This document shows positions 1-64,000 of a DNA stretch of 64,000 nucleotides, in pieces. Within the stretch, counting starts at the first letter, position 1; each line of letters begins with the position of its first letter. This DNA is from a virus. The translations under genes were made by a program, and so were the position numbers. The notes below the pieces were generated by a model. The model was not told the DNA's origin. It saw only the letters and a list, made by a program, of their open reading frames with translations, and did no database searches. Location of the stretch: the IMG/VR virus record IMGVR_UViG_3300002092_001594, positions 1-64,000 of that record. One strand, written 5' to 3'.

Positions 1-392
1 GTATGAATCTCTCCTATCTTCTTAGCTAGTTCTTTAGTAGCAAGACTAATTGCTTGCTCTCTTGTAATGTCTACTGTTGATTTCCATCCCATGGTTATTT
101 GGTTTGGTTTATCGCTCCAAAATTGCTTATCATCTGACTCACCAAATACTCTTGTTTTGTTTTGGTTAAGTATTTGTTTATTATGAAGTTTTACAAAATA
201 TTTAGCCATTTCTTTATTTAACTCCCCTGAACCTACAACATAATATTCTTCTTCATCCCATTTCTCTTTATGTTTAAAAAATATTGGTGTTATAGTGTTT
301 ATTGTCCTACACCAGCAAGATTCTCCTTGATGGCAAGTTTCAACTTTCCATTTAATAGTAAATGATTTTTGTATTGCTTCTTCGTAGGTCAT
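1..392 (-). CDS. Hypothetical protein, runs off the window end; an in-frame internal ATG at 92 suggests two fused small ORFs
   Basis: Manual translation MTYEEAIQKSF...QILNQNKTRVF...ITMGWKSTVDI has no stop before position 1. Confidence 0.6.
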   Translation of the reverse strand, partial: MTYEEAIQKSFTIKWKVETCHQGESCWCRTINTITPIFFKHKEKWDEEEYYVVGSGELNKEMAKYFVKLHNKQILNQNKTRVFGESDDKQFWSDKPNQITMGWKSTVDITREQAISLATKELAKKIGEIH

Positions 393-395
393 ATT

Positions 396-629
396 CTAAT
401 TGTTTTGGTTAAGTATTTGTTCTTTCATCCATTTAGCACCTGACTTGAAAGAAGCATAAGGATTTTCTGTATGGTCAGAAACTTTATAATAGGCTTCTTG
501 TTCTATCTCCTCATCACTTGGTAGTTCTATTGGTGTTAATGTTTCTAATACTTGTTGCACTAATGGTCTTATTGGTGCTTTATATAAAAACATTGCTTCC
601 TTTACTTGTTCTTCTGTATATAGTTTCAT
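396..629 (-). CDS. Small hypothetical phage protein
   Basis: 77 aa ORF downstream of the class I promoter at 647-680. Confidence 0.7.
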   Translation of the reverse strand: MKLYTEEQVKEAMFLYKAPIRPLVQQVLETLTPIELPSDEEIEQEAYYKVSDHTENPYASFKSGAKWMKEQILNQNN

Positions 630-646
630 AGGTTTATTTTTATATC

Positions 647-680
647 CTAAAGATAGCTAGTACATTTCATACTAGCAACT
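647..680 (-). promoter_or_regulatory. Class I (host-sigma-type) promoter AGTTG-N20-TATCTTTAG
   Basis: Recurring motif with an exact 20-nt spacer; resembles Bacteroidota -33 TTTG / -7 TAnnTTTG. Confidence 0.75.
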
Positions 681-685
681 TTTAT

Positions 686-865
686 TTAAGCGTAAAATCC
701 ATCCTTTTCGTCTGCTTCCATTATGTCTACTATGTGCTTCTTCTGTTCTTCCTTACTTGGGAATTCGTATACGGCATAAGCACCTCTATCTGTCTGTCCG
801 ATCCTTGTAGGACTAGGAAATTCCCCTAGCAGCTTTAGAGTATCTTGTATATAAACTAGTATCAT
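686..865 (-). CDS. Small hypothetical protein (59 aa)
   Basis: Manual translation MILVYIQDTL...MEADEKDGFYA; fills the gap between neighbours. Confidence 0.55.
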   Translation of the reverse strand: MILVYIQDTLKLLGEFPSPTRIGQTDRGAYAVYEFPSKEEQKKHIVDIMEADEKDGFYA

Positions 866-1065
866 AAAAGCTTTATTTCTTGTTTAACTTTCATATAATA
901 GACATAAGTTGAAGGTGATTCATGTTCAGTAATTTGTAATATCTCATCTACTGCTTTTAATGCGCATAGCTTTGCAAATTCTATCATCGACACTCCTCTT
1001 GTAAAGTCTCTACCTAATTGCTCGTAGTATCTGTATAGTTCTAATGCTTTCTCTTTCGGTTCCAT
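862..1065 (-). CDS. Hypothetical phage protein
   Basis: ORF track 862..1092; likely start MEPKEKALEL at 1065. Confidence 0.65.
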   Translation of the reverse strand: MEPKEKALELYRYYEQLGRDFTRGVSMIEFAKLCALKAVDEILQITEHESPSTYVYYMKVKQEIKLL

Positions 1066-1069
1066 ATGC

Positions 1070-1756
1070 CTATAATTTAAATATATTACCAAAGGAAGTT
1101 AATCCGTAGGCAAACTTTCCATCTTCTACACATGATGCGTTAGAGAATTTTGTGTTTGGTAATTTATGGTAGGTACTAACTCCTTGATTCTCGATATCTT
1201 TGCAGTTATGTATGTGTCCAAATAGCATTAGCTTTGGCTTCACTCTCATTACAGCTGTTGCAAGAGCTTTATCGCCACACATCTCTAAATCGTTATCTCT
1301 ATTATAGGATAGGTCGCGTACACCTTTAGGAGGTCCATGTACAATTAATATATCTGTATCATCTGGAATGGTATCCCATACAAAATGTGTCTTGTCTCTA
1401 GCCTTCATAAAAGACCAATCACCATACGTAGGTGTAATAGGTGAGCCCCATATCTTTAGTCCTTCTATTTCAATAGATTCATTCTCCAGGTATATAATAT
1501 CTTTCAATAGCATATCAGAATGCTCTATTTGTTTTCTAGCTATAGCCGTATCATGATTACCTGCTACAAATATTTTATACTTGACAGGAACCTTTCCATA
1601 CCAATCTAGAAACTCTGATATCTCTCTCTTAGAAGACTCTAGGAATGGACTATTAGAGCAATCACCGCTATGTATCACCATGTCTATTCCTTCAAATCTC
1701 TCTTTGGGAAACCGATCGTGCATGCAATGGGTATCACTTATGTGTAAAATTCTCAT
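1070..1756 (-). CDS. Calcineurin-like metallophosphoesterase
   Basis: Motifs SDTH, HSGD, GNHD, HGPP, GHIH. Confidence 0.92.
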   Translation of the reverse strand: MRILHISDTHCMHDRFPKERFEGIDMVIHSGDCSNSPFLESSKREISEFLDWYGKVPVKYKIFVAGNHDTAIARKQIEHSDMLLKDIIYLENESIEIEGLKIWGSPITPTYGDWSFMKARDKTHFVWDTIPDDTDILIVHGPPKGVRDLSYNRDNDLEMCGDKALATAVMRVKPKLMLFGHIHNCKDIENQGVSTYHKLPNTKFSNASCVEDGKFAYGLTSFGNIFKL

Positions 1757-1757
1757 A

Positions 1758-2000
1758 TTAACTTATTAATTCGTCTAAATCGATTGAATTATCAGACATT
1801 ATCTCATGTAACTTATCTCTAGTCTGTTTTAGAGACTTATATACTTCCTCGGGCATTGAATCAGGAGCATATTTAGTTTGACTTCTTAAATATTGGTCCA
1901 TCTCCCATAGCGTGATAGCTAGCTTAGTTGACTTAACGGCTCTTAAATAAGCTTGCATATCAGCTGAATCGTCTAGATTAAATTCTATTATACCTTTCAT
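1758..2000 (-). CDS. Hypothetical phage protein
   Basis: 80 aa ORF directly after a class I promoter. Confidence 0.7.
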   Translation of the reverse strand: MKGIIEFNLDDSADMQAYLRAVKSTKLAITLWEMDQYLRSQTKYAPDSMPEEVYKSLKQTRDKLHEIMSDNSIDLDELIS

Positions 2001-2004
2001 ATAT

Positions 2005-2038
2005 CTAAATATAGGTAAATTATTTCAATCTAACAACT
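2005..2038 (-). promoter_or_regulatory. Class I promoter AGTTG-N20-TATATTTAG
   Basis: Motif match. Confidence 0.75.
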
Positions 2039-2709
2039 TATCTCAGGTCAAATAATATGATTTCTGTCTCGCTTGTAGTTGCGATCTTGAGTAAAGACTC
2101 CTCTGTAAAGCTTAATCCATCTCCTTCTACTAAAGGTATATCGTTTACAGTAGATGTTCCTGATACAACGTAGAGGTAGTAGCTTCGATTGCTATCTAGA
2201 TTAAATATAAAGTCGTGTGTAAAGATTCCTGCTAGGAGTCTAGCATCTTGTTTGATAGGAAGCTTCTCTGTAATATCACAGAAGGTATTTAGTTTATCCT
2301 CGCGTGTGAATTGATGCCATTCGTAAATAGGCTCAGTATCTAATACGTTCGGTCTTATCCAAAGTTGTAAATATCTATTAGGACTATCGGATGCATTACC
2401 TTCTGTATGCCTTATTCCTCTCCCGGCACTCATTCTTTGAACAGCACCTGCTGGAATGTCTATTACATTACCATGGCTATCTGTATGCCTGCATTTACCT
2501 TCTACTACATAGCCAAATATTTCCATATTCTTATGCTCGTGAATAGGTACATGACCTCTTGGCTGTACCCTATCATCGTTAATCGTTTGAAGATCACTGA
2601 AGTGTATATAGCGAGCATCGTAATATGATGGGAAGCTAAATGTACGGTAGGAGTTTATCCAATAGGCTCTAGGGTTGCCTCTAGTGTGAGCCGGTCTATG
2701 AATTATCAT
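2038..2709 (-). CDS. Pirin family bicupin (YhhW-like)
   Basis: INDDRV, HEHKNMEI, HTDSHGN, MSAGRGIRHTE, LQLWI. Confidence 0.92.
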   Translation of the reverse strand: MIIHRPAHTRGNPRAYWINSYRTFSFPSYYDARYIHFSDLQTINDDRVQPRGHVPIHEHKNMEIFGYVVEGKCRHTDSHGNVIDIPAGAVQRMSAGRGIRHTEGNASDSPNRYLQLWIRPNVLDTEPIYEWHQFTREDKLNTFCDITEKLPIKQDARLLAGIFTHDFIFNLDSNRSYYLYVVSGTSTVNDIPLVEGDGLSFTEESLLKIATTSETEIILFDLR

Positions 2710-2721
2710 AACAGTTTTATA

Positions 2722-3276
2722 TTAACACCAATCGGAAGGATCTTGAGTAACTGGGCTGTATACTGAGAATGTAAACGGTAGGTAGAAGGTTCCGTTTAAG
2801 GCTGTAAGGGTGAAAGGATCTGTGTTTGGAGTATCCCAACCCGGTATAGTTGTATCTACAGTTCCTATGTACAAGTAAACAGATTCATTACTAAAATAAT
2901 AGAAAGATAGAACAGCAATTCCTGAAGCTACTGTACTTCCTGGTCCGTAATTTACATTAAATAAGTAGGAGTAGTTATTGTAATTTAATCCGTTAGCATT
3001 ATAATAAGCTTGTATTTCATCTGCCTTTGCTATATTACCGCCTTGACTAATAGCAAAATTAGGCATATAGAAAGCCTGTCCTGATTTATAAGGACCACTA
3101 ATACCGAAAGCTGTATTATCTCCCTCACAGCCGTAGCCAGTGTTAAAGTTAGTAAAGTCGCTAGAGGATATTGTAAAGCCTGGTCTTGACATAACAAGGT
3201 TACCTGAGTTACTATTGTTTACTAATTTTAAGTTACCACCTGGAGTGGTACCTGTGTTAATAAATTGTCCTGGCAT
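2722..3276 (-). CDS. Hypothetical G/N/S/T-rich protein, possibly virion-associated
   Basis: Beta-rich composition; class II motif upstream at 3295-3302. Confidence 0.55.
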   Translation of the reverse strand: MPGQFINTGTTPGGNLKLVNNSNSGNLVMSRPGFTISSSDFTNFNTGYGCEGDNTAFGISGPYKSGQAFYMPNFAISQGGNIAKADEIQAYYNANGLNYNNYSYLFNVNYGPGSTVASGIAVLSFYYFSNESVYLYIGTVDTTIPGWDTPNTDPFTLTALNGTFYLPFTFSVYSPVTQDPSDWC

Positions 3277-3305
3277 ATTATTTGGGTTGTACTAATAAAT
3301 AGTTA

Positions 3306-3650
3306 CTAACCCAACTTCAGGTCACTTGGAATTTGAGGACATTTACTATATTCCCACCATTCTGATCCATCATACTCGCCTCTTTCAAGCCAGGTATGAT
3401 CTTCCATTAACCATACCGTTCCGTATAACTCCTGCCCTCCATAGCCGGCATCGTATTCAAAGTTTAACTTCTCTAAGAACTCTTCATACTCCGCAGGAGT
3501 ATATCCTTCTTTTAATAGAATAGGTGCTGGTTGTATATAGCTATCATTATCGTCCCAATAGCTACCCCCTTCATATTTAATGTACGCGCATTTAACTACG
3601 CTTTTAGTTCTTTCGAGTATATGTAATAACTCTTCTTGTGCATTTTGCAT
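3306..3650 (-). CDS. Conserved-looking phage hypothetical protein
   Basis: YDAGYGGQELYGTVW...ERGEYDGSEWW motif. Confidence 0.7.
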   Translation of the reverse strand: MQNAQEELLHILERTKSVVKCAYIKYEGGSYWDDNDSYIQPAPILLKEGYTPAEYEEFLEKLNFEYDAGYGGQELYGTVWLMEDHTWLERGEYDGSEWWEYSKCPQIPSDLKLG

Positions 3651-3651
3651 A

Positions 3652-3876
3652 TTATTTAATTTCTAGTTTAGATCTTGTGTATTTAAGTTTATTGGGTTTA
3701 GTTAACTCGTAGACAGTTAAACTATTAATAAACTTATCTGTATCAAAATCATGATCCATTTTATCAATCCATTCATTTTCTAAATGAACATGTATATCAT
3801 CTAATGTACCACAGCATATAAGACTATCATCATCTGCCTCATCTATTACTAAATACTTTTTAATTTGCTTTGCCAT
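3652..3876 (-). CDS. Hypothetical protein
   Basis: Likely start MAKQIKK at 3876. Confidence 0.6.
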   Translation of the reverse strand: MAKQIKKYLVIDEADDDSLICCGTLDDIHVHLENEWIDKMDHDFDTDKFINSLTVYELTKPNKLKYTRSKLEIK

Positions 3877-4039
3877 ATAATTCTTTATTAGGTGTATTAT
3901 CTGTTTTGTGATCTCTCTCAAGGTGTAGAACCAGGAAGGTTAATACTGTCGAGAGTATAAAAGCGATAACTAGTATCCCGATTACAAGATGTCTATTAAC
4001 TGTCTCTTCTGTAGTTTCAAAAGGATTATGCTTACTCAT
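3860..4039 (-). CDS. Small single-TM membrane protein
   Basis: Hydrophobic LVIGILVIAFILSTVLTFLVL. Confidence 0.6.
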   Translation of the reverse strand: MSKHNPFETTEETVNRHLVIGILVIAFILSTVLTFLVLHLERDHKTDNTPNKELYGKAN

Positions 4040-4322
4040 GTTTCTTTTTTTCAAATGTAATTGTCATATCTGCTTGCCTAGCAAATACTTCACCAGCTTC
4101 TGATATCTTACCCTTTCTTTTAAATTTAATCTTATTTAATAACATCATAGGTACTGCTAACCACGCAATCAACATAGCTGGAAATAGCTTTGCAATAAAT
4201 TCGAGTAATGTAAAGTACTCGCCATGGTCATCACTAGCAAATTTGCTTGAGGGATTCCTTACAAGCCACATAGCCCCATAAATGGTTGTCGCGATCCAAT
4301 AGATGATAAAGATTGTCTCCAT
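4032..4322 (-). CDS. Two-TM membrane protein
   Basis: Two hydrophobic segments. Confidence 0.65.
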   Translation of the reverse strand: METIFIIYWIATTIYGAMWLVRNPSSKFASDDHGEYFTLLEFIAKLFPAMLIAWLAVPMMLLNKIKFKRKGKISEAGEVFARQADMTITFEKKKHE

Positions 4323-4327
4323 AACTT

Positions 4328-4678
4328 TTATTTATTAAATGATTCTCGTAATTGAGATAATTGCTTAAAGTAGTGATACATGCTTTCTACATCGAAGTAA
4401 CATACCTTTTCTATATCCTTTTCAAACTTACCGTACTTAACTATAAAGTAGAATCTATCGTAGAGATTACTACCACATGGTTCATACTTGGGTATGTAAC
4501 CTCTTTTAAATCTAGTCCTTGCTATTCCAAAAAGATCTTCCTCTAGTATACCGATGATAGCTACTGCTTTACTATAATAATGATTGGCAGCATCTAAGCT
4601 ATCAGGAAGCCACTGAGTAATCATCTGAAAATTACCAAACGCTTGATTTAATAACTTAACTACTTCTTTCTTTGTCAT
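4328..4678 (-). CDS. Hypothetical protein
   Basis: 116 aa ORF in tight gene packing. Confidence 0.65.
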   Translation of the reverse strand: MTKKEVVKLLNQAFGNFQMITQWLPDSLDAANHYYSKAVAIIGILEEDLFGIARTRFKRGYIPKYEPCGSNLYDRFYFIVKYGKFEKDIEKVCYFDVESMYHYFKQLSQLRESFNK

Positions 4679-4683
4679 AACTT

Positions 4684-4860
4684 CTATTTTTTCGGGTCTG
4701 TTAAAAATATTTTTAATGTCCTACCTTCATCTTGTATAGATGCTTCTACCTTTACTCCATACTCTACTACATACCTACCTCTCTTCTTGGAGGAATGGTC
4801 TATTACTTCGAACCTAGTAACACCTTTTAGTATCATCTCTAATAAATCTTGATCTTTCAT
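4684..4860 (-). CDS. Small hypothetical protein (58 aa)
   Basis: Manual translation MKDQDLLEM..VTRFEVIDH..IQDEGRTLKIFL; follows a class I promoter. Confidence 0.65.
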   Translation of the reverse strand: MKDQDLLEMILKGVTRFEVIDHSSKKRGRYVVEYGVKVEASIQDEGRTLKIFLTDPKK

Positions 4861-4876
4861 AACTTTTATTATTTAA

Positions 4877-4910
4877 CTAAAGATAGATAGAATTAATCTA
4901 TCTACCAACT
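4877..4910 (-). promoter_or_regulatory. Class I promoter
   Basis: AGTTG-N20-TATCTTTAG. Confidence 0.75.
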
Positions 4911-5099
4911 TTATATATTGTTATTTTTGAGGATCAGGTATCGGGCTACTTATCCTAAATTAAATGGATCGATATCATCCTTATTGTCCTTTAAAAACTT
5001 GAGAGCCAAGACAGTCAAGATAATAATCCCCAGGGTAAGGAAGTATTTGTTACAGATTATTTCCATAAAATATATATATATGAGTGATCGCGACGCCCC

Positions 5100-5330
5100 C
5101 TAATGCTTGTGCGGCGCCCCTATTGCCTCATGCTCCACTATAGGATCTTTCTTCTTAGTTATCTCCATCTTACCTTTCTTATCGTACTCAGCCACCATAC
5201 TCTTAAAGGCATCGTCTATTAGATGAATACCATGTCCGTATAGAGTATCTATAAACCCTCTATAGTCAATATATGCAATAGAGTAATTACCGTCTTCGTC
5301 TATTAATCTAATTTCAATTTTACTTAACAT
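5100..5330 (-). CDS. Hypothetical protein
   Basis: 76 aa ORF after a class I promoter. Confidence 0.6.
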   Translation of the reverse strand: MLSKIEIRLIDEDGNYSIAYIDYRGFIDTLYGHGIHLIDDAFKSMVAEYDKKGKMEITKKKDPIVEHEAIGAPHKH

Positions 5331-5349
5331 AGTTTATTATTTTTATATC

Positions 5350-5383
5350 CTAAAGATAAATACTCTATTTCAATCTACCAACT
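5350..5383 (-). promoter_or_regulatory. Class I promoter
   Basis: AGTTG-N20-TATCTTTAG. Confidence 0.75.
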
Positions 5384-5721
5384 TATTTCCAAAGTACTTG
5401 TATTGCTATAATAGTAACCCCTAACGCAAGACAAACAAGTGTCTTTAATGTAAAAGGCTCTTTAAATAAGAAATGACTTAAAGCTGTAAAGACAGTAATG
5501 CCTAATCCAAAACCTATAAGCCTACTAGGCCATATCTCTCCATCAAAAGCTACTACAAACCTCTCTACCGATTTCATATAAAAGTATCCTACAGGAAGGC
5601 TCATTAAGAGGATAGGCCAAAAATACCTTTGGTTCCAATTATACTTAATAGCTCCTTGAAATTGCATAAAGGATCCTATCTGTCCAAGTAACCCCCACAG
5701 TATGCCATAGAATAGATTCAT
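5383..5721 (-). CDS. Four-TM small membrane protein, DMT/SMR superfamily-like
   Basis: Four hydrophobic helices; LFKEPFTLKTL loop before TM4. Confidence 0.6.
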   Translation of the reverse strand: MNLFYGILWGLLGQIGSFMQFQGAIKYNWNQRYFWPILLMSLPVGYFYMKSVERFVVAFDGEIWPSRLIGFGLGITVFTALSHFLFKEPFTLKTLVCLALGVTIIAIQVLWK

Positions 5722-5924
5722 TATATGCTCGATTTTCTTTTATCGTAATCCTCTTTTGTTTCTATACTAGTAATTAAAGTATAATTAACAGGATATACTG
5801 CTATAACTTCTCTATCAGAATCTAAGAACTGTAACTGTCCGTCTGATACTCTCGTATAATCTGCCCATACTCCTCTCTCTATATTAAGTGAAGGAGTTAT
5901 AACTGTTATTCTATATAATTTCAT
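5721..5924 (-). CDS. Hypothetical protein
   Basis: 67 aa; overlapping stop/start. Confidence 0.6.
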   Translation of the reverse strand: MKLYRITVITPSLNIERGVWADYTRVSDGQLQFLDSDREVIAVYPVNYTLITSIETKEDYDKRKSSI

Positions 5925-6139
5925 TTCTTTTTAGTTTTTGGTTTATAATATCTTTTCTTAGGTTTAGGTTTCTCCTCATTAAGAAACTTATTTTCCTTTT
6001 CTACTACTAATGAATTTGTATTCTTCCAAGCATACTCTTCGTAGGGCTCTTTAAAGTCTTCATCTAATCCATCATACTCCTGCAATGCTTTAATAACTTT
6101 ATCAAGCTTTGCTTCTATTCTATCTAACTGCTCTTTCAT
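5921..6139 (-). CDS. Hypothetical protein with basic C-terminus
   Basis: 72 aa; coupled to the next gene. Confidence 0.6.
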   Translation of the reverse strand: MKEQLDRIEAKLDKVIKALQEYDGLDEDFKEPYEEYAWKNTNSLVVEKENKFLNEEKPKPKKRYYKPKTKKK

Positions 6140-6144
6140 AATCT

Positions 6145-6175
6145 AAATAAAAGATCCGGTTCTAGGCCGGATCTT
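6145..6175 (-). terminator. Rho-independent terminator
   Basis: AAGATCCGG/CCGGATCTT stem followed by a U-rich tract on the minus strand. Confidence 0.65.
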
Positions 6176-6182
6176 ATTTTGT

Positions 6183-6350
6183 TTACTTTACCATCGCTTG
6201 GTAATGATATGTAGCACTTCCTTGTGCTGATACCTGAATACCGCCCGCTGTTGTCCATCCTCTAGATAGCAAAGCGTTTACTTCGCTAATTAAAGTTGCC
6301 ATGTCTGTGAAGACTACCACTGCATACTGAGTGAATTGTTGATCTGCCAT
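6183..6350 (-). CDS. Small protein, DUF1737-like
   Basis: Manual translation ...LISEVNALLSRGWTTAGGI...YQAMVK. Confidence 0.6.
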   Translation of the reverse strand: MADQQFTQYAVVVFTDMATLISEVNALLSRGWTTAGGIQVSAQGSATYHYQAMVK

Positions 6351-6351
6351 G

Positions 6352-6771
6352 TTATTGTTTTTTAGTTAACATTATAAAATATACTTTATCGTGAGTACTC
6401 TTTAGAGTACCTTCTTTCTTTAATCTAGCTACTTCTTCCCAATATTCAGGAGTTTTAGGGTAATGTTTTTCAAGTAGAGAGCTGAAGTAATAAGACTCTT
6501 CTTGTGACCAATTTCTACATTCTGTTATTCCGTTATAAGAAGTTAAGGAGTAAAACTTCTTAGGGTGAGTTCTCTTAAACCAAGCCTCTGCTACTATAGC
6601 CCTCTCTTTAGGCACCCACATAGACCATAATACCCTAACCTCATAATCCCTTCCTAATGGAATATTTCTCCAAGCAAGCTTCTTATGCTTCTCTGGATCA
6701 TATCTCTCTAGAACGTCTTCTGAGTTCGTCTTACCGAACTTATACATACGATATGGATTAATCTTAAACAT
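6352..6771 (-). CDS. Hypothetical protein, possibly T5orf172/GIY-YIG-related
   Basis: YKFGKT...ER...GITE pattern; weak. Confidence 0.4.
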   Translation of the reverse strand: MFKINPYRMYKFGKTNSEDVLERYDPEKHKKLAWRNIPLGRDYEVRVLWSMWVPKERAIVAEAWFKRTHPKKFYSLTSYNGITECRNWSQEESYYFSSLLEKHYPKTPEYWEEVARLKKEGTLKSTHDKVYFIMLTKKQ

Positions 6772-6773
6772 AT

Positions 6774-6807
6774 CTAAATATAAGGACCTTCTCTCAATCT
6801 ACCAACT
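6774..6807 (-). promoter_or_regulatory. Class I promoter
   Basis: AGTTG-N20-TATATTTAG. Confidence 0.75.
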
Positions 6808-6810
6808 CTT

Positions 6811-6843
6811 TAAAAAAGAAAAAACCTACTTTCGTAGGCTCTT
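6811..6843 (-). terminator. Rho-independent terminator
   Basis: GCCTAC-GAAA-GTAGGT followed by a U tract. Confidence 0.7.
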
Positions 6844-6862
6844 CTCTATCTGGGGGCGTGTT

Positions 6863-7534
6863 TTAATGTGCAAGTAAGGTATAAGCTAATCCTCCGATAA
6901 TGATATAGGATCCTATCTTCTGGAATTTACTTCTTACTTGTAATTTTTTATAGTTTAAATTTAAGATATCATACTGCTTACTCCACTCAGCAATTGCTTG
7001 ATCTTTATTTCCTATGATAGATTTGTATCTCCCTTCCTTATTTACAAATAATGTAATAGTACTATCTTTTAAAGTTATACGAGATTCCTGTATCGAAATA
7101 ATACTATCCTTAATGATAATCTCTTTCTTTGCTCCATCGAAAGAAGCTAAGTCTTTTGCTGTAGAAACTAAGACTGGCTTAGCAAGAGGAATAAGATTAG
7201 ATACTGTATCTGCTGGGTAGCGTTGATTAAAGAAAGTCGTTACTTGACTACTGTTATAAGTATCAATCTCTTTATGTTTTGCAGCTACTTGCTCTTTAAC
7301 TACAACTATCTTTGTTTTCTGATGCTCTAACTCATAATGTAGGACACTATCTTGAGCTTTCAACTCTTCTACTTTTTTATCATCTAAGATGTTTAAAGCT
7401 GTAAGAGAGTCATTTACTTTATCAAGGCTATCTAACTTTCCTTTAAAGCTAGCAGTTCCTTTAATGTCTCCTAGTGTAAATAAACCGTAGCATATAAAGG
7501 CAAGGATTAGTACAATTCCGATTTTGTTTATCAT
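6863..7534 (-). CDS. Coiled-coil protein with N- and C-terminal TM segments (spanin-like candidate)
   Basis: Two terminal hydrophobic segments, coiled coil between them, multiple DS/DT sequons. Confidence 0.5.
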   Translation of the reverse strand: MINKIGIVLILAFICYGLFTLGDIKGTASFKGKLDSLDKVNDSLTALNILDDKKVEELKAQDSVLHYELEHQKTKIVVVKEQVAAKHKEIDTYNSSQVTTFFNQRYPADTVSNLIPLAKPVLVSTAKDLASFDGAKKEIIIKDSIISIQESRITLKDSTITLFVNKEGRYKSIIGNKDQAIAEWSKQYDILNLNYKKLQVRSKFQKIGSYIIIGGLAYTLLAH

Positions 7535-7538
7535 ATAT

Positions 7539-7817
7539 CTATTTTAATGGTGTGATTTGATCCATTGCATTCATTTGATAACCTATTCCGTTATCCCTTT
7601 TAACGTCTTTGCTTTCAAGGTACCCCGTATTATCTGCATCCCAATGATTTAGATATGTTACATGATCTCCTATCTCGTCATTCTCTTCTACATCCGACTT
7701 GAAGCCTATATACCAGTCAGCATCAGAAGGGTGCATATTAGAACTCTTTACATTCCAATCCTGCACCTCTCTTGCTAATTTCTCTATTATCTTTCTAACT
7801 ACTTGAGTATCTCTCAT
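7539..7817 (-). CDS. Hypothetical protein
   Basis: 92 aa; class II motif at 7824-7831. Confidence 0.65.
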   Translation of the reverse strand: MRDTQVVRKIIEKLAREVQDWNVKSSNMHPSDADWYIGFKSDVEENDEIGDHVTYLNHWDADNTGYLESKDVKRDNGIGYQMNAMDQITPLK

Positions 7818-7837
7818 ATAGTTATAAATAGTTGAAT

Positions 7838-8155
7838 CTAATCTTCTACTAACTCTTTCCTATTGATACTACTTACTGTAGGTGTAGCAGGATTAACAGC
7901 ATACTTAACCATTCCATCTATCACTCTACGTAAGTAGCCGCCTGAGATAGTCTTATCTGTTACTTCGTTATAGATTTCTTTTTTTGATTCTGGATACTTT
8001 TTAGTATAGGCTTCGTAGTCTAAGACCTTTTCGATCTTACCTATTAAAAAAGAATCGCCTGTTTTAGGATTAGAGTCTCTTGTTGTATCGTACCAAGTAT
8101 CATCTACTAGTACGTAAGCTCTGTTTGAATTTAAGAACAATACTTCGTGTTTCAT
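7838..8155 (-). CDS. Hypothetical protein
   Basis: 105 aa ORF. Confidence 0.65.
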   Translation of the reverse strand: MKHEVLFLNSNRAYVLVDDTWYDTTRDSNPKTGDSFLIGKIEKVLDYEAYTKKYPESKKEIYNEVTDKTISGGYLRRVIDGMVKYAVNPATPTVSSINRKELVED

Positions 8156-8202
8156 AACTGTTTATTATTTGTTTATACCTGAAGATAAGAATTTTATTTC
8201 AA

Positions 8203-8793
8203 TTATATACCCGCTTCTTCAAATATTTTAAAATATTTTTCTTCTAGTACTTCGTAGTTCATTCTAAAGCTAGCAGGCATCTTCTTCCATACCTTAGGAT
8301 TTCTAGCAGGAGAGTTATCTGGATGCATCCAGCGTCTTGTATGGTATAGATAGTTATAGTACTGAACGTAAGCGTTTGCTTTTTTAGTGTAGATCTTCGT
8401 ATCAATAGGAAGATTCCATTGCTTAATTAGCTTAACAGATCTCTTCTCATTATCTAATTCCATATCTCTAGTTACAGCTAAAGCTCTTTTTATATTTGGC
8501 ATCTCTTTACCATTTAACCACTCATCCACACTATCTATCTTGTAGGTATCTTTCCATTCCTTACATTGATCTATCCATTGAGTAAGATGTCCATACTCAT
8601 GTACTAAGGTCATTAACCAATTCTGATCTTTCCTAGCCACAAATAATTCTTTGAGATCGTCTGGCTCGCAATAGCCAACACATCTAATACTGTCAGGAGT
8701 ACTTACAGTCTTTGTAGGCTTAAGTCTAAACTTAACTCCGTGTGCTCGGCACTCAGACTTAACATGCTTAACAAATTCTTGAACATTACTCAT
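8203..8793 (-). CDS. Putative zinc metallopeptidase (HExxH)
   Basis: LVHEYGH plus downstream ELDNE. Confidence 0.65.
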   Translation of the reverse strand: MSNVQEFVKHVKSECRAHGVKFRLKPTKTVSTPDSIRCVGYCEPDDLKELFVARKDQNWLMTLVHEYGHLTQWIDQCKEWKDTYKIDSVDEWLNGKEMPNIKRALAVTRDMELDNEKRSVKLIKQWNLPIDTKIYTKKANAYVQYYNYLYHTRRWMHPDNSPARNPKVWKKMPASFRMNYEVLEEKYFKIFEEAGI

Positions 8794-8798
8794 AACTC

Positions 8799-8832
8799 TA
8801 AAATATAAGAAGAAAAATTCAAGTTACCAAAT
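8799..8832 (-). promoter_or_regulatory. Class I promoter variant ATTTG-N20-TATATTTTA
   Basis: Motif match. Confidence 0.6.
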
Positions 8833-8856
8833 AAGAAAGCCCCTTTCGGGGCTCTT
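8833..8856 (-). terminator. Rho-independent terminator
   Basis: AGCCCC-GAAA-GGGGCT then TTCTT. Confidence 0.7.
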
Positions 8857-8858
8857 AT

Positions 8859-10802
8859 TTAAAAATCGTGTTGTGCGTTAATTGCTTCCTTTGCCTTCTC
8901 GTCAATTTCATGTTGTAGGAAGTTCTTAATATCTCCTTCATCAAATCCATCAGCCATTAAGTCCTTCATAATCATTCCAGTTACTTTATGGAATGCATCG
9001 TGAAGCTTTGTATTTAACATACTTTCTATTCTTTCGTGTTGACCTTCTTCATTCTCCCACATCTCAGCTTTAGTCATTACTAAGCCTGTTCTATTGCCTC
9101 CTAAGTTAGAAGGTTTATGTTTTGGAGTCTTAGTTGGTTCATTATAATGAGCCGGTCTTTCTGCAGGAACTGCTTCATCACCTATTCTCTTAGCATTTTC
9201 CATTATTCTTGGATCCTTTCCAGCTTTTTCTAATAAGTTAGCGATCTCTTTCTTAATAGTCTTATAAGACTCAATAAACTCTTTTAATTGCTTTCTTTCG
9301 TCTGGAGATAATACCGACATTCCGAATGGAGCTTGATCTTCATTTACATCTACAGTAGGTCCTGTTGCTTGTAATGGAGGCATATGTAAACCTTCTTCCA
9401 TATCTCCTGATTTATAGATGTCAGATAAAGCCTGTAAATAATCAGGAACCCAATCTTCAAAATATCCGTAAGCAGAAAGTAAATTACGTACTTGTACTTT
9501 ATTCATACCTGCTTCTAGCATTTCATGTCCGCACCAGTTAATAGCATCGTTTTCAAATTTCTTCCAGATAGCATTACGCTCTTTACTAAATGCTTGAAAC
9601 TCTGGAGTATTAGCATAGTTAGGAGTTTGAGTCATTTTAGCATACTCCTCTTTAGTTGCTTCGTATTTATCGTATAGTTGTTTTAACTCTGGATGCTTTT
9701 GTGCAACTACTTTAGCTGCTTCTCTTTCGGAACGCATATTAGAGCCATCGCTAGCCCCTTCTTCGTCTATTTCTGCCATTGTACTACCGTAAATGTCTTG
9801 AACAAACTCCTTACCGTTAACACCGAAGTGATCACCCTTTATATTAAGTTGAGTTTTTTCATAGTCTGTTAAAGGTTGACCTTTATCTCCAACTTTACTA
9901 ATTTTCCACTCTCCGTATTTCTTTTCAGGTCTATAGTTTCTAGAAGCGCCTCTCGGTGCATTGCCTGAGTTAGGAGTCATTACATAGTCGATCTTGAAGT
10001 ACTCAGGAGTATTTTCAATCACTGTGAAGTCAATTGTCCATCCAGTATCGCCTTGGTTTGCTGTACTACCATGGTATGATTTAGTAGGATTCATTTCTTC
10101 ATCTACTTCATCTCTCTCGGCATTTTCTGCATCCTCATCATCTATTTCCGCTTTCTTTGCCTTATGCTCTCTTTCTTCGTCATTGTCATCTTCAGGACCA
10201 TCGTCTTGAGGCTTTACTCCAGCTATCTCTTGAAGCTTCTTAACTTCGTTCTCCCAGAACTCACCATCGTTAAAATCATCTCCTCCAGCATCGTATCCGC
10301 CATGTTCTTGCTTCCATTGCTCTTCATCATTATCCATTGCAGACTTAGTTCTTAAATCATCTACAAACTCTTTAGCAGCATCGTGTGCTGGCATGTGTCC
10401 GTAATTTTGCATTGGATCAACGTGATCTAAAGCATCATGAAAATATTGATACTGGTTCTTATGTATGTAGCCGTTCTTAACTAAGTTCTGTAATCCATTC
10501 TCAAAATCCTCATACCACTTATCCATACCAGGATGACTCTCTTCCATTTTACTTTCGAAAGGTCCTGGATCGTCTGGATACATTTGATCGAATTGATACT
10601 CATTTACAGGAGCATCGTAGTTAGAAGTGTCTTTAACAGATTTTCCACCTACTTTAAACTCTTGTCCTTTCTTAGCTTTAGCAAGGCCTGCAGTAAATGC
10701 ATTACCTTCTTGCTCTAAGTCTTCTTGTAACATCTTTTTAGGAGTGCCTTTCTTAAAGCCGTCCATCATTTTTTTATAATCTACGTGAGATATATAGCTC
10801 AT
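8859..10802 (-). CDS. Large acidic modular protein, putative internal head protein
   Basis: 647 aa, E/D rich; recurring (M/L/V)-x-E junctions; class II motif upstream. Confidence 0.5.
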   Translation of the reverse strand: MSYISHVDYKKMMDGFKKGTPKKMLQEDLEQEGNAFTAGLAKAKKGQEFKVGGKSVKDTSNYDAPVNEYQFDQMYPDDPGPFESKMEESHPGMDKWYEDFENGLQNLVKNGYIHKNQYQYFHDALDHVDPMQNYGHMPAHDAAKEFVDDLRTKSAMDNDEEQWKQEHGGYDAGGDDFNDGEFWENEVKKLQEIAGVKPQDDGPEDDNDEEREHKAKKAEIDDEDAENAERDEVDEEMNPTKSYHGSTANQGDTGWTIDFTVIENTPEYFKIDYVMTPNSGNAPRGASRNYRPEKKYGEWKISKVGDKGQPLTDYEKTQLNIKGDHFGVNGKEFVQDIYGSTMAEIDEEGASDGSNMRSEREAAKVVAQKHPELKQLYDKYEATKEEYAKMTQTPNYANTPEFQAFSKERNAIWKKFENDAINWCGHEMLEAGMNKVQVRNLLSAYGYFEDWVPDYLQALSDIYKSGDMEEGLHMPPLQATGPTVDVNEDQAPFGMSVLSPDERKQLKEFIESYKTIKKEIANLLEKAGKDPRIMENAKRIGDEAVPAERPAHYNEPTKTPKHKPSNLGGNRTGLVMTKAEMWENEEGQHERIESMLNTKLHDAFHKVTGMIMKDLMADGFDEGDIKNFLQHEIDEKAKEAINAQHDF

Positions 10803-11010
10803 TTGAAATATATTTATTATAAATAGTTAGTGTTTGCTTATTAATCTCTTGGATCTGGAGCTATTATATGATTTCTCCACCACTTCTTAAATCCGTTGTT
10901 CTTTGGAAGATCGTCGATGATTTTGCAATCGATAAAGAGAATAGCTCCTATTAAGAATAGGCTGATTAGCATAATAATTGAAAGTACAAACATAACTTAT
11001 AGTTTAATTG

Positions 11011-11253
11011 TTAAAGTAATTTTCTCCACCAAGGTCTCTCATCTTTTACGGGTTTATCTAAGTTAAGTACGACGGTGCGGTTAAATAAGCCGTATGCTGC
11101 TCTATATACAGTCTGGTGGCTTTCTATATCTAATACTGTACTATCTACTTGAATAATCATTGGCACTTTTATAACTTTACCTTTCTCTTTTACTTCGAAG
11201 AAGGTATTAACAATAAAGTATTCTCCTGTCTTATGCTTTACCGTACGTATCAT
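11011..11253 (-). CDS. Hypothetical protein
   Basis: 80 aa ending PWWRKLL. Confidence 0.6.
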   Translation of the reverse strand: MIRTVKHKTGEYFIVNTFFEVKEKGKVIKVPMIIQVDSTVLDIESHQTVYRAAYGLFNRTVVLNLDKPVKDERPWWRKLL

Positions 11254-11286
11254 ACAAATAAATATATGTACGCTTGTAAAGCGGAA

Positions 11287-11451
11287 CTACTTATTTGGCT
11301 TTAAAGTAATAGTAACTTCTTTAGAATCTTTTGCTTTAATAGCAACAACTTTTACCTTTGTAACTTTGTAACCTCTATAGCTCTTTACAACCTTGTAAGT
11401 TAAGACCTTATCTCCAATAAGCTCTTCAACTTCTTTTTTTGTTATTTCCAT
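11287..11451 (-). CDS. Small K/V-rich hypothetical protein
   Basis: Manual translation MEITKKEVEELIGDK...LKPNK. Confidence 0.5.
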   Translation of the reverse strand: MEITKKEVEELIGDKVLTYKVVKSYRGYKVTKVKVVAIKAKDSKEVTITLKPNK

Positions 11452-11453
11452 AG

Positions 11454-11723
11454 CTATTCAGTTTGAGTTGTTAAAACATGCTCAAATGTCTTAGCTGCTT
11501 TTGGATCTTCTCCATCTTTTAAGATTTCTAGAGTCATTTCGTACCTTCCCAACTCTACGTTGGTTTGAAACAGACTGTCTTGTAGATGTTCGTTTTGTTG
11601 TTTTAAGCTTACTACCGTGTCTTTTAATGTGTTTACGGCCTGGTTTTGTTCGTAGATAGTTACTAGAAGTAACGCTACGCTTGCTAACCCTAGCATGGCC
11701 TTGATGTTTACCATAACTTTCAA
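11454..11723 (-). CDS. N-terminal TM plus coiled-coil protein
   Basis: LGLASVALLLVTIY then heptad repeats; overlapped by the 3D-domain gene. Confidence 0.6.
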   Translation of the reverse strand: MKVMVNIKAMLGLASVALLLVTIYEQNQAVNTLKDTVVSLKQQNEHLQDSLFQTNVELGRYEMTLEILKDGEDPKAAKTFEHVLTTQTE

Positions 11724-12057
11724 TTATTACGTTATAAAATTTATTTTGTTTAATCTTCCAATTTAATAGAATATCAATTCGATTATGCCATCTACTACTC
11801 ATTACGTCTTCTACCTTATATTTACCGTCAAGCTTACCTGTACCTTTAATCTTAATATAAGAATGAAACGGATACTTCTTTAGCATATCTCTACTAACGG
11901 CTACTACTCTATCATTACCTGGTAGCTCTTTATTTACTCTAAAGCCACTAGCCATTCTATTGCCATACGGTCCATTCTCTTTAGCAGTTAGCTTGTAAGT
12001 TGTAGCTGTAACTGTGTCTTGGACACCAAAGAATAATATGAATATTAATGTTATCAT
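11491..12057 (-). CDS. 3D-domain cell-wall protein (lytic transglycosylase-like) with signal/TM and basic tail
   Basis: VTATTY, MASG, VAVSRD, VEDVM, RIDIL. Confidence 0.75.
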   Translation of the reverse strand: MITLIFILFFGVQDTVTATTYKLTAKENGPYGNRMASGFRVNKELPGNDRVVAVSRDMLKKYPFHSYIKIKGTGKLDGKYKVEDVMSSRWHNRIDILLNWKIKQNKFYNVIIESYGKHQGHARVSKRSVTSSNYLRTKPGRKHIKRHGSKLKTTKRTSTRQSVSNQRRVGKVRNDSRNLKRWRRSKSS

Positions 12058-12060
12058 TTT

Positions 12061-12612
12061 TTAATCCCACCATGCTTTCATATTTGAACCATCATACTCT
12101 CCGTACGATGTAAATTCTTCTCCTTTAATAATATTCCATAATTCATCCCATTCCTGCTTCTCTATTTCATTAGCTCTTCGGAATACTTTGTTATTATGTA
12201 GCTTTTCTTCAGGTGTACTCTCTCTTCCTTCTTCCCAAATCCACTCACTTTGATTCTGTAATTCTCCTAATTCAGCTTGAGCTTGATCAAGGTAAGTATC
12301 TTCTCTATCTTGATTTAGTAACTCAATTACTCGTCTCATCTTAGTTACTTTCTTCATACGAGATACTTCCTCTTCATAACCTCTATGTTCAATATAGTCA
12401 GCTGTAGCTTCTAAAGAACGTTGAAATAGATTAAGGTTGTATCTATAATCCCAAGCTTCAAAATCATATAACTCTTTTCTAAAGTACCAAACATTCTTAA
12501 AAAAGTTAGGAATGCTATATCTAACAGTCTCCCAAATTCTATACCACCAGGTACTTTGTCTATTTAATTTTTTTAAGCTTTCGAAAAAGCTATCTGCGAA
12601 TTCTACTTTCAT
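12061..12612 (-). CDS. Hypothetical phage protein
   Basis: 183 aa, W-rich, ends WWD. Confidence 0.7.
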   Translation of the reverse strand: MKVEFADSFFESLKKLNRQSTWWYRIWETVRYSIPNFFKNVWYFRKELYDFEAWDYRYNLNLFQRSLEATADYIEHRGYEEEVSRMKKVTKMRRVIELLNQDREDTYLDQAQAELGELQNQSEWIWEEGRESTPEEKLHNNKVFRRANEIEKQEWDELWNIIKGEEFTSYGEYDGSNMKAWWD

Positions 12613-12614
12613 AA

Positions 12615-12765
12615 CTATTTTAACATTTTACAATTTTCAAAATGCCATCTTTTCATAGCATTACCGCCTACTAAGCCACAATAAGGACACTTTATCTTTT
12701 CTTGCGATAGCCTGTCCTATATAAATCTTACCTTGCGGATTTGTTATTTTGTAGATGCCTGTCAT
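12615..12765 (-). pseudogene. Internally deleted GIY-YIG homing endonuclease
   Basis: Frame 1 MTGIYKITNPQGKIYIGQ; shifted frame KCPYCGLVGGNAMKRWHFENCK. Confidence 0.75.
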
Positions 12766-12779
12766 ATACTTATAAATAT

Positions 12780-12989
12780 CTAGGCACAACCTCTCATTTC
12801 AGCTAGTTTCTGCATATGCATAGCAGTCTCTGGATCTCTTATTATTGATATTTCGTAATCTACTTTATTAGTTCCTGATACAAAGCCTACATACTTAAAT
12901 GCGTTTGAATGTTCAACGCATGTATCTGAATATCCTAGTTGAACTCTTTTCTCCGGAATTGCCTTCTGGCACACTTTACAATACTTCAT
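12780..12989 (-). CDS. DksA/TraR-like zinc finger protein
   Basis: CKVC..IPEKR......CVEH. Confidence 0.65.
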   Translation of the reverse strand: MKYCKVCQKAIPEKRVQLGYSDTCVEHSNAFKYVGFVSGTNKVDYEISIIRDPETAMHMQKLAEMRGCA

Positions 12990-13007
12990 GTTTTATTTTT
13001 TATTTCT

Positions 13008-13041
13008 CTAAAGGTACAGTACTTATTTCTTTTTACCAACT
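13008..13041 (-). promoter_or_regulatory. Class I promoter
   Basis: AGTTG-N20-TACCTTTAG. Confidence 0.75.
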
Positions 13042-13196
13042 TTTTCTTTCTTTGGTAGTTCTAAGTTTTCAGTCATAATAGGACCATTTCTAAACTTATT
13101 TAGATCATAGTGCCAACGATCAGTTATGTTACCATCTCTGTCTTTGTATTCAACTGTAAATTTAGTTTGGGGCTCTACCGGTTTACTTAAGGCCAT
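13023..13196 (-). CDS. Small hypothetical protein (57 aa)
   Basis: Manual translation MALSKPVEPQTKF...WHYDLNKFRNGPI. Confidence 0.6.
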   Translation of the reverse strand: MALSKPVEPQTKFTVEYKDRDGNITDRWHYDLNKFRNGPIMTENLELPKKEKVGKKK

Positions 13197-13473
13197 ATTT
13201 TTCTATCAATTCATTAATCCTTTCCTTATCTAGGATAGGTTCTCTAATTGATTTGATAAAGATAAGGTCTCTTGTAATATCCTCCAACTTTCGTGAAGGA
13301 TTTTTTAGATTCCAGAAGACGTATTCTTCTTGAACCTTAGCAGTAAGCTGCTTTATTTTGTGCGGGTAGTTGTTTCGATTGGCTATTTCTTTTAGCTTAT
13401 CGAACTGCTCAAGACGATTGACTTGAGTATTTGCTATTCTAGAGAAGCCTAATTGGCTAATCGATTTTCTCAT
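13183..13473 (-). CDS. Hypothetical protein
   Basis: 96 aa ORF. Confidence 0.6.
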   Translation of the reverse strand: MRKSISQLGFSRIANTQVNRLEQFDKLKEIANRNNYPHKIKQLTAKVQEEYVFWNLKNPSRKLEDITRDLIFIKSIREPILDKERINELIEKYGLK

Positions 13474-13651
13474 CAGAACTTATTTTTTTTGCTTTAGAGT
13501 CTTTTACAAGCTTACGAAGAGTTAAAATAGATACTCCAATTGCTAGTAGTAGAGATAGTACTTGAAGGTAAGGAATGCTAGCTACTAAGAAACTAGTTAT
13601 ATGTAATCCCCATGCACCTGCTATTAATGCTTCTGATGTTACTGTCTTCAT
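13457..13651 (-). CDS. Two-TM small protein, holin-like candidate
   Basis: Two hydrophobic segments and a charged C-terminus. Confidence 0.45.
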   Translation of the reverse strand: MKTVTSEALIAGAWGLHITSFLVASIPYLQVLSLLLAIGVSILTLRKLVKDSKAKKISSDEKID

Positions 13652-13873
13652 TTAGTTTTGTATGCTTAGCTTTTGCTCTAGTAATGCTTCCCAAGAGGTA
13701 GCACATCTAGCTATTATAGATACCTTCATTGGAATTGTCTTACTTTCAATTAAAGCTATCATAAGATCTATCCACATTTCTCTGCTATCTACATGAAGAA
13801 CTCTATGAATTCCTTCTGGTATGTATCTCTCTGCTAGAGTGTCTAAGACTTCGTATGTTACTTTATCTACCAT
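13652..13873 (-). CDS. Hypothetical protein
   Basis: 73 aa; class II motif upstream. Confidence 0.55.
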   Translation of the reverse strand: MVDKVTYEVLDTLAERYIPEGIHRVLHVDSREMWIDLMIALIESKTIPMKVSIIARCATSWEALLEQKLSIQN

Positions 13874-13900
13874 TTGAATATAAATAGGTTATATATTTAG

Positions 13901-14560
13901 TTAAACCCTTGAGATGTATTCATCTCCCTCTTGATAATCCTCTTTCTTTTCTAATCCTAAGTCCTGGAAGTGTGCAAGGAAGTTATCATCTACCTCCCAG
14001 TCAATCTCCTCTTTAATTAAAGGAGCGTTAGAGTCTTCTTTACTACGTATTTGTTTCTCTGAGAATAAATCTCCTACATATAGGAAATGGCAATTATAAC
14101 ATAACATCCTTAAATTATCTACTTGCCAGTTATGTTTATTTCCGTCTATAAAGCTAAGCATTAAAGGCTGTTTAAAATCTATAACTCTTTTCTCGTGATG
14201 TCCACAATTATAACATTCCATTCTAAGAATGCCTTCGTAAATTAATCTGTTCTTAAGTTTTTGTTGATTGATTGCTCTGTAGCTCTCTGAAGCCATTATC
14301 TCGTTAATCTTATCGACAGAGATTTCATGATTCCACTTTACTCTTTTAATTCCTTTGCCAGAGTTATTCTTATGTAACTCGTATAAGTTCTTACCCGTCT
14401 CTAAATCGACATAAAGCTTTGCATACTTACGGTAAGTTTCAATAGTAATGTTTAAATATCTAGCAGCCTGAAAGTTAGATTGAGTATGCTTCATAGCATT
14501 CCTAATCACATTCTCAGTTAGATCTCTTTTGGGTCTTCCTGCTTTATTTTGAGTCCCCAT
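13901..14560 (-). CDS. HTH plus degenerate HNH/zinc-finger protein
   Basis: AARYLNI HTH; CYNC...LSFIDGN..NW..DNLRMLCYNC. Confidence 0.7.
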   Translation of the reverse strand: MGTQNKAGRPKRDLTENVIRNAMKHTQSNFQAARYLNITIETYRKYAKLYVDLETGKNLYELHKNNSGKGIKRVKWNHEISVDKINEIMASESYRAINQQKLKNRLIYEGILRMECYNCGHHEKRVIDFKQPLMLSFIDGNKHNWQVDNLRMLCYNCHFLYVGDLFSEKQIRSKEDSNAPLIKEEIDWEVDDNFLAHFQDLGLEKKEDYQEGDEYISRV

Positions 14561-14957
14561 ATGCTGGATTGATACGGATTAATAAGTTCCATAGATCTTG
14601 AGCAGTTTCTAAATAGACAGGAGTTCCTTCTTCATCTAATAGAGGTTCAATACTACCGTCTGGAGCTACTCTATCCCAAAGGAAGTAAGCAATTAACTCT
14701 GCTCCTTCTTTACCGAAGTGCAGTATGATTAAAGCATCGATAGTATCAAGGAAAGCTTCATCGTAGTTAGCTAAGTCTAAATTTAACTCAGCATACATTA
14801 AATTCTGTCTATTAATAATTGCTTCAATAGAATTAATAATTGATATGAAAAGCTCTTTCTTCTTTGCCTCTTGAGTCTTCTTCTTTCTCCTAACCAGGCT
14901 CTTTACATTCAGTAAATTATTAATTACTGTCTGTATCTCGTTCAGCGATTGTTCCAT
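14544..14957 (-). CDS. Hypothetical protein
   Basis: 137 aa ORF. Confidence 0.65.
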   Translation of the reverse strand: MEQSLNEIQTVINNLLNVKSLVRRKKKTQEAKKKELFISIINSIEAIINRQNLMYAELNLDLANYDEAFLDTIDALIILHFGKEGAELIAYFLWDRVAPDGSIEPLLDEEGTPVYLETAQDLWNLLIRINPAYGDSK

Positions 14958-15294
14958 TTTCTTTCTTTTTAGGAATTCTTTTAATAGGCTTCTTGATCTC
15001 TTCTATAAGATCTCTAAGCTTAATACAGTCTTCAAATTTCTCTTCCTCTAATTTAAAATTAATACATTGCTCAAGTGCAGCTATCCAATGAGGTCTTGGA
15101 ATATCTATATAAAGACCCATTCCATTTATCTCAAATAGACTAGCAAATGTTTTCTTATTTCGGAAAGCTTCTTCAATAGCAAGAGGTGTCTCTACTTTAA
15201 TCATATTAAGTAGGGCTTCATTATCTAGAAGATCAGAGGCTTGTATGTCCTCTAAAGGCTCAAAAAAGGCCTTAGGTATTTCTCTTTTATTCAT
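14920..15294 (-). CDS. Protein with C-terminal UVR-like helical hairpin
   Basis: EEEKFEDCIKLRDLI. Confidence 0.55.
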   Translation of the reverse strand: MNKREIPKAFFEPLEDIQASDLLDNEALLNMIKVETPLAIEEAFRNKKTFASLFEINGMGLYIDIPRPHWIAALEQCINFKLEEEKFEDCIKLRDLIEEIKKPIKRIPKKKENGTIAERDTDSN

Positions 15295-15309
15295 AACCTT
15301 TTTTTATTA

Positions 15310-15789
15310 TTACTTTAATCCAGCTCTATTCATCATAATCTCTCTCACTTGATCTTCTTCTGATGCTGGTGCTTGCTCTCTATCTGGTAAAGGTTCAGCT
15401 GCTGGTTCTTCTTGAGGCGCAGCTGCTGGAGTTTGTTGAGCCATCTCTCCCTCTTCTCCGCTTTTAAATATGTTCTTAATGAGATAGTTAGCAAGAGAAG
15501 GTAATGGAAGTAAATATCCGATTACATTCTTATATGGATTCTCTACATCATAAACAACCTGAAGACCTGCATCACCGAACTTCTGTTGAAGCTTTGTACC
15601 AATCTCGTTAGCCATCTGCTGTGCTTGACGAGGATCTTGAGGTACGTCATTCATAACAAATTGAAGCTTAACGCCTTTCTTTGTCTTATTAATGTTTACA
15701 TCAAATCTTAAAGTTAGATGATGTCCAGCTATCTCTACTGGAAACTCCGGAATTAATGCCGGTAATGCTTCGCTTAAATTTGTTCTCAT
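15310..15789 (-). CDS. Hypothetical protein, putative head-associated
   Basis: N-terminal LSE, P/A/E linker, C-terminal MMNRAGLK; class II motif upstream. Confidence 0.55.
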   Translation of the reverse strand: MRTNLSEALPALIPEFPVEIAGHHLTLRFDVNINKTKKGVKLQFVMNDVPQDPRQAQQMANEIGTKLQQKFGDAGLQVVYDVENPYKNVIGYLLPLPSLANYLIKNIFKSGEEGEMAQQTPAAAPQEEPAAEPLPDREQAPASEEDQVREIMMNRAGLK

Positions 15790-15801
15790 ATTAATAAATA
15801 G

Positions 15802-16437
15802 TTATTCCCAAGCGTTTATTTTAAATCTCTCTGCTGGTAGTCCGAAGTAGTCTGTTTTATATTTTGATTGTGCGAAGAATTCTAAGTCGATCCATTCATA
15901 CTTGCGTAATATAAAGTACCTTGCTGCTGCTTCCCAATCAACTTTAGCTATTATTTCCTCTGCTATTCCCTTTATCTCTTGAATCTCACTTATGAAGTAA
16001 GAGTCATACTCAAAGTGAAGAAGTTCCATTGAATTCCCAAAGGTATCTACGTAGTCCATACTAAAATCTATACCCCACTTACCTCTGTAGTTAACTACTT
16101 TATGAATAAGGTTATTTTGCTTTGCAAACTCTTTTAATTGCTCTAGAGCTTCTCCTTCATATCCTTTCCTTTCAAATAAATAAGCATGGTTTAAATGAGG
16201 TCCTGTTGATGGTTTATCTTCTACAAACCAATCTTGCCTTAGAGAAACTTCATGTCCATGATTTACTGTAGAGTGACTATTTGCGCCTGCATAATGAGAT
16301 TCAAGCTTTGTAAGCCTATATCCATTTTGATCAAATAGTTCTACTAAGTCAGAGCTATTAGAAGGAAGGCTATCCCAGTTGATAGGCTTAGTCCAGGTTC
16401 TATTTGTATGAAATTGATTATTTGTTAATGTAATCAT
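15802..16437 (-). CDS. Hypothetical protein
   Basis: 211 aa ORF. Confidence 0.7.
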   Translation of the reverse strand: MITLTNNQFHTNRTWTKPINWDSLPSNSSDLVELFDQNGYRLTKLESHYAGANSHSTVNHGHEVSLRQDWFVEDKPSTGPHLNHAYLFERKGYEGEALEQLKEFAKQNNLIHKVVNYRGKWGIDFSMDYVDTFGNSMELLHFEYDSYFISEIQEIKGIAEEIIAKVDWEAAARYFILRKYEWIDLEFFAQSKYKTDYFGLPAERFKINAWE

Positions 16438-17198
16438 AATAGAGTTCTTGTATCAATAATATTATTTAATGCTTTAGCTGCATCTTTGTAACTGTCTTTA
16501 GATTCTTCCTCTGCGTCTTCTGTATATTGCCAATTAAAATATAATTCATCTGCTGGTTTGAAGCCGTAAAACTCATGAACTTGCTTCTGTGTCTTTACTA
16601 CATTACTACCGTTCCAATTCTGACCTATAAAAATAAAGCCTGATTCGATTTCCTTTACTATATTTCTCTCTCCTAAAGTTGTCCATCTATTTTCTATCCA
16701 GTCTAATCTTTCGATTAGCTTTTGATAATAGGCATTAGTCTGTCCCCATCTAATAGAGCCCATAAAGACTACTACGTGAGATTCTAATAAAGGTGTTACT
16801 ACCTTCCAAAGCTCATCGTCTTCGTGATGAAAAGAAGCCCAGCATCTTAAATGTCCTGAAGGATTTTTAGCAGGATCTTTTACCTTACAGTCTCTAGTTC
16901 CGCAGCTATTACCATCGTTGTTAGATACATTTCCTTCGCATTCATATATTTTTAACTTAGAAACATCTACCAGAGTGCATCTATGTGCACCTAAAGATCT
17001 TTGAATTACCTCTGCAATACGAGTAGATTTAGGACTATCATGTAAGTCTTTTGTTGCATACTCTCCTCTATTAGAAGTAGTTATAAGAAGTACCTTACCT
17101 TTAGTATTTAAATATTTAACTGCTTTTTCAAGCTGTCTCTTAAACTTAGTATCTGGAACGATGTTTGCTTCTAGTAATAAATCTGCTATTCTTCTCAT
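16434..17198 (-). CDS. Flavodoxin-like NAD(P)H:FMN reductase / iron-sulfur flavoprotein family
   Basis: TTSNR..SKST loop, Cys cluster CEGN..C....C..C, VVFMGSIRWG, LIERL. Confidence 0.75.
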   Translation of the reverse strand: MRRIADLLLEANIVPDTKFKRQLEKAVKYLNTKGKVLLITTSNRGEYATKDLHDSPKSTRIAEVIQRSLGAHRCTLVDVSKLKIYECEGNVSNNDGNSCGTRDCKVKDPAKNPSGHLRCWASFHHEDDELWKVVTPLLESHVVVFMGSIRWGQTNAYYQKLIERLDWIENRWTTLGERNIVKEIESGFIFIGQNWNGSNVVKTQKQVHEFYGFKPADELYFNWQYTEDAEEESKDSYKDAAKALNNIIDTRTLL

Positions 17199-17210
17199 GT
17201 CTATAAATAT

Positions 17211-18452
17211 TTAGAATACGTTTTTGAAGAAAGGTTTAATCATATTACGTTTTTTTAAGCTATTAATTGTCAAAGTAAATATATCAAACTGATAGGTTCC
17301 TATCTCCGTAATCGTATCTAAGACTAAAGGAAGTTGTTTTATAAAATTATTATAATGAGTCTCCCCTAGCTTACTTGCATCAAACTCTACTACTATGTCC
17401 TCTTTAGGAGTATTGTACTTATAGTGTTTAAATTTCTCTTTTAAGTTAAATAGACTCTTTTCATCTTCAAGATAAGCTGTCTCTATTACACACATTTCAT
17501 CGTCTGTATATAGAGTATCACACCAAGGCTCTAATACTATAACTTTACCTATAGTAGCATTCTTAATAACAAAAGCTGTTTCATATCTTCCAGGTACTAT
17601 TGGCTTCATATTAGTATCATGAAGGACATCTGTATGCCATTTCCTCCACCACTCTCTAAACTTATTAGTTCTTAAATCTAAGTACTCTTGAGAGTCTTTT
17701 GGCTTATACCAAATCGTTCCATCCGGTAAAGGTATCTCTCTTTCTATTTCAATACCGTCTTTAAATCTACTACCTCTACAAGTCATATGATATACAAAAG
17801 CATCTCTTGACTGAATAAATTTATAACCTGCTAGGAGCATTCTATTAAAAATATCTGAGTCTTCTAACTCCATCGGTGCAAATAATAAATCATGTCCACC
17901 TATCGCTATAAAGCCTTCTTTATACATTGTCCATGGAGCAAAGATACCTTCTGATGTTACTTCTTTATACTCCTTCTTTCTATCTTCGATAAATTGAAAA
18001 AACTCTTCTTGCTTAGCTATAAACTCATCTGGTTCCATTCCAAAGTTCTTTACAAACTTTTCAGGTCCAGGAGGATGTAAAGGAGGCTCTACTCTAGTCG
18101 CTGACACAACCACTCTAGGTTTTAAATGCTTTAGTATATTATGAACATAGTTTTCAGTTATGATCATATCACTATGTAAAATAGAAATAATTTCTGTAGG
18201 AGCTAGCTCTACGCCCTTGTCATATAGTACAGTATGTCCTACTCTGTCTTTAGTTTCGTTTCTATATGCTATTACTTTCTCATCCCACTTTTCTGTTTGC
18301 TGAATCCACTCCCAAGTATTATCTGTAGAAGCATCGTCTAATAAGACAATATAGTGCTCTTCAGGATGATACATCCTAATAGATCTATAAGCTTGTAAAG
18401 CGTATTTCTGATTATTCCTGACTGGAATTATAAATGTTATTTCTTGATTCAT
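17211..18452 (-). CDS. Glycosyltransferase family 2
   Basis: IIPVRN, LDDASTDNT, HSD, EDSD. Confidence 0.88.
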   Translation of the reverse strand: MNQEITFIIPVRNNQKYALQAYRSIRMYHPEEHYIVLLDDASTDNTWEWIQQTEKWDEKVIAYRNETKDRVGHTVLYDKGVELAPTEIISILHSDMIITENYVHNILKHLKPRVVVSATRVEPPLHPPGPEKFVKNFGMEPDEFIAKQEEFFQFIEDRKKEYKEVTSEGIFAPWTMYKEGFIAIGGHDLLFAPMELEDSDIFNRMLLAGYKFIQSRDAFVYHMTCRGSRFKDGIEIEREIPLPDGTIWYKPKDSQEYLDLRTNKFREWWRKWHTDVLHDTNMKPIVPGRYETAFVIKNATIGKVIVLEPWCDTLYTDDEMCVIETAYLEDEKSLFNLKEKFKHYKYNTPKEDIVVEFDASKLGETHYNNFIKQLPLVLDTITEIGTYQFDIFTLTINSLKKRNMIKPFFKNVF

Positions 18453-18453
18453 A

Positions 18454-19428
18454 TTAAATCACTCTGCTTATTTGACTTGTCCAGTATGCGATCATTTCAT
18501 CCATCATACTTTCAAAGGTATACTCTGGTGCCCATCCTAATGCTTTAATTCTACTTGGATCTCCTTTTAAGTAAGGAAGTTCTTCTGGACGTAAGAATTT
18601 ATTATCTTGCTTAACATGGTCTTTATAATCCATATTCAACTTGCTGAATACATACTCGCACATATCTCTTACTGATCTAGTCTCGCCTGTAGCTACTACC
18701 CAATCTCCTGCTTGAGGCTGCTGTAAAATTAAATGCATAGCTCTTACATAGTCCTTAGAATGACCCCAATCTCTATAAGCATCTAAGTTACCTAGTACTA
18801 AATCCTTTCTATATCCTAAATAAATCTCTACTGCTGTCTTAACTACTTTATTAGTTACAAAGTTAGAACCTCTTCTAGGTGATTCATGATTGAATAAGAT
18901 ACCATTCGATGCATGTAACTTATAAGCATTACGATAATTCCTTACGATATTATATCCAAATACTTTTGTACAGCCGTAAGGTGATACCGGAGTCATTGGA
19001 GTAGACTCTCTTTGATATCCATCCGCATCTACTGAGCTACCAAACATCTCTGATGAGCTTGCTTGATAGAACTTAGCTGTAGGACAAGAACGTCTATAAG
19101 CCTCTAATACGTTTAAGACTCCTAGAGCATTTGTTTGTGTAGTAAATTGGGGAATATCATAACTAATACGCACATGGCTTTGTGCTGCTATATTATAGAT
19201 TTCATCTGGCTGTACTTTATCAAGTAAGTGCTCTATACTAGACTGGTCTAATAGATCACCATAAGTAACGTGAATATTACCTCTAACGTCTTCTAAGCGA
19301 CTCTGCTGGTTCTCTGGTACTGAATTACGTCTAATAATTCCATGTACTTCATATCCCATCTCTAATAAGTACTCTGCTAAATAGCTTCCATCCTGGCCGG
19401 CTATACCGGTAATAAAGGCTTTCTTCAT
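18454..19428 (-). CDS. gmd: GDP-mannose 4,6-dehydratase
   Basis: GIAGQDGSYL, AQSHV, YQASSSE, SPYGCTK, NHESPRRG..FVT, RDWGH. Confidence 0.96.
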   Translation of the reverse strand: MKKAFITGIAGQDGSYLAEYLLEMGYEVHGIIRRNSVPENQQSRLEDVRGNIHVTYGDLLDQSSIEHLLDKVQPDEIYNIAAQSHVRISYDIPQFTTQTNALGVLNVLEAYRRSCPTAKFYQASSSEMFGSSVDADGYQRESTPMTPVSPYGCTKVFGYNIVRNYRNAYKLHASNGILFNHESPRRGSNFVTNKVVKTAVEIYLGYRKDLVLGNLDAYRDWGHSKDYVRAMHLILQQPQAGDWVVATGETRSVRDMCEYVFSKLNMDYKDHVKQDNKFLRPEELPYLKGDPSRIKALGWAPEYTFESMMDEMIAYWTSQISRVI

Positions 19429-20015
19429 TTTTTAAATATTTCCATTTGTGTTAAATCAGGCCAATCATTTACAGTCCATTGTCTTGGTTCTGTTTCAATA
19501 GCCTTTGGTAATTTATCTAATCCTAATTGAGCTGTCTCTGGTGTCATATAATAATGATATCCTACAGTATCAATGTTTTGATCTCTCCAAGGTATGTTAG
19601 GTAGTCTACCATCATAAGACATCTTCTTAATCTGCTCTGCAGCATAAGAATTATCTACAAGTAAGACTCCTCCTCTACCCAAAGATAAGTGTTTTTGGTA
19701 TTGAAAACTAATTCCCATAAAAGTATTTGGTATATAACTTTTAGGCTTCCATAATACAGCTGCATCAATAATACCTGCAGCTAGATAATAATAATCCACC
19801 CAATTCTCTTCTTTCCAGCATAACTCTATGTTTAACTTTTGAGCTAGGAAAGGAATAGAAAGGTAAGTATTTCTCGGTACACTAATTAACTTAGCATCTG
19901 TATAACGTAAAGCTAATTCAATACCGTGTGTACAGCTATCAACTGCAATAGCATAAGGAGCTCCAAAAAACTCTGCTATCTTATTTTCAAACTCTGTTAC
20001 TACATTAAAGTTCAT
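19425..20015 (-). CDS. DegT/DnrJ/EryC1/StrS PLP aminotransferase, short form
   Basis: FE..IAEFFG...AIAVDSCT, DAA, SFQYQKHL..GRGG. Confidence 0.8.
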   Translation of the reverse strand: MNFNVVTEFENKIAEFFGAPYAIAVDSCTHGIELALRYTDAKLISVPRNTYLSIPFLAQKLNIELCWKEENWVDYYYLAAGIIDAAVLWKPKSYIPNTFMGISFQYQKHLSLGRGGVLLVDNSYAAEQIKKMSYDGRLPNIPWRDQNIDTVGYHYYMTPETAQLGLDKLPKAIETEPRQWTVNDWPDLTQMEIFKK

Positions 20016-20535
20016 ATCCTAATAGTTTTATCGTTTCTAATGCTTTTGTTTTATCTATGACCTTAGTTAGTACTGCTGGATTGCCTTTATAAACTCCCCA
20101 AGGTACTGTATCACCAATCAATAAGCTTCCTGCTGTAAGTAATACTCCTTGTCTTAAGGTAGACCCTGGCATTACTATAGCGTTTGTTCCTATATTAGAA
20201 AGCTCTTCCATAACAACAGGTTCAATAATCTGCTTACCTTTTCCTACCCAGTCTGGAATCATTGCACCAAATAATCCGCTATCGTCAAATCTATCTGAAC
20301 CGCATATAATTCTAGCGCCAGCCATTATATTATTAAATCCCTTAGCTGTGAATAATCCGAACGGGCCTCCTATAATAGTTACATAAGGACTAATGTGAAC
20401 ATAATCTCCGATATCTATATTAGTACTACAGTAGACTCCTTTATCTACAGCAACATGATTTCCTATAGAATATCTTTGCCTAAACTCTACATCATCATGT
20501 ATATAAACATCTTCGCTTCCTATTAAAATGTCCAT
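20005..20535 (-). CDS. Hexapeptide-repeat (LbH) acyltransferase
   Basis: IGDYVHIS, IGTNAIVMPG, YKGNPA. Confidence 0.85.
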   Translation of the reverse strand: MDILIGSEDVYIHDDVEFRQRYSIGNHVAVDKGVYCSTNIDIGDYVHISPYVTIIGGPFGLFTAKGFNNIMAGARIICGSDRFDDSGLFGAMIPDWVGKGKQIIEPVVMEELSNIGTNAIVMPGSTLRQGVLLTAGSLLIGDTVPWGVYKGNPAVLTKVIDKTKALETIKLLGYEL

Positions 20536-20951
20536 TAGTTATCTAAAAAAGTTTTATCTAAAGCTTGTCCTTCGTAGGGTCCTGTTTTATATTCATATAC
20601 TAGAGTATCGTCTTCTAGAATAAGATAGTTATGTCCTCCTTGTAGGGTAAAGCTAGCATCACCAACTTCAAGTACCGGCGAAGCGACAATGGTGTCATCT
20701 AAATCATAAAAGGTGCATTGAACTCTTCCTTGAATTACTATCCAACTCTCTTGAGCAATTACTAATCTATCTCTTTGCTTCCAAATATGTCTATGAGGTT
20801 TAAAAGTCTTACCCTTTTCCATATTGAGAATAGAGCATTGAATAAAGTTTTCTTCTGATACTATGTCCTGTCTTCCAGGTAGCATATCTTCCTTTCTTAC
20901 AATAATATGTAAGAGAGTTTCTGGTTCAATTTTAGAGTATATTTTTTCCAT
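20535..20951 (-). CDS. Cupin, WbuC/sugar-isomerase-like
   Basis: PHRH, QES, GGHN, EYKTGPY. Confidence 0.75.
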   Translation of the reverse strand: MEKIYSKIEPETLLHIIVRKEDMLPGRQDIVSEENFIQCSILNMEKGKTFKPHRHIWKQRDRLVIAQESWIVIQGRVQCTFYDLDDTIVASPVLEVGDASFTLQGGHNYLILEDDTLVYEYKTGPYEGQALDKTFLDN

Positions 20952-20952
20952 A

Positions 20953-21759
20953 TTATAGTTTTATCCAAGATTTAGGTAGTAAGTCTTTCGTATTAAAATG
21001 CTCATAAGCTGGGCCAAACCATTTGCTAGGTGCAATAACTTTCTTGTCTGAGTTAGAGTTTAAATAAGCTGCCCACCAGCTAAAAGAACTATTTGCAATA
21101 ATATTATCTTTACATAAGCTCATCATATAGAGATCAGACCAATCTACTCCTGTTGAGTAAAAGTACTTTGTAGGAATAAAGTCAAATAGATCTTTAGATC
21201 CTTCTAAGTCATCACTAAATATAAGAAACTTATTATTAATTCCAACCTCTTCTACGGCTTTTTGATAAAACTCTTTTGTTGTTAAGGGATGATACTGAGG
21301 TTGATATACATAATCCCCTCTACGTACGTGTATTGCAACATACTCGTTTATGTCAGGTACGGCCTCTTTAATTTGAAACTCTACATGATTAGGAATTTTA
21401 AATAAATTTACAATTGTCTCTTTATTATTAATAAAATACTTTTCACTCTGAAATCCTCCATCTAAGACTAGATTAGTTCCGTTCATGTAGGGTATAGAAT
21501 CATAATGAAAATTAGGTTCTGTATAGGTTATGTAAGGAGTAGGAAGTTTATCTAAAAATTGAATTCCTCTTAAGATATTTTGATAGTAAACTCTATAATC
21601 AGGATGACCAAAGGTTACCATCTGTCTATCTTTATCTCTAATAAACTCGTTAGAAAATAAATAATCAACATTATTATCTATAGCAGTACTAATAGATGCT
21701 GCTAGCTTAAACATAACGTTTCCTATTCCCCCTCTATGATTTGTACTTATATAACTCAT
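20953..21759 (-). CDS. Glycosyltransferase family 11 (alpha-1,2-fucosyltransferase-like)
   Basis: GGIGNVMF, FQSEKYF, HVRRGDY, FSDD, NSSFSWWAA. Confidence 0.92.
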   Translation of the reverse strand: MSYISTNHRGGIGNVMFKLAASISTAIDNNVDYLFSNEFIRDKDRQMVTFGHPDYRVYYQNILRGIQFLDKLPTPYITYTEPNFHYDSIPYMNGTNLVLDGGFQSEKYFINNKETIVNLFKIPNHVEFQIKEAVPDINEYVAIHVRRGDYVYQPQYHPLTTKEFYQKAVEEVGINNKFLIFSDDLEGSKDLFDFIPTKYFYSTGVDWSDLYMMSLCKDNIIANSSFSWWAAYLNSNSDKKVIAPSKWFGPAYEHFNTKDLLPKSWIKL

Positions 21760-22502
21760 AATCTTTCTTTTGGCCTTAATTGCCTGATTAGAAAATCGCA
21801 ATGCTTTTGTTCTACTAGCTTATTATTACTTTCTGATTCAAGGTCATCTGCTACGTTATATACGTAGACCGGTTGATCTAATCTAAAAATCCTATCCTTA
21901 CCAGCCATCTCAACCATTGGCATAGACATAGCGAAATCTGAGGCTGCTCTCCAGTACTTTTCTGTTTCGGGATTTGTTAGATCTTCACGGGAAACTTTAT
22001 CAAATAACCAAGCTTTATAAGTCTTCAAATGGCTATATGCAAATGGAGATTCCCTTATATTATCTGCAAGATACATATTAAAATGACCTCCTAGTTGACC
22101 TGAAGGGTATTCAATATAATGTCCGTATGACATCCAGATATTAGGATCTTGGTAGACTTGATTTAAATACTGGAAAACGAACGGATGTAATAACCAATCG
22201 TCTGCATCTACTTCAACTATTATGTCTTCTGGGCTTATTAAGCTATTCTCTTTTAAATAATCTATACAGCTTACAAAGTTGTCTATATGACCTCCTTTAT
22301 TAACGTTGTGATGAATTATAAACCTAGTATCTTTTTCAATACTATATTCTAATCGTTCTAGGGTATTGTCTGTAGAAATATCATACCCGTATATAGCCAA
22401 GTAGTTTTTATAAGACTGCTGTTTTATACTGTTTACATTAAAAGAAACATAATTTCCTTTATTATAAGCTGTTGATACTACTATAAATTTATTCTGCTTC
22501 AT
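21756..22502 (-). CDS. Glycosyltransferase family 2
   Basis: STAYN, STDNT, DADD, ASD. Confidence 0.82.
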   Translation of the reverse strand: MKQNKFIVVSTAYNKGNYVSFNVNSIKQQSYKNYLAIYGYDISTDNTLERLEYSIEKDTRFIIHHNVNKGGHIDNFVSCIDYLKENSLISPEDIIVEVDADDWLLHPFVFQYLNQVYQDPNIWMSYGHYIEYPSGQLGGHFNMYLADNIRESPFAYSHLKTYKAWLFDKVSREDLTNPETEKYWRAASDFAMSMPMVEMAGKDRIFRLDQPVYVYNVADDLESESNNKLVEQKHCDFLIRQLRPKERL

Positions 22503-23487
22503 TTAGTATAGTATTCATTTTTTTATTCCAAACTTCTAGATCGTAATACTTCCTGTAATTAGCTTTTGCATTTTCACTGCACGTGTTGTAGAAGTCTTGA
22601 TCGTCTCTTAATCTTATAGCAAGATTTCTAGCTTCTTTTATATTACTAACTTTTATTGATAGATCGGGATGACATATTCTCTGTGTATCTACATCTTCAT
22701 TTCCAATACAAGGTATTCCTAAGTAAGCACAGTTTAAGCTAAAAGTACCTGCTGCTACTGTAGGCATTAAATGTACTGCATATTTAAAAGTACTTAACTG
22801 TTTAATCCATTCATTCCACTCTACTCTTTCTAAATGCTTAAATACTTGCTCTTCATTATCTCTCTTTGCATGTGAGGACTGACCCCATATTGGAAGATTA
22901 AAAGCTTCTGCTACTCTATAGCTTTCAAAACCGCCGTACCATCTTGCGAAGTTACCGCCTATGATTACTTTATTTTCTTTTACTGGAACAATATCTTTAA
23001 TAAGTTCTTCAATCATTAAAGTTTGCATAGTGCGGATAACCTTATTTGGAAACAATCCTTCGTAGTATGCTTTATCAGATTCATTATGTGCAAATATTGA
23101 ATCACATTCATGTAGCATATTGTAGAAATTAATTTGATCATTAATTTCATAATCATTAAACCACCAATGAGGACCTTCCTGTACGTAGTGTATCTTTTTA
23201 TTATTCCCTGCTCTTAATAACTTAATTAATTCTGGAGTTATAAAAGGAGATGCAGGATTTTGTTCTTCTATTAACCTGCTTCCTTCTGCGCTCAGGTAAG
23301 TTTTACCTTTAGGGAATACAACAAATACATGATCGTAATCCTTAACAGTTTTGTTTATAACCGCGTAAACAATATTATGATGATCAGCATTTAATGCATG
23401 CATCCAAGCACATTCCGTTCTCATATTTGGAAAAGTTATAGGAACCTTTCCTTGACCTGGTATTTCACTTACAAATGCTATTCTCAT
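22489..23487 (-). CDS. GT-B fold glycosyltransferase-like protein
   Basis: C-terminal GTFSLNCAYLGIPCIG; island context. Confidence 0.6.
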   Translation of the reverse strand: MRIAFVSEIPGQGKVPITFPNMRTECAWMHALNADHHNIVYAVINKTVKDYDHVFVVFPKGKTYLSAEGSRLIEEQNPASPFITPELIKLLRAGNNKKIHYVQEGPHWWFNDYEINDQINFYNMLHECDSIFAHNESDKAYYEGLFPNKVIRTMQTLMIEELIKDIVPVKENKVIIGGNFARWYGGFESYRVAEAFNLPIWGQSSHAKRDNEEQVFKHLERVEWNEWIKQLSTFKYAVHLMPTVAAGTFSLNCAYLGIPCIGNEDVDTQRICHPDLSIKVSNIKEARNLAIRLRDDQDFYNTCSENAKANYRKYYDLEVWNKKMNTILNEAE

Positions 23488-24284
23488 AAATCTATTATTT
23501 CTATTATAGGTTGAGCTAGCCATTGCAAATGACAGATATTTTCTAACATTATACTCTTATAACTGCTATCTGCTATTCTAAAATCCTTGACTATATTTAA
23601 TAATTTAAAATACTTCTCTTTAGGTAATAAATGCTCTCTTGTTAAGTTATTTCTTTCTATACATTCTCTTAGTAATTCTTCATTACTTTTCATACCGTGT
23701 TCAAGCGGCTTACCGTTGTAGTTAGGAATAGTTTGTACTTTAACGTAAATTTCATTAAGATGATCTCTATCATTTAAGTAATTACACTTAGAAACATTTA
23801 AAAAGTAAAAAATTGTCTGAGGATAAAAGTCCTCTTCCATTACTTTATACAAATCGAAATTGTAATTATAGATTCCAGTATAACCAACTCCATTAAAATA
23901 ATAAAAATCTGCATCCCCTACTTCCTTATCAAGTGCTCCTTTTCTAAAGATCATATCATTAGAGGACTTACAGAGCCAATCTAAATTATTACTTTTACAA
24001 AAAGTGAAGATTGCATCATCTAAATCGGCAGTTCCAATTCCATGTCCTCTATTAATAGGTGAATGTAAAAAAATACAATTAAAGTACTTTTTCCACATTG
24101 CTTCATAATACGGTATAACTTCTTGATTATTAAAATTAGTAGCAACTACTATATGTTTGAATTCTTTTAATACAGGAAGATTATAGGTTATGTAGTTTTT
24201 TTCTAGAAAATCTACATCCTCTTTTGTACTTATGTACCCTATCGTACCGTAAGTAGATTTATTAGCTAAGTCTCTTAGTGTCAT
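23484..24284 (-). CDS. Putative GT-A-like glycosyltransferase
   Basis: NRGH..G..DLD, KSSND; island context. Confidence 0.45.
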   Translation of the reverse strand: MTLRDLANKSTYGTIGYISTKEDVDFLEKNYITYNLPVLKEFKHIVVATNFNNQEVIPYYEAMWKKYFNCIFLHSPINRGHGIGTADLDDAIFTFCKSNNLDWLCKSSNDMIFRKGALDKEVGDADFYYFNGVGYTGIYNYNFDLYKVMEEDFYPQTIFYFLNVSKCNYLNDRDHLNEIYVKVQTIPNYNGKPLEHGMKSNEELLRECIERNNLTREHLLPKEKYFKLLNIVKDFRIADSSYKSIMLENICHLQWLAQPIIEIIDL

Positions 24285-24505
24285 AATGCGCTATAGAAAT
24301 TGTTTTGTCTCTCTTGTCTTTCTATTCCTTTTGGATGATATAAAGAATAACCTTCCTCAGCAGGAAGCATTACATAACTATTATGTCCTGTAAGTACTTC
24401 GTGAACCTTACTAGCCCAGTTTATCTTAGGGGAATTTTGAAGGATTCTAGTTTGATAATCACAAAAGTTAATAATAGGGGCTTTGTATTTAACCTTTACT
24501 TTCAT
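24281..24505 (-). CDS. C-terminal part of split GT2
   Basis: DYQTRI...W..KVHE.L.G and LYHPK motifs typical of GT2 C-halves. Confidence 0.75.
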   Translation of the reverse strand: MKVKVKYKAPIINFCDYQTRILQNSPKINWASKVHEVLTGHNSYVMLPAEEGYSLYHPKGIERQERQNNFYSAL

Positions 24506-25037
24506 ACTTTCTTGATTTTCTATTTTTTGGGTAATTATGTTTAGTCTTTGGGGGTATTTTTAAATCTACGGTATTTTTTTTAAATTTCCAAATAAATCCA
24601 TTAGCTGATTTCTGTTTTCCTAAACAGCAAGCTGATACGCCGTTATAGTCTGTACCTATTCCTTGTTCGATAGGCTGTTTTGCATACTCCCACTCTTTAA
24701 TAAAATTTCCTTGTAAGTCATACTGAAGTACTGGTTTTAATCTAGGTACTCTGTACCTTATGTCCCATCTTCCTCCCCATGTTAGATTACCTCCGTTAAC
24801 TTTTGTTTTATATTCTCTTATATACTCTTCTTCTAAGCTATTTAATTCTTCTCTTAAACAGGAAGTCAATACCTGTTTTTCAAATCGAAGAAAAAAAGCA
24901 TCTAATCCAAAAAGTCGAATATACCTGTTTAAAATCTTACTTCCAGTCAAATAATTTTTATTAGCACCATTATGCTTACCTACATAATAAGGTTTACTTT
25001 TCTTTTTATCAAAAATTAAATAGATATAAGGTTTCAT
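24489..25037 (-). mobile_element. GIY-YIG homing endonuclease (Seg-like, NUMOD1-type tail) inserted in the GT2 gene
   Basis: YIY...YYVGKH, YLTGS, E..YI, NLTWGG; PVLQYDLQGNFIKEW..CC.G..KSA.GFIWK. Confidence 0.85.
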
Positions 25038-25038
25038 T

Positions 25039-25072
25039 AATTTTCCTGTTTATTATAAATATCAGGAAAATT
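25039..25072 (-). promoter_or_regulatory. 10-bp hairpin enclosing a class II promoter and occluding the endonuclease initiation region
   Basis: AATTTTCCTG-ATATTTATAATAAA-CAGGAAAATT then A-ATG. Confidence 0.65.
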
Positions 25073-25592
25073 GCTTTTCTTCTAAAACTAAGTTATGTTC
25101 TTTTAACATACTGTATTCTGCTAGATCTCGAGGATTATCTAGGTCAAATACTTTTTCTTTTATAATTTCTGGAAAGCTTCCTATATTCCACCCCCATTTG
25201 TTAATATGCTCTTGAGTTAATCCTTCTACTGTATTAATTCTAGGAACTAAAAATAAATCTACTGTAGGATTAGTCTGAAGGATAGAGGGAAGGTTCCTTA
25301 TTAAGCTATCGCTTAAATATTCATCAGCATCTATTTGAAATATCCAAGCTCCAGTACAGTGCTTCTTTAGATTATTCTTAAAGGCAGCAAAGTTTCCTTT
25401 TAATGGAAACTCTATTACATGAATGAAAGCTGAATACTTATCTAATATCTTATATACTTCAGGGGATGTATTACCTTGATCACATTGCACTACTACTTCC
25501 ATATCAGGAGTTTCGTGGAATAGTAAATGAGCTAATAATCTATCTAGTTCTTTATCTTCATTACAAACCGGTATTGCATAACTTATTCTCAT
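25062..25592 (-). CDS. N-terminal part of split GT2
   Basis: YAIPVCNE, FAAFKN, WIFQIDADE, PRIN. Confidence 0.85.
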   Translation of the reverse strand: MRISYAIPVCNEDKELDRLLAHLLFHETPDMEVVVQCDQGNTSPEVYKILDKYSAFIHVIEFPLKGNFAAFKNNLKKHCTGAWIFQIDADEYLSDSLIRNLPSILQTNPTVDLFLVPRINTVEGLTQEHINKWGWNIGSFPEIIKEKVFDLDNPRDLAEYSMLKEHNLVLEEKQFS

Positions 25593-25595
25593 AGT

Positions 25596-26039
25596 CTATT
25601 TTTCAAAGATTCCAATATAATCACAAGCCTCAATAAAATCTTCACCAAAGTGTTGTAAAGATTTAGCATCTGACTTATAGATTAGTCCTTTGTACTTAGG
25701 TTCTTGCTTCTCTTCTTCTGTTAAAGGTATAACTTTAATCGCAGACCAGTGTACAGTACTTACATCTGTTCCATTTAAAAATACAGTTCCTTTATCGGTA
25801 ATATTAATACTAATAGGATACCATATTCTTCCTTCACCGTCTTTGCCTTTTATATCTTTATAGAGTTCCGGAATAGTCTCTTCGTATTTTTCAAAATCAA
25901 ACTCTCCCTCTTTCATTAGGTCATTTGTTTGAAATCCACATCCCCAACAGAAATAGTTGTAAGCTGTTTCGTTGATTGGAGTTACGTAACATCCGTCGCA
26001 CTCACATAAAGGACATGTTGTTAGTTTATCGTTAGTCAT
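25596..26039 (-). CDS. Zinc-ribbon hypothetical protein
   Basis: CPLC...CWGCG. Confidence 0.65.
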   Translation of the reverse strand: MTNDKLTTCPLCECDGCYVTPINETAYNYFCWGCGFQTNDLMKEGEFDFEKYEETIPELYKDIKGKDGEGRIWYPISINITDKGTVFLNGTDVSTVHWSAIKVIPLTEEEKQEPKYKGLIYKSDAKSLQHFGEDFIEACDYIGIFEK

Positions 26040-26448
26040 TTAATAAAGTTTTATCTGTTGAATTTGTATAGCTAATTGTACTGCCCGATGGAAGTGATGT
26101 AGCAGTTGATGTTGTTCCAAATCCAAATGGTGGATTGGCTATTGTTATAGAACTACATCCAGGTGTTGTTGTTATTGTTCCGTATGGATTGATTCCCGAC
26201 CAATTTGGATAAACTGTTCTATGAGGGTTTTGATAAAATCCCTGGTCATTAACCTTAAATGAAGGTTGATTAGGATCTCTTTCGTAAGCACCCTCAGGTC
26301 CAATTGTAAAGTTATCACTTACGTAAGGAGTATCATCTACTTTATTAAGTTGTTCTTTTAAAGTCTCCCATTGTACAGGAGTTATGTTATATTGATGCAC
26401 TCCTTCAGAAAATCCTTTTAACCAGATTATAAAATCTTTACTAGTCAT
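26032..26448 (-). CDS. Hypothetical protein
   Basis: 138 aa, T/S-rich tail. Confidence 0.6.
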   Translation of the reverse strand: MTSKDFIIWLKGFSEGVHQYNITPVQWETLKEQLNKVDDTPYVSDNFTIGPEGAYERDPNQPSFKVNDQGFYQNPHRTVYPNWSGINPYGTITTTPGCSSITIANPPFGFGTTSTATSLPSGSTISYTNSTDKTLLND

Positions 26449-26449
26449 C

Positions 26450-27730
26450 TTATCCTATTTTAGTTAATTGTGGTAATTTAAATTCTACTTGCTTAGGTGC
26501 ATTTGCATACTTATCTAAGTATCCTTTCAAGAATAAAACCATATTATCAAAACTAAATTCAGTCTTAATTTTATGTCCTTGACGCTTACCCCTCTCTTCA
26601 TATTTCTTATAGTGAGCAAATACATCTTCCATAGCCTTAGCTGCTAGATTATGATCAATAGTAAACCATAAAGCACCTGGTAGAATTAATCCTTGAGATT
26701 GAGCTGAAGGATGAGTTTGAGTTAACTGACCTGGTATTAATACAGCAAACTCTCCATCTAGGAAGTCTACTTGACCAGACCATCCTGAAGCTATTACAGG
26801 TTTTTTAGATAAGCAAAACTCTGCAAGAGGTCTACCATATCCTTCTCCTTTAGCAAACGAAATCATTGCTTTTACTTTAGGATGATTATATAAGTTATTC
26901 ATATCTTCATCATCTAGATCACCATGTATTAAGTAGATATTAGGTAGATCAGAACCTTGTACTGAATTTCTAATAAAATCTATCTTCTTTAGTACTTCCT
27001 CTCTATCCATAATACAAGTAGTAGAGTTAGAAGTTTTTAAAATAAGAGCAGGTTTATTCTTCTTACCTTTAAATGTTTCTAAGAAAGTATGAATCATTTT
27101 ACCTACATTCTTTCTATCTTCTCCAAACTCTCCCTGTAACCAGTGTCCTACAAATAAGTAACAAAACTCTTCTTTAATCGTATCTAAGTCTAATACTAAA
27201 TCTGTTTCAGGTAAATCCTCGTCTGCAATAAAGAAGTACTTATTTAAGTCTGCTCCTTCGAATAGTACTTCTATAGGTTTTTCTAATTTAACTGTCTCAT
27301 TTGGATTTTCTTTCTTACCGTAACTAGTAGACTGTAATACAGCCTTAGCGTGATTAGAAGATACTAAAGTTAAATCCATTCTATTACATCCTTCAAGCCA
27401 AGTAGCATCACATACGGTAGTTTCAATACCGGCTGTAACTCCTATACTAACTCTACCTACGTGTTGAAATTCATTAGGTATAGTTACTTGAAACCAGTAG
27501 TCTGGTTGCTTAGTTAAAGGTTCTTTTAATAGTAATGGAATCATCCAACCCCATTCCTCTTTATAATCCTCTAAAAAGCCCCAAGAAGTATTTCCCCATC
27601 TTTGAGGCATTATTCGAATATCCCATTCGTCTTTCTTTAATTCGTAAAGGGCTTTTATAAAATCTCTTGATCTCGCTCCATAACCTGAATAGGTATCTGG
27701 TGGTGCTGATATAACGCAATATTGTTTCAT
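26450..27730 (-). CDS. Glycosyltransferase family 4 (GT-B)
   Basis: SGYG, DRKN, GEGYGRPLAEF, SGQVDF. Confidence 0.88.
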   Translation of the reverse strand: MKQYCVISAPPDTYSGYGARSRDFIKALYELKKDEWDIRIMPQRWGNTSWGFLEDYKEEWGWMIPLLLKEPLTKQPDYWFQVTIPNEFQHVGRVSIGVTAGIETTVCDATWLEGCNRMDLTLVSSNHAKAVLQSTSYGKKENPNETVKLEKPIEVLFEGADLNKYFFIADEDLPETDLVLDLDTIKEEFCYLFVGHWLQGEFGEDRKNVGKMIHTFLETFKGKKNKPALILKTSNSTTCIMDREEVLKKIDFIRNSVQGSDLPNIYLIHGDLDDEDMNNLYNHPKVKAMISFAKGEGYGRPLAEFCLSKKPVIASGWSGQVDFLDGEFAVLIPGQLTQTHPSAQSQGLILPGALWFTIDHNLAAKAMEDVFAHYKKYEERGKRQGHKIKTEFSFDNMVLFLKGYLDKYANAPKQVEFKLPQLTKIG

Positions 27731-27753
27731 GCTTTAAATATAAACTTTATTTT

Positions 27754-29184
27754 TTAATAAACGATTGGATGTGCTGATTTTTTTCTGGGTTGCTTTTCTA
27801 CCTTAATAAGTTCGTACTTATGTCTTGGCTTCCATTTAGCGAAAGTTTCTTCGATACCGTCAATAACGTTCTTAGACATCATTCTAGACGATTGCATAGA
27901 CTCATCTGAAGTAACCCATTCTCTAGCTGCTTGACCTCTTACCTCTCTTTCTTCTGGAGTTAAATCATAAACCTCTTTAATAGCTGCTGCAATATCTCTA
28001 AAGTCAGCTCTATCATCAAAGATGTATGGAGTTGGTATAGAACCTACGATACTCATATTACTAGGATATACCGGGAAGGCCCACTTGCCGTGCTTTTTAT
28101 AAGTACCGAAATGGTTAGAGCAGAAGTTTTCATTAAAGTCAATCCATTCCCCTTTTTCATTTTCAAATCTTAACTGGTCTTGCATACCACCTGTAACTGT
28201 AGCTATAATAGGCTTACCACACATCATGGCTTCAGTTAAAGATAAGCCCCATCCTTCGTTAGAAGAGATTAAAGCTGTAACATCTGCGCAGTTATACATC
28301 GTACTCATTTGATAAGGTGTGTATCTATTCTCACAGAAGACTACTCTTTGGTATTCTGGATCACAGAACAACTCTATTACTGTAGGTAGGTCTGTACCAT
28401 TTTCATCTAGCTTTTGAGTATGTAAAAGTAAAGCACATTTCTTAGCTTTCTCTTTACCTATCTTATCACAGAATTGAGCATATGCTAAAATTAAATCAGA
28501 AGTACATTTACGTCTAATATTTCTAGCATTATATAAAACTACAAACTCTGGTTGATTATCTCCAAAGTATTGCTTTCTCATTGCAATAACTTCAGGGTCA
28601 TTTTTACTCTTAACAGTAAAGACATCTTCATTAATACCGTGAGGTACATACTTAATAACTTTATCTTTAGCTTTCTCTCCTAATACAAGTCTGTTAATGT
28701 TAGCAGTTTGTTTTGAGATAGCTAATAAACCGTCGCAAGATTCGTAATAAGGCTTATTATACAGAGGAGCAGGTAAATCATCCCAGATGTTTAAATAAAT
28801 CATAGGAAGCTTTTTCCTTAATTCATTCTCCATTTGAAATAACCATATCCAATATCTTGGATCTGTAAAGAACATAATAGCATCTGGCTTCTCTAATTCG
28901 ATTACTTGACGAACTAACTCCGGACTACCATAGCCTGAGGTTGGAATTATAAACACTGAAGCATCTGGAATTCCTGCAAGCTGTGCTGTATCTTGACAGA
29001 TATCAAACCTCTTACCTTGATCAGGATGATTAATAGCAGCTCCTAGGTTTACCCAGTTAAAACGATGTGCTGTTCCAATGACAATTTCTTTAGCCATTGT
29101 AGAGATACCAGATGTAAATCTAATATCATCGCAGAGTAGTAGAATTTTCTTTCTATCTGCCTGTGAAATGTAACCTTCTTTCAT
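27754..29184 (-). CDS. Glycosyltransferase family 4 (GT-B)
   Basis: VPHG, RNIRRK, NEGWGLSLTEAMMCGKP, TGG. Confidence 0.9.
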   Translation of the reverse strand: MKEGYISQADRKKILLLCDDIRFTSGISTMAKEIVIGTAHRFNWVNLGAAINHPDQGKRFDICQDTAQLAGIPDASVFIIPTSGYGSPELVRQVIELEKPDAIMFFTDPRYWIWLFQMENELRKKLPMIYLNIWDDLPAPLYNKPYYESCDGLLAISKQTANINRLVLGEKAKDKVIKYVPHGINEDVFTVKSKNDPEVIAMRKQYFGDNQPEFVVLYNARNIRRKCTSDLILAYAQFCDKIGKEKAKKCALLLHTQKLDENGTDLPTVIELFCDPEYQRVVFCENRYTPYQMSTMYNCADVTALISSNEGWGLSLTEAMMCGKPIIATVTGGMQDQLRFENEKGEWIDFNENFCSNHFGTYKKHGKWAFPVYPSNMSIVGSIPTPYIFDDRADFRDIAAAIKEVYDLTPEEREVRGQAAREWVTSDESMQSSRMMSKNVIDGIEETFAKWKPRHKYELIKVEKQPRKKSAHPIVY

Positions 29185-29191
29185 GTAACTT

Positions 29192-29398
29192 TTATTCTGT
29201 TGGTTTAGTATAACGTGCGTTTAATTGATTGTTGATAGTTTTTTTAAACTCCTCGTCTGTTAAATATAAGAACATTGAGCGTTCTAACAAATTTCTCATG
29301 GTAATTTTATTTTTTACCGCTTCTGATTTAAAAGTATTGAATAAATCGTCTTGAAGCCTGACTGTTGTAAGGATGTCTCCTTTCTTTCCGATATGCAT
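29192..29398 (-). CDS. Ribbon-helix-helix DNA-binding protein (putative)
   Basis: LTTVRL strand followed by two helices. Confidence 0.5.
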   Translation of the reverse strand: MHIGKKGDILTTVRLQDDLFNTFKSEAVKNKITMRNLLERSMFLYLTDEEFKKTINNQLNARYTKPTE

Positions 29399-29448
29399 AA
29401 TATATTATTTCTTAATAAATAGTCAGTACTATATATAGAACTATATAT

Positions 29449-30330
29449 CTAATCATTCTTTTTATCACATAATTCCAGCTTGTCGATATAAGGACAGAAC
29501 TTGCATTTATCTATATTCTTAGGATACTTCTTTTCCTGGTATTCTCCTTCTACTGTAAAAGCATCTTTAACGAAATTCTGAATATCTTCAAAAGCATCGT
29601 TTACTTTCTTAGTACCGTTTGCTGGTTTAAACTCTTGTACTCTCTTAGGGGCAAACTCTAAATTCTCATTGATTTTCCTACGGACTATAAAAAACTGTAC
29701 GTCTATCTTGTCTTCTGGTATTCCTTTTAAATTCGAAAAGAATTTCTTATAAAGAAGTATCTGATTAACCTTTACTTGATCTTTTTTCTCATAATCAGAC
29801 CAACCTCTTGTTGAGGTCTTGATATCGTAAATGATATACTTATCTAAAGCTTTATCGTAGATAACTAAGTCAATAAAGCCTTTCATAGTAACTTTATCGT
29901 AACCTTCTACGATAGGTCCTGTAATAGGAATTTCTATACCTATAAGCTTGGAGTTCTTCTTACTAAAGAATAAATTCCTTTTGCGTTTAAAAAACTCTAA
30001 GATAGCTACAGCATCTTCGTAGAACTCTGATAGCTCTTGCGGAGTAGAGAAATGGCCTGCATGAGCATTTGCTTTATACAGCTCCATTAGCTTAGTCTTA
30101 AAATAGGTAGGAAGATGTATCTTATCTGCTTCAGTAGCAGATTTATCAAACATTACTTGAAGATAGTTTTGTATTGTTTCATGAGCAGCAGTTCCGAAAA
30201 TTAAATGTATTGATGGTTTAAAGATTTTTAAGCCTCTAGCATATTCTAGATACCATCTATAGTTACACTGTTTATATACAGCATATTGGCTATAGCTAAC
30301 TGTCTTACTCTTTACTTTTTTCTTTTCCAT
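29449..30330 (-). CDS. PD-(D/E)XK RecB/Cas4-like exonuclease
   Basis: SYSQ..C, FGTAAHE, GFIDL, DIKT, Q..LY, C..CPY...C. Confidence 0.88.
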   Translation of the reverse strand: MEKKKVKSKTVSYSQYAVYKQCNYRWYLEYARGLKIFKPSIHLIFGTAAHETIQNYLQVMFDKSATEADKIHLPTYFKTKLMELYKANAHAGHFSTPQELSEFYEDAVAILEFFKRKRNLFFSKKNSKLIGIEIPITGPIVEGYDKVTMKGFIDLVIYDKALDKYIIYDIKTSTRGWSDYEKKDQVKVNQILLYKKFFSNLKGIPEDKIDVQFFIVRRKINENLEFAPKRVQEFKPANGTKKVNDAFEDIQNFVKDAFTVEGEYQEKKYPKNIDKCKFCPYIDKLELCDKKND

Positions 30331-31010
30331 ACGTAACCTTTTAATGTTTTGGGTTTATCTAAGTAGTACCTTAGTAATCCTTTACTTAGAGAGTACCTAT
30401 CGCTTACTTCTTTTATAGACGTCCATTGTTTAATAATAAGGCCATCTTCATGACATTGTAACACTGTTACTGTACGTCTCTTTACTTTACTATAATCTGT
30501 ATTAGCTCTCCTCTTCGCAACGGTTTCAGAAGATTGCTTCTTTCCATACATTGAATGTTCTTTCCCTGGTTTAAAAGTAGTTCTATTAGATTTCATAACG
30601 CCTTTTGTATCTTTATTCCAGGAAGTTTGTAAACCTTTCTTTCCTTTGTTCCAAGGCACTCTTCCTTTTCTACTATCGTATAAATGTTCTCTATTAGGAT
30701 GGTTTGTAGCTAAGTCTCCTCCAGTACCTCCTTCAGTTAAATTATATCCTACCGGATATAAACTTTGATGCTTTTTTATGTAATCGATTTCTAGCTGATC
30801 TAACTGTTCATATGTTTCTGCTATATGAATTATTTTGACACTGAATTGATTCCATCCATGACTCTTTATAGCAGAGTACAAGGGAGATTTTACCTTATCT
30901 ACATTTCGCTTATGAGTTTTAATACGTTTCTCTAAGTTTTTTGCTTGTCCTATATAACACTTACTGTCTAGTAGATTAGTAATTTTATAAATAACATTAG
31001 TACCTTTCAT
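30312..31010 (-). mobile_element. GIY-YIG homing endonuclease with NUMOD3-type repeats
   Basis: VIYKITN..YIGQ..R..H, GYNLTEGG, PWNKG repeats, MYGKK.S.E. Confidence 0.9.
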
Positions 31011-31071
31011 AATTCCTTATTTATAATAAATAGTTCATTGCAGTACCAAAAATAAAAAGAACAGGACTTAG

Positions 31072-31335
31072 TTACTTTATGTCTTTTTCTTCTAATTCCT
31101 GTTTAAGCTTTTCTAAATACAAAATACCGTCCATTAATTCTTGTTTAGCATGCTCAATCCAATCTAGTGTAGTTAAGTCTTTACGATCTAAATCAGTACC
31201 GTACTTCTCTTTACCAAACTGAGCTCTTTTGACAAACTGGTTAATAATAGAAGTAACTACTGTATCAGTAACGTAACCGTCTTCAAACTCTACAGGAGTA
31301 CTTGGATAGCTAAACTCTTTAATGTCTGTTTCCAT
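31072..31335 (-). CDS. All-alpha (MazG-like) dNTP pyrophosphohydrolase candidate
   Basis: G.EKYG...W.EHA.QELMD..LY. Confidence 0.55.
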   Translation of the reverse strand: METDIKEFSYPSTPVEFEDGYVTDTVVTSIINQFVKRAQFGKEKYGTDLDRKDLTTLDWIEHAKQELMDGILYLEKLKQELEEKDIK

Positions 31336-31553
31336 TATAAACCTAAGTTTTTAGGTTGGAACTTCTCGTTTACATAACCACACTTAGTACATGCAAAGCT
31401 TGGGATAGGAACTAAAGCGTCCTGATCTGTACCTGCAATAAACTTACTTACTTCGCGTAAGAAAGTTACTTGTTTAAAAGTTTCACATCCACACTCCTCG
31501 CATACGATAGGAGTAGTCTTGTCCATTGTAATGTTTAAATTCTGCTGTGCCAT
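31335..31553 (-). CDS. Zinc-ribbon protein
   Basis: CEECG...CTKCG. Confidence 0.7.
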   Translation of the reverse strand: MAQQNLNITMDKTTPIVCEECGCETFKQVTFLREVSKFIAGTDQDALVPIPSFACTKCGYVNEKFQPKNLGL

Positions 31554-31570
31554 ATTATTTATTTTATAAT

Positions 31571-31604
31571 TTAAATGTAAAATAAAAAAACCAATCTATC
31601 AACT
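31571..31604 (-). promoter_or_regulatory. Class I promoter overlapping the RNA-operon terminator
   Basis: AGTTG-N20-TACATTTAA. Confidence 0.65.
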
Positions 31605-31617
31605 TTTAGACTGGTTT
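31584..31617 (-). terminator. Terminator after the RNA cluster
   Basis: AAACCAGTCTA...TAGATTGGTTT plus U tract. Confidence 0.7.
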
Positions 31618-31622
31618 AATTT

Positions 31623-31785
31623 TGCTGTAGGAGAAGGACTTGAACCTTCACGCAGCGATTCGGAAAGTAACACAATGCTTGCAAGCAGGTGGTCAACCCC
31701 ATATTACTTTTCTATTTCGTTCTCTGCACCCTCGAGACGAGAGGGTGTGTCTGCCAGGCATCGATAGCCTTCCACCATCCTACAG
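31623..31785 (-). ncRNA. Expanded tRNA-like RNA (~160 nt) with a Leu-type body
   Basis: Acceptor (C)TGTAGGA/TCCTACA(G); T arm GAAGG-TTCAAGT-CCTTC; D arm GTG..GGCAGA-CAC with inserted hairpin; ~75-nt variable arm. Confidence 0.75.
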
Positions 31786-31789
31786 TATA

Positions 31790-32038
31790 CTAATAGACGT
31801 TATCTTCTTGGTCTATTCTAAAATCCAATTTAGTCTGATCAATTCTAGCTTGCTCTGCTTCTTTGTACCAGCGTATCCAAGTTAAAGATACATCGACTGG
31901 AGCTAATACCCAAGCCATAACTAATACCATAATAGCATCTAGTTCAGGAGAATTATATTCAGTTCCTGATCTTTTATATCTTTTGTTTAATTGATAAAAG
32001 CAATAGATAACACAAATAATGTAATAAGTCAAAAACAT
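31790..32038 (-). CDS. Small two-TM membrane protein within the RNA cluster
   Basis: Hydrophobic segments; similar layout to 4032..4322. Confidence 0.6.
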   Translation of the reverse strand: MFLTYYIICVIYCFYQLNKRYKRSGTEYNSPELDAIMVLVMAWVLAPVDVSLTWIRWYKEAEQARIDQTKLDFRIDQEDNVY

Positions 32039-32052
32039 AATAAATAATTTTG

Positions 32053-32137
32053 CGGAAAGCCAAGGATTCGAACCTCAGAACCTGTTACAGTTGCCGGTTT
32101 TCAAGACCGGTGCATTCAACCACTCTGCCAGCTTTCC
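32053..32137 (-). tRNA. tRNA-Ser(UGA)
   Basis: GGAAAGC acceptor, CCGGT-CTTGAAA-ACCGG, long variable arm, TTCGAAT; CCA not encoded. Confidence 0.93.
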
Positions 32138-32142
32138 AATAG

Positions 32143-32240
32143 GATGAGGTTTAGCGGCCAACTAAACAAAGTTACTACTTGCTCTCACCTCGAGTTACAC
32201 GTGACAGTTACGGGTGAATAGGGTTTCGTCAACACTCATC
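32143..32240 (-). ncRNA. Unidentified structured RNA A
   Basis: GATGAG/CTCATC closing stem, TCACC/GGTGA, GTTTAG/CTAAAC, possible TGACG/TGTCA pseudoknot. Confidence 0.55.
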
Positions 32241-32244
32241 TTTG

Positions 32245-32316
32245 AGCTCAGTCCCAGACTTGAACTGGGGATACAAGATTACAAATCTAGCGTTATACCA
32301 ACTTAACTAACCAAGC
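32245..32316 (-). tRNA. tRNA-Thr(UGU)
   Basis: GCTTGGT/ACTGAGC acceptor, loop TT-TGT-AA, CCCAG-TTCAAGT-CTGGG; one U-U mismatch in the anticodon stem. Confidence 0.85.
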
Positions 32317-32318
32317 AT

Positions 32319-32508
32319 TACAACTTTTATATTCACCTTCAGAGTTGTCAACTGTGCCTACACCGACGATTAGGAGCTATTAAGCGAGCAGATCTTACGG
32401 TATGCCACGGCTGTGTTTCGATCCCGTGTACTTAGGGCTAATTATTTAAAGGACACCTTTATTAGTTATTTAAACGTGAGAGGACGGAATCCGTAGCCCC
32501 AGCGTTCC
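32319..32508 (-). ncRNA. Unidentified structured RNA B (multi-pseudoknot)
   Basis: GAACG/CGTTT, TGGGGC/GCCCTA pseudoknot, CACGG/CCGTG, ATACCG/CGGTGT, ACAACT/AGTTGT. Confidence 0.55.
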
Positions 32509-32520
32509 TTAAATATTTTA

Positions 32521-32646
32521 GGAAAGTAGAAGATGGGTGCGTGGACATCTACTTTTACGATTGGCATTACTTTGGTATCGTTTAACCGCCTCACCCTATA
32601 CCGGCCCTTTCTACAGTTAAAAGGTATAGGGTTTCCCAATCAACCT
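32521..32646 (-). ncRNA. Unidentified structured RNA C
   Basis: GATTGG/CCAATC, CCCTATACC/GGTATAGGG, AAAGTAGA/TCTACTTT stems. Confidence 0.6.
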
Positions 32647-32650
32647 ACTT

Positions 32651-33056
32651 TGTGGAGACGCAGGGAATTGAACCCTGGTCTTGCGAAGTAATTATAATAC
32701 CAGCGTATCACACGTTTAGATCTACGTTTTAAGCTGATCAGTAGTGAAAGGGCCGTACAGTTAAGTACCAGCTACCACCACTTGGTTTTATGACTACCAA
32801 GAAACTCCCAGAAGGAGCAGAGCTATAATACTGAGACTATAGCGGGGTTTGTCACTTCTTTTTAAAGTCCCATGAGTGATACGGGATGTGATTAAGCAGC
32901 GTAAGCGTACTCATCAGCACCTACGAAAGACATTAAGTCTTCGAAGGTCATAGTTGACATTTCGTCGTTTGTTGTTTTGCAAGTATTTAAAGACATTCAT
33001 GCTTTGTCTACGTGTGGTACTATCCTTCTCATCGCAATCAATACCAAGTCGTCCCC
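32651..33056 (-). ncRNA. ssrA: tmRNA
   Basis: GGGGACG/CGTCTCC-A acceptor with G3-U70; T arm CAGGG-TTCAATT-CCCTG; tag ORF 32892..32966 ending YAYAA*. Confidence 0.93.
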
Positions 33057-33155
33057 ATATTTTAAAGAACTGTATTATAAATATATAAAAATATATTAAA
33101 AGACCTTTCTAACTACGTAGTCTTTGCAGGCCGGACACCCTGACGTGTTTTTCTC

Positions 33156-33365
33156 TTACTTAGAAGCTGAATCTAATTCTGCTTTTCTCTTTTTGTTTAA
33201 CTCTTTGTAGTAGTTAGTGTCTTGCTTTACTTCTGGAGTAGCTACACTTGTGTCTACTGTAGTAGAATCAGTACTTACTGTAGTTGAATCAGTTTTTACT
33301 TCAGTAGAAGTACCACCACATGCAGTTAAAGCTGCGATAGCAAACATTGCGATTACTTTTTTCAT
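33156..33365 (-). CDS. Small lipoprotein
   Basis: MKK-hydrophobic-LTAC lipobox; DSTTV repeats. Confidence 0.8.
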   Translation of the reverse strand: MKKVIAMFAIAALTACGGTSTEVKTDSTTVSTDSTTVDTSVATPEVKQDTNYYKELNKKRKAELDSASK

Positions 33366-33383
33366 CTTGTTTTCTTTTTTTGT

Positions 33384-33635
33384 TTATTTAAATTGCGATA
33401 ACACTTGAGTTAGTTGCGGCTTGGACATTACTCCAGAGTTTCTATAAACTACGTTTCCGCCATTCTCTACTATGATAGTAGGAACGCTTGACACGTTATA
33501 TCTCTGTGCCATATCTTTTTGTTGATCTACATCAATATAATTAATACCTACGCCCGTTTCTGCACTTACTGCTTGAACTGTAGGTTTGAACATCTTACAT
33601 GGACCGCACCATGTTGCTGTGAAGTATAATACCAT
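33384..33635 (-). CDS. trxA: Thioredoxin
   Basis: WCGPC and VPT motifs. Confidence 0.92.
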   Translation of the reverse strand: MVLYFTATWCGPCKMFKPTVQAVSAETGVGINYIDVDQQKDMAQRYNVSSVPTIIVENGGNVVYRNSGVMSKPQLTQVLSQFK

Positions 33636-33661
33636 TTTTATCTTTTTATAAATGTATGAAC

Positions 33662-33997
33662 TTATTCTGAATCATCCAACTTTACTGAATGTTTTTCTTG
33701 AACTCCTGTAATTGCAGTAAATACCGGTTCTACCTTGTATACAGAGTTTACTGTATAGGCTAAGTCGTGACCTTCTTTCTCTTCTAGTATTAAAACTTGA
33801 GAGGTATTAAAAAATCTATCTCCTTCAATAATAAGGAAGCATTGATGTTCATTAGACTTTTCTAAGTTAATCCTTCCTTCTTTCACATACCCTACATCAA
33901 TACCGTTTGGATGCTTACCGTTAAATCTGGTATCTGTTATCTTACTTAGACGTATTACCGTATCTTTATACTTTTTAAAATCTATTAATTCGCTCAT
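33662..33997 (-). CDS. Hypothetical protein
   Basis: HPNGI..G...FNTS.V...T.NSVY motif. Confidence 0.65.
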   Translation of the reverse strand: MSELIDFKKYKDTVIRLSKITDTRFNGKHPNGIDVGYVKEGRINLEKSNEHQCFLIIEGDRFFNTSQVLILEEKEGHDLAYTVNSVYKVEPVFTAITGVQEKHSVKLDDSE

Positions 33998-33998
33998 A

Positions 33999-34436
33999 TT
34001 ACTTTATTTTAAATTTAATATTTTTCTTTCCTAACTTAATTGACTCTATAATCAAGTCCTCGTAATCTTTTCCAAAGAACATTTTTAAGTTCATTCCTCT
34101 AGAAAGATAAGGACCTCCTGAAGGATCTACCATATCGATAGTATCTTTGTCTGAATAAATATACTTTCCGAATAGTGTATAAAGAGCATTATACCCGTAA
34201 CTTTCTTCGTCCTTTCTAACATATAATGCTTTCTCAAATTCTTCCTGTGTCATTATTTGATTACCTTCTAGCTTGGCATCCACAACTGCACTCTCAACAT
34301 ACTTTTCATAAGCTGTATCGTATACATTAGGCCAGCTATACCTATAGTAAGGGCTATAGCCAGACATAGTTACAGTTTTTCCCTTATGATCAAAGGTAAT
34401 TTTATCTTTGTAGCGATTATAGTAGATTGCTTTCAT
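33999..34436 (-). CDS. Hypothetical protein
   Basis: NRY.D, VDPSGGPY motif. Confidence 0.65.
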   Translation of the reverse strand: MKAIYYNRYKDKITFDHKGKTVTMSGYSPYYRYSWPNVYDTAYEKYVESAVVDAKLEGNQIMTQEEFEKALYVRKDEESYGYNALYTLFGKYIYSDKDTIDMVDPSGGPYLSRGMNLKMFFGKDYEDLIIESIKLGKKNIKFKIK

Positions 34437-34439
34437 ATA

Positions 34440-34473
34440 GTAAAGGTAAGGAGACTTATTCAGACTATCAACT
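34440..34473 (-). promoter_or_regulatory. Class I promoter
   Basis: AGTTG-N20-TACCTTTAC. Confidence 0.7.
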
Positions 34474-34475
34474 TT

Positions 34476-35804
34476 TTATATGTTTATTTTTGAACCTAAA
34501 GCAAATACAGACATCATTGGAGTACTTGGATTAGTACTTATATTAACTTTAAAATTAATATTTAACTTAAACCTTTTAGAAAATCTAATATCTGTTCCGG
34601 CACCTGTAAAAAAGGAAACGTTAGCGTCGTAGGTTGCTTTCTTATCTTTCTGTCCAAACATTACAGGAGAGGAAATTACATAGATTTCTGGAGAGATTGT
34701 TTGCTTTTTACTAATCTGGAAAGGTCTGGTATAAAAGGTTATGATAGATGGTGATAGCATAACTTGATTACCTGTTAAGATAAGGGAATTTCCACTTAAA
34801 GCAAGTCCTGCAACAGCTCCTTTATCTAGAGGCTTGACAAAGCTCCATCCGTAGAAAATAAACTTATTGTTCCAGTCCGTTACATAGGTTATGCTAGTGG
34901 AAGTTACTCCATATACTTTTCCATTCTTCATTATAATATCAGAAGTACTTCCTCCGATTACTATTTGTTTTAAATCTAACCTAATTGAAGTACTTAATCC
35001 GTAGCTAAACATTCCTTCGTTTAAAGTCTTAGACATATTAACATTGAAAGTAGGTACTATAGTCGTACCCATTTGCATTACGGATAGATCTGCCTTAACT
35101 ACAGGAGGGTTAGCTTTTCGCTCTTCTTGTTTCTTTTTCTTCTCTTCTTTTTGCTTTTTCTTCTCTTCAGATTTTTTTTCTGATTTAGATTCTGATTTAC
35201 TTTCAGAAGAGCTGCTTTTACTCTCAGAAGAACTACTACTCGACCCTCCTTCTGATTTGCTTTGCCCTCCTTCGCTGCTTCCCGATGAGGAACTGGACGA
35301 AGACGATTCCCCAGAAGAGGATGACGATTGGGATTGTGAGGATGATCCCGACGAAGTTGATGGAGAGGAGGAAGATGCTGCTGAACTCGAAGCACTTGAT
35401 GCGGCGGAAGAAGCAGCGGAAGAAGCACTTGAACTTGCTGAAGAGGAAGCTGAGCTTGCTGCAGCGGAAGCGGCGGCTGAAGCGGCTTGTGAGGCTGCAT
35501 TGGATGCAGCTTGAGCGGCTTGTTGTGCTACCGTTGCTGTTATGGCTACTGGACATGGCGTTGAAAAGATTTCATTAACCCATTTAGTTACAGTTCCAGA
35601 AGCGAAGTCGGCGTATGTGAAAAGTCTAGATTTACTTCTAATAAGTACTAGTACTCCAGGTTGATTAGATGAGATAGGAACTACTACTGTGTAAACTTTG
35701 TTATCACAGGGGTCAATGTAGGTTTGAACAATATTCTGACTGTTAGCTTTAAAAGCTATTAAAAACAAAACTGATATTAGGGTACTTAATATCCATTTTT
35801 TCAT
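34476..35804 (-). CDS. Exported protein: N-domain, Ala/Ser stalk, Lys/Glu segment, putative C-terminal beta-barrel
   Basis: Signal peptide; two Cys; low-complexity linker; amphipathic beta-strands. Confidence 0.6.
   Translation of the reverse strand: MKKWILSTLISVLFLIAFKANSQNIVQTYIDPCDNKVYTVVVPISSNQPGVLVLIRSKSRLFTYADFASGTVTKWVNEIFSTPCPVAITATVAQQAAQAASNAASQAASAAASAAASSASSSASSSASSAASSAASSASSSAASSSSPSTSSGSSSQSQSSSSSGESSSSSSSSGSSEGGQSKSEGGSSSSSSESKSSSSESKSESKSEKKSEEKKKQKEEKKKKQEERKANPPVVKADLSVMQMGTTIVPTFNVNMSKTLNEGMFSYGLSTSIRLDLKQIVIGGSTSDIIMKNGKVYGVTSTSITYVTDWNNKFIFYGWSFVKPLDKGAVAGLALSGNSLILTGNQVMLSPSIITFYTRPFQISKKQTISPEIYVISSPVMFGQKDKKATYDANVSFFTGAGTDIRFSKRFKLNINFKVNISTNPSTPMMSVFALGSKINI
35143..35530 (-). 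repeat. Low-complexity Ala/Ser/Glu/Lys codon repeats
   Basis: Encodes AASSAASS..SSSSSESKS..EEKKK. Confidence 0.8.
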
Positions 35805-35806
35805 TA

Positions 35807-36220
35807 TTAATGTCTACTTCTATAAGAAGGACTTGGTGTATAATGGTACTTAGGTCGAGTAGGAGTTACGATTTGTTGTCTATAAACCGGGACTTGAATA
35901 ACTAAAGGGTAGCTGTATCCGTTATAAAAGTTATATCTGTTGTAAAACCACAAATCAGATGTTAAATTAATACTTGTATGCGGTATTACTGTAGGTGAGT
36001 TATCGTAGTACTTGTTTATAGTGCGTATTTGTTTACCTGTACTGTCTGTAGTTGTTGTTTCTACAATTTTGTAAGGAGCTTCACACGCAAATAAAAACAC
36101 TAGTATAAGTAATGCTGCTAATTTCTTTAATATTAATAAATTACTTTTCACTAAATTTAATTTCTTAACTCCAGATCTTCTAGATCTCATTGGACGTTTT
36201 TTTGGTGCTGCTGTTCCCAT
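35807..36220 (-). CDS. Putative lipoprotein with basic N-terminal extension
   Basis: LAALLILVFLFAC lipobox at about residue 46; Y/P-rich tail. Confidence 0.55.
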   Translation of the reverse strand: MGTAAPKKRPMRSRRSGVKKLNLVKSNLLILKKLAALLILVFLFACEAPYKIVETTTTDSTGKQIRTINKYYDNSPTVIPHTSINLTSDLWFYNRYNFYNGYSYPLVIQVPVYRQQIVTPTRPKYHYTPSPSYRSRH

Positions 36221-36227
36221 AGTTTAA

Positions 36228-36953
36228 TTATTTAGTAAATATTTTTTTATCAACCATTCTTTTTAGTATTCTCGCACAAGCAATATCTAAAGCTTTCTTA
36301 GTTGCTATTGATACTGTTGATTGATTAAATTTAACTGGATCTACCGTAGCATCTGAAAGGAAAGTTAATTCTCTAGTTGTCTTAGCTTCACCAAGTCCTG
36401 ATGCTGCTATAATTTCTCCTGTCTCTGCATTTGTAAATCTAACTTGAAGACCTAAGCGAGTTACCATCTGATTCTTAACTCCATTAGATAAATTTATTTC
36501 TTCGTCATCTGATACAGACCAATCATAAACTTCAATCTCTACAAAGTAATGTGCAAGTCTAATCTTACCTCTACCATCTAGTTTGTCTTGCGAGATTCCC
36601 GCTTGTGAGGCTTGGAACTGCTTAACCATTCTGTTTTTAATCTCTGTCTTATCCTCTGTAAACGTAAAGCGGTTAAGATTTTCAAGATATTCCAACGAGA
36701 TGTTAGCTACACCTAAACCTACTCTCTTTTCTTTGAGTTCTGGATATTGTTCGTAGACTTCATCTCCAATACCACATTTAAGAATTTGTATTGGTATTGT
36801 TGGCCCTTCATAATTTAAAAATTGACTAATATCGATTTTAGTTTCAAAGCTTGCTCGAAATTGTTCTGTCTTTGTTGACCCTATAGTCTGAGCAATTACA
36901 GCACTGCTTATTAAAAAGCAACCTAATAATATAAATAACTTTTTCATACACAT
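36228..36953 (-). CDS. CsgG/HfaB-family protein
   Basis: Signal peptide; L...RF..E; LQVRFTNAETGEII..G.G; C-terminal A.KKA helix. Confidence 0.7.
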   Translation of the reverse strand: MCMKKLFILLGCFLISSAVIAQTIGSTKTEQFRASFETKIDISQFLNYEGPTIPIQILKCGIGDEVYEQYPELKEKRVGLGVANISLEYLENLNRFTFTEDKTEIKNRMVKQFQASQAGISQDKLDGRGKIRLAHYFVEIEVYDWSVSDDEEINLSNGVKNQMVTRLGLQVRFTNAETGEIIAASGLGEAKTTRELTFLSDATVDPVKFNQSTVSIATKKALDIACARILKRMVDKKIFTK

Positions 36954-37168
36954 TACTTCTTTTCTGGTTTTTTATACCAAATATTGTCTGGAGAGTTTTT
37001 AAATGTTCCGTCTACTTTCCACATTATTTCATTACCTACTTTTGTATTTAGCTCTGGATTACAAAAGTGAGTTACAATCATAAAAACTTCAAAACTTAGA
37101 GCTAGTATCGTCCATGCAAAAAGTAATTGAGCAAGTCTTAATACTATGGTTTCGCTTATCTTTTTCAT
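36953..37168 (-). CDS. Small membrane protein
   Basis: One long hydrophobic segment. Confidence 0.55.
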   Translation of the reverse strand: MKKISETIVLRLAQLLFAWTILALSFEVFMIVTHFCNPELNTKVGNEIMWKVDGTFKNSPDNIWYKKPEKK

Positions 37169-37171
37169 ATA

Positions 37172-38089
37172 CTATATTTTTATATTTCCTTTATTTTCAA
37201 TTTTAATTTTAATTTTAGGTTCGTACCCTTTAGGAAGTAGATTCTCTACTGTTTCTAACTTACCGTGCTTGTTATCCATACGTACTGTTACAGTCTTAGT
37301 ATCGCAGTTCATCATAATTTGACCTACTGTTTGCATATGAAACTTATTATCAATCCTATATGGATTTAAAAAAGGATTATCTTTGTATTTTTTCTTCATT
37401 AGATCTAACACATCTTGATCTGTCTTAGCATGTTGAAGATGATTTTTAGCAAGATCCATTCTACTGTGAGAAGATTGCTCTTTAGGACCGCTTTGATATC
37501 CTAAATGCTTATGGTAGATACCGTGGTTAGTTCTAACTATTACCTTCTTATCGTTTTTTAACTTTCTAATAACAGGAACATCCACGCTTGAATGCTCTAC
37601 AACATAAATACTCTTACCATCACTAACAATAGACTCACCTGAAACTCCTTTAAACTCAGAACTACCATCGCCTCTTGTACTTATTAGTACCTTGATAGCA
37701 TCTCTAATATTTTTCTGAGTTAGTACTTGTCTAATTTTAGCGCCGTCGGTTGCATGTTGAGGATTTTTACTCTTATCTTTATTGTCAGCCTTTTCTTCTC
37801 TTTTCTTTTCTACCTTATCGGTTTCTTTTTCATCATCCCCTACCATTAAAGAAGAGTTAACAATACCAATACCGAATTCATTCATACCTTCAGACCAGTC
37901 AGTATCAATATCATGCCAATAGACCATTTCTACGTTGTCTACTACTTCATGTACAATTTCCATTTTGGCATCATAACCTCTATCTCTGTTTTTAGCCAAA
38001 ACAATGCCATCACCAAGTCTTACACCAGCAACAACACATTCTAATAACCGTTCCTTTTTTATTTCTTTAAGGATTTCTATTAATTTCAT
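37172..38089 (-). CDS. Ntn-hydrolase (Cys nucleophile) with short propeptide
   Basis: CVVAG...LAKNRDR, EGMNEFG, VRTNH. Confidence 0.75.
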   Translation of the reverse strand: MKLIEILKEIKKERLLECVVAGVRLGDGIVLAKNRDRGYDAKMEIVHEVVDNVEMVYWHDIDTDWSEGMNEFGIGIVNSSLMVGDDEKETDKVEKKREEKADNKDKSKNPQHATDGAKIRQVLTQKNIRDAIKVLISTRGDGSSEFKGVSGESIVSDGKSIYVVEHSSVDVPVIRKLKNDKKVIVRTNHGIYHKHLGYQSGPKEQSSHSRMDLAKNHLQHAKTDQDVLDLMKKKYKDNPFLNPYRIDNKFHMQTVGQIMMNCDTKTVTVRMDNKHGKLETVENLLPKGYEPKIKIKIENKGNIKI

Positions 38090-38355
38090 TATTCTTCAGT
38101 TTTAGCTTCATCAGCTGGTGAATCTTTTTTCTTGGCTGTAAATTTATCTAAGGTATCAGCACCCATTCCAATTGCTGTGATTACCATTACTGCATTTACT
38201 AATTCAGCAGCCGGTTTGAAATGTTCATCTGTGAAAGAGTTTGCTAGCATAGTTCCACAAAGGAATAATGCACCAAAAAATGCGATTACAGGTTTAACTG
38301 AAATAGTACCTCTTTCGTCTTTAAAAAGATCAATTACCCATTCTTTAAAAGTCAT
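38089..38355 (-). CDS. Two-TM holin-like protein
   Basis: FKD..G..S.K, two TM segments, DKF, charged tail. Confidence 0.5.
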   Translation of the reverse strand: MTFKEWVIDLFKDERGTISVKPVIAFFGALFLCGTMLANSFTDEHFKPAAELVNAVMVITAIGMGADTLDKFTAKKKDSPADEAKTEE

Positions 38356-38380
38356 AGTTGTAAATTTTACTTATTATAAA

Positions 38381-38728
38381 TTACCATTTAGGAGCTTCTT
38401 CTTTAAATTCGTCTCCGTCTTTCTTTTTAGTTTTTGGTTGTGGTTTATTTATTTGCTTTGCTTCATTACTCTTCTCCTTAACTATTACTGTTTTAGTAGA
38501 AGTAGTTTGTTGACCCGGAACAGTAATGTTAATACTTTGCGGTTGTACTTGTTTATCGCTTTCTTTTGGTTTTTGTAAATAAGACATTAAAAATGTACCG
38601 CCTCCAACTACTAGAGTAGATACAGTACCTATAAGGGTCTTTTTTAAACCAGTCATAGTACCGTCATTATACTTTTCATTCTTAGCCATCGATGACTCCT
38701 CTACTGCCTTCTTTGTTACTTTTGCCAT
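38381..38728 (-). CDS. Single-TM protein with disordered tail
   Basis: LIGTVSTLVVGGGTFLM. Confidence 0.6.
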   Translation of the reverse strand: MAKVTKKAVEESSMAKNEKYNDGTMTGLKKTLIGTVSTLVVGGGTFLMSYLQKPKESDKQVQPQSINITVPGQQTTSTKTVIVKEKSNEAKQINKPQPKTKKKDGDEFKEEAPKW

Positions 38729-38734
38729 ATTAAA

Positions 38735-39085
38735 TTATTTTATAATAACGGGACGTTTAGTTTCATTACCGTTTATATCTATAAATATCAAGTTATAGTC
38801 GCTTTTTGGTATTTTAGATAAATTATATACTTTTGTTACAGAATTAGAGTTAGCTGTAAATCCTTCTGTTATTACCGGGGTAAATGAACTGAATGGAGTA
38901 ATCTGCACTGAGTATTTAGCTCCTTGAGTAACAGCAAATTCCACAGTAATTATGTTATTTTCCTGTGTTAAGCTGCTTATAGCTGTTGAAGTTGATTTTA
39001 CACCTAAGTCAATCACCGGTAAGGTAGTTACTGTTTTAGTGCATGCTGCTAAGAATATAACCGTTGTTAGTATTAGTTTTTTCAT
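38735..39085 (-). CDS. Lipoprotein resembling a stand-alone T9SS C-terminal sorting domain
   Basis: LAAC lipobox; NLSKIPKSDYNLIFIDINGNETKRPVIIK. Confidence 0.55.
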   Translation of the reverse strand: MKKLILTTVIFLAACTKTVTTLPVIDLGVKSTSTAISSLTQENNIITVEFAVTQGAKYSVQITPFSSFTPVITEGFTANSNSVTKVYNLSKIPKSDYNLIFIDINGNETKRPVIIK

Positions 39086-39086
39086 A

Positions 39087-40841
39087 TTAGAAATTATTAT
39101 ACCCTGTTAATTTGATTGATATTGTATTTAAGTTAATTCCTAGTTGATTACCTTTATTATCAGAAGCATCCATTGTGGATCCTACTTTAATTGCAGTAGT
39201 TAGGTTAACTCCATCTCCTATAGAAGAAAACTTAAGTGTAAAAGGAGTTTGTGCTCCTGTAATAGGCGCTTTCAGGTCTCTGTTAACAGCTCCAAATTTA
39301 ATTCTACCAGATTTAGAATTAGCAAATGTAAACCAAGTATTAGGTAAGTTAGAGGCTAGGCTTTCAAATTTAATTTTTGTAGTATCGTAATAGAACTCAA
39401 ATTGCAAAGCTCCTACGTTGTTAACTGTATTAATATTAACTGGTACTTCTATTGTATTAGTTGTTACAGTTACATTACTTAAATTAACGTCTACAGGAGC
39501 TTTATTAACATTAGGAGTATTTACGTATTCAACTGCGAATGATTGTATTGTTCCATCAGAAGCAACTACTTGTGAACTGTGTGATCTGTTTATGTCTCCG
39601 GGAATAACATACTTTAAGTTTAGTGGTAAGTTTGATCCTATTTTACCTGTCTTAAAATACACGTATCCGGTTTTAATACTAGGCCAATCAGCTATACTTA
39701 AATTATTAAATAAAGAATCTGTAAATGTAGGAACATCTAAGTATATGTCCGTGCCTGGTCTATATGTAGCAGGAAGTGTGTATAGTGAATCTACTCCTAC
39801 TGATTGAGCAAAGATTCTAGTAACATCTCCGCCATCAAATACATAATTTTTATTTACATCAGCAGATAAATAGCCAATACCAGTCTTGATATTAGATCCA
39901 GTAAATGTACCGTCTAAGTTTTGATTAGTAAATTCAGTTTGTGCTGCAGTAAAATCACTTACAGTCACAGCAGCATTCATAATATCTTTTACTACATCAG
40001 CACTTACTCTAACACTCACCTGGTATACCGTATTAGCTTTAAATCGAGTTTGATCTATTGCAAGACTCCCGTCGTCATTAGCATCTACTAAGTACGTTGT
40101 TTTAGCAACTGTATCTGTAAATGCTATTCTTGTAAGGGTAAATTGAGATAAAGCTCCATTAGTTTCTACATGCCCTTTAATATAAGATTCAGAATTAGGA
40201 TCTAAGTACACCGGAATGCTTAGCGGAGTTTCCTGTATTGTAGCTCCCTCTGTACCGTTACTATTAAATGCAGCAGCAAAGTTCATTCTAATAGGATCAA
40301 ATGTAAGACCTACTGCATTAGCGTTTAATTTAAATGTTAATTTTTCTAATCCCCAGTAACTGCTGTAAGGCATTGCTGCAGTAGTAGCCCAGTTTAAGCT
40401 GTGTCTAATAATAGTGTGATTACCGCCGTTTGTATAGGTGTAGTTACAGTTACTATAATCTATATTACCGTTACTAGTTGTGTTAGCTGAAGTCTGAGCA
40501 AATCTATAACCCGGATATAGGTAGTAGCTTTCTGAAATTTGAGAACCTGCAGGAAGTACTCCTCCGTTACCTGCAGTACCGCTATTACTAATACTTAATA
40601 ATGTTAAAGCTGTATTCTGATACTCAAAATCAAAATACAACTGTCTTGCAGTACTATTACCGTTACCGTTAGCTGCTACGTAGATTACTAATGTATCACC
40701 TTTTTTAAGCGTATTACCGTAAGCATTAAGCTTAACAGTATCGCCTGTAGCATTAGGTTGAGTACTCAGTTTTAACTTAATGTTTTGTCCAAATGTTGTT
40801 AATCCTACGAAAAGCAGGATACTAGTTAATAAATGTTTCAT
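39087..40841 (-). CDS. Exported cohesin/dockerin-like multidomain protein
   Basis: Signal peptide; ADVNKNYVFDGGDV and GDIN Ca-loop-like motifs; cohesin-like VPVNI..VGALQFEFYYD..KF. Confidence 0.6.
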   Translation of the reverse strand: MKHLLTSILLFVGLTTFGQNIKLKLSTQPNATGDTVKLNAYGNTLKKGDTLVIYVAANGNGNSTARQLYFDFEYQNTALTLLSISNSGTAGNGGVLPAGSQISESYYLYPGYRFAQTSANTTSNGNIDYSNCNYTYTNGGNHTIIRHSLNWATTAAMPYSSYWGLEKLTFKLNANAVGLTFDPIRMNFAAAFNSNGTEGATIQETPLSIPVYLDPNSESYIKGHVETNGALSQFTLTRIAFTDTVAKTTYLVDANDDGSLAIDQTRFKANTVYQVSVRVSADVVKDIMNAAVTVSDFTAAQTEFTNQNLDGTFTGSNIKTGIGYLSADVNKNYVFDGGDVTRIFAQSVGVDSLYTLPATYRPGTDIYLDVPTFTDSLFNNLSIADWPSIKTGYVYFKTGKIGSNLPLNLKYVIPGDINRSHSSQVVASDGTIQSFAVEYVNTPNVNKAPVDVNLSNVTVTTNTIEVPVNINTVNNVGALQFEFYYDTTKIKFESLASNLPNTWFTFANSKSGRIKFGAVNRDLKAPITGAQTPFTLKFSSIGDGVNLTTAIKVGSTMDASDNKGNQLGINLNTISIKLTGYNNF

Positions 40842-40844
40842 AAT

Positions 40845-41327
40845 TTAGAGTAATTTTGTCACAACCGAAACGCATGCTTTTTTTATTGCATTTCTTTGTA
40901 CGGCAGAATTAAACTGACCTCTTTCATTTATCAACAACGTGGATGTACTGATCTCAGAGGATCTGTCTTCAGTATTTATAGTTTTTAGTACTTTTCCAAA
41001 TCCATCAGATAAAGTACCTTTCATCCTTATTACAACTTCGTTCTTATCTTCATGGAAAACAGAAACACCTTGTTTTGTTTGTTCTACATCAAAAAAAGAA
41101 ATTTCGACATCTATAACGTAATCAGCATCAAATCTATCTACAAGAGTGAAGCCCTTATCTTGAAGGGCCTCTTGTATTACGTTTTTAACGCCAAAAGCCA
41201 GGTTTTTATTTCCTGTTAAAGGACCTGCTTTGATATTATTTACAATAGTTCCAAGAGCAGCTTTATTTTGGGCTCTACTTGAAACCCCTATTAATGTCAT
41301 AACCATAATTAAGAAAACTAGTTTCAT
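40845..41327 (-). CDS. Short CsgG-fold exported protein
   Basis: Signal peptide; shares GV.N...E.L and FN......A.KKA with 36228..36953. Confidence 0.55.
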   Translation of the reverse strand: MKLVFLIMVMTLIGVSSRAQNKAALGTIVNNIKAGPLTGNKNLAFGVKNVIQEALQDKGFTLVDRFDADYVIDVEISFFDVEQTKQGVSVFHEDKNEVVIRMKGTLSDGFGKVLKTINTEDRSSEISTSTLLINERGQFNSAVQRNAIKKACVSVVTKLL

Positions 41328-41357
41328 TACGGTTTAGATATAAATAGGATATATGTC

Positions 41358-42011
41358 TTACTTAAATTTAAATCCTGTCAGTTTTTCTACGTCTCCTACT
41401 GTAACTTCATGTGAATGTAGTCCGACTGGTTTATCGGCGGTATTATCGAAGATATATGCTTGATACTCTTTAAGCTTTACTACGTAGATAACTTTCCAGC
41501 ATTGTTTAGGAACGGATACTTTACCTATTTTTTTTGCAACACCTACTGAACCTGCCCAAACGTGTACACTGTCACTTTGTAAAGCAATAGCTCTTTCTAC
41601 AACTTCCAAAGCTTTCCAATCACCTGCGTTTAAGCTGTGATACTGAGGTGCCATGTTAGAAAAGTAAAAACACTCTGTTTGAACCATATCTCCTTGGCAT
41701 TGATTTTCTGCTGCAGGACACATATGACCTCTATCTGTACCTGAACCTACGTAGTCTTTCATAAGATCGGTTTCAGTTTTTAATAATGGATCTGGTGCGA
41801 ATTGATCTTTACGTGCAAGTTGGTTTGCACAACTTACTTTAGCTTTAGTTACATACCATTCGACTAGTACCGGGTAGTACTTAGACTTACTGAATACTGT
41901 AGTGTAATTAGTATGCTTAATACGAACTGTATCTTGTGCATTTAATGCAAGTACTACAAATATGCTCAAAAAAGCAATAAGTGCTAATGTTAGTAAAAGT
42001 TTCTTTTTCAT
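41358..42011 (-). CDS. DNA/RNA non-specific endonuclease (NucA-like) with signal peptide
   Basis: DRGH, SNMAPQ...N..W..LE, VPK..WK; true start MKKKLLL. Confidence 0.9.
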   Translation of the reverse strand: MKKKLLLTLALIAFLSIFVVLALNAQDTVRIKHTNYTTVFSKSKYYPVLVEWYVTKAKVSCANQLARKDQFAPDPLLKTETDLMKDYVGSGTDRGHMCPAAENQCQGDMVQTECFYFSNMAPQYHSLNAGDWKALEVVERAIALQSDSVHVWAGSVGVAKKIGKVSVPKQCWKVIYVVKLKEYQAYIFDNTADKPVGLHSHEVTVGDVEKLTGFKFK

Positions 42012-42040
42012 ACTTATAAATAGTTCATACTTATAAATAG
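42007..42040. repeat. Tandem 17-bp duplication TTCATACTTATAAATAG
   Basis: Exact copies at 42007-42023 and 42024-42040; third copy at 45959-45975. Confidence 0.9.
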
Positions 42041-42373
42041 TTATAATGCAAAACTTTCTCCGCATCCGCAAGTGCGAGAAGCATTTGGATTAATAAATTG
42101 AAATCCTTTACCGTTTAATCCATCACTATACTCTAATTGTGTTCCAAATAGATATAGTAAAGATTTCCTATCTATTAGTATCTTTAAACCAGCTTCTGAT
42201 TCTACAATTTCATCTGTTTGATCAATATGATCATCGAAATCCATTACGTAAGATAAACCACTACATCCTCCTCCTTTAACGCCAACTCTTAAGAAATGAG
42301 TATCAGGAGTAACTCCTTCTTCCATCATTAAGCCGATAACGTGATTTAATGCTTTCTCTGTAATTGTTACCAT
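42041..42373 (-). CDS. iscA: IscA/HesB Fe-S carrier
   Basis: GGGCSG, NPNA..TCGCGESF. Confidence 0.95.
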   Translation of the reverse strand: MVTITEKALNHVIGLMMEEGVTPDTHFLRVGVKGGGCSGLSYVMDFDDHIDQTDEIVESEAGLKILIDRKSLLYLFGTQLEYSDGLNGKGFQFINPNASRTCGCGESFAL

Positions 42374-42681
42374 TATGCATACTTTAATCCGAAGAACTCA
42401 TAGTTTTTATGTACTGATTCTTCTTCGCCTGCTTTAATTGCTAAATCTTCATCTTCATAAATTGCACTAACAGGACATTCAGGAACACAAGCACCACAAT
42501 TGATACAAGTATCTGGATCTATATATAATTGTCCGCCTGGAAATGCTTCTTTACCTTGTGCTGCTACTTCTGCACCAGAACCTCCAATATTTATAGGTCC
42601 GTGAATACAGTCAACAGGGCAAGCGTTAGCACAAGCTGTATCCATACAGTCAACACAACTTTTTCCAATAATAAAGCTCAT
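42373..42681 (-). CDS. 4Fe-4S dicluster ferredoxin
   Basis: CVDC...C...CP and CINCGACVPECP. Confidence 0.92.
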   Translation of the reverse strand: MSFIIGKSCVDCMDTACANACPVDCIHGPINIGGSGAEVAAQGKEAFPGGQLYIDPDTCINCGACVPECPVSAIYEDEDLAIKAGEEESVHKNYEFFGLKYA

Positions 42682-42691
42682 AATCTATAAT

Positions 42692-43102
42692 TTATATATG
42701 TGATTCTTCAAATATAATTGCCTCTAAGCCTTGTTTTACTCTATAATCATTAATAGCTGATTTGATAGCATCTTCTGCTAAAACTGAACAGTGAATTTTT
42801 ACTGGAGGCAAATTTAATTCCTCTACTAAATCCATATTATCTATAGTAATAGCTTCGTCTAATGTCTTACCTTTTAGCCATTCAGTTGCTACTGAAGAAG
42901 ATGCAATTGCTGAACCACATCCGAATGTTTTAAACTTAGCGTTAACAATTATATCATTCTCTACTTCGATCTGTAATCTCATTACATCGCCACATTCTGG
43001 TGCACCTACTAATCCCGTACCTACGTTAGGTTTAGACTTATCTAAAGTTCCAACATTCTTAGGATTAGAGTAGTGATCCAATACTTTATCGCTATATGCC
43101 AT
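42692..43102 (-). CDS. iscU: Fe-S scaffold IscU
   Basis: GAPECGD, FGCGSAIAS, LPPVKIHCS. Confidence 0.96.
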   Translation of the reverse strand: MAYSDKVLDHYSNPKNVGTLDKSKPNVGTGLVGAPECGDVMRLQIEVENDIIVNAKFKTFGCGSAIASSSVATEWLKGKTLDEAITIDNMDLVEELNLPPVKIHCSVLAEDAIKSAINDYRVKQGLEAIIFEESHI

Positions 43103-43121
43103 ATTTGAGTTATTTTAAATA

Positions 43122-43157
43122 AATAGAGAAAGCTCTCCTTAATTGGAGAGCTCTCTA
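43122..43157 (-). terminator. Terminator after groEL
   Basis: AGCTCTCC/GGAGAGCT stem. Confidence 0.65.
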
Positions 43158-43174
43158 CTTTAAGGAAACCTTAA

Positions 43175-44812
43175 TTAATACATTCCCATGTTCGGGTCTT
43201 GTTCTTGCTTCTTCTTATCGTCTCTCTTTTCAAAGATAACTGATTCTGTTGTCAAGATAGTTCCTGCTACAGATGCTGCATTCTCTAAAGCCGTACGAGT
43301 TACTTTAGTTGGATCTAATAATCCTACTGTAAATGCATCTACTATTTCTTGCTTCTTAGCATCATAAGTAAAAGAATCTGCCTCTGTTGCATTTTTTAAG
43401 ATCGAATAGTAATCTTCAATACCGCAGTTGCTTAAGATAGTCTTAAATGGTGCGTAACATGTTTTCTTTACAATATCAAAACCTAATAATTCATCTGATG
43501 ATATCTCTCTAGGTAAAATCGGTAAGTTATTAACTGCTCTAATCAAAGCAATACCGCCACCAGGAACGACACCTTCTGTTAAGGCTGCTTTAGTAGCAAA
43601 TAAAGCATCTTCTACTCTATCTTTTCTCTCTTTAATTTCAATATCAGAATTACCTCCTACTGAAATGATAGCTACACCGCCAACTAGTTTACCTAATCTC
43701 TCTTGTAACTTTTCTTTCTCGTAGAATGAAGTAGCTTTCTCAATTTGATCTTTAATCTCTTGAGCACGTGCTGTAATCTTCTCTACCTCTCCATTACCAT
43801 CAACGATAGTAGTTGTTTCTTTAGCTACATTAATTGTTCTAGCTTTACCAAACATTTCTACAAGTTGAACAGGAGTTAATTTATCTAACTTATGTCCTTT
43901 ATCTTTAGAGATAACTGTACCGCCTGTTAAGATAGCTAAGTCTTCTAAGATTAAAGTTCTTCTCTCTCCAAAATCTGGAGCTTTAACTGCTGCTACTGAA
44001 ACAATACCTCTCATCTTATTTACAATCAAAGTAGCTAATGCTTCATCTTCGATATCTTCTGCAACAATTAATAAAGGTTTGTTATCTGAGTTTACTTTGC
44101 TTAATGCATTTAATAATTCAGCTGCTTTAGTAATACGTCCGTCGTAGATTAAGATGTATGGTTCAGTTAATGAAGCATTCATCGTAGTGTTGTTAGTAAC
44201 AAAGTATGGAGATTTATAACCTCTATCAAATTGCATACCTTCTACAATCTCTAAACTAGTTTCACCTGTCTTAGATTCTTCGATAGTAACAATACCCTCT
44301 CTACCTACCTTTTCGATAGCTGTAGAGATTAAGTTACCTACCTCTACATCGCCGTTAGCTGAAATAGTAGCTACTTGTTGGATTTGATCTTGCGAACTTA
44401 CATCCTTAGCAATTTTTTTGATTTGCTCTACTACCTGTGCTACGTACTTATCGATACCCTTCTTTACTTCTACTGGATTAGATCCTTGGTTAATTAACTT
44501 TAAACCTTCTTCTACCATAGTAGCTGCAAGTAAAGTAGAGGTAGTAGTACCGTCGCCTGCTTCATTAGCAGACTTAATAGATACTTGCTTTACTAATTGT
44601 GCGCCTAAGTCTTCTACTTGGTCTTCTAACTCATGAAAAGATTTAGCTACTGTAACGCCATCTTTAGTTACTTTTACTTCGCCTGATTGATCTTTAATCA
44701 ATACTGTTCTACCGCCTGGTCCTAATGTTGAGGATACCGACTGGTTTAGCTGTTTAATACCTGCTAATAATTTATTTTTTAGCTCAATTCCGAAAACTGT
44801 CTGTGTTGCCAT
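43175..44812 (-). CDS. groEL: Chaperonin GroEL
   Basis: [38 protein letters not shown]. Confidence 0.97.
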
Positions 44813-44814
44813 TT

Positions 44815-45174
44815 CTAATTAATTTTTGTTTTAAATACATCGTCTATTACCGTCTCTTTAAGAATGTCTAGTACAGATGTACTTTCACTAATCTTGGAAT
44901 AAACGTCTTGTTCTTTTACAATATAGTAATCTTCCCCTTCTACAGTGATTGATACAGATCCCATTTTCGGAATCAATACTTTATCCCCAACTGCTAGACT
45001 AGAGTCTACATACTTATCAGAGTTGTAGTTATACACTTTTGAAGTAGCAATTACTTCTCCTAGTTCAGGTCTTTCTTTACCTAAGTCAGGGATAATAATA
45101 TTACCTACTGTTTGTTCTTCTTCTTCGATTGGCTTAAGAACTAAATAGCCGTTAAGTGGATTTAATTTACTCAT
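44815..45174 (-). CDS. groES: Co-chaperonin GroES
   Basis: PL..Y.V, GNIIIPD..KE.P..GEV.A, VGDKV. Confidence 0.9.
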   Translation of the reverse strand: MSKLNPLNGYLVLKPIEEEEQTVGNIIIPDLGKERPELGEVIATSKVYNYNSDKYVDSSLAVGDKVLIPKMGSVSITVEGEDYYIVKEQDVYSKISESTSVLDILKETVIDDVFKTKIN

Positions 45175-45190
45175 ATACTTAATTGTTGTT

Positions 45191-45385
45191 TTAATCTTCT
45201 ATTATTTCAATATCAGGAATACTTCTCAGAAAAAAAAATTTATCTTCTTTTTTTAATACAATATCTGCATGCCAATTCTCTTTCAAATTTTCTACATTAG
45301 GATTGTCACTCATTCGTACAATCTCTATAACATAGTAGAGAGTCTCATTAAAGGTAATAAATTCTTTCTTGATAAAGGGTATCAT
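45191..45385 (-). CDS. Hypothetical protein
   Basis: 64 aa ORF. Confidence 0.6.
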   Translation of the reverse strand: MIPFIKKEFITFNETLYYVIEIVRMSDNPNVENLKENWHADIVLKKEDKFFFLRSIPDIEIIED

Positions 45386-45411
45386 AACTGGTTACTTAGT
45401 AGGCCTACTTT

Positions 45412-45840
45412 TTATTTAGCTTTTAAAGCTTTAGGTGTGCTGATCTGTATTTGTTTTACAGCTTTGCCTTCTGCAACTGGGATTGTTAATACAAGCAATC
45501 CTTTATCTAGAGATGCTTCTAACTTACCTAGATCAAATTTAGTTGAAATCTTCCAAGTAATATTAAAAGAGGATCTCTTGATACCTCTATAGATTGGAGC
45601 TTCTTCTGCTTTGTTAGGTTTTTCGTATGTAATACGTAATTGATCTCCGTCGACAATGATATTAATATCTTCTTTGTCAAGGCCTACTGCGGCTACTTCA
45701 AATCGAATGCCGTCTTCTGTTTCAAAAATGTCTACTGGGTGGGTTACTTTCTGCGTAATGGCAGCAAAGTGTGATTGTGTGTCGAATAAATCTCGCCATA
45801 ATAGGTCGAATGGATCTAGCTCAAATGGTCTAAATGTCAT
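45412..45840 (-). CDS. Small heat-shock protein Hsp20
   Basis: PVDIFE, G..KEDI.I, A.L..GLL.L.IP. Confidence 0.92.
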   Translation of the reverse strand: MTFRPFELDPFDLLWRDLFDTQSHFAAITQKVTHPVDIFETEDGIRFEVAAVGLDKEDINIIVDGDQLRITYEKPNKAEEAPIYRGIKRSSFNITWKISTKFDLGKLEASLDKGLLVLTIPVAEGKAVKQIQISTPKALKAK

Positions 45841-45930
45841 TTTGTTTAGTTTTGTGTTCCCTTACGGTGAACGGTTTAAAAATTGTTTATAACTTAAGGC
45901 CTACTAAGTACCTTATTTCTCATAAATATA

Positions 45931-45994
45931 CTACTTTTTATTGTAATGTTTTCTATAGTTCATACTTATAAATAGTGTCCATCTCAGAAAACAT
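45931..45994 (-). pseudogene. Remnant of an HNH homing endonuclease 5' end with its regulatory hairpin
   Basis: Mini-ORF MNYRKHYNKK*, class II motif, ATGTTTTCT/AGAAAACAT stem. Confidence 0.5.
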
Positions 45995-46005
45995 ACTAAA
46001 GAAGG

Positions 46006-48315
46006 TCAATGGCCATCACGGAAGTTGTTTGCAACCTCAGGAATTGCAATTAATTCTACGCCATCTAGCTTAGTTGTATTTTCCATACAGTCTTGGACAA
46101 TCTCACAAGCTCTCTTAACGTCTTCAATTTTTACTTGGCAAATCAATTGGTCATGTATCTGTGCAATTACTTGTCCTACTATATTTTCCTTACGGAATTT
46201 ACGATTTATTTGTAAAGCTGCACGGTTTACTATGCTTGCTGCATAACTCTGAATTTGATAGTTTAAAACGTTATTAAGAGCATTTTTATAATCTCTATAT
46301 AATGTAGTAACTGCTTCTACTCCGTAGCTTGCTTCTATACCTTTTCTAAATTTCCAGTCATCGAGAATTTTATCTCCGAAAGCTTCATAGATTTCCTTTG
46401 CTTTAGGTAGATGTCTAATACGTCCTACCTTATTTTTAATATATCCATGCTCTTTTACAAACTTTCTAGAATTCTCTCTCCACTCTCTTAATTGCGGGAA
46501 TCCATTTAAGTAACCTTCTACAAGTCTCTCTCCTTCTTTTTTGTCTATTTTTAGAGACATAGCTAATGCATATCCTGACATACCATAAGGTACACCTAAG
46601 GCATAGCCTTTAGCAGTTTGTCTTTTAACTGGATCTACTTTCTTTAAGAAGTTAGGTGCTTGAGTATGTGCACTAACACCTTCAAGCTTTTCTGTCTTAA
46701 TAGCAATGTGAGAGTAAAAATCTAAATCGTTATTAAAAATCTCTTTTAGTCCTTGATCGCCTGCTACTGTAGCAAATACTCTAGGTTCTAGGGATGCATA
46801 GTCAGTATCAAGTAACTTTGTACCTTCATCGCAAATAAAGAAAGCTCTTACTACATTAGTATATCCTGTAAGTAAAGCCTCTTCCTGACCTTCTTCTAAC
46901 GGTTTAGGTAATTGCTGTAAGTCAGAACCGTATCTACCTGATACGGTACCATTTTGTTTAAAATACGGATAGAACTTTTCATCTTCTGCTGCATCTAAGA
47001 AACGATCAACATAAGCTGTCTTGATCTTAGTAAGCTTATTATATAAGCGTAAGTGCTTAGCCCACGAATACTTATCGCTAATAGACTGAATCATATCTTC
47101 ATCGAATTGAGGCTTACCTTTATCAGTACTTGATAATGGTTTCTCTCCTAATACATCGAAAGCAATCTTACCTAATTGATCTTTAGATTGAATATTAAAA
47201 AACTGTCCGTCGTTATCTTCCTTCCACAAAGTCATACTAACCTTAGCTACTTGCTCTTTAGTTAGATAACTTTCATCGCCAGTCATTAAAAAGTCCTTAA
47301 TAGGTCCTTCTGCAAGAGATGTAACAGCTGTTTTATTAATAGCAAACTTACCTGTTCTTTCTGATCTAGGTAATTCAATGCCGCTTTGTTCTAATAGTCT
47401 TTGTGCAAACGTACCTTTATGCTTAGGAGGGTAGGCAGTTCTAGCCTGCTCTAATATCCAGCTTCTTACTTGCGGTAGAGCTAACAACTCTTTAACAACT
47501 AAAGTAGATTGCTCTTCTAAGTCTTTTGTAATATTATCTTGAGTCTCTTGAATAAGAGCTACGTTAAGTCTAATACCGTGCTCTTCCATTGGTATAGTAA
47601 CCTCTCTATAAACAGGCATTACCTCCTCTTCAAAGAAAAAATGCTCTAATCCTTCGTCTTTAAGTACCTGTAGGAAGTGGTAGAAAATACGTAAAGTTAA
47701 ATCCGTATCGGCTGCAGCATATTTAGCGAGTATAGCCATATCTGCTTTATAAATCTCAAAGTTATCTTTCGATACGGCCCCGCCATTTGCTTTAATGCTA
47801 GCTTTTAATTCTAACTGCTCTTCATTAGCTTCTGATTCTACGTCTAGACCAATTTCCTTCTGTACCATTTTAGCAATAGATTTTAATCCAAAAGGATTAC
47901 CAAACCCAAACGCACCTTCCTCTTTAACTGTGTGTACAAGTAAGGCAGTATCAGCGTGTAGTGCTGGAAGTAAATCTATACCGTAAAAATTCTTTGTAAA
48001 TCGAACGTCAAAAGAGGCATTATGCATTACTAATTTTTTCTTTAGTAACTGACTTATAGCATACTTTGCTAATTTATCTGCATTTGTACCATCTATGCTT
48101 AGCTCTACTAATTGTTCGTTCTTCCATTCACGAATTGGCATGTAATAACCTTTACCAATCTCACCAGATACAGAAAATCCAATAATCAAACCCTTACGGG
48201 GATTCAGACTATTGGTTTCCGTATCATACGCAACGAGTTCACTATCGTTAATATGTTTAATTAAATCTTTTAGAGTCTCTTTACTATTGACCGTTACATA
48301 ACTTTTTTCTTGCAT
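46006..48315 (-). CDS. polA: DNA polymerase family A with 3'-5' exonuclease
   Basis: DTET, HNASFD, YAAAD; TVSGR, DYASLE, R..AK....G..YG, IQ, IHD. Confidence 0.95.
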   Translation of the reverse strand: MQEKSYVTVNSKETLKDLIKHINDSELVAYDTETNSLNPRKGLIIGFSVSGEIGKGYYMPIREWKNEQLVELSIDGTNADKLAKYAISQLLKKKLVMHNASFDVRFTKNFYGIDLLPALHADTALLVHTVKEEGAFGFGNPFGLKSIAKMVQKEIGLDVESEANEEQLELKASIKANGGAVSKDNFEIYKADMAILAKYAAADTDLTLRIFYHFLQVLKDEGLEHFFFEEEVMPVYREVTIPMEEHGIRLNVALIQETQDNITKDLEEQSTLVVKELLALPQVRSWILEQARTAYPPKHKGTFAQRLLEQSGIELPRSERTGKFAINKTAVTSLAEGPIKDFLMTGDESYLTKEQVAKVSMTLWKEDNDGQFFNIQSKDQLGKIAFDVLGEKPLSSTDKGKPQFDEDMIQSISDKYSWAKHLRLYNKLTKIKTAYVDRFLDAAEDEKFYPYFKQNGTVSGRYGSDLQQLPKPLEEGQEEALLTGYTNVVRAFFICDEGTKLLDTDYASLEPRVFATVAGDQGLKEIFNNDLDFYSHIAIKTEKLEGVSAHTQAPNFLKKVDPVKRQTAKGYALGVPYGMSGYALAMSLKIDKKEGERLVEGYLNGFPQLREWRENSRKFVKEHGYIKNKVGRIRHLPKAKEIYEAFGDKILDDWKFRKGIEASYGVEAVTTLYRDYKNALNNVLNYQIQSYAASIVNRAALQINRKFRKENIVGQVIAQIHDQLICQVKIEDVKRACEIVQDCMENTTKLDGVELIAIPEVANNFRDGH

Positions 48316-48318
48316 AAC

Positions 48319-49338
48319 TTATATTACTTCCTGGTTTTCTAAAAGGTCTTTTGCTTGTTGATAAGTAAGCATAAATTCTTTCTTTCTACCTCTAAACTCT
48401 TTAATAACATCTAACTCTTGACAAAGTACAATAAAAGATCTTAAGTCTTTTTGAGAACAATCTATCTTTTGTGTCTGTACTAAAGATTGAAATTTATTAA
48501 AGGACAGGGTTTGATCACCTATTACCTTTTTACCGTTCTGATAGTATAATTTAAGTAATTTTAAGTTAAGATCTAACTGCTTAAACTTAGGAGTCTGTAA
48601 AAGTTTTTTAGTCTCTTCGTAACTGCCTAAAGTATAAAAAGCATCAAAACCTACACCAATTAGAACAATTAATTCAAGAAAAATTGTTATAAAGAGGAAT
48701 GCAGTTGAGTTTTCCAAATTCTTATCCACAGCGGTGTTCGCTTTGGCTTGTGTTTTCGTTTCAAGCTGTTGTACCTTAGCATCTTTTGCTTGCTGCAAAG
48801 AGTTAACAACTGAATCTCTATAAATCCTGTCAGCCTTTCTGCTTCCAGGTTGGCTACGGTAATAGGCAATTTCTTTATCATAGTATTTTGCTATTGAATC
48901 TGCTTTTTGATTAGATGTTGAATCTACTGCTGCAGTTATCATTTCTGAATTATCTACAAGTCTATGTGCGCCTTTAATGGATAGGTAAAAACTTCCTGCT
49001 ATTAAGAAAGAACATATCATACCTCCTATAAAGATTTGACCTGTAAGTTTTTTTACCTGTAATATGCCTGTAAAGAATTGCTCTAATGTAAATCTCTTTG
49101 TTAACTCATATCCTGTTAGAAATAAAGCTATAAAAACTGTAAAAAATATTTCTTGAAAAGGAAATAAAGTAGGTATGGAGTTTGTGACAGACTTAACAAA
49201 GAAATATCCAAAATAAATCAAAAAGATATTACCGAGAAAAGAAAAGTAGTACAAGATCCTATCAAGGGTTATATAATTCTGTTCAAGCTTAAATACTTCT
49301 AACTTAAGACGTAACCTGTTAAATTTATCTATTTTCAT
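48319..49338 (-). CDS. Multi-pass membrane protein with coiled coil
   Basis: 3 TM, coiled coil, 1 TM, then a soluble domain. Confidence 0.65.
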   Translation of the reverse strand: MKIDKFNRLRLKLEVFKLEQNYITLDRILYYFSFLGNIFLIYFGYFFVKSVTNSIPTLFPFQEIFFTVFIALFLTGYELTKRFTLEQFFTGILQVKKLTGQIFIGGMICSFLIAGSFYLSIKGAHRLVDNSEMITAAVDSTSNQKADSIAKYYDKEIAYYRSQPGSRKADRIYRDSVVNSLQQAKDAKVQQLETKTQAKANTAVDKNLENSTAFLFITIFLELIVLIGVGFDAFYTLGSYEETKKLLQTPKFKQLDLNLKLLKLYYQNGKKVIGDQTLSFNKFQSLVQTQKIDCSQKDLRSFIVLCQELDVIKEFRGRKKEFMLTYQQAKDLLENQEVI

Positions 49339-49339
49339 A

Positions 49340-49534
49340 TTATAATTCTTCTATTACTCCAAAGCATTCTGCAATAAAGAATAAACAGCCTCCTATAAAG
49401 AAACTGCCGTACATTAATGCTGCACAGCCAAACATTCTAATACCTGATTTTAATATACTTATTCTAAAGTGTTTAGTTGTTTTTGATTCTTTTGGTTGCA
49501 TATTACCTTTGTTTATCGCCTTGGAATTGGCCAT
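49340..49534 (-). CDS. Small membrane protein
   Basis: HF.IS..KS..R, AE..G..EEL. Confidence 0.6.
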   Translation of the reverse strand: MANSKAINKGNMQPKESKTTKHFRISILKSGIRMFGCAALMYGSFFIGGCLFFIAECFGVIEEL

Positions 49535-50012
49535 TATATAAATTTTCTTGATCTACTTCTTCGCATTTATGGAAGTATATTTGAGCTACTCTCGCATCTT
49601 CTTCGATAAATATAGTTTCATTTACTCTCATTACACATCCCATAAATTCTGTTTCGAATCCTGGATCGAATACTGATGAATGTATAATAGTACCGTTTCT
49701 TAATAAAGAAGATCTCTGTCTAATTAAACCTACATAGTCTGCAGGTAATTTACATCCTTCCCAGAAAGTAATTTCATAAGTACCGGGATACAGTATCCAT
49801 CCCTGCTCCCCGTCTAGCTTTACTTTCTCTACATCAGAGTAACCTGCTAGGGTAGTTTTATTCTTTAATACTATCCCAATTTTGTCTTGAGGATTAGCTC
49901 TAATTTGCTTTACTGTCTGTAAAGATAAATCGTAACCTACTTGAGCTTTCTTACCTTTCGACTGCTCTAATTTAAGCAATCCTTTTTCTGTTATTTGATC
50001 TGCGTTTAACAT
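49503..50012 (-). CDS. Trimeric dUTPase/dCTP deaminase family
   Basis: GYDL, RSSL.R.G, DPGF, RVAQ, YNGQFQ. Confidence 0.85.
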   Translation of the reverse strand: MLNADQITEKGLLKLEQSKGKKAQVGYDLSLQTVKQIRANPQDKIGIVLKNKTTLAGYSDVEKVKLDGEQGWILYPGTYEITFWEGCKLPADYVGLIRQRSSLLRNGTIIHSSVFDPGFETEFMGCVMRVNETIFIEEDARVAQIYFHKCEEVDQENLYNGQFQGDKQR

Positions 50013-50014
50013 AA

Positions 50015-50182
50015 CTATTTTTTCTTTTTTGTATATGGAAACATTCTATTTAGAATATTTTTTCTTCTAGTACATCCACAATCTTCATACCCAAGCATAT
50101 GGGCAATCTTATCTGCTAGTCTATCAATATAGAAAAACTTTAGCACTTTAGCAACTGTATCTCCTAATCCTTGTGATTTCAT
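50015..50182 (-). CDS. Small hypothetical protein (55 aa)
   Basis: Manual translation MKSQGLGDTVAK...DCGCTRRK..LN..FPY. Confidence 0.65.
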   Translation of the reverse strand: MKSQGLGDTVAKVLKFFYIDRLADKIAHMLGYEDCGCTRRKNILNRMFPYTKKKK

Positions 50183-50892
50183 TATTTACGTGGGTATCCT
50201 TTAGTAAATTCATAAAATTCTGATCTAGCTGAATCTTCGTTTAAAAAAGAGCCGCTTAACTTAGAGGTTTTCATACTAGCACCTTGATGCTTAACTCCTC
50301 TACAGCTTACACAGTTGTGAGTTGCTTCAATCATTACTGCTACACCGATATTATCAGTACAGATTTGATTTACTGCATTATGAATAGCTACAGTTAATTG
50401 CTCTTGAATTGCACCTCTTCTACTAAAATGCTCTACTATACGATTTAATTTACTTAAACCTACTACTCTACCTTCTAAAGTAGGAATATAAGCAATATGG
50501 CATAAACCGTTAATAGTCTGATGATGATGAGAGCACATACTCGTGATAGGAATACCTCCTTCAAATACTACTCCGTCATAACCGTCAGAAGGAAACGAAG
50601 TAACAGAACTTAAATGTTCATATCTACCTTTCCATAAATCGTTTACGTATGCTTTAGCTACTCTCATTGGAGTATTAGAACTATTAGGATCATTTTCCCA
50701 ATCTACACCTAATGCAGTTAAAAAGGCTCCGTAGTGTCTAGCTGCTTCTACGGTAATTTCGTACTTATCAGTCTGGCTTAAACCAGGCTTACCGTTTTTG
50801 ATTGCTTCCTCTAATTGTAAGCTAATACCATTAGCACAGCCTGCTTTAGCTAATTCTAAATCGTCAATGTTTATATTTTTATCTCTTGTCAT
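50182..50892 (-). CDS. folE: GTP cyclohydrolase I
   Basis: TP.RVAK, SMCSHH, GLSKL.R, QE.LT, H.C...RG. Confidence 0.95.
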   Translation of the reverse strand: MTRDKNINIDDLELAKAGCANGISLQLEEAIKNGKPGLSQTDKYEITVEAARHYGAFLTALGVDWENDPNSSNTPMRVAKAYVNDLWKGRYEHLSSVTSFPSDGYDGVVFEGGIPITSMCSHHHQTINGLCHIAYIPTLEGRVVGLSKLNRIVEHFSRRGAIQEQLTVAIHNAVNQICTDNIGVAVMIEATHNCVSCRGVKHQGASMKTSKLSGSFLNEDSARSEFYEFTKGYPRK

Positions 50893-50900
50893 ATTCTATA

Positions 50901-51410
50901 TTATAAGTATTTTGAAATCTGCTCTAAACGCTCTTCTACCGTACCTGTTAAAGTTACGACTTTTTCTGCAGGGATATACTCTGCTATAAACTTTTGTATA
51001 ATTCCGTCAATCTTAATCTGTAACTCAGCACTTAATCTATCTGGATCATCTACAAAGTCAAACTCGATAGGAATATAAAAGAAGTATTCTACTTGATCTT
51101 TAGTCTTTTCAAATAACTCTCTAATCTCGTCAATATTAACATTAGGAGTTAAGATTCGTGAATAGATAATACAATCTACTAAACTACGAGTACTAATTAC
51201 ATTTTTATGAGTTAAGTAGTTTTGATAAGCCCAAGCAGATAGCTCGTTAATTGCATACTGCTTCTCGTCGTTAGATAACTCTAACATTTTACCAATTTTA
51301 ATTACAGGACGAGAAAACCCGTCGGTAACATAATAATCAGGAAAACTGGTAGATACCTCTTTTAATAAGGTAGTTTTACCAGTTCCGTGCGATCCTATTA
51401 ATATCTTCAT
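50901..51410 (-). CDS. P-loop nucleotide-kinase-like protein (AAA_28/NadR-like)
   Basis: GSHGTGKTT, TRS.VD..IY, D..R lid, G.VEER. Confidence 0.75.
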   Translation of the reverse strand: MKILIGSHGTGKTTLLKEVSTSFPDYYVTDGFSRPVIKIGKMLELSNDEKQYAINELSAWAYQNYLTHKNVISTRSLVDCIIYSRILTPNVNIDEIRELFEKTKDQVEYFFYIPIEFDFVDDPDRLSAELQIKIDGIIQKFIAEYIPAEKVVTLTGTVEERLEQISKYL

Positions 51411-51432
51411 AAGTATCTTTTAGTAAAAATAG

Positions 51433-52002
51433 CTACTTTTTATCGAACTTCCAAATATTAGTAAAGAAATGTACCCAGGAATTTAAGGAAGTCTCTCGAA
51501 GTATAGCATAAGCTTCGTCTATAGTATTTGCTCTATTTACAACTTGATAAGCGGATACAACCTCGCCAGCATCTAATTCCGGAATCACCTTATGCACTAC
51601 TGATCCGCAGTAAGGATACTTTTCTTGATTTCCGGCAACGTCTTCTTGCTTGTTAAATCCTTTTAATTCCGGGTACATAGTAATTAAAGCCGGATGTCCA
51701 TTATAGGCAGCTCCTTCTAAGTACGGAAAAAGCTCTGCTGGAAGTATTCTTAAATATCCATGTAAGGTAATTAGTTCTTTTAAGTTAATTCTTGTACGTA
51801 AGTAGTCTACTATAGAAGGTCTACGAGGTATAGTATGTATCTCTACGTTATTTTCCCCAAAGATCTCCATGTTTCTCGGTGATATCTTTGTAATGTTATT
51901 AGTTACTACTAAACTAGGGAGAATCCTAAGCTTTTCACTAATAGCTACTACTTCAGAACCTGTCTGAGATATTAATACCCCCCAGCCGTTTAATACTTTC
52001 AT
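51433..52002 (-). CDS. PurN-like formyltransferase (DpdN-like preQ1 formyltransferase)
   Basis: ISQTGS, GYLRIL, NGHPAL, G..VH.V..ELDAG. Confidence 0.85.
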   Translation of the reverse strand: MKVLNGWGVLISQTGSEVVAISEKLRILPSLVVTNNITKISPRNMEIFGENNVEIHTIPRRPSIVDYLRTRINLKELITLHGYLRILPAELFPYLEGAAYNGHPALITMYPELKGFNKQEDVAGNQEKYPYCGSVVHKVIPELDAGEVVSAYQVVNRANTIDEAYAILRETSLNSWVHFFTNIWKFDKK

Positions 52003-52919
52003 TACTGTCCCATTGCTTTTCTTGTATAGTAACCTGTATCGATTAATGCACGTGGAATTAATTCCTCTCTAGTTGCACGAACAGGATTGATATCTAATGA
52101 ACCGCGTCTTGCATATAATAACATTACTACGCAATCTTTAACTTCAGGATGCTTTGTAATAGCTGTAAATAACTTCTCACTGCAGAACTCATGGAACTCG
52201 TTTACTTCACGTAATGCAATTACTTCTTTTAATAAACCTTCTAAATCCACTCTGCCTTTTCTAGTAGTAATATGGAAGTAAGCAGCGCCTGTATCTTTTT
52301 GCTTTGTATGTCTACATCTTGATCTTAAGATACCAGTCATTACAGATACGTCATCAGATGTTTCGGCAGGAATAATATTAAAATGACTCTCTTTACCAGA
52401 GTAATCTGTAATCTCTAATTCTTCTAATTTCTTATTTCCTAATAAGCGAAACAGATCGTAGTATCCATCTCCTGGATCACCTTCAAATAATACTTGTTCA
52501 CCCTCTCTAAAGAATGATACTTCTACCTCTTTACCAATACACTCGCTAATATCTTTCTTTACTTGATTCTCATAATTTTCAATAGCATCATGAATCTTAT
52601 CGCCCATCTTACACATATCAAATGTATTGAGGTATAATTTAAATGATTTAGACTCTACCATAAATTCTGAATCAGCAGGGCATATTATTTTTAACGTACC
52701 TGCGATAGGTAATCCATTATCTAATAAAAAGGTTGCTTCATGACAATGCCACGTATCGTAGCCTACAAATTCATCTCCTTTAATATTCCAATCACCACGA
52801 GCTAATGCTCTTGGCATAGGATTTAATTGGCTAGGATCAAAGGTGTCTGTATAGACTGCATATGAGTTAGCTGAACCTAAAGTTTTAGCAGCTACCTCTG
52901 ACATATTACTTGCTGACAT
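52002..52919 (-). CDS. queF: NADPH-dependent preQ0 reductase, bimodular
   Basis: VESKSFKLYLN, SRC..T.Q.D, FHE.C.E, YARRGSLDINP.R. Confidence 0.92.
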   Translation of the reverse strand: MSASNMSEVAAKTLGSANSYAVYTDTFDPSQLNPMPRALARGDWNIKGDEFVGYDTWHCHEATFLLDNGLPIAGTLKIICPADSEFMVESKSFKLYLNTFDMCKMGDKIHDAIENYENQVKKDISECIGKEVEVSFFREGEQVLFEGDPGDGYYDLFRLLGNKKLEELEITDYSGKESHFNIIPAETSDDVSVMTGILRSRCRHTKQKDTGAAYFHITTRKGRVDLEGLLKEVIALREVNEFHEFCSEKLFTAITKHPEVKDCVVMLLYARRGSLDINPVRATREELIPRALIDTGYYTRKAMGQ

Positions 52920-53688
52920 AATTGCGGAATGTTTTTATATTTTTAAAAATAAGATCTGTCTGTTCTTTTGTTAACTCAATATCTAAATTATCTGCTAATT
53001 TAGCTTTTGGTTTAGGTTGAATTAAACCATGAGGACCTAATTCATTACCTGCCCAACCGTTAATAACAGGTGAGCTAGTATCTAATGAGTATACTAATCC
53101 TCTGAGAGCAATATGAAGACTATTAATTAAAATAAACTCTACTGGATTTTGACAGCCTAATAAATGAAACTTAGGTAATCCAATCCCCATATTGAATCTA
53201 TTCTCATACCACCAATTTAAGAATCTAAATCTTACTGTTACATAATCTGATTTTTCAATTAAATCGAAAGGTAATGCAATAATATCTACTCTCTCAGTTA
53301 AGTAGTAATCTATACAATCAGCAATTTCTTCAAAAGTATCGCCTTGACATACACCAATATATTTTTGTCCTTCTACTTTAAAGTTTGCTAAATACTCTTT
53401 TGCATTATCTAAAGTTTGCTTATGGTTATTAACTACATCAGGAAGTACGAGATGGGTAGGTTTATATTCCTTACCCAACTCATAAAGTTCTTCCATTGGT
53501 ATAGATCTGCCTAATTCAAATGCTGAATTATCTAATATAGAGTAATCGGCTGCTTTAAGCTTTTCTTTATAAAAGTCAGCATATTCTGTATCCAGGCTTA
53601 ATAAATGACCTAGTACATAAGGGTAATCGCTTACCTCATCATGACGGTCAAATAAAGCTTTCGGTATTTCGTGTGAAATTAAAGGCAT
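52906..53688 (-). CDS. Divergent TGT-fold guanine transglycosylase (DpdA-like)
   Basis: ILDNSAFE, LPD, GVCQG, FHLLG, SLDTSSP; lies between queC and queF. Confidence 0.7.
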   Translation of the reverse strand: MPLISHEIPKALFDRHDEVSDYPYVLGHLLSLDTEYADFYKEKLKAADYSILDNSAFELGRSIPMEELYELGKEYKPTHLVLPDVVNNHKQTLDNAKEYLANFKVEGQKYIGVCQGDTFEEIADCIDYYLTERVDIIALPFDLIEKSDYVTVRFRFLNWWYENRFNMGIGLPKFHLLGCQNPVEFILINSLHIALRGLVYSLDTSSPVINGWAGNELGPHGLIQPKPKAKLADNLDIELTKEQTDLIFKNIKTFRNYVSK

Positions 53689-53691
53689 AAT

Positions 53692-54597
53692 TTATTTTTT
53701 ATATTCTGATAATACTTTTTCTACTGCTTCTTTAGCTACTTCCCATGTTACTGGTCCTGTTTCGTCAGCATATGCTACAGGATCAGGACGTCCTAATTTA
53801 ATGAATGCTTCAATACGCTCTACTGATGCTGCTGATTTGTAATCAGAATACCACTTTCCTACGAGTTCTACTTCTGAGCTAAATAACCCACTGCTTAAAT
53901 CTCCCTCCCACGACTGAATAAAAATTGGTTTATAAGATGTATTTGTACGCTTATATACTTCATCAAAATCAAGACCTAACGCCTCACATGCTCTTAAACC
54001 GTCTTCTAATATCTCAAATTTATTTACTTCTAAGTAAGGAGTATAAACTGATACTAAGTCAGTATCCCAGTTACCTATTTTAAATGCTTCGAAATCAGCA
54101 TCTCTAAATTCTTGACGACAGTCAGGATAGATAGCATGATCACCTGCGTGAATACCCATTGCAATAGCTATAGGCTGTCCTACAGTACAATCATCTCCAA
54201 TATTATTAGTAGCAATCGATAATGCTGCTGCTTGAATTAAAGATGAAAATATTTTATTACGATTAGGTACAACAGTTGCTTTCATATTGTCTTGCTCGTA
54301 ATGTCCTTCTGGTACATCTGCACCACCTGTTACTAGAGTTGAGTTTAATAATTGCTGTAACCCGTCTAATTTAATAACTTGATACTTTACTTTGTGATAT
54401 GTTATATTTTCTGCTTCCGAATCATAACCATTGTTAATGTACTCAACTAATGATTTAGCACGCTCTAATTCTACTTTGTGCTTTTGACCGTAATCAAAAC
54501 CTAATGCTGTTACTTCATAGCCATTAGCTAATAGGTGTAACAAAAGAGAGGAAGAATCCATCCCACCTGATAATGATAAAACTGCTTGTTTTTTCAT
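53692..54597 (-). CDS. queC: 7-cyano-7-deazaguanine synthase
   Basis: SGGMDS, YGQKH..E, VPNRN, YPDCR. Confidence 0.95.
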   Translation of the reverse strand: MKKQAVLSLSGGMDSSSLLLHLLANGYEVTALGFDYGQKHKVELERAKSLVEYINNGYDSEAENITYHKVKYQVIKLDGLQQLLNSTLVTGGADVPEGHYEQDNMKATVVPNRNKIFSSLIQAAALSIATNNIGDDCTVGQPIAIAMGIHAGDHAIYPDCRQEFRDADFEAFKIGNWDTDLVSVYTPYLEVNKFEILEDGLRACEALGLDFDEVYKRTNTSYKPIFIQSWEGDLSSGLFSSEVELVGKWYSDYKSAASVERIEAFIKLGRPDPVAYADETGPVTWEVAKEAVEKVLSEYKK

Positions 54598-54658
54598 GTT
54601 TAAAAATTGTTAAATTTAGAGCGTATTATTTTGTAGATCGATTAGCTCTATAACCGAA

Positions 54659-54865
54659 TTATTTTTTATCTTCTTTACCGTTAAGGTCTTTTTGTAAAGA
54701 AAGTATTTGGCTTGTTATATTACCGACTAAAGTACCTAGCTGTGCCCAAATATCATCGCACTCTTTTTCTAGCTTCTTAATAAGTCTAAACTGGTAAATC
54801 TGTAATCCTGCAAGTATTATTATAATACCTAAATACAAGTGTTCTTGTGTAAGTGTAACTGTCAT
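54659..54865 (-). CDS. Small TM/coiled-coil protein
   Basis: LYLGIIIILAGL. Confidence 0.6.
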   Translation of the reverse strand: MTVTLTQEHLYLGIIIILAGLQIYQFRLIKKLEKECDDIWAQLGTLVGNITSQILSLQKDLNGKEDKK

Positions 54866-54877
54866 TAAGTAAAGGTA

Positions 54878-55135
54878 TTATTTTTTATTCGTTTCAACAA
54901 CTTCATTTACAAAATTAGTAAATTCTTTTGTACCTGGAAATCCAATAAAGTTAGGGTTATCCATTACTCTCTGTAATGCTTTAATAGTTAGATCTTTATT
55001 CTTAGTATCAACAAGTAAAGGTTCTAAAATATACTCTTCTGTCGAACCGTTTTTACGGTTTAAGTAGAATAGAGTACCTGCTGCTGCACCTAAGGCTTGG
55101 TAATACTCCTCTGCGGTAGTACTCATATTATACAT
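54878..55135 (-). CDS. Hypothetical protein
   Basis: 85 aa ORF. Confidence 0.6.
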   Translation of the reverse strand: MYNMSTTAEEYYQALGAAAGTLFYLNRKNGSTEEYILEPLLVDTKNKDLTIKALQRVMDNPNFIGFPGTKEFTNFVNEVVETNKK

Positions 55136-55967
55136 TTAAAGTTTTATTCCAAGCTGCAATATGCAATCTAGTTAAACCGCGGAAACGATATTTCTTAGCC
55201 ATCTCCATTACAAATCGAGTTCTCTCTTCAAAGTTAGCAGCATCATCTAAACCCGGCATACAGACTACGTTCTTTAAAGGTATATTAAACGGTTCTACAA
55301 AATCTCTAAAGATCTCTTTAACATCGTCTTCACTACTAATAACAAACTTAAATTGATAGTTCTTATGTTGTTTAATACGTTCAATTGCTTCTGGTACAAT
55401 ACGCTGTTTCTCAGTCATACCTGAATTAGATAATTTAGGTGAACAGTTAATTTGATCTAACATATTAAATAACTTAACATCTATTACTATAGTACCGTTA
55501 GTTTCTATTTCATAAAATGGATAAACATCATTTCTATCAAGATATCTTGACATCCAATGATTGGTAAAGTTAACAATTGCTTCTTGATGACCTTTAATTG
55601 TTGGCTCACCACCAGTCCAAATAATATGAACTAAACCGTTTTTAATATCTTCATATACACCTTCTCCTTTCCAACGATTAATTAAATAATCAAATTCTTT
55701 ATCTTCACCTCTCCATAACCACTGAGATGTAGAATCACAAGTCCATGTTGCTTTACCTTCTTTAACTAAATCACCTTCGAATATTTCTCCGTCTTCTAAC
55801 TTTTGTTCTTTTTCTAATTGATTAGTAAATGCTCTACTCATACCACACGTTAAGTTACAAATACCTAAACGAACGAAGTATGCTGGAATACCAGATGAAA
55901 TTCCTTCACCTTGTACTGTATAGAAGTCACTCGAGATAAGTAACTTATTTGGATCTATCTTACTCAT
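55128..55967 (-). CDS. queE: 7-carboxy-7-deazaguanine synthase (radical SAM)
   Basis: FYTVQGEG, FVRL..CNLTC..WTCDS, TGGEP, IETNGT, SPK, RLH. Confidence 0.92.
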   Translation of the reverse strand: MSKIDPNKLLISSDFYTVQGEGISSGIPAYFVRLGICNLTCGMSRAFTNQLEKEQKLEDGEIFEGDLVKEGKATWTCDSTSQWLWRGEDKEFDYLINRWKGEGVYEDIKNGLVHIIWTGGEPTIKGHQEAIVNFTNHWMSRYLDRNDVYPFYEIETNGTIVIDVKLFNMLDQINCSPKLSNSGMTEKQRIVPEAIERIKQHKNYQFKFVISSEDDVKEIFRDFVEPFNIPLKNVVCMPGLDDAANFEERTRFVMEMAKKYRFRGLTRLHIAAWNKTLNV

Positions 55968-56182
55968 TACTTTTTACGTTTTAATTGTCTTTCTGAAATA
56001 GTTTCAGTTACTGGCTCTTGCATTTCTACTACAGTTTTTACTGTTACTCTTTTAGTAGCTACTTTCCATTCAGACTTCGGAATAAAGCCCCATTCTCTAG
56101 TAGCTTGATCAGCTTTTTCATTTGTTACTCGAATTATTTCTCCGGTCTTAGAACTCTTTAAACATTTCATAGTTTCCTCCAT
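55967..56182 (-). CDS. Hypothetical protein
   Basis: I.RV....A...W.FIPKSEWK. Confidence 0.65.
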   Translation of the reverse strand: MEETMKCLKSSKTGEIIRVTNEKADQATREWGFIPKSEWKVATKRVTVKTVVEMQEPVTETISERQLKRKK

Positions 56183-56199
56183 GTTTTATTGTGATTAAA

Positions 56200-56484
56200 T
56201 TATTTTTTATCTACATAGTGATGTAGCTTCTTTCTTAACCTATCAATTCGTATTTGACAGTACCACTTTCCCATATTACTGGATGCATTAGCATACCTTT
56301 CTTGCCAGTACTTAATAGCTTTATTAGTTTTAGCATTAGCTTCTTCCAGGTAGTCAATATCCCAGTAGCTATTATTTTCAAGTATTTCTTCATCAGTAGG
56401 AATATAAGGATTTTCTTCTCTATACTCTTCGATAAGCATTTTACGTCGAGACTTTTCTTGGTTCTTTTTAAATTTCTTATCCAT
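56200..56484 (-). CDS. Hypothetical protein
   Basis: 94 aa ORF. Confidence 0.6.
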   Translation of the reverse strand: MDKKFKKNQEKSRRKMLIEEYREENPYIPTDEEILENNSYWDIDYLEEANAKTNKAIKYWQERYANASSNMGKWYCQIRIDRLRKKLHHYVDKK

Positions 56485-56951
56485 TAGCCTATATAAATTG
56501 CTGAATTTCTTTTATTCTCAAAGAATTCTACTTTTAAAACCTTAACGCGCCCTTTCGTTTCTTCTTGTACGAAGGTGTTAATTTTACCGTAGATATACTT
56601 TGCAAATTGTTCTGCACCTACTGGACCTTCAAGTATCCTCAACTGAACTACTTCTTTCTTGTCTAGTTCTTTAAAGATCTCTAATTCAGGATCGTCTGGT
56701 GCTAATACTGTAGTATGGTCGAACATGAAGTCCATCCATGCTTTTGGATTCATACCATCGATATTACCTTTAGCTCTTTTCATACCGCCAAAGTCCCATA
56801 CCCAGTTTCTATGATCTAACTCTCCTTCAAAAGTTACTCTAAACTCGATATCGTAGCCATGTAAAAATCTACAATGCGTTCCTTCTGCAGCCCATTGACG
56901 AAAGACGGTGCTAAAGCCGTCGTATAATTTTGTTGATTGAAATGTACTCAT
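56484..56951 (-). CDS. queD: 6-carboxytetrahydropterin synthase
   Basis: HC.FLHGY, WV.DFG, FDH, AEQFA, E..RNSA.Y. Confidence 0.88.
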   Translation of the reverse strand: MSTFQSTKLYDGFSTVFRQWAAEGTHCRFLHGYDIEFRVTFEGELDHRNWVWDFGGMKRAKGNIDGMNPKAWMDFMFDHTTVLAPDDPELEIFKELDKKEVVQLRILEGPVGAEQFAKYIYGKINTFVQEETKGRVKVLKVEFFENKRNSAIYIG

Positions 56952-56969
56952 AACTGTATTTTTATAAAA

Positions 56970-57182
56970 TTAAGTATTTTCTCTCAGATGACCAAATTTT
57001 TCATCAAGTATTTGGTTTCCTCTTTTTGCTTTAGGAGTATATGGACAATGCCTACATCCATTCCCGCAACATTGACCTCTTTGATAGAGGAAGAGAGGTG
57101 TGAAAATTACACGCTCTTCCTCTAAGTAATAGTGTAGTACTTCTTGTGTACCTATGTTTCTAAAATGGTTATCTTCCCCCAT
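56970..57182 (-). CDS. Cys-rich small protein (DUF5522-like)
   Basis: RGQCCGNGCRHCPY. Confidence 0.75.
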   Translation of the reverse strand: MGEDNHFRNIGTQEVLHYYLEEERVIFTPLFLYQRGQCCGNGCRHCPYTPKAKRGNQILDEKFGHLRENT

Positions 57183-57186
57183 AAAT

Positions 57187-59043
57187 TTATACTATTTCAC
57201 AAGCACCACCTGCGCAAGCAGCTTCTCCCATTAAGTTAGTATTGTCGTTAAACTCTACTACTTTAGATAAATCTACATTATGTAAATGTTGAATCATCTC
57301 TTCGTACTTCTCTTCCGTACAGTCCTCAAAAGGTGCTTGAATATAAGTTCCACCGTTATAAGGTAATACTGATAATCCATTATAGAATTTTCTATTCTCC
57401 CACATCCATTTTCCTACTGCTTCCCATTCATCTTCTTTAATAGATACTGTAGCTGAAATATTGTGAGTATTTTGTCCTGATCTATGACCTGGTTTAATCC
57501 AGTTCTGATAGAAGAATTTAACTCTCTCTAATAACTCTAAAGCAGACTCGGTTCTAAAAATAGATCCTGCTGGTGCTTTTTGCGGTACTGAGATTACTGC
57601 AGTATCGTGAGGGCGGAAATATTCGTCTTCAATTAATTCTGGGTGATTAATAGCTAGGTGAGAGTAAATTGCTTCGTTCTTACCTACTCTAATTCTACGG
57701 ATGTAATAATCGTTATGCCAAGCGTGAATACCTGAAGAAGTACCTAAAGTTAAAGACGAAGTACCAGAAGGTTTAATTGTAGTACATCTAGCAGCTGCAT
57801 TTATACCTAATAATTTAGCAACTCTTTCGTTTTCTTCTTTAGTAATTTTAGCTGCTACTTTTAAATCTAATTTTTGAGCTGCACCAGAACCAATACCTGT
57901 CATACCAACGCCTATTAGACCATCTTTTTCAGTTGTTCTTTGCCATACTGGACGTAAGTAATGGAAGCTAGTATAAGATGCTTGTAGGGTACCAATAAAT
58001 GCAGCAGCTTTAACTCTTGCATTTAAATCATCTTGATCTACGACATCAGAAACATTTACTTCACATAAGTTACAAAACTGGAAAGGACGTAAAGCAATTT
58101 CACAACAAGGATTAGTTCCCCAATCTTTATCGTTAGATAAGTAAACGCCAGGTTCCCCAGCACCACTTGCCTTAATTTTGTCCCACAAGCCGAAGAAAAA
58201 CTCTTCAGTTACTTTATTTCTTAGTAATACTGCTGAATTATTAGCTCTTCCGCGTTGTGGGTTAAGTTCCCACCATGCGCCTGACTTAGCTGAAATCATA
58301 TCATCGTCATCCGCACTAAAGAGGCTGATTAAAGCTGCTCTTCTAATACCGCCTGTTAATACTGCATCTGCAATATGGCAAACTATATCGTGTACTTCAA
58401 TAGAAGCTAATTTGTCGTTGTTTTCTTTGCTATCTAAAATACCTTGTATCTTAATTAAACATTCTTTTAATGGTTGAGGTCCAGGTGCTTTACCGCCTGT
58501 AGTAATTAAAGCAGCTCCCTTAGCTCTAATATCTGAAAAGTCAAATGCTGGAGATGATCCACCTTCAAAATAAGATCTAACTAACACCTTTACTGCGTCA
58601 GCCCATCCTTCAATAGAATCGCCAATTAAAAAACGTCTAGTTTTCTTTGGATCTGGTTTTCTAATTTCAGGTAATTGCTCAACGTGATGCTTCTGTACTG
58701 AATAACCAACCCCAGTACCGCCTAATAATAAGAACATCGTTTCTCCAAAGGCTCTCCAATCATCAATTGGAAGATAAGCGCAGTTGTAGATACGGTTAGG
58801 ACTGATTTCGATGGGTTTACCTGCAAATTGCATAGAGCGCATTGAAGGTAATGCTTTTCTCTCATAAACATACTGATAAGCATTCTCAATCTCTTCTTGT
58901 AACTTCGGAAATTTCTTTAAGTGCATTGCTTTATTTCTATCTACTAACTCTTTCCATGTCTCCCTTCTCTGTACTTCGGGATTAAATTTGGCATATTTCA
59001 TATATACCGTAATGTCACTTAAAATGCTCTGTGAAATGTCCAT
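57187..59043 (-). CDS. nrdJ: Class II (adenosylcobalamin) ribonucleotide reductase
   Basis: YNC, RRAALI, TNPCCEI, CNL, KPSGT, C-terminal CAGGAC; no beta subunit nearby. Confidence 0.9.
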   Translation of the reverse strand: MDISQSILSDITVYMKYAKFNPEVQRRETWKELVDRNKAMHLKKFPKLQEEIENAYQYVYERKALPSMRSMQFAGKPIEISPNRIYNCAYLPIDDWRAFGETMFLLLGGTGVGYSVQKHHVEQLPEIRKPDPKKTRRFLIGDSIEGWADAVKVLVRSYFEGGSSPAFDFSDIRAKGAALITTGGKAPGPQPLKECLIKIQGILDSKENNDKLASIEVHDIVCHIADAVLTGGIRRAALISLFSADDDDMISAKSGAWWELNPQRGRANNSAVLLRNKVTEEFFFGLWDKIKASGAGEPGVYLSNDKDWGTNPCCEIALRPFQFCNLCEVNVSDVVDQDDLNARVKAAAFIGTLQASYTSFHYLRPVWQRTTEKDGLIGVGMTGIGSGAAQKLDLKVAAKITKEENERVAKLLGINAAARCTTIKPSGTSSLTLGTSSGIHAWHNDYYIRRIRVGKNEAIYSHLAINHPELIEDEYFRPHDTAVISVPQKAPAGSIFRTESALELLERVKFFYQNWIKPGHRSGQNTHNISATVSIKEDEWEAVGKWMWENRKFYNGLSVLPYNGGTYIQAPFEDCTEEKYEEMIQHLHNVDLSKVVEFNDNTNLMGEAACAGGACEIV

Positions 59044-59131
59044 TTTTTCGTCGTTTTTTATAATTTTAAAGATACGTTTTTCATTCGGGGTTTTAACACC
59101 ACCGTTAAGTCTATAACTTACTTAGTTAAAT

Positions 59132-59344
59132 TTACAGGTTTTTGTTTAGACCGTCTTGAAAGACTGTCTCAAGGTATGAGGTTCCAGCAGCAGGAGGTCT
59201 AAAAGTAGGATCTACCATATCTCTCTCTACCAAATCATTAGTGCCATTTTTCTCCATCTCAAATACAAACTCATTATAAGTTTCTTGATTTACAGGAGGT
59301 GCAAATGCTGTCTTTTTTTCGTTGTATAATGTAGTTAAACTCAT
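59132..59344 (-). CDS. Hypothetical protein
   Basis: 70 aa; class II motif upstream. Confidence 0.55.
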   Translation of the reverse strand: MSLTTLYNEKKTAFAPPVNQETYNEFVFEMEKNGTNDLVERDMVDPTFRPPAAGTSYLETVFQDGLNKNL

Positions 59345-59374
59345 ATAAAATACCTTTTGTAGTAATAAATAGCG

Positions 59375-60751
59375 TTATTTCCCTAATTCAAAGAATCTTT
59401 GCTGTAAATAATTTCTTTCTTCTGCACTAAAATTAGTAGTCGGAGCCTTAGGTCCTTGAGTACCATTTTCTACCGTAAATTCCCCCTCTTCCATCTCTCT
59501 ATTTAAAATTTCTATATTACCGTTTTCAGTGTTAATTTTCATTGGATAGGTCATTCCATCACCGCCATATCGATTCTTCATAATATGTGCTCTTCCAGTA
59601 CCGTTCATCTTATCTAAACGCTTTCTTGATAAAGACATTGCAAAATCCGCAATCATAACTTTATTATATGAACCTGCTGCTTTATCTCCTTCAATTACAT
59701 CATCTTTTGCTCCTGCTCTATTTACTTGAGATACAGTCCAAATTGGAAGTTTCAAGTCTCTTGCTAAAGCCTTAGTAGAGATATAGATATCATCAATTTC
59801 ATCTTTTCTGTCAATAGATTTACGTTTAGATTTTAATAAATCTACGTAATCGATAATAACTAAATCTGGTCGAGTTCCAAGGTCAGTCATTTTCTGAATA
59901 TGAGATTCTATACTTGCTATAGATGCTTTACCCATTGAAAATTCTTTAATAATTAACTTACCTTTAAGCTTCTCAATCATCTCATTAACTTCCTGTCTAT
60001 GTAAACCTAATTCCTGTACTTTAAGACCTGTAAAAGTAGCATCGTATCTTCTACCCATATATCCTTCTGATAATTCTAAAGTATAGTGGACTACAGTATA
60101 GCCTAATGATACAGGCATAGCACCTAATGCAGTTAACATCCAACTCTTACCCCCACCTGGATTACCGAAAATAATTCCTACATCACCAGCTCCTAATCCT
60201 CCCTGTAACAAGTCATTAACATGAGGCCAAGGTGTTGGTATAGGATTTCTATCTTCTGCTCTATAACGAGTTTCAGTATCTTTTTCATACTCGTGACCTA
60301 GATTTTTATCCATACCAGCTTTTAATGCTGAATCGATTAAGTATCTAATATCGTCGTATTGTCCTTTCTCTAATAAATCAACTGAAGATAATAATGCTTT
60401 CTTTAACTGCTGGTTCTTACAGAAGTTAGCAAACTCCTGCTCTACATACTCCTGATCTTCGTTAGATGCTTTATAAGCTTCTTTTAATTGCTCGATAACA
60501 GATACTTTTAATACCTCGTTATCAATTTTTTTAACCTCTACCTGTAATGCGTCTAAAGAAGGTGTAGTATGATATTTGTAATGGTATTTTAAAATCTCTT
60601 CTACAATCCATTTATGTGCTGGATTATCAAAATACTCCTCTTCTAATATGTCGTGTATGTTCTGTAAAAATTCTTTATGCTTTAGTAAGCTTGACATCAC
60701 CTTTACCTGAAAGCCTACTCCGTATTGATTCAACTGATTTAAAACTGCCAT
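59375..60751 (-). CDS. dnaB: Replicative DnaB-like helicase
   Basis: GNPGGGKS, TLEL, IDYVD, SQVNR, KNRYG. Confidence 0.93.
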   Translation of the reverse strand: MAVLNQLNQYGVGFQVKVMSSLLKHKEFLQNIHDILEEEYFDNPAHKWIVEEILKYHYKYHTTPSLDALQVEVKKIDNEVLKVSVIEQLKEAYKASNEDQEYVEQEFANFCKNQQLKKALLSSVDLLEKGQYDDIRYLIDSALKAGMDKNLGHEYEKDTETRYRAEDRNPIPTPWPHVNDLLQGGLGAGDVGIIFGNPGGGKSWMLTALGAMPVSLGYTVVHYTLELSEGYMGRRYDATFTGLKVQELGLHRQEVNEMIEKLKGKLIIKEFSMGKASIASIESHIQKMTDLGTRPDLVIIDYVDLLKSKRKSIDRKDEIDDIYISTKALARDLKLPIWTVSQVNRAGAKDDVIEGDKAAGSYNKVMIADFAMSLSRKRLDKMNGTGRAHIMKNRYGGDGMTYPMKINTENGNIEILNREMEEGEFTVENGTQGPKAPTTNFSAEERNYLQQRFFELGK

Positions 60752-60783
60752 AACTAATTCTCTTTATTCTTTAATGTAGTAAA

Positions 60784-61821
60784 CTATTCTTGATCTTTCA
60801 ACTTATACTGTGTTAATTTTGCAAAAGTTTCACTTAACCATATTTGAGGACTAAGTAAAGTCTTACCTAACAAGTCTTCGTTATATAATTTTACAAACCT
60901 AGTAGGGTCGTATTCATTATTTGGGTTATTTAATAGATGATCTATTGTAACCTTATCTTCTTGAGGTATGTTTGGACTATGTAAATCCATTAATTTTCTG
61001 TTTATATCTAATTGATAAGAAAAATTAAGTATATCACCATAATGTTTACTTTTTGCAATATTTTGCTTTGCATGTTCTAGTAAAACTAACAACCTAAATT
61101 TCTCTTCTTCTTTTAATTGAGGAAAAAGCTTTATTAATGTCTTTGCACCAATACCTTTTACCCCAGGTACATTATCGCCCTTATCTCCCAATATAACTTT
61201 ACCTACTAAAAAGTTTTGAGGTGTAATTCCGTACTCTTTTACTACTCTAGCCGGGTCATAGATTATCTTCTTAACTGGTGAATAAACAGATATTTTATCT
61301 GATACGAGTTGTAAGTAATCTTGGTCAGTAGATAATATAGTTACCTTTTCGGGAAACCTAGTTGCAAGGTATCCAATTACGTCATCTGCTTCAATTTTAT
61401 CTACTGCAATTAAATCAACAGGTAGGCACTTTAAATAAGAGACTAAGCGTAAGATTTGATTGGTAATAGATTCAGATTCTTCTTCTTGATTATCAAATGC
61501 ATCCCAGTTTGAGATTTTAGTAATATGTCTATTAGCTTTATACTCTGGGTAAAGGTATCTTTTATTTGTTGAACCACCAACACCGTCAAAAACTAAAATA
61601 ACCCTTGTAGGTTGTATTTGTTTTATCACAGCACCGACTGATTTTAAAAAACCTCCTAGTCCTCCTACGTGGTTACCTGCTGGATTTACGTGATGTATTG
61701 CTACAAAACTACGTAAAAACGTATTTAACGAATCCACAATAAGAACCCTGCTATCTTTATGCAGGGTCGTTACCGGTTCATTTTCCATTTCCGTAAACAT
61801 TTTTCTATAGTCTGTATTCAT
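60784..61821 (-). CDS. 5'-3' exonuclease / flap endonuclease (T4 RNase H-like)
   Basis: VFDG, YKANR, EADD, DQD..QL, GDKGDNVPGVKGIG.KT. Confidence 0.93.
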   Translation of the reverse strand: MNTDYRKMFTEMENEPVTTLHKDSRVLIVDSLNTFLRSFVAIHHVNPAGNHVGGLGGFLKSVGAVIKQIQPTRVILVFDGVGGSTNKRYLYPEYKANRHITKISNWDAFDNQEEESESITNQILRLVSYLKCLPVDLIAVDKIEADDVIGYLATRFPEKVTILSTDQDYLQLVSDKISVYSPVKKIIYDPARVVKEYGITPQNFLVGKVILGDKGDNVPGVKGIGAKTLIKLFPQLKEEEKFRLLVLLEHAKQNIAKSKHYGDILNFSYQLDINRKLMDLHSPNIPQEDKVTIDHLLNNPNNEYDPTRFVKLYNEDLLGKTLLSPQIWLSETFAKLTQYKLKDQE

Positions 61822-61825
61822 ATTA

Positions 61826-62902
61826 TTATTCTTCTGAAGCGTCAAAAATATCCTTACTGTCGTCGTCGGTTTCTATTATTACATCAAAATCAGTAGCACC
61901 TAAAGTTTTTAACCAGTCTTTTGAATACTGTTTCTTATAGGCATCAATAGCTTGCTTAGTATCATCAATAAAACCGTGTGCGGTCATAATGACTCTACCG
62001 GCGGAAGTAACATCGTTAACGTGATTCTTATCACAACTAACTTTAGTACGCTTTGCAAACTCTACATCTTTACCGTTTTTAGTAGCTTTAATCTTATTTG
62101 TACCTGAACTAGTAACGTTACCGAAAGTAACAATTAATGAAGCGTCAAAGTACATCGTATCTCCGCCTTTATTTTTCATCTTAGGCTGTGCCATGATGTT
62201 TTCTGCTTTAGCTACCCAGATTTTATTCACTGCTAGCATTGAGTTGGTATAAGGTTGACTCTCTTTACGTGATAATACGATTTTTTGGTTGATAAAGTTA
62301 CCAAATGTCTTAGACATAGCACCTGCATTCCACTCATTATTGTTCTTATTAGATGTTATAGACATTTCACAAGGTATACTACCTACTGAATCCCATAAAA
62401 ATAATAAATCGTAAGGTAATTTACCGTTCTTTTGTTCGTCTAGTAAATCTGCAATAAATGCACCTACGTCTTCAATACTATTTAGCTTTTCTCTGTCGAT
62501 ATACAAGAAAAAGCCTTTATAATCCTTCACTACTCCGTCTTCATCAGCTACTTCATCAAATTGTAATCCCATTTGCTTGGCATGTTCCCAATTCCACTTC
62601 ATCTCTGTAATGATAAACACAGGTAAGACGCCCATTTTCTGGGCGCTTACCGCTGCTTCTAGAAGAGCTGTTGTTTTACCTGTGTCAGAGTGACCGCGGA
62701 GTAGTGTAATATGGCCTTGTGGGATGCCAGGTATAGATAAACAGTCTTGAAAGGCTTTTGACAAAGGTATCCATTTTTGTTCTTTCATCTTAATCGATGT
62801 ACTAGATAAGTTCTTTGCTTCTTTAAAGCTATCTAGATTAAAGGTACCCTTTAGGGCACCAGCTATACTCTCATTAAGAGAAGCTTTAGTTCCTTTTGCC
62901 AT
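61826..62902 (-). CDS. RecA/UvsX-like recombinase
   Basis: GIPQG, GHSDTGKT, WDSVG, KGG. Confidence 0.88.
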   Translation of the reverse strand: MAKGTKASLNESIAGALKGTFNLDSFKEAKNLSSTSIKMKEQKWIPLSKAFQDCLSIPGIPQGHITLLRGHSDTGKTTALLEAAVSAQKMGVLPVFIITEMKWNWEHAKQMGLQFDEVADEDGVVKDYKGFFLYIDREKLNSIEDVGAFIADLLDEQKNGKLPYDLLFLWDSVGSIPCEMSITSNKNNNEWNAGAMSKTFGNFINQKIVLSRKESQPYTNSMLAVNKIWVAKAENIMAQPKMKNKGGDTMYFDASLIVTFGNVTSSGTNKIKATKNGKDVEFAKRTKVSCDKNHVNDVTSAGRVIMTAHGFIDDTKQAIDAYKKQYSKDWLKTLGATDFDVIIETDDDSKDIFDASEE

Positions 62903-62910
62903 GTATTTGT

Positions 62911-63720
62911 TTATTTAAATAATTCGTCAAACTCGTCGTCAATGCTTGCCTTAGGTTTAGCGTTTAAAGCAAACGATGCTGGTTTATTAGCAGGAGCTGG
63001 TGCTTCTACTACAGGTGCTACAGGAGCTGCTGGTTCGTCAGTAGCCGCTTCAGGGTGTAACCAGCTTAATAAAGACTCTTTCATCTCATCGTAAGAATAT
63101 TTCTTAAAGATAGTGAATACCTCTGGTTGAGTATTTAACCACTTTTCAACCTCTTTAGCATCTTCTGATAAAGTAGTAGTTTTAGTACGAACACGTACTT
63201 TAGATTGATTATAACCAGTACCGTTAGTTGCTGCATCGGTAGTTTCAATCGTAATATCACGACCATCGATTACATCTGTGTAGTCGCCTACATCAGGATC
63301 GTCAGCTAATGATAATAACTCGGCATAAATTTGTTTACCGAACTCCCATAAGCGTACGCCCTTCTCTTCTTCACCTCTAACGATGACAGGAGCAAATACA
63401 CGCATCTTTGGTTCTAATTTCTTAGACATAACCCAGTTTTCTTTATCACCTGCTGTAGCTAATTGCTTAGCAAACTCAACAATTGGATCTTTTTCACCGA
63501 AGTTAACTAATGAAATCATAGTACGGTTACCAATACCGTAATGTACTAATACTTCCTTAAAAGGATTTGATCTGTCCCATGTAGCTGGAACAATACGAAC
63601 GCTGTGTTTACCCACAGTAGGCTTCCATAAAATCAAAGACATGTCTCTTTTTTGACCGCCTGACTTTTGGTTTTGTAGCGAAGTAAGTTTCGACTTAATC
63701 GCGCTGAGGTCCATTGCCAT
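62911..63720 (-). CDS. gp32-like single-stranded DNA-binding protein
   Basis: WKP..G...VR, H, G.DI.I, acidic tail DDEFDELF. Confidence 0.82.
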   Translation of the reverse strand: MAMDLSAIKSKLTSLQNQKSGGQKRDMSLILWKPTVGKHSVRIVPATWDRSNPFKEVLVHYGIGNRTMISLVNFGEKDPIVEFAKQLATAGDKENWVMSKKLEPKMRVFAPVIVRGEEEKGVRLWEFGKQIYAELLSLADDPDVGDYTDVIDGRDITIETTDAATNGTGYNQSKVRVRTKTTTLSEDAKEVEKWLNTQPEVFTIFKKYSYDEMKESLLSWLHPEAATDEPAAPVAPVVEAPAPANKPASFALNAKPKASIDDEFDELFK

Positions 63721-63755
63721 AACTTATTGTTTTAGTTTAAAAATTTATTCTATAA

Positions 63756-63789
63756 GGAAATGTAAGTAGAAAAATCCGAATTAGCAACT
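63756..63789 (-). promoter_or_regulatory. Class I promoter upstream of the replication genes
   Basis: AGTTG-N20-TACATTTCC. Confidence 0.65.
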
Positions 63790-64000
63790 TAAATAGTAAC
63801 TATTTTGTGGATTTTTGTAGAAAGTTTTCTTAGATCATCGCCTTGAGTAAGCAATACAGTGTTTCTGTAATTTTGCCATTCTACTCTAAAGGACGTGTCT
63901 AAGATTCCCTCATTTAGGGATTTAATTAGAAGGTTTAAACTATTAATCGTGTATAACGTATTGGTTTCCTTCTTTCTATGTAAAAGTATCGTATTTGGAA
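63789..64000 (-). CDS. Hypothetical protein, 5' truncated by the window
   Basis: ...NTILLHRKKETNTLYTINSLN...KIVTI*. Confidence 0.7.
   Translation of the reverse strand, partial: PNTILLHRKKETNTLYTINSLNLLIKSLNEGILDTSFRVEWQNYRNTVLLTQGDDLRKLSTKIHKIVTI

Follow-up and report, generated by a model that had tools for sequence, protein, structure and literature searches.

The window, a 64,000-nt stretch of the genome of an uncultured phage, carries on its minus strand a compact series of RNA genes that reads, from position 33056 to 31588, tmRNA, RNA C, module X, RNA B, tRNA-Thr, RNA A, tRNA-Ser, an ORF of 82 amino acids, a giant tRNA-Asp-shaped RNA, and a terminator. The minus-strand stretch from 33100 to 31588 is likely to be a single RNA operon of a freshwater phage, a judgement that takes in the processing steps proposed below, and the host of the phage probably belongs to the Bacteroidota. 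One transcription unit is indicated by the lack of an internal terminator, the strong terminator at the end, and the conservation of the upstream region. A first-pass annotation of this DNA had named the tmRNA, RNA C, RNA B, tRNA-Thr, RNA A, tRNA-Ser, the ORF, the giant tRNA-like RNA, and the terminator, and all of these were present. It had also counted three unrecognized structured RNAs. Such RNAs do occur, but the non-tRNA modules number four (C, X, B, and A), because the 333 nt between the tmRNA and tRNA-Thr hold three of them (C, X, and B) rather than two.

Alignment with five related loci revealed a conserved region upstream of the tmRNA (33057–33100, minus strand), with a TATAAT-like hexamer at 33074–33079 and the conserved arrangement TATA..ATACAGT..TCTTT..AATAT immediately 5' of the tmRNA GGGG. 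This region probably serves the operon as promoter and short leader. The boxA-like AGTTCTTTAAA noted earlier at 33061–33071 is present and is conserved in five of the six aligned loci (the window and four of its five relatives). The "class II motif" proposed at 33077 recurs in the window at chance level (8 matches, with 7.8 expected). At the other end, an intrinsic terminator (31588–31617, minus strand), with an 11-bp stem, an 8-nt loop, and a T run, is the only convincing one within 31300–33500 and closes the RNA operon.

The tmRNA (32650–33056, minus strand) matched the Rfam model RF00023 over its full length (77.3 bits, model positions 1–374). In the sequence, its acceptor strands GGGGACG/CGUCUCC form a G3–U70 pair, and its tag frame ends in ...FVGADEYAYAA followed by a stop codon, so that the full-length match, the G3–U70 pair, and the terminal AA before the stop all mark it as a tmRNA. 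Similar long tags are found in the tmRNAs of relatives, and ARAGORN detected an identical tag in one close relative (L003). The genes for tRNA-Thr (UGU; 32245–32316, minus strand) and tRNA-Ser (UGA; 32052–32137, minus strand) were identified with ARAGORN and scored 58.5 and 53 bits, respectively, with Rfam. CCA is encoded in none of the four tRNA-type genes (tmRNA, tRNA-Thr, tRNA-Ser, and the giant RNA), and CAAA comes next in all four; in the tmRNA, the discriminator A lies at 32653 and is followed by CAA. Neither an SmpB gene nor a CCA-adding enzyme was found in the 115 kb of the phage record, which is 66% complete. The 82-amino-acid ORF within the operon (31790–32038, minus strand), taken from the ORF list, appears hydrophobic by eye and matched no Pfam or PHROG family; its homologues, which form one cluster, are present in 27 loci carrying RNA C.

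The non-tRNA blocks had been described as GC-enriched, and this held: the genome has a GC content of 33.6%, whereas RNA C has 43%, RNA B 45%, and RNA A 43%; the values for the giant RNA and the ORF are 50% and 31%. They had also been described as helix-rich, which single-sequence folding did not bear out, the folding energies being no better than those of shuffled sequences (z-scores of −1.4 to +0.6); the folds are supported instead by covariation. In the Rfam search that had been suggested as a check, RNA C, X, B, and A matched no Rfam family, even at E ≤ 10. With Rfam 15 at that threshold, only the tmRNA and the two tRNAs passed in the region 31400–33300, and the best of the other hits reached 12–23 bits against cut-offs of 33–70. 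Eight further loci carrying RNA C or RNA A similarly yielded nothing but tRNA and tmRNA.

RNA C (32518–32646, minus strand), defined by covariation and by the model R1 (93 bits), consists of the helix P0 (AGG/CCU), the helix P1 (UUGAUUGG/CCAAUCG), a variable P2 insert, and the P3 hairpin. The P3 loop, UCCACGCACC, is identical in every sampled copy, an identity that is partly a sampling effect because the copies were retrieved by the P3 18-mer; in divergent copies, the loop reads UCCACUGAACC. In an alignment of 52 sequences, 99.6% of the cells were paired, and 6 of the 20 pairs had changed on both sides in a compensatory manner. The 18-mer occurs in at least 119 viral contigs (the family sizes given here and below come from exact-word scans of viral contigs and are lower bounds), and R1 gave 102 matches in 100 loci. 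Among bacterial genomes, RNA C was found on two tiny MAG contigs only, the 18-mer occurred at chance level across 185,579 species genomes, and R1 had no match in 150 other sampled Bacteroidota genomes. As far as its distribution across these sequences tells, RNA C is a member of a large phage-restricted family. A possible mimicry of the GTPase-associated center of 23S rRNA was rejected: an unfiltered R1 search of E. coli rrlB gave only matches with E ≥ 0.67 elsewhere in the gene and none at helices 42–44.

Module X (32450–32509, minus strand), of approximately 60 nt, was recognized by its recurrence in viral contigs. It has a closing helix, AGGA/UCCU, and an inner hairpin, ACGGAUUCCGU, and its four distinct copies lie in differing neighborhoods; these copies are too few and too similar to reveal covariation. 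One copy follows a tRNA end, and none of the three copies besides that of the window is followed by RNA B. RNA B (32317–32438, minus strand), defined by covariation and by the model R3 (143 bits), folds into a multi-helix core flanked by two hairpins, one at the 5' end and one at the 3' end, the latter stopping 3 nt short of tRNA-Thr. A core stretch of approximately 40 nt is identical in all copies retrieved via a 24-mer that lies inside that same stretch. The 24-mer was found in 13 viral contigs, R3 located further copies in L051 and L088, and 6 of the 27 pairs had changed on both sides among 11 distinct sequences. The model had no match in 151 Bacteroidota genomes. The combination of X and B was also considered as a pistol ribozyme (Rfam RF02679). 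This reading was discarded, as no pistol match appeared at E ≤ 10, L001, L005, and L135 have another sequence in place of the pseudoknot-partner-like GCCCUAAG with which RNA B starts, and the two parts occur separately: X, the supposed P1 half, lies without RNA B in L067, L159, and L160, and RNA B without X is found directly after tRNAs.

RNA A (32143–32240, minus strand), identified by recurrence and covariation, has a closing helix, GAUGAG/CUCAUC, and the inner helices CACC/GGUG and GUUUAG/CUAAAC. Its eight distinct sequences (nine copies) in viral contigs have 3 of 21 pairs changed on both sides, and the A family, like the X family, rests on few and similar sequences. RNA A and RNA C of this phage share GAAACCCUAU..AACUGU..GGUGAG. 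The idea that RNA A is a diverged form of RNA C was nevertheless rejected, as R1 had no match to RNA A at E ≤ 10 and the words in question are missing from the other RNA A copies.

The first-pass annotation had held that it would be contradicted by unconserved spacers, or by modules that all belong to described Rfam families. Neither was the case: C, X, B, and A are kept as discrete modules in other phages, and no Rfam family matched them. Conservation across relatives is modular, and the modules recur as separate, shuffled cassettes in other uncultured phages. This comparative evidence shows each of C, X, B, and A to be a mobile RNA gene in its own right, with a conserved fold and membership of a phage-restricted family. 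In metatranscriptomes (four runs from four studies), the tmRNA, tRNA-Ser, RNA C, RNA A, and RNA B are covered by assembled contigs, which come partly from relatives and may include DNA carry-over. The tmRNA has the deepest cover of the stretch, and the contigs match RNA A with 0–3 mismatches. In one run, the summed depth reached hundreds to thousands, whereas that of the flanking protein genes was 0–10. These contigs do not cover tRNA-Thr and most of X, an absence that carries no meaning.

The modules lie very close to the tRNA-type genes. The gap is 6 nt between the tmRNA discriminator and RNA C, 3 nt between the final RNA B helix and tRNA-Thr, 4 nt between the tRNA-Thr discriminator and the RNA A closing helix, and 5 nt between RNA A and tRNA-Ser. 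The tight abutment reported earlier is real, with measured distances of 3–6 nt. It is also a property of the families that is kept across loci: RNA A begins 3 nt past an upstream tRNA-type 3' end in nine of nine copies, RNA B is flush with the downstream tRNA in 7 of 12, and RNA C lies within 5 nt of the 3' end of an upstream tRNA or giant tRNA-like RNA in 46 of 100. The tightness of the junctions, here and in the other loci, fits with release by host tRNA-processing enzymes, as occurs in the tRNA cluster of T4. The linkers between C and X and between X and B are different, being A/U-rich and 10–11 nt long; tRNA enzymes cannot make the cuts there because no tRNA is present as a guide.

The earlier proposal that tRNA processing releases phage RNAs gains support from the conserved modules, their lack of Rfam matches, and their abutment across loci, and from the layout we infer both the processing and the stability of C, X, B, and A, in steps that would run as follows. 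The promoter just 5' of the tmRNA would give rise to a transcript of approximately 1.5 kb ending at the terminator at 31617–31588. Host RNase P would cut the 5' ends of the tmRNA, tRNA-Thr, tRNA-Ser, and the giant tRNA-like RNA, and their 3' ends would be completed by host 3' processing and the CCA-adding enzyme. The cuts at the tRNA ends would release RNA A as a piece of approximately 100 nt and C-X-B as one block, which a general endonuclease may then split at the two A/U-rich linkers. The closing helices of C (AGG/CCU), X (AGGA/UCCU), and A (GAUGAG/CUCAUC) would guard the products against exonucleases. Mitochondrial transcripts are punctuated by tRNAs in this way, and MALAT1 and mascRNA are freed by RNase P and RNase Z. 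In those systems, as proposed here, tRNA or tRNA-like folds mark the sites of cleavage at which adjacent non-tRNA RNAs are freed from one precursor; however, they are eukaryotic or organellar, and for the phage the principle is drawn from gene layout only.

The closest parallel among phages is T4, in which rnaC (species 1, 139 nt) and rnaD (species 2, 119 nt) are likewise small non-tRNA RNAs inside a tRNA cluster. The comparison with T4 made in the first-pass annotation is fair because the layouts are alike: in T4, tRNA-Arg is followed after 1 nt by rnaD and after a further 6 nt by rnaC, junctions of the same kind as the 3–6 nt in the window, and the T4 cluster has the protein gene segB embedded in it, as the window operon has the 82-amino-acid ORF. 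The relationship is one of analogy only, since searches of the T4 region gave no sign of homology. When the T4 tRNA region was scanned without filters, no match of R1 or R3, the models of RNA C and RNA B, fell below E = 0.2, and neither model had a significant match on rnaC or rnaD; blastn of the whole C-to-A stretch produced only chance matches of 10–15 nt. Homology of the modules to rnaC and rnaD was rejected on these grounds. Unlike T4, the window has four modules together with a tmRNA and a giant tRNA-like RNA, and its modules are shuffled cassettes common to many uncultured phages. The role of T4 rnaC and rnaD is still given as unknown in two reviews (PMC3014915, PMC9697503). A catalogue of 10,006 anonymous candidate structured RNAs (csRNAs) predicted from IMG/VR reports tRNA-like candidates, one of which overlaps a tRNA-Asp call at 1 of 27 sites (PMC10690425). 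These csRNAs come from the same data source as C, B, A, and X and are without names or functions.

C, X, B, and A are probably neither antisense regulators nor cis leaders. An antisense role is opposed by the lack of any complement of the RNA C P3 loop in the phage genome and by the similarity and complementarity of C-X-B to five Bacteroidota genomes, which were at chance level only. Action in trans rather than in cis is suggested by the variety of elements found 3' of RNA C across loci, namely tRNAs, other RNA modules, or unrelated ORFs. We tentatively suggest, at well under even probability, that the modules are trans-acting RNAs that bind proteins, as decoys or scaffolds, and are directed at the conserved tRNA- or RNA-handling machinery of the host. 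In a more speculative form, which we consider doubtful but worth stating, RNA C, and perhaps B and A, would represent a new functional class of structured RNAs that are confined to phages, act in trans, and travel as mobile cassettes within tRNA islands. Their target would be a conserved host protein, such as a tRNA-targeting defense nuclease or an enzyme of RNA processing or decay, which they would bind and either redirect or disarm. If so, the phage tRNA island would be an RNA-based counter-defense or takeover locus and not a codon-supply locus.

It is unlikely that the modules are passive structured spacers, which would insulate tRNA folding, provide RNase P and the 3' enzymes with defined leaders and trailers, and then be degraded with no function of their own. 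Their position between tRNA-type genes, the very short linkers, and the lack of any function or partner found for them would suit such spacers. However, spacers need no fixed sequence, yet the loop and junction of RNA C are nearly fixed in at least 100 contigs with differing flanks, and RNA B retains its approximately 40 identical nucleotides, albeit in copies retrieved via the 24-mer inside that stretch. Moreover, the order of the modules varies, about half of the RNA C copies have no recognized tRNA within 15 nt upstream, and in RNA libraries the depth of RNA C and A is high compared with that of the genes on either side. A further idea starts from the cuts needed at the C/X and X/B linkers: at least one module might be a self-cleaving ribozyme of a class not yet described, acting where no tRNA is present, such as between C, X, and B. 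Small self-cleaving ribozymes occur near phage tRNAs, and RNA C forms a compact three-way junction in which highly conserved nucleotides remain unpaired. We regard this as very improbable, given that no Rfam hammerhead, twister, twister-sister, pistol, hatchet, or HDV-like match appeared even at E ≤ 10, that the pistol-like GCCCUAAG is missing from three RNA B members, and that X is found without B. Least credible, and hardly to be expected at all, is a role as cis-regulatory leaders (riboswitches or protein-binding attenuators) of downstream genes. In one lineage, a conserved 93-amino-acid ORF does lie approximately 25 nt downstream of RNA C, and its cluster is present in 47 of 123 RNA C loci. 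This cluster, the best found, is lineage-specific, and no conserved protein partner gene was found near RNA C. In the window, however, RNA C is followed by X, B, and then a tRNA with no ORF, the downstream element of RNA C varies across loci, and a tRNA or tRNA-like RNA comes next after RNA A and B in nearly all copies.

Extra small RNAs in phage tRNA clusters have been known since T4, and the locus in the window shows that the phenomenon is broad, with phages of the freshwater Bacteroidota type possessing a repertoire of interchangeable small RNA genes beside their tRNAs. The conservation of RNA C gives defined consensus folds and constructs for functional study, and it suggests that a sizeable fraction of the genes in phage tRNA islands goes unannotated.

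The giant tRNA-Asp-shaped RNA (31625–31784, minus strand; 160 nt), which also occurs on host chromosomes, raises a question separate from that of the small modules. RNAalifold on eight loci gave a cloverleaf in which 21 of 44 pairs had changed on both sides. The acceptor has 7 bp (including U1–A72 and G2–C71) and G73; a 3-bp D stem with a hairpin in the D loop, a T arm, and a branched variable arm of approximately 76 nt were also predicted, and the anticodon loop, UCGUCUC, has a GUC anticodon with C33 and U37. ARAGORN called its homologues tRNA-Asp in four loci; the Rfam tRNA model does not report the giant RNA in the window. The model R2 found chromosomal homologues in 13 of 151 Bacteroidota genomes, and this homology identifies the giant RNA as a phage-borne copy of an RNA family found on Bacteroidota chromosomes. 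A canonical decoding tRNA has U33, a purine at position 37, and approximately 72–95 nt; the giant RNA of the window has C33 and U37, and among its copies, position 37 is a pyrimidine in all 11 aligned and lengths range over 132–181 nt. U1–A72, G73, the GUC anticodon, and an AsnC-type neighbor had given rise to the idea that the giant RNA is charged with Asp and amidated by GatCAB as a scaffold for asparagine synthesis. The idea gained no support and stays a weak one: GatB was present in 13 of 13 genomes carrying the giant RNA and in 12 of 13 controls, and asparagine synthetase, found in 10 of 13 carriers and 9 of 13 controls, was not scarcer in the carriers. In comparison with the class II bacterial tRNAs (Leu, Ser, and Tyr) and tRNA-Asp (RF00005), the giant RNA shares the acceptor, the 3-bp D stem, the 5-bp anticodon stem with a 7-nt loop, a long variable arm, and the T arm, each of them showing covariation, but it differs in its 160-nt length, in the size and branching of the variable arm, in the replacement of the universal U33 by C33 in phage copies, and in its pyrimidine at position 37. 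With tRNA-Asp in particular, it has the GUC anticodon and the G73 discriminator in common.

The layout proposed in the first-pass annotation proved to be real. The operon lies on the minus strand (33056 to 31588) and runs tmRNA, RNA C, module X, RNA B, tRNA-Thr, RNA A, tRNA-Ser, an 82-aa ORF, a 160-nt tRNA-Asp-shaped RNA (hereafter the giant RNA), and a terminator. ARAGORN and Rfam detected tRNA-Thr(UGU), tRNA-Ser(UGA), and a full-length tmRNA on that strand, and a strong intrinsic terminator was located at 31617–31588, with no second convincing terminator within 31300–33500. The GC content of the RNA blocks was 42–52%, compared with 33.6% in the genome and 31% in the embedded ORF. The junctions, read from the sequence, were short. 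RNA C starts 6 nt past the tmRNA discriminator, 3 nt lie between the last helix of RNA B and tRNA-Thr, the closing helix of RNA A is 4 nt away from tRNA-Thr, and 5 nt separate RNA A and tRNA-Ser. None of the four tRNA-type genes encoded CCA, and CAAA was found directly 3' of each. The embedded ORF (31790–32038, minus strand), hydrophobic by eye, matched no Pfam or PHROG family, and its cluster was present in 27 RNA C-carrying loci. A gene for a GIY-YIG/NUMOD3 homing endonuclease (30312–31010, minus strand), approximately 600 nt downstream of the operon, recalls segB within the T4 tRNA cluster, and the enzyme may contribute to the shuffling of RNA cassettes.

The window covers the first 64 kb of a viral record consisting of one 115-kb contig, for which CheckV estimated 66% completeness. 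The nearest relatives of its PD-(D/E)XK nuclease were found in Flavobacterium phages (44% identity), and the DNA runs containing most of the stretch came from freshwater and lake metagenomes; the source is therefore an uncultured freshwater phage, probably with a Bacteroidota host.

Because single-sequence folding of the RNA blocks was no better than that of shuffled controls, the claim of structure depends on comparison across loci. The RNA C word occurred in at least 119 IMG/VR contigs in an exact-word scan. RNA C varies in length between 75 nt (the minimal form) and 162 nt, owing to a variable insert in helix P2, and its core, defined from 52 sequences, consists of P0 (AGG/CCU), P1, and P3 with a 10-nt loop. 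This core was 99.6% paired, with changes on both sides at six pairs, and no slid or shuffled control came near this support. The RNA C covariance model (R1) found a single copy in this genome and 102 matches across the first 100 loci, including tandem second copies with the loop UCCACUGAACC. For RNA B, the conserved part (32317–32438, minus strand), copies of which occur in other viral contigs, is shorter than the 190 nt initially assigned to it. Its 24-mer was found in 13 viral contigs, and 11 distinct copies gave a multi-helix fold with both-sides changes in six of 27 pairs, the 5' hairpin being retained under three different sequences; its covariance model (R3) brought in additional copies in L051 and L088. 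RNA A (32143–32240, minus strand), represented by eight distinct sequences (nine copies), formed a three-helix fold with both-sides changes in three of 21 pairs. In this phage, the RNA A and RNA C regions (32138–32243 and 32560–32646, minus strand) have the words GAAACCCUAU, AACUGU, and GGUGAG in common and in the same order. These words were absent from other RNA A subtypes and R1 did not match RNA A; they may reflect local recombination or chance.

Nine related loci, retrieved via a small zinc-ribbon ORF downstream, shared the tmRNA and the giant RNA, and the other blocks varied in subset and order, with RNA C in L001, L003, L006, and L007 and RNA B in L001, L005, and L008. Module X forms its own 60-nt unit between RNA C and RNA B (32450–32509, minus strand), and its four distinct copies in other contigs had other neighbourhoods. 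By sequence comparison, the blocks thus behave as separate, mobile modules. In two loci (L107:900–1059 and L108:8642–8803), the P2 position of RNA C held an insert of approximately 85 nt. In L031 and L067, the words CAGCAGGGGAUUUGUAAACCCC...GACAAACACAGG within it recurred as a free-standing element directly 3' of RNA C, which suggests the nesting of one RNA module inside another. In many phages, RNA A, B, and C were flanked by over-long tRNA-like RNAs of 104–124 nt (L018:1224–1347, L018:1409–1512, L144:900–1016, and many loci with ..UAGUCAGGUGGCGGAAU..), which had weak Rfam tRNA scores and were missed by ARAGORN.

Judging from the gene context of RNA A, B, and C copies, tRNA punctuation is most likely how the operon works. 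RNA A began 3 nt past an upstream tRNA-type 3' end in all nine copies (called tRNA-Thr in six), and RNA B ended flush against a downstream tRNA in seven of 12. Of 100 RNA C copies, 46 had an upstream tRNA or giant tRNA-like end no more than 5 nt away, and 21 had a downstream tRNA no more than 9 nt away. The T4 cluster is a documented precedent (tRNA-Arg, 1 nt, rnaD, 6 nt, rnaC, with segB embedded), and the roles of T4 RNAC and RNAD are still given as unknown (PMC3014915; PMC9697503). Contigs from four metatranscriptome studies covered the tmRNA, tRNA-Ser, RNA C, RNA A, and RNA B, with summed depths of hundreds to thousands in one run versus 0–10 on flanking protein genes; as these contigs are assemblies, partly from relatives, they indicate presence in RNA libraries rather than ends or stability.

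In the Rfam check suggested by the first-pass annotation, no family matched RNA C, X, B, or A, either in the operon region or in eight other loci carrying RNA C or A. Some of these modules may be among the 10,006 anonymous candidate RNAs that a published catalogue drew from IMG/VR (PMC10690425). Across 185,579 species genomes of bacteria and archaea, the RNA C 18-mer, taken from P3, occurred 12 times, against a chance expectation of approximately 17 by our arithmetic, and only two occurrences were true copies, on MAG contigs 593 and 1,687 nt long. R1 had no match in 150 other sampled Bacteroidota genomes, nor did R3 in 151. On comparative grounds, the modules are compact, phage-restricted RNAs with highly conserved unpaired nucleotides, mobile within tRNA islands. 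For these reasons we tentatively favour, at rather less than even confidence, a role as trans-acting, protein-binding RNAs. No antisense targets were found in the phage genome or five Bacteroidota genomes, and across loci RNA C had neither a conserved neighbouring protein gene nor a fixed downstream gene. No homology to T4 RNAs was found, mimicry of the 23S GTPase centre by RNA C failed when tested, and a pistol ribozyme identity was ruled out by the Rfam result and by the comparison of RNA B and X across loci.

The giant RNA (31625–31784, minus strand) folded as a cloverleaf in an RNAalifold alignment of eight loci, with both-sides changes in 21 of 44 pairs. The cloverleaf had a 7-bp acceptor, D and anticodon stems of 3 and 5 bp (the latter closing UCGUCUC), a variable arm that is long and branched, and a T arm. 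The alignment supports the earlier class II reading, which displaces a D-loop insert as the source of the extra length. ARAGORN called homologues tRNA-Asp in four loci. Its covariance model (R2) detected full-length homologues (65–108 bits) on large chromosomal contigs in 13 of 151 sampled Bacteroidota genomes. These copies retained U1-A72, G2-C71, G73, G34-U35-C36, and C38; their position 37 was a pyrimidine, and position 33 was mostly U, in place of the C33 of phage copies. The U1-A72 pair enables bacterial GatCAB to amidate Asp on tRNA-Asn (PMC1635274); an asparagine-making role of the giant RNA gained no support in a first comparative test. No canonical tRNA lay within 1.5 kb of ten chromosomal copies, and a divergent Lrp/AsnC-type regulator lay 130–200 nt away in six of the ten inspected (L164, L172–L180).

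At the head of the operon, the tmRNA tag frame (32892–32996, minus strand) was long, and its peptide sequence was conserved in relatives (L003, L007), reading ..EMSTMTFEDLMSFVGADEYAYAA in the window and DEMSEMTYDDLMAFVGADYALAA in L007. No SmpB gene was found in the 115 kb of the phage record (66% complete). The putative promoter region immediately 5' of the tmRNA was conserved among relatives, boxA-like words included. The "class II" motif proposed earlier recurred no more often than expected by chance. Between this region and the preceding lipoprotein-like ORF, two hairpins (33098–33145, minus strand; CAGG..CCUG, and AAAGAC..GUCUUU followed by Ts) were approximately 86% identical in L005 despite diverged tmRNAs, and may represent a terminator or an additional small element.

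Follow-up and report, generated by a model that had tools for sequence, protein, structure and literature searches.

The stretch of DNA analysed here (the window, 64,000 nucleotides) comes from a lake phage and is the beginning of a 115-kb IMG/VR virus record, about 66% complete. Its minus strand carries a tmRNA, a tRNA-Thr and a tRNA-Ser gene, then a gene for a small membrane protein, and then, as last member of the tmRNA-tRNA cluster with a terminator behind it, the gene for a tRNA-like RNA with a giant variable arm (table 1). The 82-aa membrane protein matches no Pfam or PHROG family; at 61 of the roughly 85 phage loci a homologue ends 3–5 nt ahead of the RNA, and the tie between the two may be one of shared synteny only. 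The genes conserved beside the RNA in phages encode a small and a coiled-coil membrane protein, homing endonucleases and a PD-(D/E)XK nuclease; neither an RNA enzyme nor a partner enzyme is among them. In many relatives (e.g. loci L180, L200, L211 and L219) a shared motif, (G/A)TTACYGTTCTTTGACATATAAGGAG, lies between the RNA and the downstream gene, whose product is a coiled-coil protein with a single membrane pass; this motif resembles a phage promoter plus ribosome-binding site, and the window has its terminator at that place.

Table 1. Features of the giant-armed RNA gene and its surroundings in the window. Percentages and fractions refer to the 100-member alignment described in the text.
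Feature	Position	Strand	Remarks
Whole RNA gene, U1 to C74	31624..31784	-	161 nt; model R1 147.9 bits, E 1e-36, full length
Acceptor 5' strand UGUAGGA	31778..31784	-	partner 31626-31632; 7/7 pairs 100% paired (100 sequences), 6/7 compensatory
D arm: stem GUG/CAC, A14 A15, hairpin insert, G18 G19	31747..31775	-	stem 99.3% paired; U11-A24 to C11-G24
D-loop hairpin insert GGC-UAUCGAU-GCC, palindromic core AUCGAU	31757..31769	-	variable across members
Anticodon-like arm CCCUC-UCGUCUC-GAGGG	31729..31745	-	GUC at 31736-31738; stem 99.6% paired; pair 30-40 occurs as 5 pair types
Giant variable arm, branched	31652..31727	-	76 nt; helices 4 to 8 all with compensatory changes
Conserved internal loop, AAUA (5' side) and GAA (3' side)	31713..31716 and 31659-31661	-	A116, A118, A198 and A199 of alignment A3 invariant
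Conserved arm loop U-GGGGUUGACCAC-C	31688..31701	-	GGGUUGACCAC in 99/100
Arm hairpin UGCUUGCAAGCA	31676..31687	-	perfect 12-nt palindrome, self-complementary tetraloop UGCA
T arm GAAGG-UUCAAGU-CCUUC	31633..31649	-	4/5 pairs compensatory; loop UUCRANU invariant at U54 U55 C56 A58
Acceptor 3' strand UCCUACA + G73 + C74	31624..31632	-	G73 98/100, C74 99/100
Intrinsic-terminator-like hairpin and U run	31588..31617	-	11-pair stem, then TTTTATTTTA; 6 nt 3' of the RNA
82-aa ORF, small two-helix membrane protein	31790..32038	-	upstream of the RNA; stop codon 5 nt before it
Upstream same-strand RNA cluster	32052..33056	-	tmRNA 33056-32650, tRNA-Thr 32316-32244, tRNA-Ser 32137-32052; ARAGORN and Rfam

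The spacers within the upstream cluster are long (333 nt at 32317-32649 and 106 nt at 32138-32243, minus strand) and hold no convincing ORF. Metatranscriptome contigs from four runs cover the tmRNA, and the giant-armed RNA is touched by generic tRNA contigs only; positions 32496-32651 are also covered by such contigs, in one run to a maximum depth of 338. A gene for a GIY-YIG/NUMOD3 homing endonuclease (30312-31010, minus strand), which follows the RNA cluster at a distance of about 0.6 kb on its downstream side, recalls by its placement segB inside the T4 tRNA cluster, and in several relatives HNH endonucleases lie next to the RNA. The closest DNA polymerase to that of the window phage belongs to Flavobacterium phage immuto (57.7% identity), the closest cultured phage, from which the RNA is absent. 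The window also encodes a full-length GroEL chaperonin (43175-44812, minus strand; PHROG 5725, E 4e-150), and immuto encodes both GroES and GroEL. No tRNA-synt_2, CCA-adding or TGT domain was found in the roughly 66% of the phage's own genome that is represented in the record.

An earlier note, made from the letters alone, had placed a tRNA-like RNA with an oversized variable arm at 31623-31785. The RNA is indeed there, on the minus strand, and its exact ends are 31784 (U1) and 31624 (C74), one base less on each side. All of the structural features listed in that note are present. The 7-bp acceptor stem is intact, although the eighth (C-G) pair drawn by the note is not conserved among relatives, and U8 and G9 follow it. 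The D loop is of the tRNA-Leu type (AA...UGGCAGA) on its GUG/CAC stem and is split by the inserted GGC-UAUCGAU-GCC hairpin; the T arm, GAAGG-UUCAAGU-CCUUC, is 100% paired across the 100 family members aligned below. The anticodon stem CCCUC/GAGGG closes the loop UCGUCUC, which has C33 and U37 and so neither U33 nor a purine at 37, and the variable arm is closed by GCAG/CUGC and contains a helix and a sub-hairpin. The CCA end is only partly encoded in the DNA. Thus the RNA has the parts by which a cloverleaf is recognised (7-bp acceptor, D arm with G18 G19, T arm with UUCRANY), and lacks a canonical 7-nt loop with U33 and purine 37 as well as a variable region of normal size (the arm is 76 nt); the standard models, ARAGORN and RF00005, are silent on it.

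Homologues were first reached through a neighbouring protein, and these five already had obvious compensatory changes. A degenerate anticodon-arm pattern then found 89 IMG/VR stretches (3 of them chance matches), and a second pattern, which combined the arm with the T stem and left the anticodon loop free, gave at least 119 matches; a first, loose D-arm pattern was dropped because its matches were mostly chance. Full-length copies are present at no fewer than 124 IMG/VR loci (93 distinct sequences among those 124), on contigs of 5 to 321 kb, and jumbo phages are among the carriers. A covariance model, R1, yielded an alignment of 100 members, mostly from IMG/VR phage contigs. Pairing is kept in 94.2% of the pair cells of this alignment, and both partners have changed in 34 of the 42 pairs. 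Shuffles give a covariation score of 0.18 against the observed 0.50, which 0 of 500 of them reach, and sliding the partners gives at most 0.094. The folding energy of the window RNA by itself is unremarkable (z = -1.09); it is the comparative evidence that decides that the RNA is real. Covariation among homologues had been set beforehand as the test, and it is clearly present; the claim that pairing is preserved, which argues against decay, is upheld for every helix that had been drawn. We are all but certain that this is a conserved structured RNA gene, and chance and decay are effectively excluded as the origin of its structure.

The family is widespread, yet it is missed by tRNA finders and is missing from Rfam 15, where the giant-armed RNA has no match at the gathering score or at E values up to 10. 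A blastn search of 50,697 GenBank phage records matched the T arm alone, and literature searches found no description of the family in print; as far as we found, it is new both to Rfam 15 and to the literature. Two known identities could be set aside. The RNA is not a second tmRNA, because its pair 3-70 is U-A and not G3-U70 (the real tmRNA lies at 33056-32650), nor a YrlA or bacterial Y RNA, since there is no Rfam match at E up to 10 and no Ro-like gene among the conserved neighbours. Its body is closest to the class II tRNAs, especially bacterial and phage tRNA-Leu (RF00005), with which it shares a 7-bp acceptor, a 3-bp D stem, an AA...GG D loop, a canonical T arm and an extra arm that departs from positions 44–48; tRNA-Leu(UAA) is the top ordinary tRNA against the family model (33 bits). 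Unlike tRNA-Leu, it has a branched arm of 70–80 nt (tRNA-Leu arms have about 20 nt at most), G73 rather than A73, the triplet GUC, and no U33 or R37.

One feature had escaped the earlier note, the invariance of positions 34–36 as GUC. Across the 100 members the invariant positions are U1-A72, U8, G9, A14, A15, G34 U35 C36 and U54 U55 C56 A58, with G2-C71 in 96, G10 in 94, G73 in 98 and C74 in 99; about two-thirds of this set were gathered with a pattern that fixes UCGUCU. The set collected blind to the loop contains the variants UUGUCUC, CUGUCUC, CCGUCUC and CAGUCAC, and GUC is kept in every one. The positions around the triplet are freer: 32 is U in 83 members and C in 17, 33 is C in 85, U in 13 and A in 2, 37 is U in 98 and A in 2, and 38 is C in 85, A in 14 and U in 1. 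The tRNA frame itself (U8, A14, G18 G19, the T loop and G73-C74) is kept, and the ordinary tRNAs of these phages likewise end in G-C. U33 and a purine at 37 are near-universal requirements of decoding. The pattern of conservation therefore fits aspartyl-tRNA synthetase (AspRS), which reads positions 34–36 and 73, better than it fits the ribosome.

The published aspartate identity set is G34 U35 C36, G73, G2-C71, G10 and C38, with G1-C72 important for bacterial AspRS (PMC9976931). The major determinants are all there in the family (GUC in 100/100 and G73 in 98/100), and among the acceptor determinants G2-C71 is present in 96/100, yet pair 1-72 is U-A in 100/100. The RNA is thus like canonical tRNA-Asp(GUC) in G34 U35 C36, C38, G73, G2-C71 and G10, and unlike it in having U1-A72 in place of G1-C72, a class II body and U37, and the true phage tRNA-Asp looks quite different. 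Such a canonical tRNA-Asp (GUC, G1-C72, loop CUGUCAC) is present in the same large tRNA arrays at six phage loci, so the giant-armed RNA is not simply the tRNA-Asp of these phages; in jumbo phages tRNAs lie only 2–3 nt upstream of it. The earlier note had concluded that this is not a decoding tRNA. The pyrimidine at 37 in 98/100 members, the C, U or A at 33, the 76-nt arm and the tRNA-Asp alongside make this the likelier reading. Of the functions which that note had proposed, the invariant GUC and the aspartate identity set favour an amino-acid donor or other client of the tRNA machinery over a Y-RNA-like scaffold. It should be said that the invariant GUC is equally compatible with codon reading or with some other factor that binds GUC.

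The first of these possibilities would make the RNA a decoding tRNA-Asp isoacceptor whose altered flanks (positions 32, 33, 37 and 38) and bulky arms resist a host nuclease or toxin directed against tRNA-Asp, so that the phage would go on translating GAC and GAU once the host tRNA-Asp is destroyed. An invariant anticodon with varying flanking loop positions is what is found here, and phage tRNAs that evade nucleases are reported to have this pattern (PMC10264068); the nucleotides of the L shape, the T arm and the G73-C74 end are also intact, and most bacterial copies (below) have U33. We nevertheless think this explanation unlikely, because position 33 is C in 85% and A in 2% of members and G in one bacterial copy, 37 is nearly always a pyrimidine, the conserved motifs of the arm are left unexplained, and an anti-defence role is a poor fit to copies that reside in bacterial chromosomes under an AsnC-type regulator.

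The second would have the RNA stay uncharged and act as a decoy or sponge for a factor that binds tRNA-Asp, which might be a modification enzyme, a nuclease that cuts anticodons, or AspRS itself in a regulatory role. The tRNA shape, the invariant GUC in a loop otherwise unfit for decoding, and the co-existing normal tRNA-Asp all agree with this, and there are precedents in the anticodon-loop mimics of the thrS and yeast AspRS mRNAs, which bind their own synthetases (PMC9976931). The acceptor end of the family, however, is as strict as the loop (U1-A72 in 100/100, G73 in 98/100 and C74 in 99/100), which a decoy for the anticodon arm would not need. To our knowledge no tRNA-Asp-specific nuclease has been described in Bacteroidota, which also counts against a decoy, and we regard it as improbable.

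The family is not confined to phages. Among 151 sampled Bacteroidota genomes, 14 (about 9%) contain R1 matches of 54–123 bits, which lie on large contigs, several of them at megabase-scale coordinates; none of 151 genomes of the Psychrobacter phylum has a match. The 17 bacterial copies analysed keep U1-A72, G73-C74, the pyrimidine at 37 and, mostly, the GGGUUGACCAC loop of the arm, and Rfam searches of four of them at E up to 1 returned nothing relevant. They lack the D-loop hairpin, have only scattered palindromes and mostly have U33 (one has G at this position), which indicates that C33 and the self-complementary loops discussed below are largely features of the phage lineage, and the bacterial copies, being mostly U33, could decode. 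A divergent Lrp/AsnC regulator of about 155 aa directly adjoins the RNA at 9 of 13 bacterial loci. The bacterial gene thus appears to be under an Lrp/AsnC-type amino-acid regulator, and regulation of this kind points to amino-acid (Asp/Asn) metabolism or signalling. One genome (G138) has tandem 110-nt copies with a short arm (L350, 1279-1389 and 1501-1610), whose loop, CUUUCUC, has the Glu anticodon UUC in place of GUC.

The bacterial setting bears on another possibility, that the RNA is a carrier for tRNA-dependent amidation, which AspRS would load with Asp and the amidotransferase GatCAB, recognising U1-A72, would convert to Asn off the ribosome. U1-A72 is a determinant for GatCAB, and G1-C72 and U20a are antideterminants (PMC9976931). 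The family satisfies these signals in its sequence, in that U1-A72 is present in 100/100 members, G1-C72 is absent and there is no U20a-type D-loop signal, and these stand together with the Asp determinants. The neighbouring regulator is of the Lrp/AsnC family, and the tandem UUC copies are of interest because Glu is the other substrate of the amidotransferase; Lrp/AsnC regulators, however, respond to a wide variety of amino acids. All 14 RNA-bearing genomes have GatB, but as it is present in 126 of the 151 genomes overall this is not significant. Moreover, AsnRS and an AsnB-type asparagine synthetase are encoded in 5 of the 5 RNA-bearing genomes examined (those with the copy on a megabase-scale contig), and so there is no apparent need for an amidation route; AsnA, in 4 of 151 genomes, is too rare for any pattern of replacement to be read. 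The comparison with the tRNA-Asn of the indirect pathway (non-discriminating AspRS plus GatCAB) is similarly divided: U1-A72, G73, a G-U-N anticodon and GatB in all RNA-bearing genomes are shared, whereas position 36 of the giant-armed RNA is C and not U, and AsnRS and AsnB accompany it in the genomes examined. We judge this role, too, to be rather improbable. At one bacterial locus (L358, G010:C2) the RNA (1309959-1310120) and asnS, which encodes AsnRS (1316125-1317510), are only 6 kb apart; the gene is near the RNA in this genome and not in the other four, so this is probably coincidence.

The giant arm has an architecture of its own. At its base a closing stem, GCNG/CNGC, is followed by a 4-nt bulge, three pairs and an internal loop (5'-RAYA / 5'-GAA) in which four adenines never vary and which by eye only resembles the AGUA/GAA S-turn; toward the tip come an 11-pair covarying helix, the invariant GGGUUGACCAC loop and a short hairpin. 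The positions flanking GGGUUGACCAC covary as a pair (U-A in 68 members, G-C in 17), which indicates that it is closed as a loop. Within it lies GAC, which is complementary to GUC and, like it, invariant; judged by the lengths of the arms, a GUC:GAC contact in cis is unlikely.

This architecture also bears on whether the gene is an interrupted tRNA gene whose transcript becomes a normal tRNA by losing the inserts in its D loop and variable arm, an outcome that the earlier note had named as refuting its reading. Without the 13-nt D insert the D loop would be that of a textbook class II tRNA, and relatives that lack the insert exist. But the anticodon loop, abnormal in its C33 and U37, is not part of the inserts, and the arm, with its invariant motifs and covarying helices, looks like a functional domain. 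There is also no Rfam intron or ribozyme match at E up to 10 and no group I core or bulge-helix-bulge motif, and no joined form occurs among the RNA contigs, whose coverage is poor. We consider splicing to a normal tRNA very improbable indeed.

Two hairpins of the phage copies end in self-complementary loops. In the arm hairpin a palindrome of at least 6 nt is present in 93 of the 100 members and one of at least 8 nt in 92 (about 5% of shuffles), and its centre takes eight forms (CCGG, UGCA, AGCU, CGCG, UCGA, GCGC, GUAC and CAUG). The D insert, which is missing from 9 of the 100 phage-set members and from all 17 bacterial copies, has a palindrome of at least 6 nt in 62/100 and a perfect one of at least 8 nt in 56/100 (5.5% of shuffles), again with eight different self-complementary tetranucleotides at the centre, where adjacent nucleotides show Watson-Crick covariation. 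Adjacent nucleotides cannot pair with each other within one chain. A signature of this kind, loops that switch among palindromes, supported the symmetric kissing loops of OLE and GOLLD that were validated by cryo-EM (Kretsch et al., PMC12286853); these are phage-associated RNAs found near tRNA islands that form RNA-only multimers (PMC12286853). The phage copies have the same property, as their loops covary and stay self-complementary, and by analogy with OLE and GOLLD we infer that they pair with one another through the two tetraloops. RNAcofold does not separate them from shuffled sequences (dimer gain -12 to -17 kcal/mol versus -9.7 ± 3.0), and the palindromic tetraloops could instead be of DNA-level or mutational origin.

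A more elaborate proposal, which we put forward as speculative and on balance unlikely, is that copies of the phage RNA assemble with one another. Each would act as a vertex with three arms in the shape of a tRNA and carry two different self-complementary tetraloops, at the elbow (the D hairpin) and at the tip of the giant arm, its invariant GUC possibly meeting the invariant GAC of a partner, and together they would build a defined dimer or closed multimer displaying aminoacylatable CCA ends. If this is true, the phage RNA would form a small equivalent, derived from tRNA, of the cages built by ROOL and GOLLD. The RNA is like ROOL, GOLLD and OLE (PMC12286853) in that these are phage- or prophage-encoded near tRNA islands and have loop tetranucleotides that switch among palindromes; it differs from them in its tRNA shape and in its size, theirs being 3 to 5 times as great, and has no sequence or Rfam relation to them, and its own oligomerisation is a prediction from the loops.

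The explanation we prefer, to which we give about an even chance, is that the window carries a phage copy of a tRNA-derived RNA family of Bacteroidota and their phages that is recognised by AspRS, does not decode and has gained self-pairing loops in the phages. The RNA would be excised and receive its CCA end like a tRNA, as suggested by the tRNA frame that it keeps, the G73-C74 end that it has in common with neighbouring tRNAs, the tRNAs close upstream in jumbo phages and the terminator behind it. Host AspRS would then recognise it and probably load it with aspartate, as exactly the AspRS determinants are frozen; charging may be poor, given U1-A72 in place of G1-C72. In view of the free or missing U33 and purine 37, the huge arm and the normal tRNA-Asp alongside, it would not serve as an ordinary decoder, and so it probably works off the ribosome. 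The added function would be borne by the giant arm, through its GGGUUGACCAC loop and S-turn-like internal loop, and in phages the two added tetraloop hairpins may join copies into a dimer or larger assembly.

Several systems offer parallels to such a diversion from translation. The cell-wall tRNA-Gly of Staphylococcus and tRNA-Other of Bacillus cereus are tRNA paralogues of normal size that use a synthetase and are diverted from the ribosome; unlike them, the giant-armed RNA has a structured arm and self-complementary loops. The phage T4 species 1 and 2 RNAs (rnaC and rnaD) are also alike: they are stable RNAs of about 120–140 nt, the 3' part of each resembles a T arm, and they are encoded where a phage tRNA cluster ends. 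Homology was rejected, as a search of the T4 tRNA region with R1 at E up to 1 came back empty. tmRNA, the cell-wall tRNAs and Y-RNA-like RNAs are tRNA-derived RNAs that act outside translation, and each opened new biology. The conservation in the present family predicts AspRS recognition without decoding, a possible GatCAB step, control by an amino-acid-sensing Lrp/AsnC protein and, for the phage copies, self-association between RNAs. Should such oligomers form, the phage copies would offer a compact model of about 160 nt for the unexplained RNA-only assemblies beside phage tRNA islands.

Two relatives deserve separate mention. At L007 (13261-13364, plus strand) there is a different, 104-nt tRNA-like RNA (R1 36.9 bits, no ARAGORN call); its acceptor has 8 bp, its D arm is Leu-like and its extra arm is long, and it shows no clear anticodon arm. 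Another phage (L291, minus strand) carries tandem copies of the giant RNA at 3960-4107 and 4114-4271; in the second copy a plain long hairpin replaces the GGGUUGACCAC loop and the palindromic hairpin, and GUC and the internal loop are kept.

Follow-up and report, generated by a model that had tools for sequence, protein, structure and literature searches.

A co-conserved module of exported envelope proteins in a large phage from lake water with Flavobacterium-type hosts

Our analysis supports a block of genes that forms a co-conserved module of exported envelope proteins in a large lake-water phage, the hosts of which are Flavobacterium-type bacteria. The phage is represented by a 115-kb record (IMG/VR IMGVR_UViG_3300002092_001594; approximately 66% complete), and the window analyzed here comprises its first 64,000 nucleotides. 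The block, located on the minus strand at positions 34476 to 41327, contains ten tightly packed and co-oriented open reading frames (ORFs), which encode, from 41327 to 34476, proteins of 160, 584, 116, 115, 88, 305, 71, 241, 137, and 442 amino acids (aa). An earlier sequence-only reading had described a co-oriented block of approximately 6.9 kb, which is real, but had assigned it nine genes instead of ten.

Composition and conservation of the block

As seen from their N termini and hydrophobic segments, nine of the ten ORFs carry an export signal or a membrane segment, the sole exception being the 305-aa C45 hydrolase; the enrichment previously noted therefore holds, with a count of nine of ten in place of eight of nine. 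N-terminal signal peptides are present on the 160-, 584-, 241-, and 442-aa proteins, lipoboxes in the 116-aa (LAAC) and 137-aa (LFAC) proteins, and membrane segments in the 115-, 88-, and 71-aa proteins. Elsewhere in the 115-kb genome, a crude hydrophobicity count gave approximately 8% export-type N termini, so that the excess in the block has a binomial tail of about 1e-10. These export signals rule out ordinary virion parts, including the possibility, raised beforehand, that the products are only components of the virion tail. A Pfam search of the block showed no curli subunit repeats, in agreement with the sequence-only reading.

Next, conservation was evaluated across related phages. Homologues of the 241-aa protein were found on 484 viral contigs, with the gene order kept. 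Among 44 fully covered related loci, the 442- and 115-aa proteins are present in all 44, the 35-aa peptide family described below in 42, the 584-aa protein in 40, and the 160/71-aa family in 34. The same gene set is found in the cultured Flavobacterium phage immuto (gp012 to gp019), so the synteny comparison suggested earlier shows a block that is co-conserved. In 80 loci, the identity of the 241-aa protein ranges from 77 to 92%, with a median of 83% compared with 26 to 54% for its neighbors in the same loci. Such slow change is consistent with contact with a host partner that is itself conserved.

Regarding the flanks of the block, the promoter-like 8-mer CTATTTAT lies at positions 41340 to 41347 (minus strand), 20 nt upstream of the first ATG, where a class II motif had been noted. 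The 8-mer occurs 12 to 29 nt before many ATGs, including those of the tail sheath and tail tube genes, and in two copies upstream of the gene for a 237-aa endonuclease. However, since it also precedes this nuclease gene and metabolic genes such as NifU, the motif does not prove late expression. The class I promoter proposed at 34440 was not confirmed: it is a 10-of-12 sigma-70-like match with its -10 hexamer inside the next gene, and such matches are fewer in the real sequence than in shuffled sequence. The 237-aa protein itself (41358 to 42071, minus strand) is a secreted nonspecific DNA/RNA endonuclease (Pfam Endonuclease_NS, 1e-36) with a strong N-terminal hydrophobic signal. Its gene adjoins the module in 15 of 44 loci and has a homologue in immuto (gp012), and it probably travels with the module.

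Predicted properties of the module proteins

The 241-aa protein, which is secreted and nonlipidated, is the product of the gene that is best conserved within the module (36228 to 36953, minus strand). Although the window protein has no direct match to Pfam CsgG and matches no solved CsgG chain at the sequence level, 13 of the 36 members of its family match Pfam CsgG (best, 1.9e-17). In its AF2 model (pLDDT 82.5), the best structural match is CsgG (Foldseek, 1e-7; VIA Z of 12 to 13 over 173 to 199 residues), in addition to PelC (Z 10.2), LptE (Z approximately 8.4), and TraT (Z 7.4); among viral structures, the model is best matched by an uncultured-phage protein that bears the name CsgG. This transitive Pfam membership and the predicted fold support assignment to the CsgG superfamily, as the CsgG fold proposed for this ORF had anticipated. 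Nevertheless, the model contains one long and fairly polar hairpin and a second hairpin of low confidence. The family alignment places a lipobox cysteine in more distant relatives and none in the 241-aa protein, and the lipid that anchors its bacterial relatives is missing here. Nonlipidated E. coli CsgG stays soluble. The structure of this form is titled a pre-pore, not membrane-bound, conformation (PDB 4uv2).

The first ORF of the block (40845 to 41327, minus strand) encodes the 160-aa protein, with a signal peptide, no lipobox, and a YajG-like domain (Lipoprotein_16, PF03923). The domain scores 21.4 bits in the window protein (cutoff, 25) and was matched in 20 of 27 relatives (best, 2.4e-6). 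More than 3,500 relatives were found, most of them 212 to 219 aa long with an N-terminal membrane anchor. In most, a segment like the 71-aa membrane protein (36953 to 37168, minus strand; motif WKxDGxFKNxPxNIWY) is fused N-terminally to the YajG-like domain, and the 71-aa protein is the detached N-terminal anchor of this family. The motifs GV.N...E.L and FN......A.KKA are indeed common to the ORFs at 40845 and 36228, and a six-frame translation of the genome contains no further copy of either, but uniqueness was tested post hoc, the patterns having been taken from these same two proteins. Since the 160-aa protein matches YajG and profile comparison of its family with the CsgG-like family gave a probability of only 5 to 10%, the two CsgG paralogs previously proposed share, at most, a superfold.

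The last ORF (34476 to 35804, minus strand) encodes the 442-aa outer-membrane protein, with a signal peptide, an N-domain containing two cysteines (residues 24 to 80), a stalk rich in Ser/Ala and then in Lys/Glu (residues 85 to 230), and a barrel (residues 235 to 441). The modeled barrel (AF2 pLDDT 80 to 88) has 12 strands preceded by a helix. VIA matched it to EspP (Z 19.9), NalP (19.7), AaaA (18.3), KdgM (18.2), and FapF (17.1), the alignments to autotransporter translocators taking in the preceding helix, and the top Foldseek match was FapF (1e-7). Autotransporter Pfam models gave no match in 36 members of the family or in the window protein. The models thus support a predicted stalked C-terminal 12-stranded outer-membrane barrel, the architecture proposed from the sequence. 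Between the CsgG-like and barrel genes lies the 137-aa ORF (35807 to 36220, minus strand), in which a conserved 35-residue peptide, strongly basic and partly amphipathic, is fused to a lipoprotein precursor; in most relatives, the 35-aa ORF stands alone directly after the CsgG-like gene.

The secreted 584-aa protein (39087 to 40841, minus strand) carries a C-terminal cohesin-like domain (residues 461 to 565) and one dockerin-like Ca-binding loop (residues approximately 330 to 348). Pfam Cohesin scores 22.7 bits in the window protein, just under the cutoff, and was matched in 17 of 30 relatives (best, 6.5e-10), while the PDB dockerin ScaH matches over one repeat (E 4e-4). Of the cohesin/dockerin protein described earlier, the cohesin-like domain and one Ca loop are retained, but a two-repeat dockerin is absent. 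The relatives bear PA14, C-type lectin, or GLEYA heads, and lectin heads have been swapped between phages on a constant core. Three relatives end in a T9SS C-terminal domain (CTD). Lineages with a T9SS tail on the 584-like protein keep the CsgG-like gene and the barrel, so the role of these two is not simply to export it.

In related loci, the 116-aa gene (38735 to 39085, minus strand), encoding a small beta-rich lipoprotein, is always a separate ORF 3' of the cohesin gene and is often present twice. The lipoprotein half of its earlier designation as a T9SS-CTD lipoprotein stands; the T9SS-CTD half does not, as T9SS-CTD profiles gave no match and hhalign against true CTDs gave 1.7%. It is followed by the 115-aa protein (38381 to 38728, minus strand), a type II inner-membrane protein (transmembrane segment, residues 32 to 48) with an invariant C-terminal tail, KKxxDEFK....W, and a homologue in immuto (gp016). 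The 88-aa protein (38089 to 38355, minus strand), with two transmembrane segments and a charged C terminus, is likely to be a holin. By hhalign (95%, E 2e-8), it shares homology with a 91-aa family that adjoins a PG_binding_1+GH19 endolysin in several related phages, suggesting that part of the block is lysis related. Finally, the 305-aa protein (37172 to 38089, minus strand) belongs to the C45/Ntn-hydrolase family (NCBIfam C45_proenzyme, 5.4e-12; Pfam AAT, 3.7e-6). Found in none of the 44 fully covered related loci, it is a lineage-specific insertion, cargo of a variable slot that elsewhere holds an endolysin, a class 3 lipase, a TonB-dependent receptor, or GT2+phosphoesterase.

Possible roles of the module

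The explanation that we tentatively prefer, at somewhat below an even chance, is that the block encodes an exported outer-membrane assembly that might remodel the envelope late in infection, with no single benefit implied. Expressed as one probable transcription unit, the products would pass through host Sec to both membranes of the infected cell and to the periplasm between them, and the host BAM machinery would insert the 442-aa barrel. On its stalk, the N-domain could be exposed at the cell exterior, as in autotransporters, or reach across the periplasm, as in FapF. The CsgG-like protein may form a ring beneath the outer membrane, in the way that CsgG, PelC, and LptE are arranged with their barrels, and could be joined by the YajG-like protein and small lipoproteins. 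The cohesin/lectin proteins would be variable cargo on or outside the surface, and glycan-binding cargo might coat the infected cell or debris, leading to adhesion, receptor masking, or exclusion. The 116/115/88-aa trio would belong to lysis control. In favor of this explanation are the export signals, the conserved synteny, the CsgG fold, the autotransporter-like barrel, the domains of the 584-aa family, the 8-mer before tail genes, and the slow evolution of the 241-aa protein. Against it are the missing lipobox of the CsgG-like protein and its single confident hairpin, the lack of direct matches to Pfam CsgG and Autotransporter, the retention of the CsgG-like and barrel genes in T9SS-tail lineages, and the mobile endolysin and holin-like genes.

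It is also conceivable, if rather unlikely, that the block in its entirety serves to lyse the Bacteroidota envelope, with the 88-aa protein as holin, the 115- and 116-aa proteins as inner- and outer-membrane spanins, the 35-residue peptide as a cationic outer-membrane disruptor, and the CsgG-like, YajG-like, and barrel proteins weakening the outer membrane or timing its breakdown. The relatedness of the 88-aa protein to the endolysin-adjoining family, the basic and partly amphipathic peptide, the class 3 lipase in the C45 slot of another lineage, the position of the 115-aa protein and its invariant tail after a small lipoprotein, and the CTATTTAT motif common to block and tail genes agree with it. 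A lysis-regulating role has also been proposed for the CsgG of phage Melnitz (PMC9004378). A GH19 endolysin lies within or beside the module in 16 of 80 loci, and the movement of endolysin and holin-like genes in and around the module leaves room for lysis; however, this varying position suggests that the endolysin may be a mere neighbor, and none was found in the 115-kb, incomplete record. Moreover, known lysis pathways hold no lectin, cohesin, or T9SS-tail proteins and no stalked barrel, the periplasmic part of the 115-aa protein has only about 65 residues, and the 116-aa protein, with about 100 beta-rich residues, is unlike o-spanins, which are short and proline-rich.

Superinfection exclusion or receptor masking, in the manner of TraT, Llp, Cor, Lom, and Bor, would have the YajG/TraT-like protein, barrel, and lectins occupy or conceal the surface receptor used by the phage itself, blocking later phages and sparing progeny from loss on infected cells and debris. 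TraT forms a decamer in the outer membrane and confers surface exclusion (PMC11733297); its fold is that of the 241-aa model, and it is weakly matched by 3 of 27 members of the 160-aa family (1.4e-4). E. coli YajG is reported to be surface exposed and to copurify with LptDE (PMC12065857), and swapped lectin heads would be expected if they track variable host glycans. Nevertheless, we regard such a role as unlikely, given that known exclusion factors are single genes rather than ten-gene cassettes, that a superinfection block would call for early, not late, expression, that there is no known receptor, and that the 160-aa protein, unlike TraT and YajG, lacks a lipid anchor. Very unlikely, in our view, is an export or uptake conduit, in which a CsgG/PelC-like ring and the 12-stranded barrel would span the outer membrane for unfolded polypeptide (curli/Fap-like), glycan from phage glycosyltransferases, or incoming nutrients. 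CsgG and PelC-with-PelB, both among the structural matches of the 241-aa model, are ring-plus-barrel exporters; the barrel has FapF, KdgM, and NanC among its highest-scoring matches; a glycosyltransferase/epimerase cluster lies at approximately 17 to 29 kb of the window; and uptake and fiber export have been proposed for pelagimyophage CsgG (PMC7029224). However, the scores do not set FapF and KdgM apart, being similar for every 12-stranded barrel, and the helix of the 442-aa protein aligns to the autotransporter pore helix. In addition, a curlin-like or Fap-like repeat subunit was looked for and not found, and the CsgG-like protein has neither a lipid anchor nor a clear pair of transmembrane hairpins.

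Comparison with known systems

We found no published description of a module with this make-up, but the earlier suggestion of an undescribed system holds only in that respect, as partial curli (CsgG/CsgF) clusters are known from pelagimyophages (HTVC008M group; PMC7029224) and the OM43 phage Melnitz (PMC9004378). Common to those clusters and the present block are a lytic aquatic myophage, a short operon for exported proteins that includes a CsgG-superfamily gene, and the absence of recognizable curli subunits and of a known function. Whereas their proteins, according to those papers, are directly recognized as CsgG, with CsgF, the block has no CsgF or CsgE, and its CsgG-like protein is no lipoprotein and has no direct Pfam CsgG match; its partners are an autotransporter-like barrel and YajG-like, cohesin/lectin, and holin-like proteins, and its hosts are Bacteroidota.

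Compared with the CsgG curli channel (type VIII secretion; CsgG/HfaB family, PF03783), the 241-aa protein has the same predicted fold over the aligned residues, but it lacks the lipobox, has only one confident long hairpin, is accompanied by no CsgA, -B, -E, or -F in the block, and is some 40 residues shorter than E. coli CsgG. The superfold is also that of the ring lipoproteins in the PelC-PelB and LptE-LptD pairs. As the barrel gene always follows the CsgG-like gene, the two abutting in immuto, we infer, by analogy only, that the two proteins might pair physically; the phage barrel, however, is 12-stranded and autotransporter-like, not a 16- or 26-stranded exporter. With type Va autotransporters (NalP, EspP, and AaaA), the 442-aa protein shares the order of signal peptide, N-terminal passenger, helix, and C-terminal 12-stranded barrel, although its passenger is only a domain of about 60 residues on a low-complexity stalk of about 130. 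With cellulosome modules, the 584-aa protein shares a cohesin-like domain (Pfam and PDB profile searches) and a Ca loop plus helix resembling one dockerin repeat, whereas a dockerin has two, and its context is a Gram-negative one without glycoside hydrolases. Finally, TraT and the exclusion-type outer-membrane proteins Lom and Bor of lambda and Llp of T5 are likewise outer-membrane proteins or lipoproteins of mobile elements that alter the cell surface, but those are single genes, in contrast to the conserved cassette of about ten genes found here in lytic phages.

Genome setting and composition of the block

The viral record is 115 kb long and approximately 66% complete as estimated by CheckV, and the window is its first 64 kb. 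Genes for a DnaB-like helicase, ribonucleotide reductase, family A DNA polymerase, GroEL, Fe-S assembly proteins and glycosyltransferases are found in the window; farther along, the record also encodes tail sheath and tail tube proteins, indicating a large myophage. The nearest cultured relatives, at the DNA or protein level, were Flavobacterium phage vB_FspM_immuto (immuto), which carries the same module, and Chryseobacterium phages, the latter through a 53-nt stretch only. Several studies had the same DNA in their freshwater and lake metagenomes, and no RNA was on record among the listed sequencing runs that contain the stretch. We also observed a run of glycosyltransferase genes with a GtrB-like protein and a nucleotide-sugar epimerase (window 17211-29184, minus strand) and, farther along, a Nol-like carbamoyltransferase (genome 89687-91240), suggesting that the phage also modifies surface glycans.

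The block (34476-41327, minus strand) is made of tightly packed ORFs encoding proteins of 160, 584, 116, 115, 88, 305, 71, 241, 137 and 442 aa. The sequence-only reading had described nine co-oriented genes; co-orientation held, but the count is ten. Export signals were found in nine of the ten ORFs (four plain signal peptides, two lipoboxes, one type II membrane anchor, one two-transmembrane protein and one small membrane protein), while approximately 8% of the genome's other ORFs carry one by the same crude measure (binomial tail of ~1e-10). On account of these signals and of the location of the block among metabolic genes, an identity as virion tail parts was rejected. At 35044-35578, where the 442-aa gene encodes its Ser/Ala/Lys/Glu-rich linker, several overlapping ORFs of 97 to 156 aa on both strands were discarded as artefacts of the low-complexity repeat. 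Outside the block, another small lipoprotein of 69 aa (33156-33365, minus strand; lipobox LTAC) is encoded downstream of a thioredoxin gene.

The 8-mer CTATTTAT was enriched between genes, occurring in 14 of 56 intergenic regions, and one copy lies 20 nt upstream of the first ATG of the block. It is also found upstream of the tail sheath, tail tube and NifU genes; its presence before both the block and the two tail genes fits late expression of the block, without proving it. A scan for sigma-70 promoters and terminators gave sites no more numerous than in shuffled sequence. Directly upstream of the block, a gene for a non-specific DNA/RNA endonuclease (41358-42071, minus strand) is preceded by tandem copies of CTATTTAT at 42040 and 42023. 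The nuclease has a strong signal peptide and is therefore probably secreted; many relatives, like immuto, have its gene next to the module.

Folds and domains of the exported proteins

Searches with the 241-aa protein itself (36228-36953, minus strand) gave no Pfam match at an E value of ≤0.1 and were blank against PHROG, NCBIfam and PDB sequences; likewise, the Pfam CsgG model (PF03783) had no match in the six-frame translated genome at an E value of ≤10, and PDB sequences compared with the 241-aa, 160-aa and broad CsgG-like alignments, by sequence and by profile, gave no CsgG, YajG or TraT match. When 1.8 billion representatives were searched with a profile of the 241-aa family, 250 relatives were found, and among the 36 aligned full-length members, 13 matched Pfam CsgG (best, 1.9e-17) and 6 matched LpoB. 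Membership of the 241-aa protein in CsgG/HfaB is thus transitive and at the superfamily level, and its protein-language-model features also pointed toward CsgG/HfaB clusters. The AlphaFold2 model (pLDDT of 82.5) was best matched by CsgG both in Foldseek (4uv2/4uv3, E value of ~1e-7) and in VIA (Z of 12 to 13, with 173 to 199 residues aligned), bearing out the CsgG fold proposed from sequence for this protein; lower VIA matches were Cj1090c, PelC (Z of 10.2), LptE (Z of ~8.4), FlgT and TraT, and the top viral structural match was a phage protein named CsgG.

CsgG is defined by two transmembrane beta-hairpins per subunit and an oligomeric barrel. In the 241-aa model, we observed a single long hairpin (residues 136 to 175) with a polar and acidic tip, and the segment expected as the second hairpin (residues 197 to 213) was modeled with a pLDDT of ~50. 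Fold and superfamily can thus be taken as settled, a membrane channel cannot. In the phage clade, the signal peptide is a plain one that ends in ..AQ before T, and no cysteine is conserved; a ..GC lipobox cysteine is present in the more distant relatives of the alignment. An exact-cluster look-up of distant CsgG-like relatives returned neither names nor taxonomy. A candidate lipobox, LLGC at residues 9 to 12, was rejected because its cysteine is not conserved among relatives.

The first gene of the block encodes the 160-aa protein (40845-41327, minus strand), which scored 21.4 bits against Pfam Lipoprotein_16 (YajG, PF03923), under the cut-off of 25. The same model matched 20 of 27 relatives (best, 2.4e-6) and is the precomputed label of many database relatives; a few family members had weak DUF4136 or TraT matches. 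The family counts more than 3,500 relatives, mostly of 212 to 219 aa, the extra length coming from a membrane helix and a WKxDGxFKNxPxNIWY segment that precede the YajG-like domain in the same protein. In the window's phage this front part is a separate 71-aa gene (36953-37168, minus strand), which links the two ORFs. YajG belongs to a lipoprotein family, but no lipobox was found in the 160-aa protein or its relatives; the protein has a plain signal peptide, and most relatives have an N-terminal membrane helix.

The 160-aa and 241-aa proteins had been read as CsgG-fold paralogs on the strength of two motifs. Both motifs are indeed present in both proteins and absent elsewhere in the six-frame translation of the genome, in a test that is post hoc. 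Paralogy itself was not upheld: direct BLASTP between the two was not significant, and hhalign of the 160-aa family with the CsgG-like family aligned 20 to 28 columns, covering the first common motif only, with a probability of 5 to 10%. A common superfold is plausible, since TraT and LptE have the superfold of the 241-aa model.

In the 584-aa protein (39087-40841, minus strand), Pfam Cohesin (PF00963) scored 22.7 bits over residues 461 to 565, below the cut-off of 24.1 (E value of 1.2e-4), and it matched 17 of 30 relatives (best, 6.5e-10); a PDB profile search gave weak matches to scaffoldin cohesins. A conserved loop-helix, ADxNxNxxFDxxD, resembled the ScaH dockerin repeat in the PDB (E value of 4e-4, single repeat), and Pfam Dockerin_1 (PF00404) matched 2 of 30 relatives (0.0023). 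Type I dockerins, however, consist of two tandem Ca-binding loop-helix repeats of ~22 residues, and the 584-aa protein has one, with no second adjacent repeat. Of the cohesin/dockerin assignment made from sequence, a cohesin-like domain is probable, and the dockerin reduces to a single dockerin-like repeat. Relatives also contain PA14, C-type lectin, GLEYA and CarboxypepD_reg domains, and in one lineage the C terminus is a genuine T9SS sorting domain (33.4 bits), which argues that the family is destined for the cell surface.

A T9SS C-terminal domain (CTD) had also been proposed for the 116-aa lipoprotein (38735-39085, minus strand), and this did not survive profile comparison. Neither PF18962 nor TIGR04183 matched it (Pfam at an E value of ≤0.1, NCBIfam at ≤1), and hhalign with the true CTDs of related phage proteins gave 1.7%, indicating no homology. 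Moreover, the gene always stands alone as a lipoprotein gene and never forms a cargo C-terminus, and every profile left the idea of a detached T9SS tail unsupported. No locus had both the 116-aa gene and a CTD-tailed cohesin protein, 41 and 4 loci had one of the two, and 12 had neither. The lack of the 116-aa gene in the CTD-tailed loci, which all belong to one lineage, may hint at a link between this protein and T9SS tails.

The alignment of the 442-aa family (34476-35804, minus strand) shows, in order, a signal peptide, a domain of ~60 residues with two conserved cysteines, a linker of variable length (Ala/Ser-rich, then Ser-rich, then Lys/Glu-rich) and a conserved C-terminal domain of ~210 residues whose final residue is hydrophobic. 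AlphaFold2 modeled residues 235 to 441 as antiparallel strands, all beta (pLDDT of 80 to 88), preceded by a predicted helix. This agrees with the stalked beta-barrel of the sequence-only reading, as the barrel lies behind the low-complexity linker and the structural matches are barrels: FapF was top in Foldseek, followed by other small barrels, and in VIA the autotransporter translocators EspP (Z of 19.9), NalP (19.7) and AaaA (18.3) preceded KdgM (18.2, rmsd of 2.4) and FapF (17.1). Type Va autotransporters have an alpha-helical linker within the barrel pore. The EspP and NalP alignments begin at residues 74 to 80 of the model and span 225 to 239 residues, longer than the barrel, and the model's helices have low to medium pLDDT. 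A Pfam scan of 36 family members gave low-complexity noise only, with no autotransporter family among the matches (E value of ≤0.05), and a search with the barrel region returned close relatives only, without Pfam labels. Because 12-stranded barrels all receive similar scores, the comparison goes no further than the architecture, namely, signal, passenger, predicted helix and C-terminal barrel, as in type Va autotransporters.

Conservation in related phages and probable lysis-related genes

Relatives of the 241-aa protein were found in 484 viral contigs, with 77 to 92% identity in the best 80. The genes of the block are co-conserved across these phages in the order 160, 584, 116, 115, 88, slot, 241, peptide, 442, as the synteny check showed. 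Counts with family HMMs were taken on the 44 loci that span the entire region: the 442-aa and 115-aa families were present in all 44, the short basic peptide in 42, the 584-like gene in 40 (1 to 4 copies each), the 160/71 family in 34, the 88-aa family in 31 (a 91-aa homologue replaces it in others) and the 116-aa lipoprotein in 30. With a more sensitive profile search, most loci proved to have a stand-alone ORF of the 116-aa family, frequently in two copies. Within the same loci, median identity was 83% for the 241-aa protein versus 26 to 54% for its neighbors. In immuto, the equivalents are gp012 (nuclease), gp013 (C-type lectin), gp015 (cohesin), gp016 (115-like), gp017 (241-like, 50% identity), gp018 (442-like) and gp019 (160-like).

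The 305-aa C45/Ntn hydrolase (37172-38089, minus strand) was found in none of the 44 loci and occupies a variable slot between the holin-like and CsgG-like genes. In related phages this slot is a hot spot of envelope-related cargo (L028:4455-7912, L044:7209-7952, L008:6321-7735 and L062:5999-6835, in loci found via the 241-aa protein), holding a TonB-dependent-receptor-like barrel with a 400-aa lipoprotein, a class 3 lipase, a GT2 with a metallophosphoesterase, or a PG_binding_1 plus GH19 endolysin. In 54 of 80 related loci (e.g., L062:4273-4899), the 115-like gene is separated from the holin-like gene by one for a membrane protein of ~208 aa, which is absent from the window's phage.

A portion of the block is probably devoted to lysis, judging from three features of its small proteins. 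One is the 88-aa protein (38089-38355, minus strand), which has two hydrophobic segments and a Lys/Glu-rich charged tail, is 59 to 85% conserved and is homologous to the 91-aa family that takes its place in other phages (hhalign probability of 95%, E value of 2e-8). Holins are recognized as small proteins with transmembrane segments and a charged C terminus, encoded beside an endolysin; the 91-aa family directly adjoins a GH19 endolysin in several loci, and such an endolysin lies within or beside the module in 16 of 80 loci. In the 115-kb record, which covers about two-thirds of the genome, five endolysin Pfam families had no match, and no homologues of the relatives' endolysin, lipase or other slot proteins were found.

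The second feature is the 115-aa type II membrane protein (38381-38728, minus strand), whose gene directly follows that of the 116-aa lipoprotein. Two-component spanins pair a type II inner-membrane protein bearing a periplasmic coiled coil with a small outer-membrane lipoprotein; the topologies fit and the genes are adjacent, with a periplasmic part of only ~65 residues in the 115-aa protein. Its last 15 residues, with the tail KKKEGDEFKEEAPKW, are almost invariant across all relatives and resemble a peptide that docks onto a conserved partner. The third feature is a very basic 35-residue ORF (36117-36220, minus strand; consensus MGTAAKKKRPMRSRRSGVKK..LVKKNLAILxKLK), present in nearly all related phages, mostly stand-alone and directly after the CsgG-like gene (e.g., L007:8739-8846 and L046:7300-7407). 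In the window it is fused to a lipoprotein precursor as the 137-aa ORF (35807-36220, minus strand). This cationic peptide might act on membranes or bind nucleic acids.

Possible roles and comparison with known systems

Overall, sequences and models support a phage-encoded, exported outer-membrane assembly and do not show what the assembly does. We tentatively favor, at a little under an even chance, envelope remodeling with surface placement of lectin-cohesin proteins and a lysis sub-block. The holin-like and spanin-like genes would also suit a pure lysis machine comprising the whole block, and the block equally encodes the lectin-cohesin family; we consider this reading unlikely. That the block serves for exclusion or receptor masking alone seems quite unlikely. 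An export or uptake conduit is improbable.

It is conceivable, if doubtful, that the block forms a self-contained virus-encoded outer-membrane display, with a CsgG-type ring, an autotransporter-type barrel anchor and exchangeable lectin-cohesin proteins docked on the anchor. The ring would be periplasmic, the stalked N-terminal domain of the barrel would be the anchor for docking, and the glycan binders would coat late-infected cells or debris, leading to new-host capture, receptor masking or both. Such a display, if true, would constitute a new class of envelope machinery among phages, widespread in those of freshwater Bacteroidota. Large uncultured phages that keep the cassette number in the hundreds, and their hosts are abundant Bacteroidota of lakes and seas; the CsgG-like gene ranks with the most conserved that these phages have in common. 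If the cassette placed lectins on infected cells or controlled outer-membrane breakdown, it would bear on host finding in dilute water, on progeny loss to debris and on lysis by Bacteroidota phages without recognized spanins. Since immuto (gp012 to gp019) is a cultured carrier, the role of the cassette can be tested at the bench.

Our literature search found no paper on the module or its partners in Bacteroidota or Flavobacterium phages. The 442-aa model shares the C-terminal 12-stranded outer-membrane barrel of type Va autotransporters, but its family does not match their beta-domain profiles. Curli (type VIII secretion) comprises csgE/csgF and curlin-repeat subunits, whereas Pfam, PHROG and NCBIfam gave no match to csgE, csgF or curlin repeats in the ten ORFs, in agreement with the absence of curli subunits noted from sequence. 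CsgG/CsgF clusters without known function have been published for pelagimyophages and phage Melnitz (PMC7029224, PMC9004378). The block described here would carry this unexplained "phage curli", described from SAR11 and OM43 phages, into another phylum, where the partner proteins differ.
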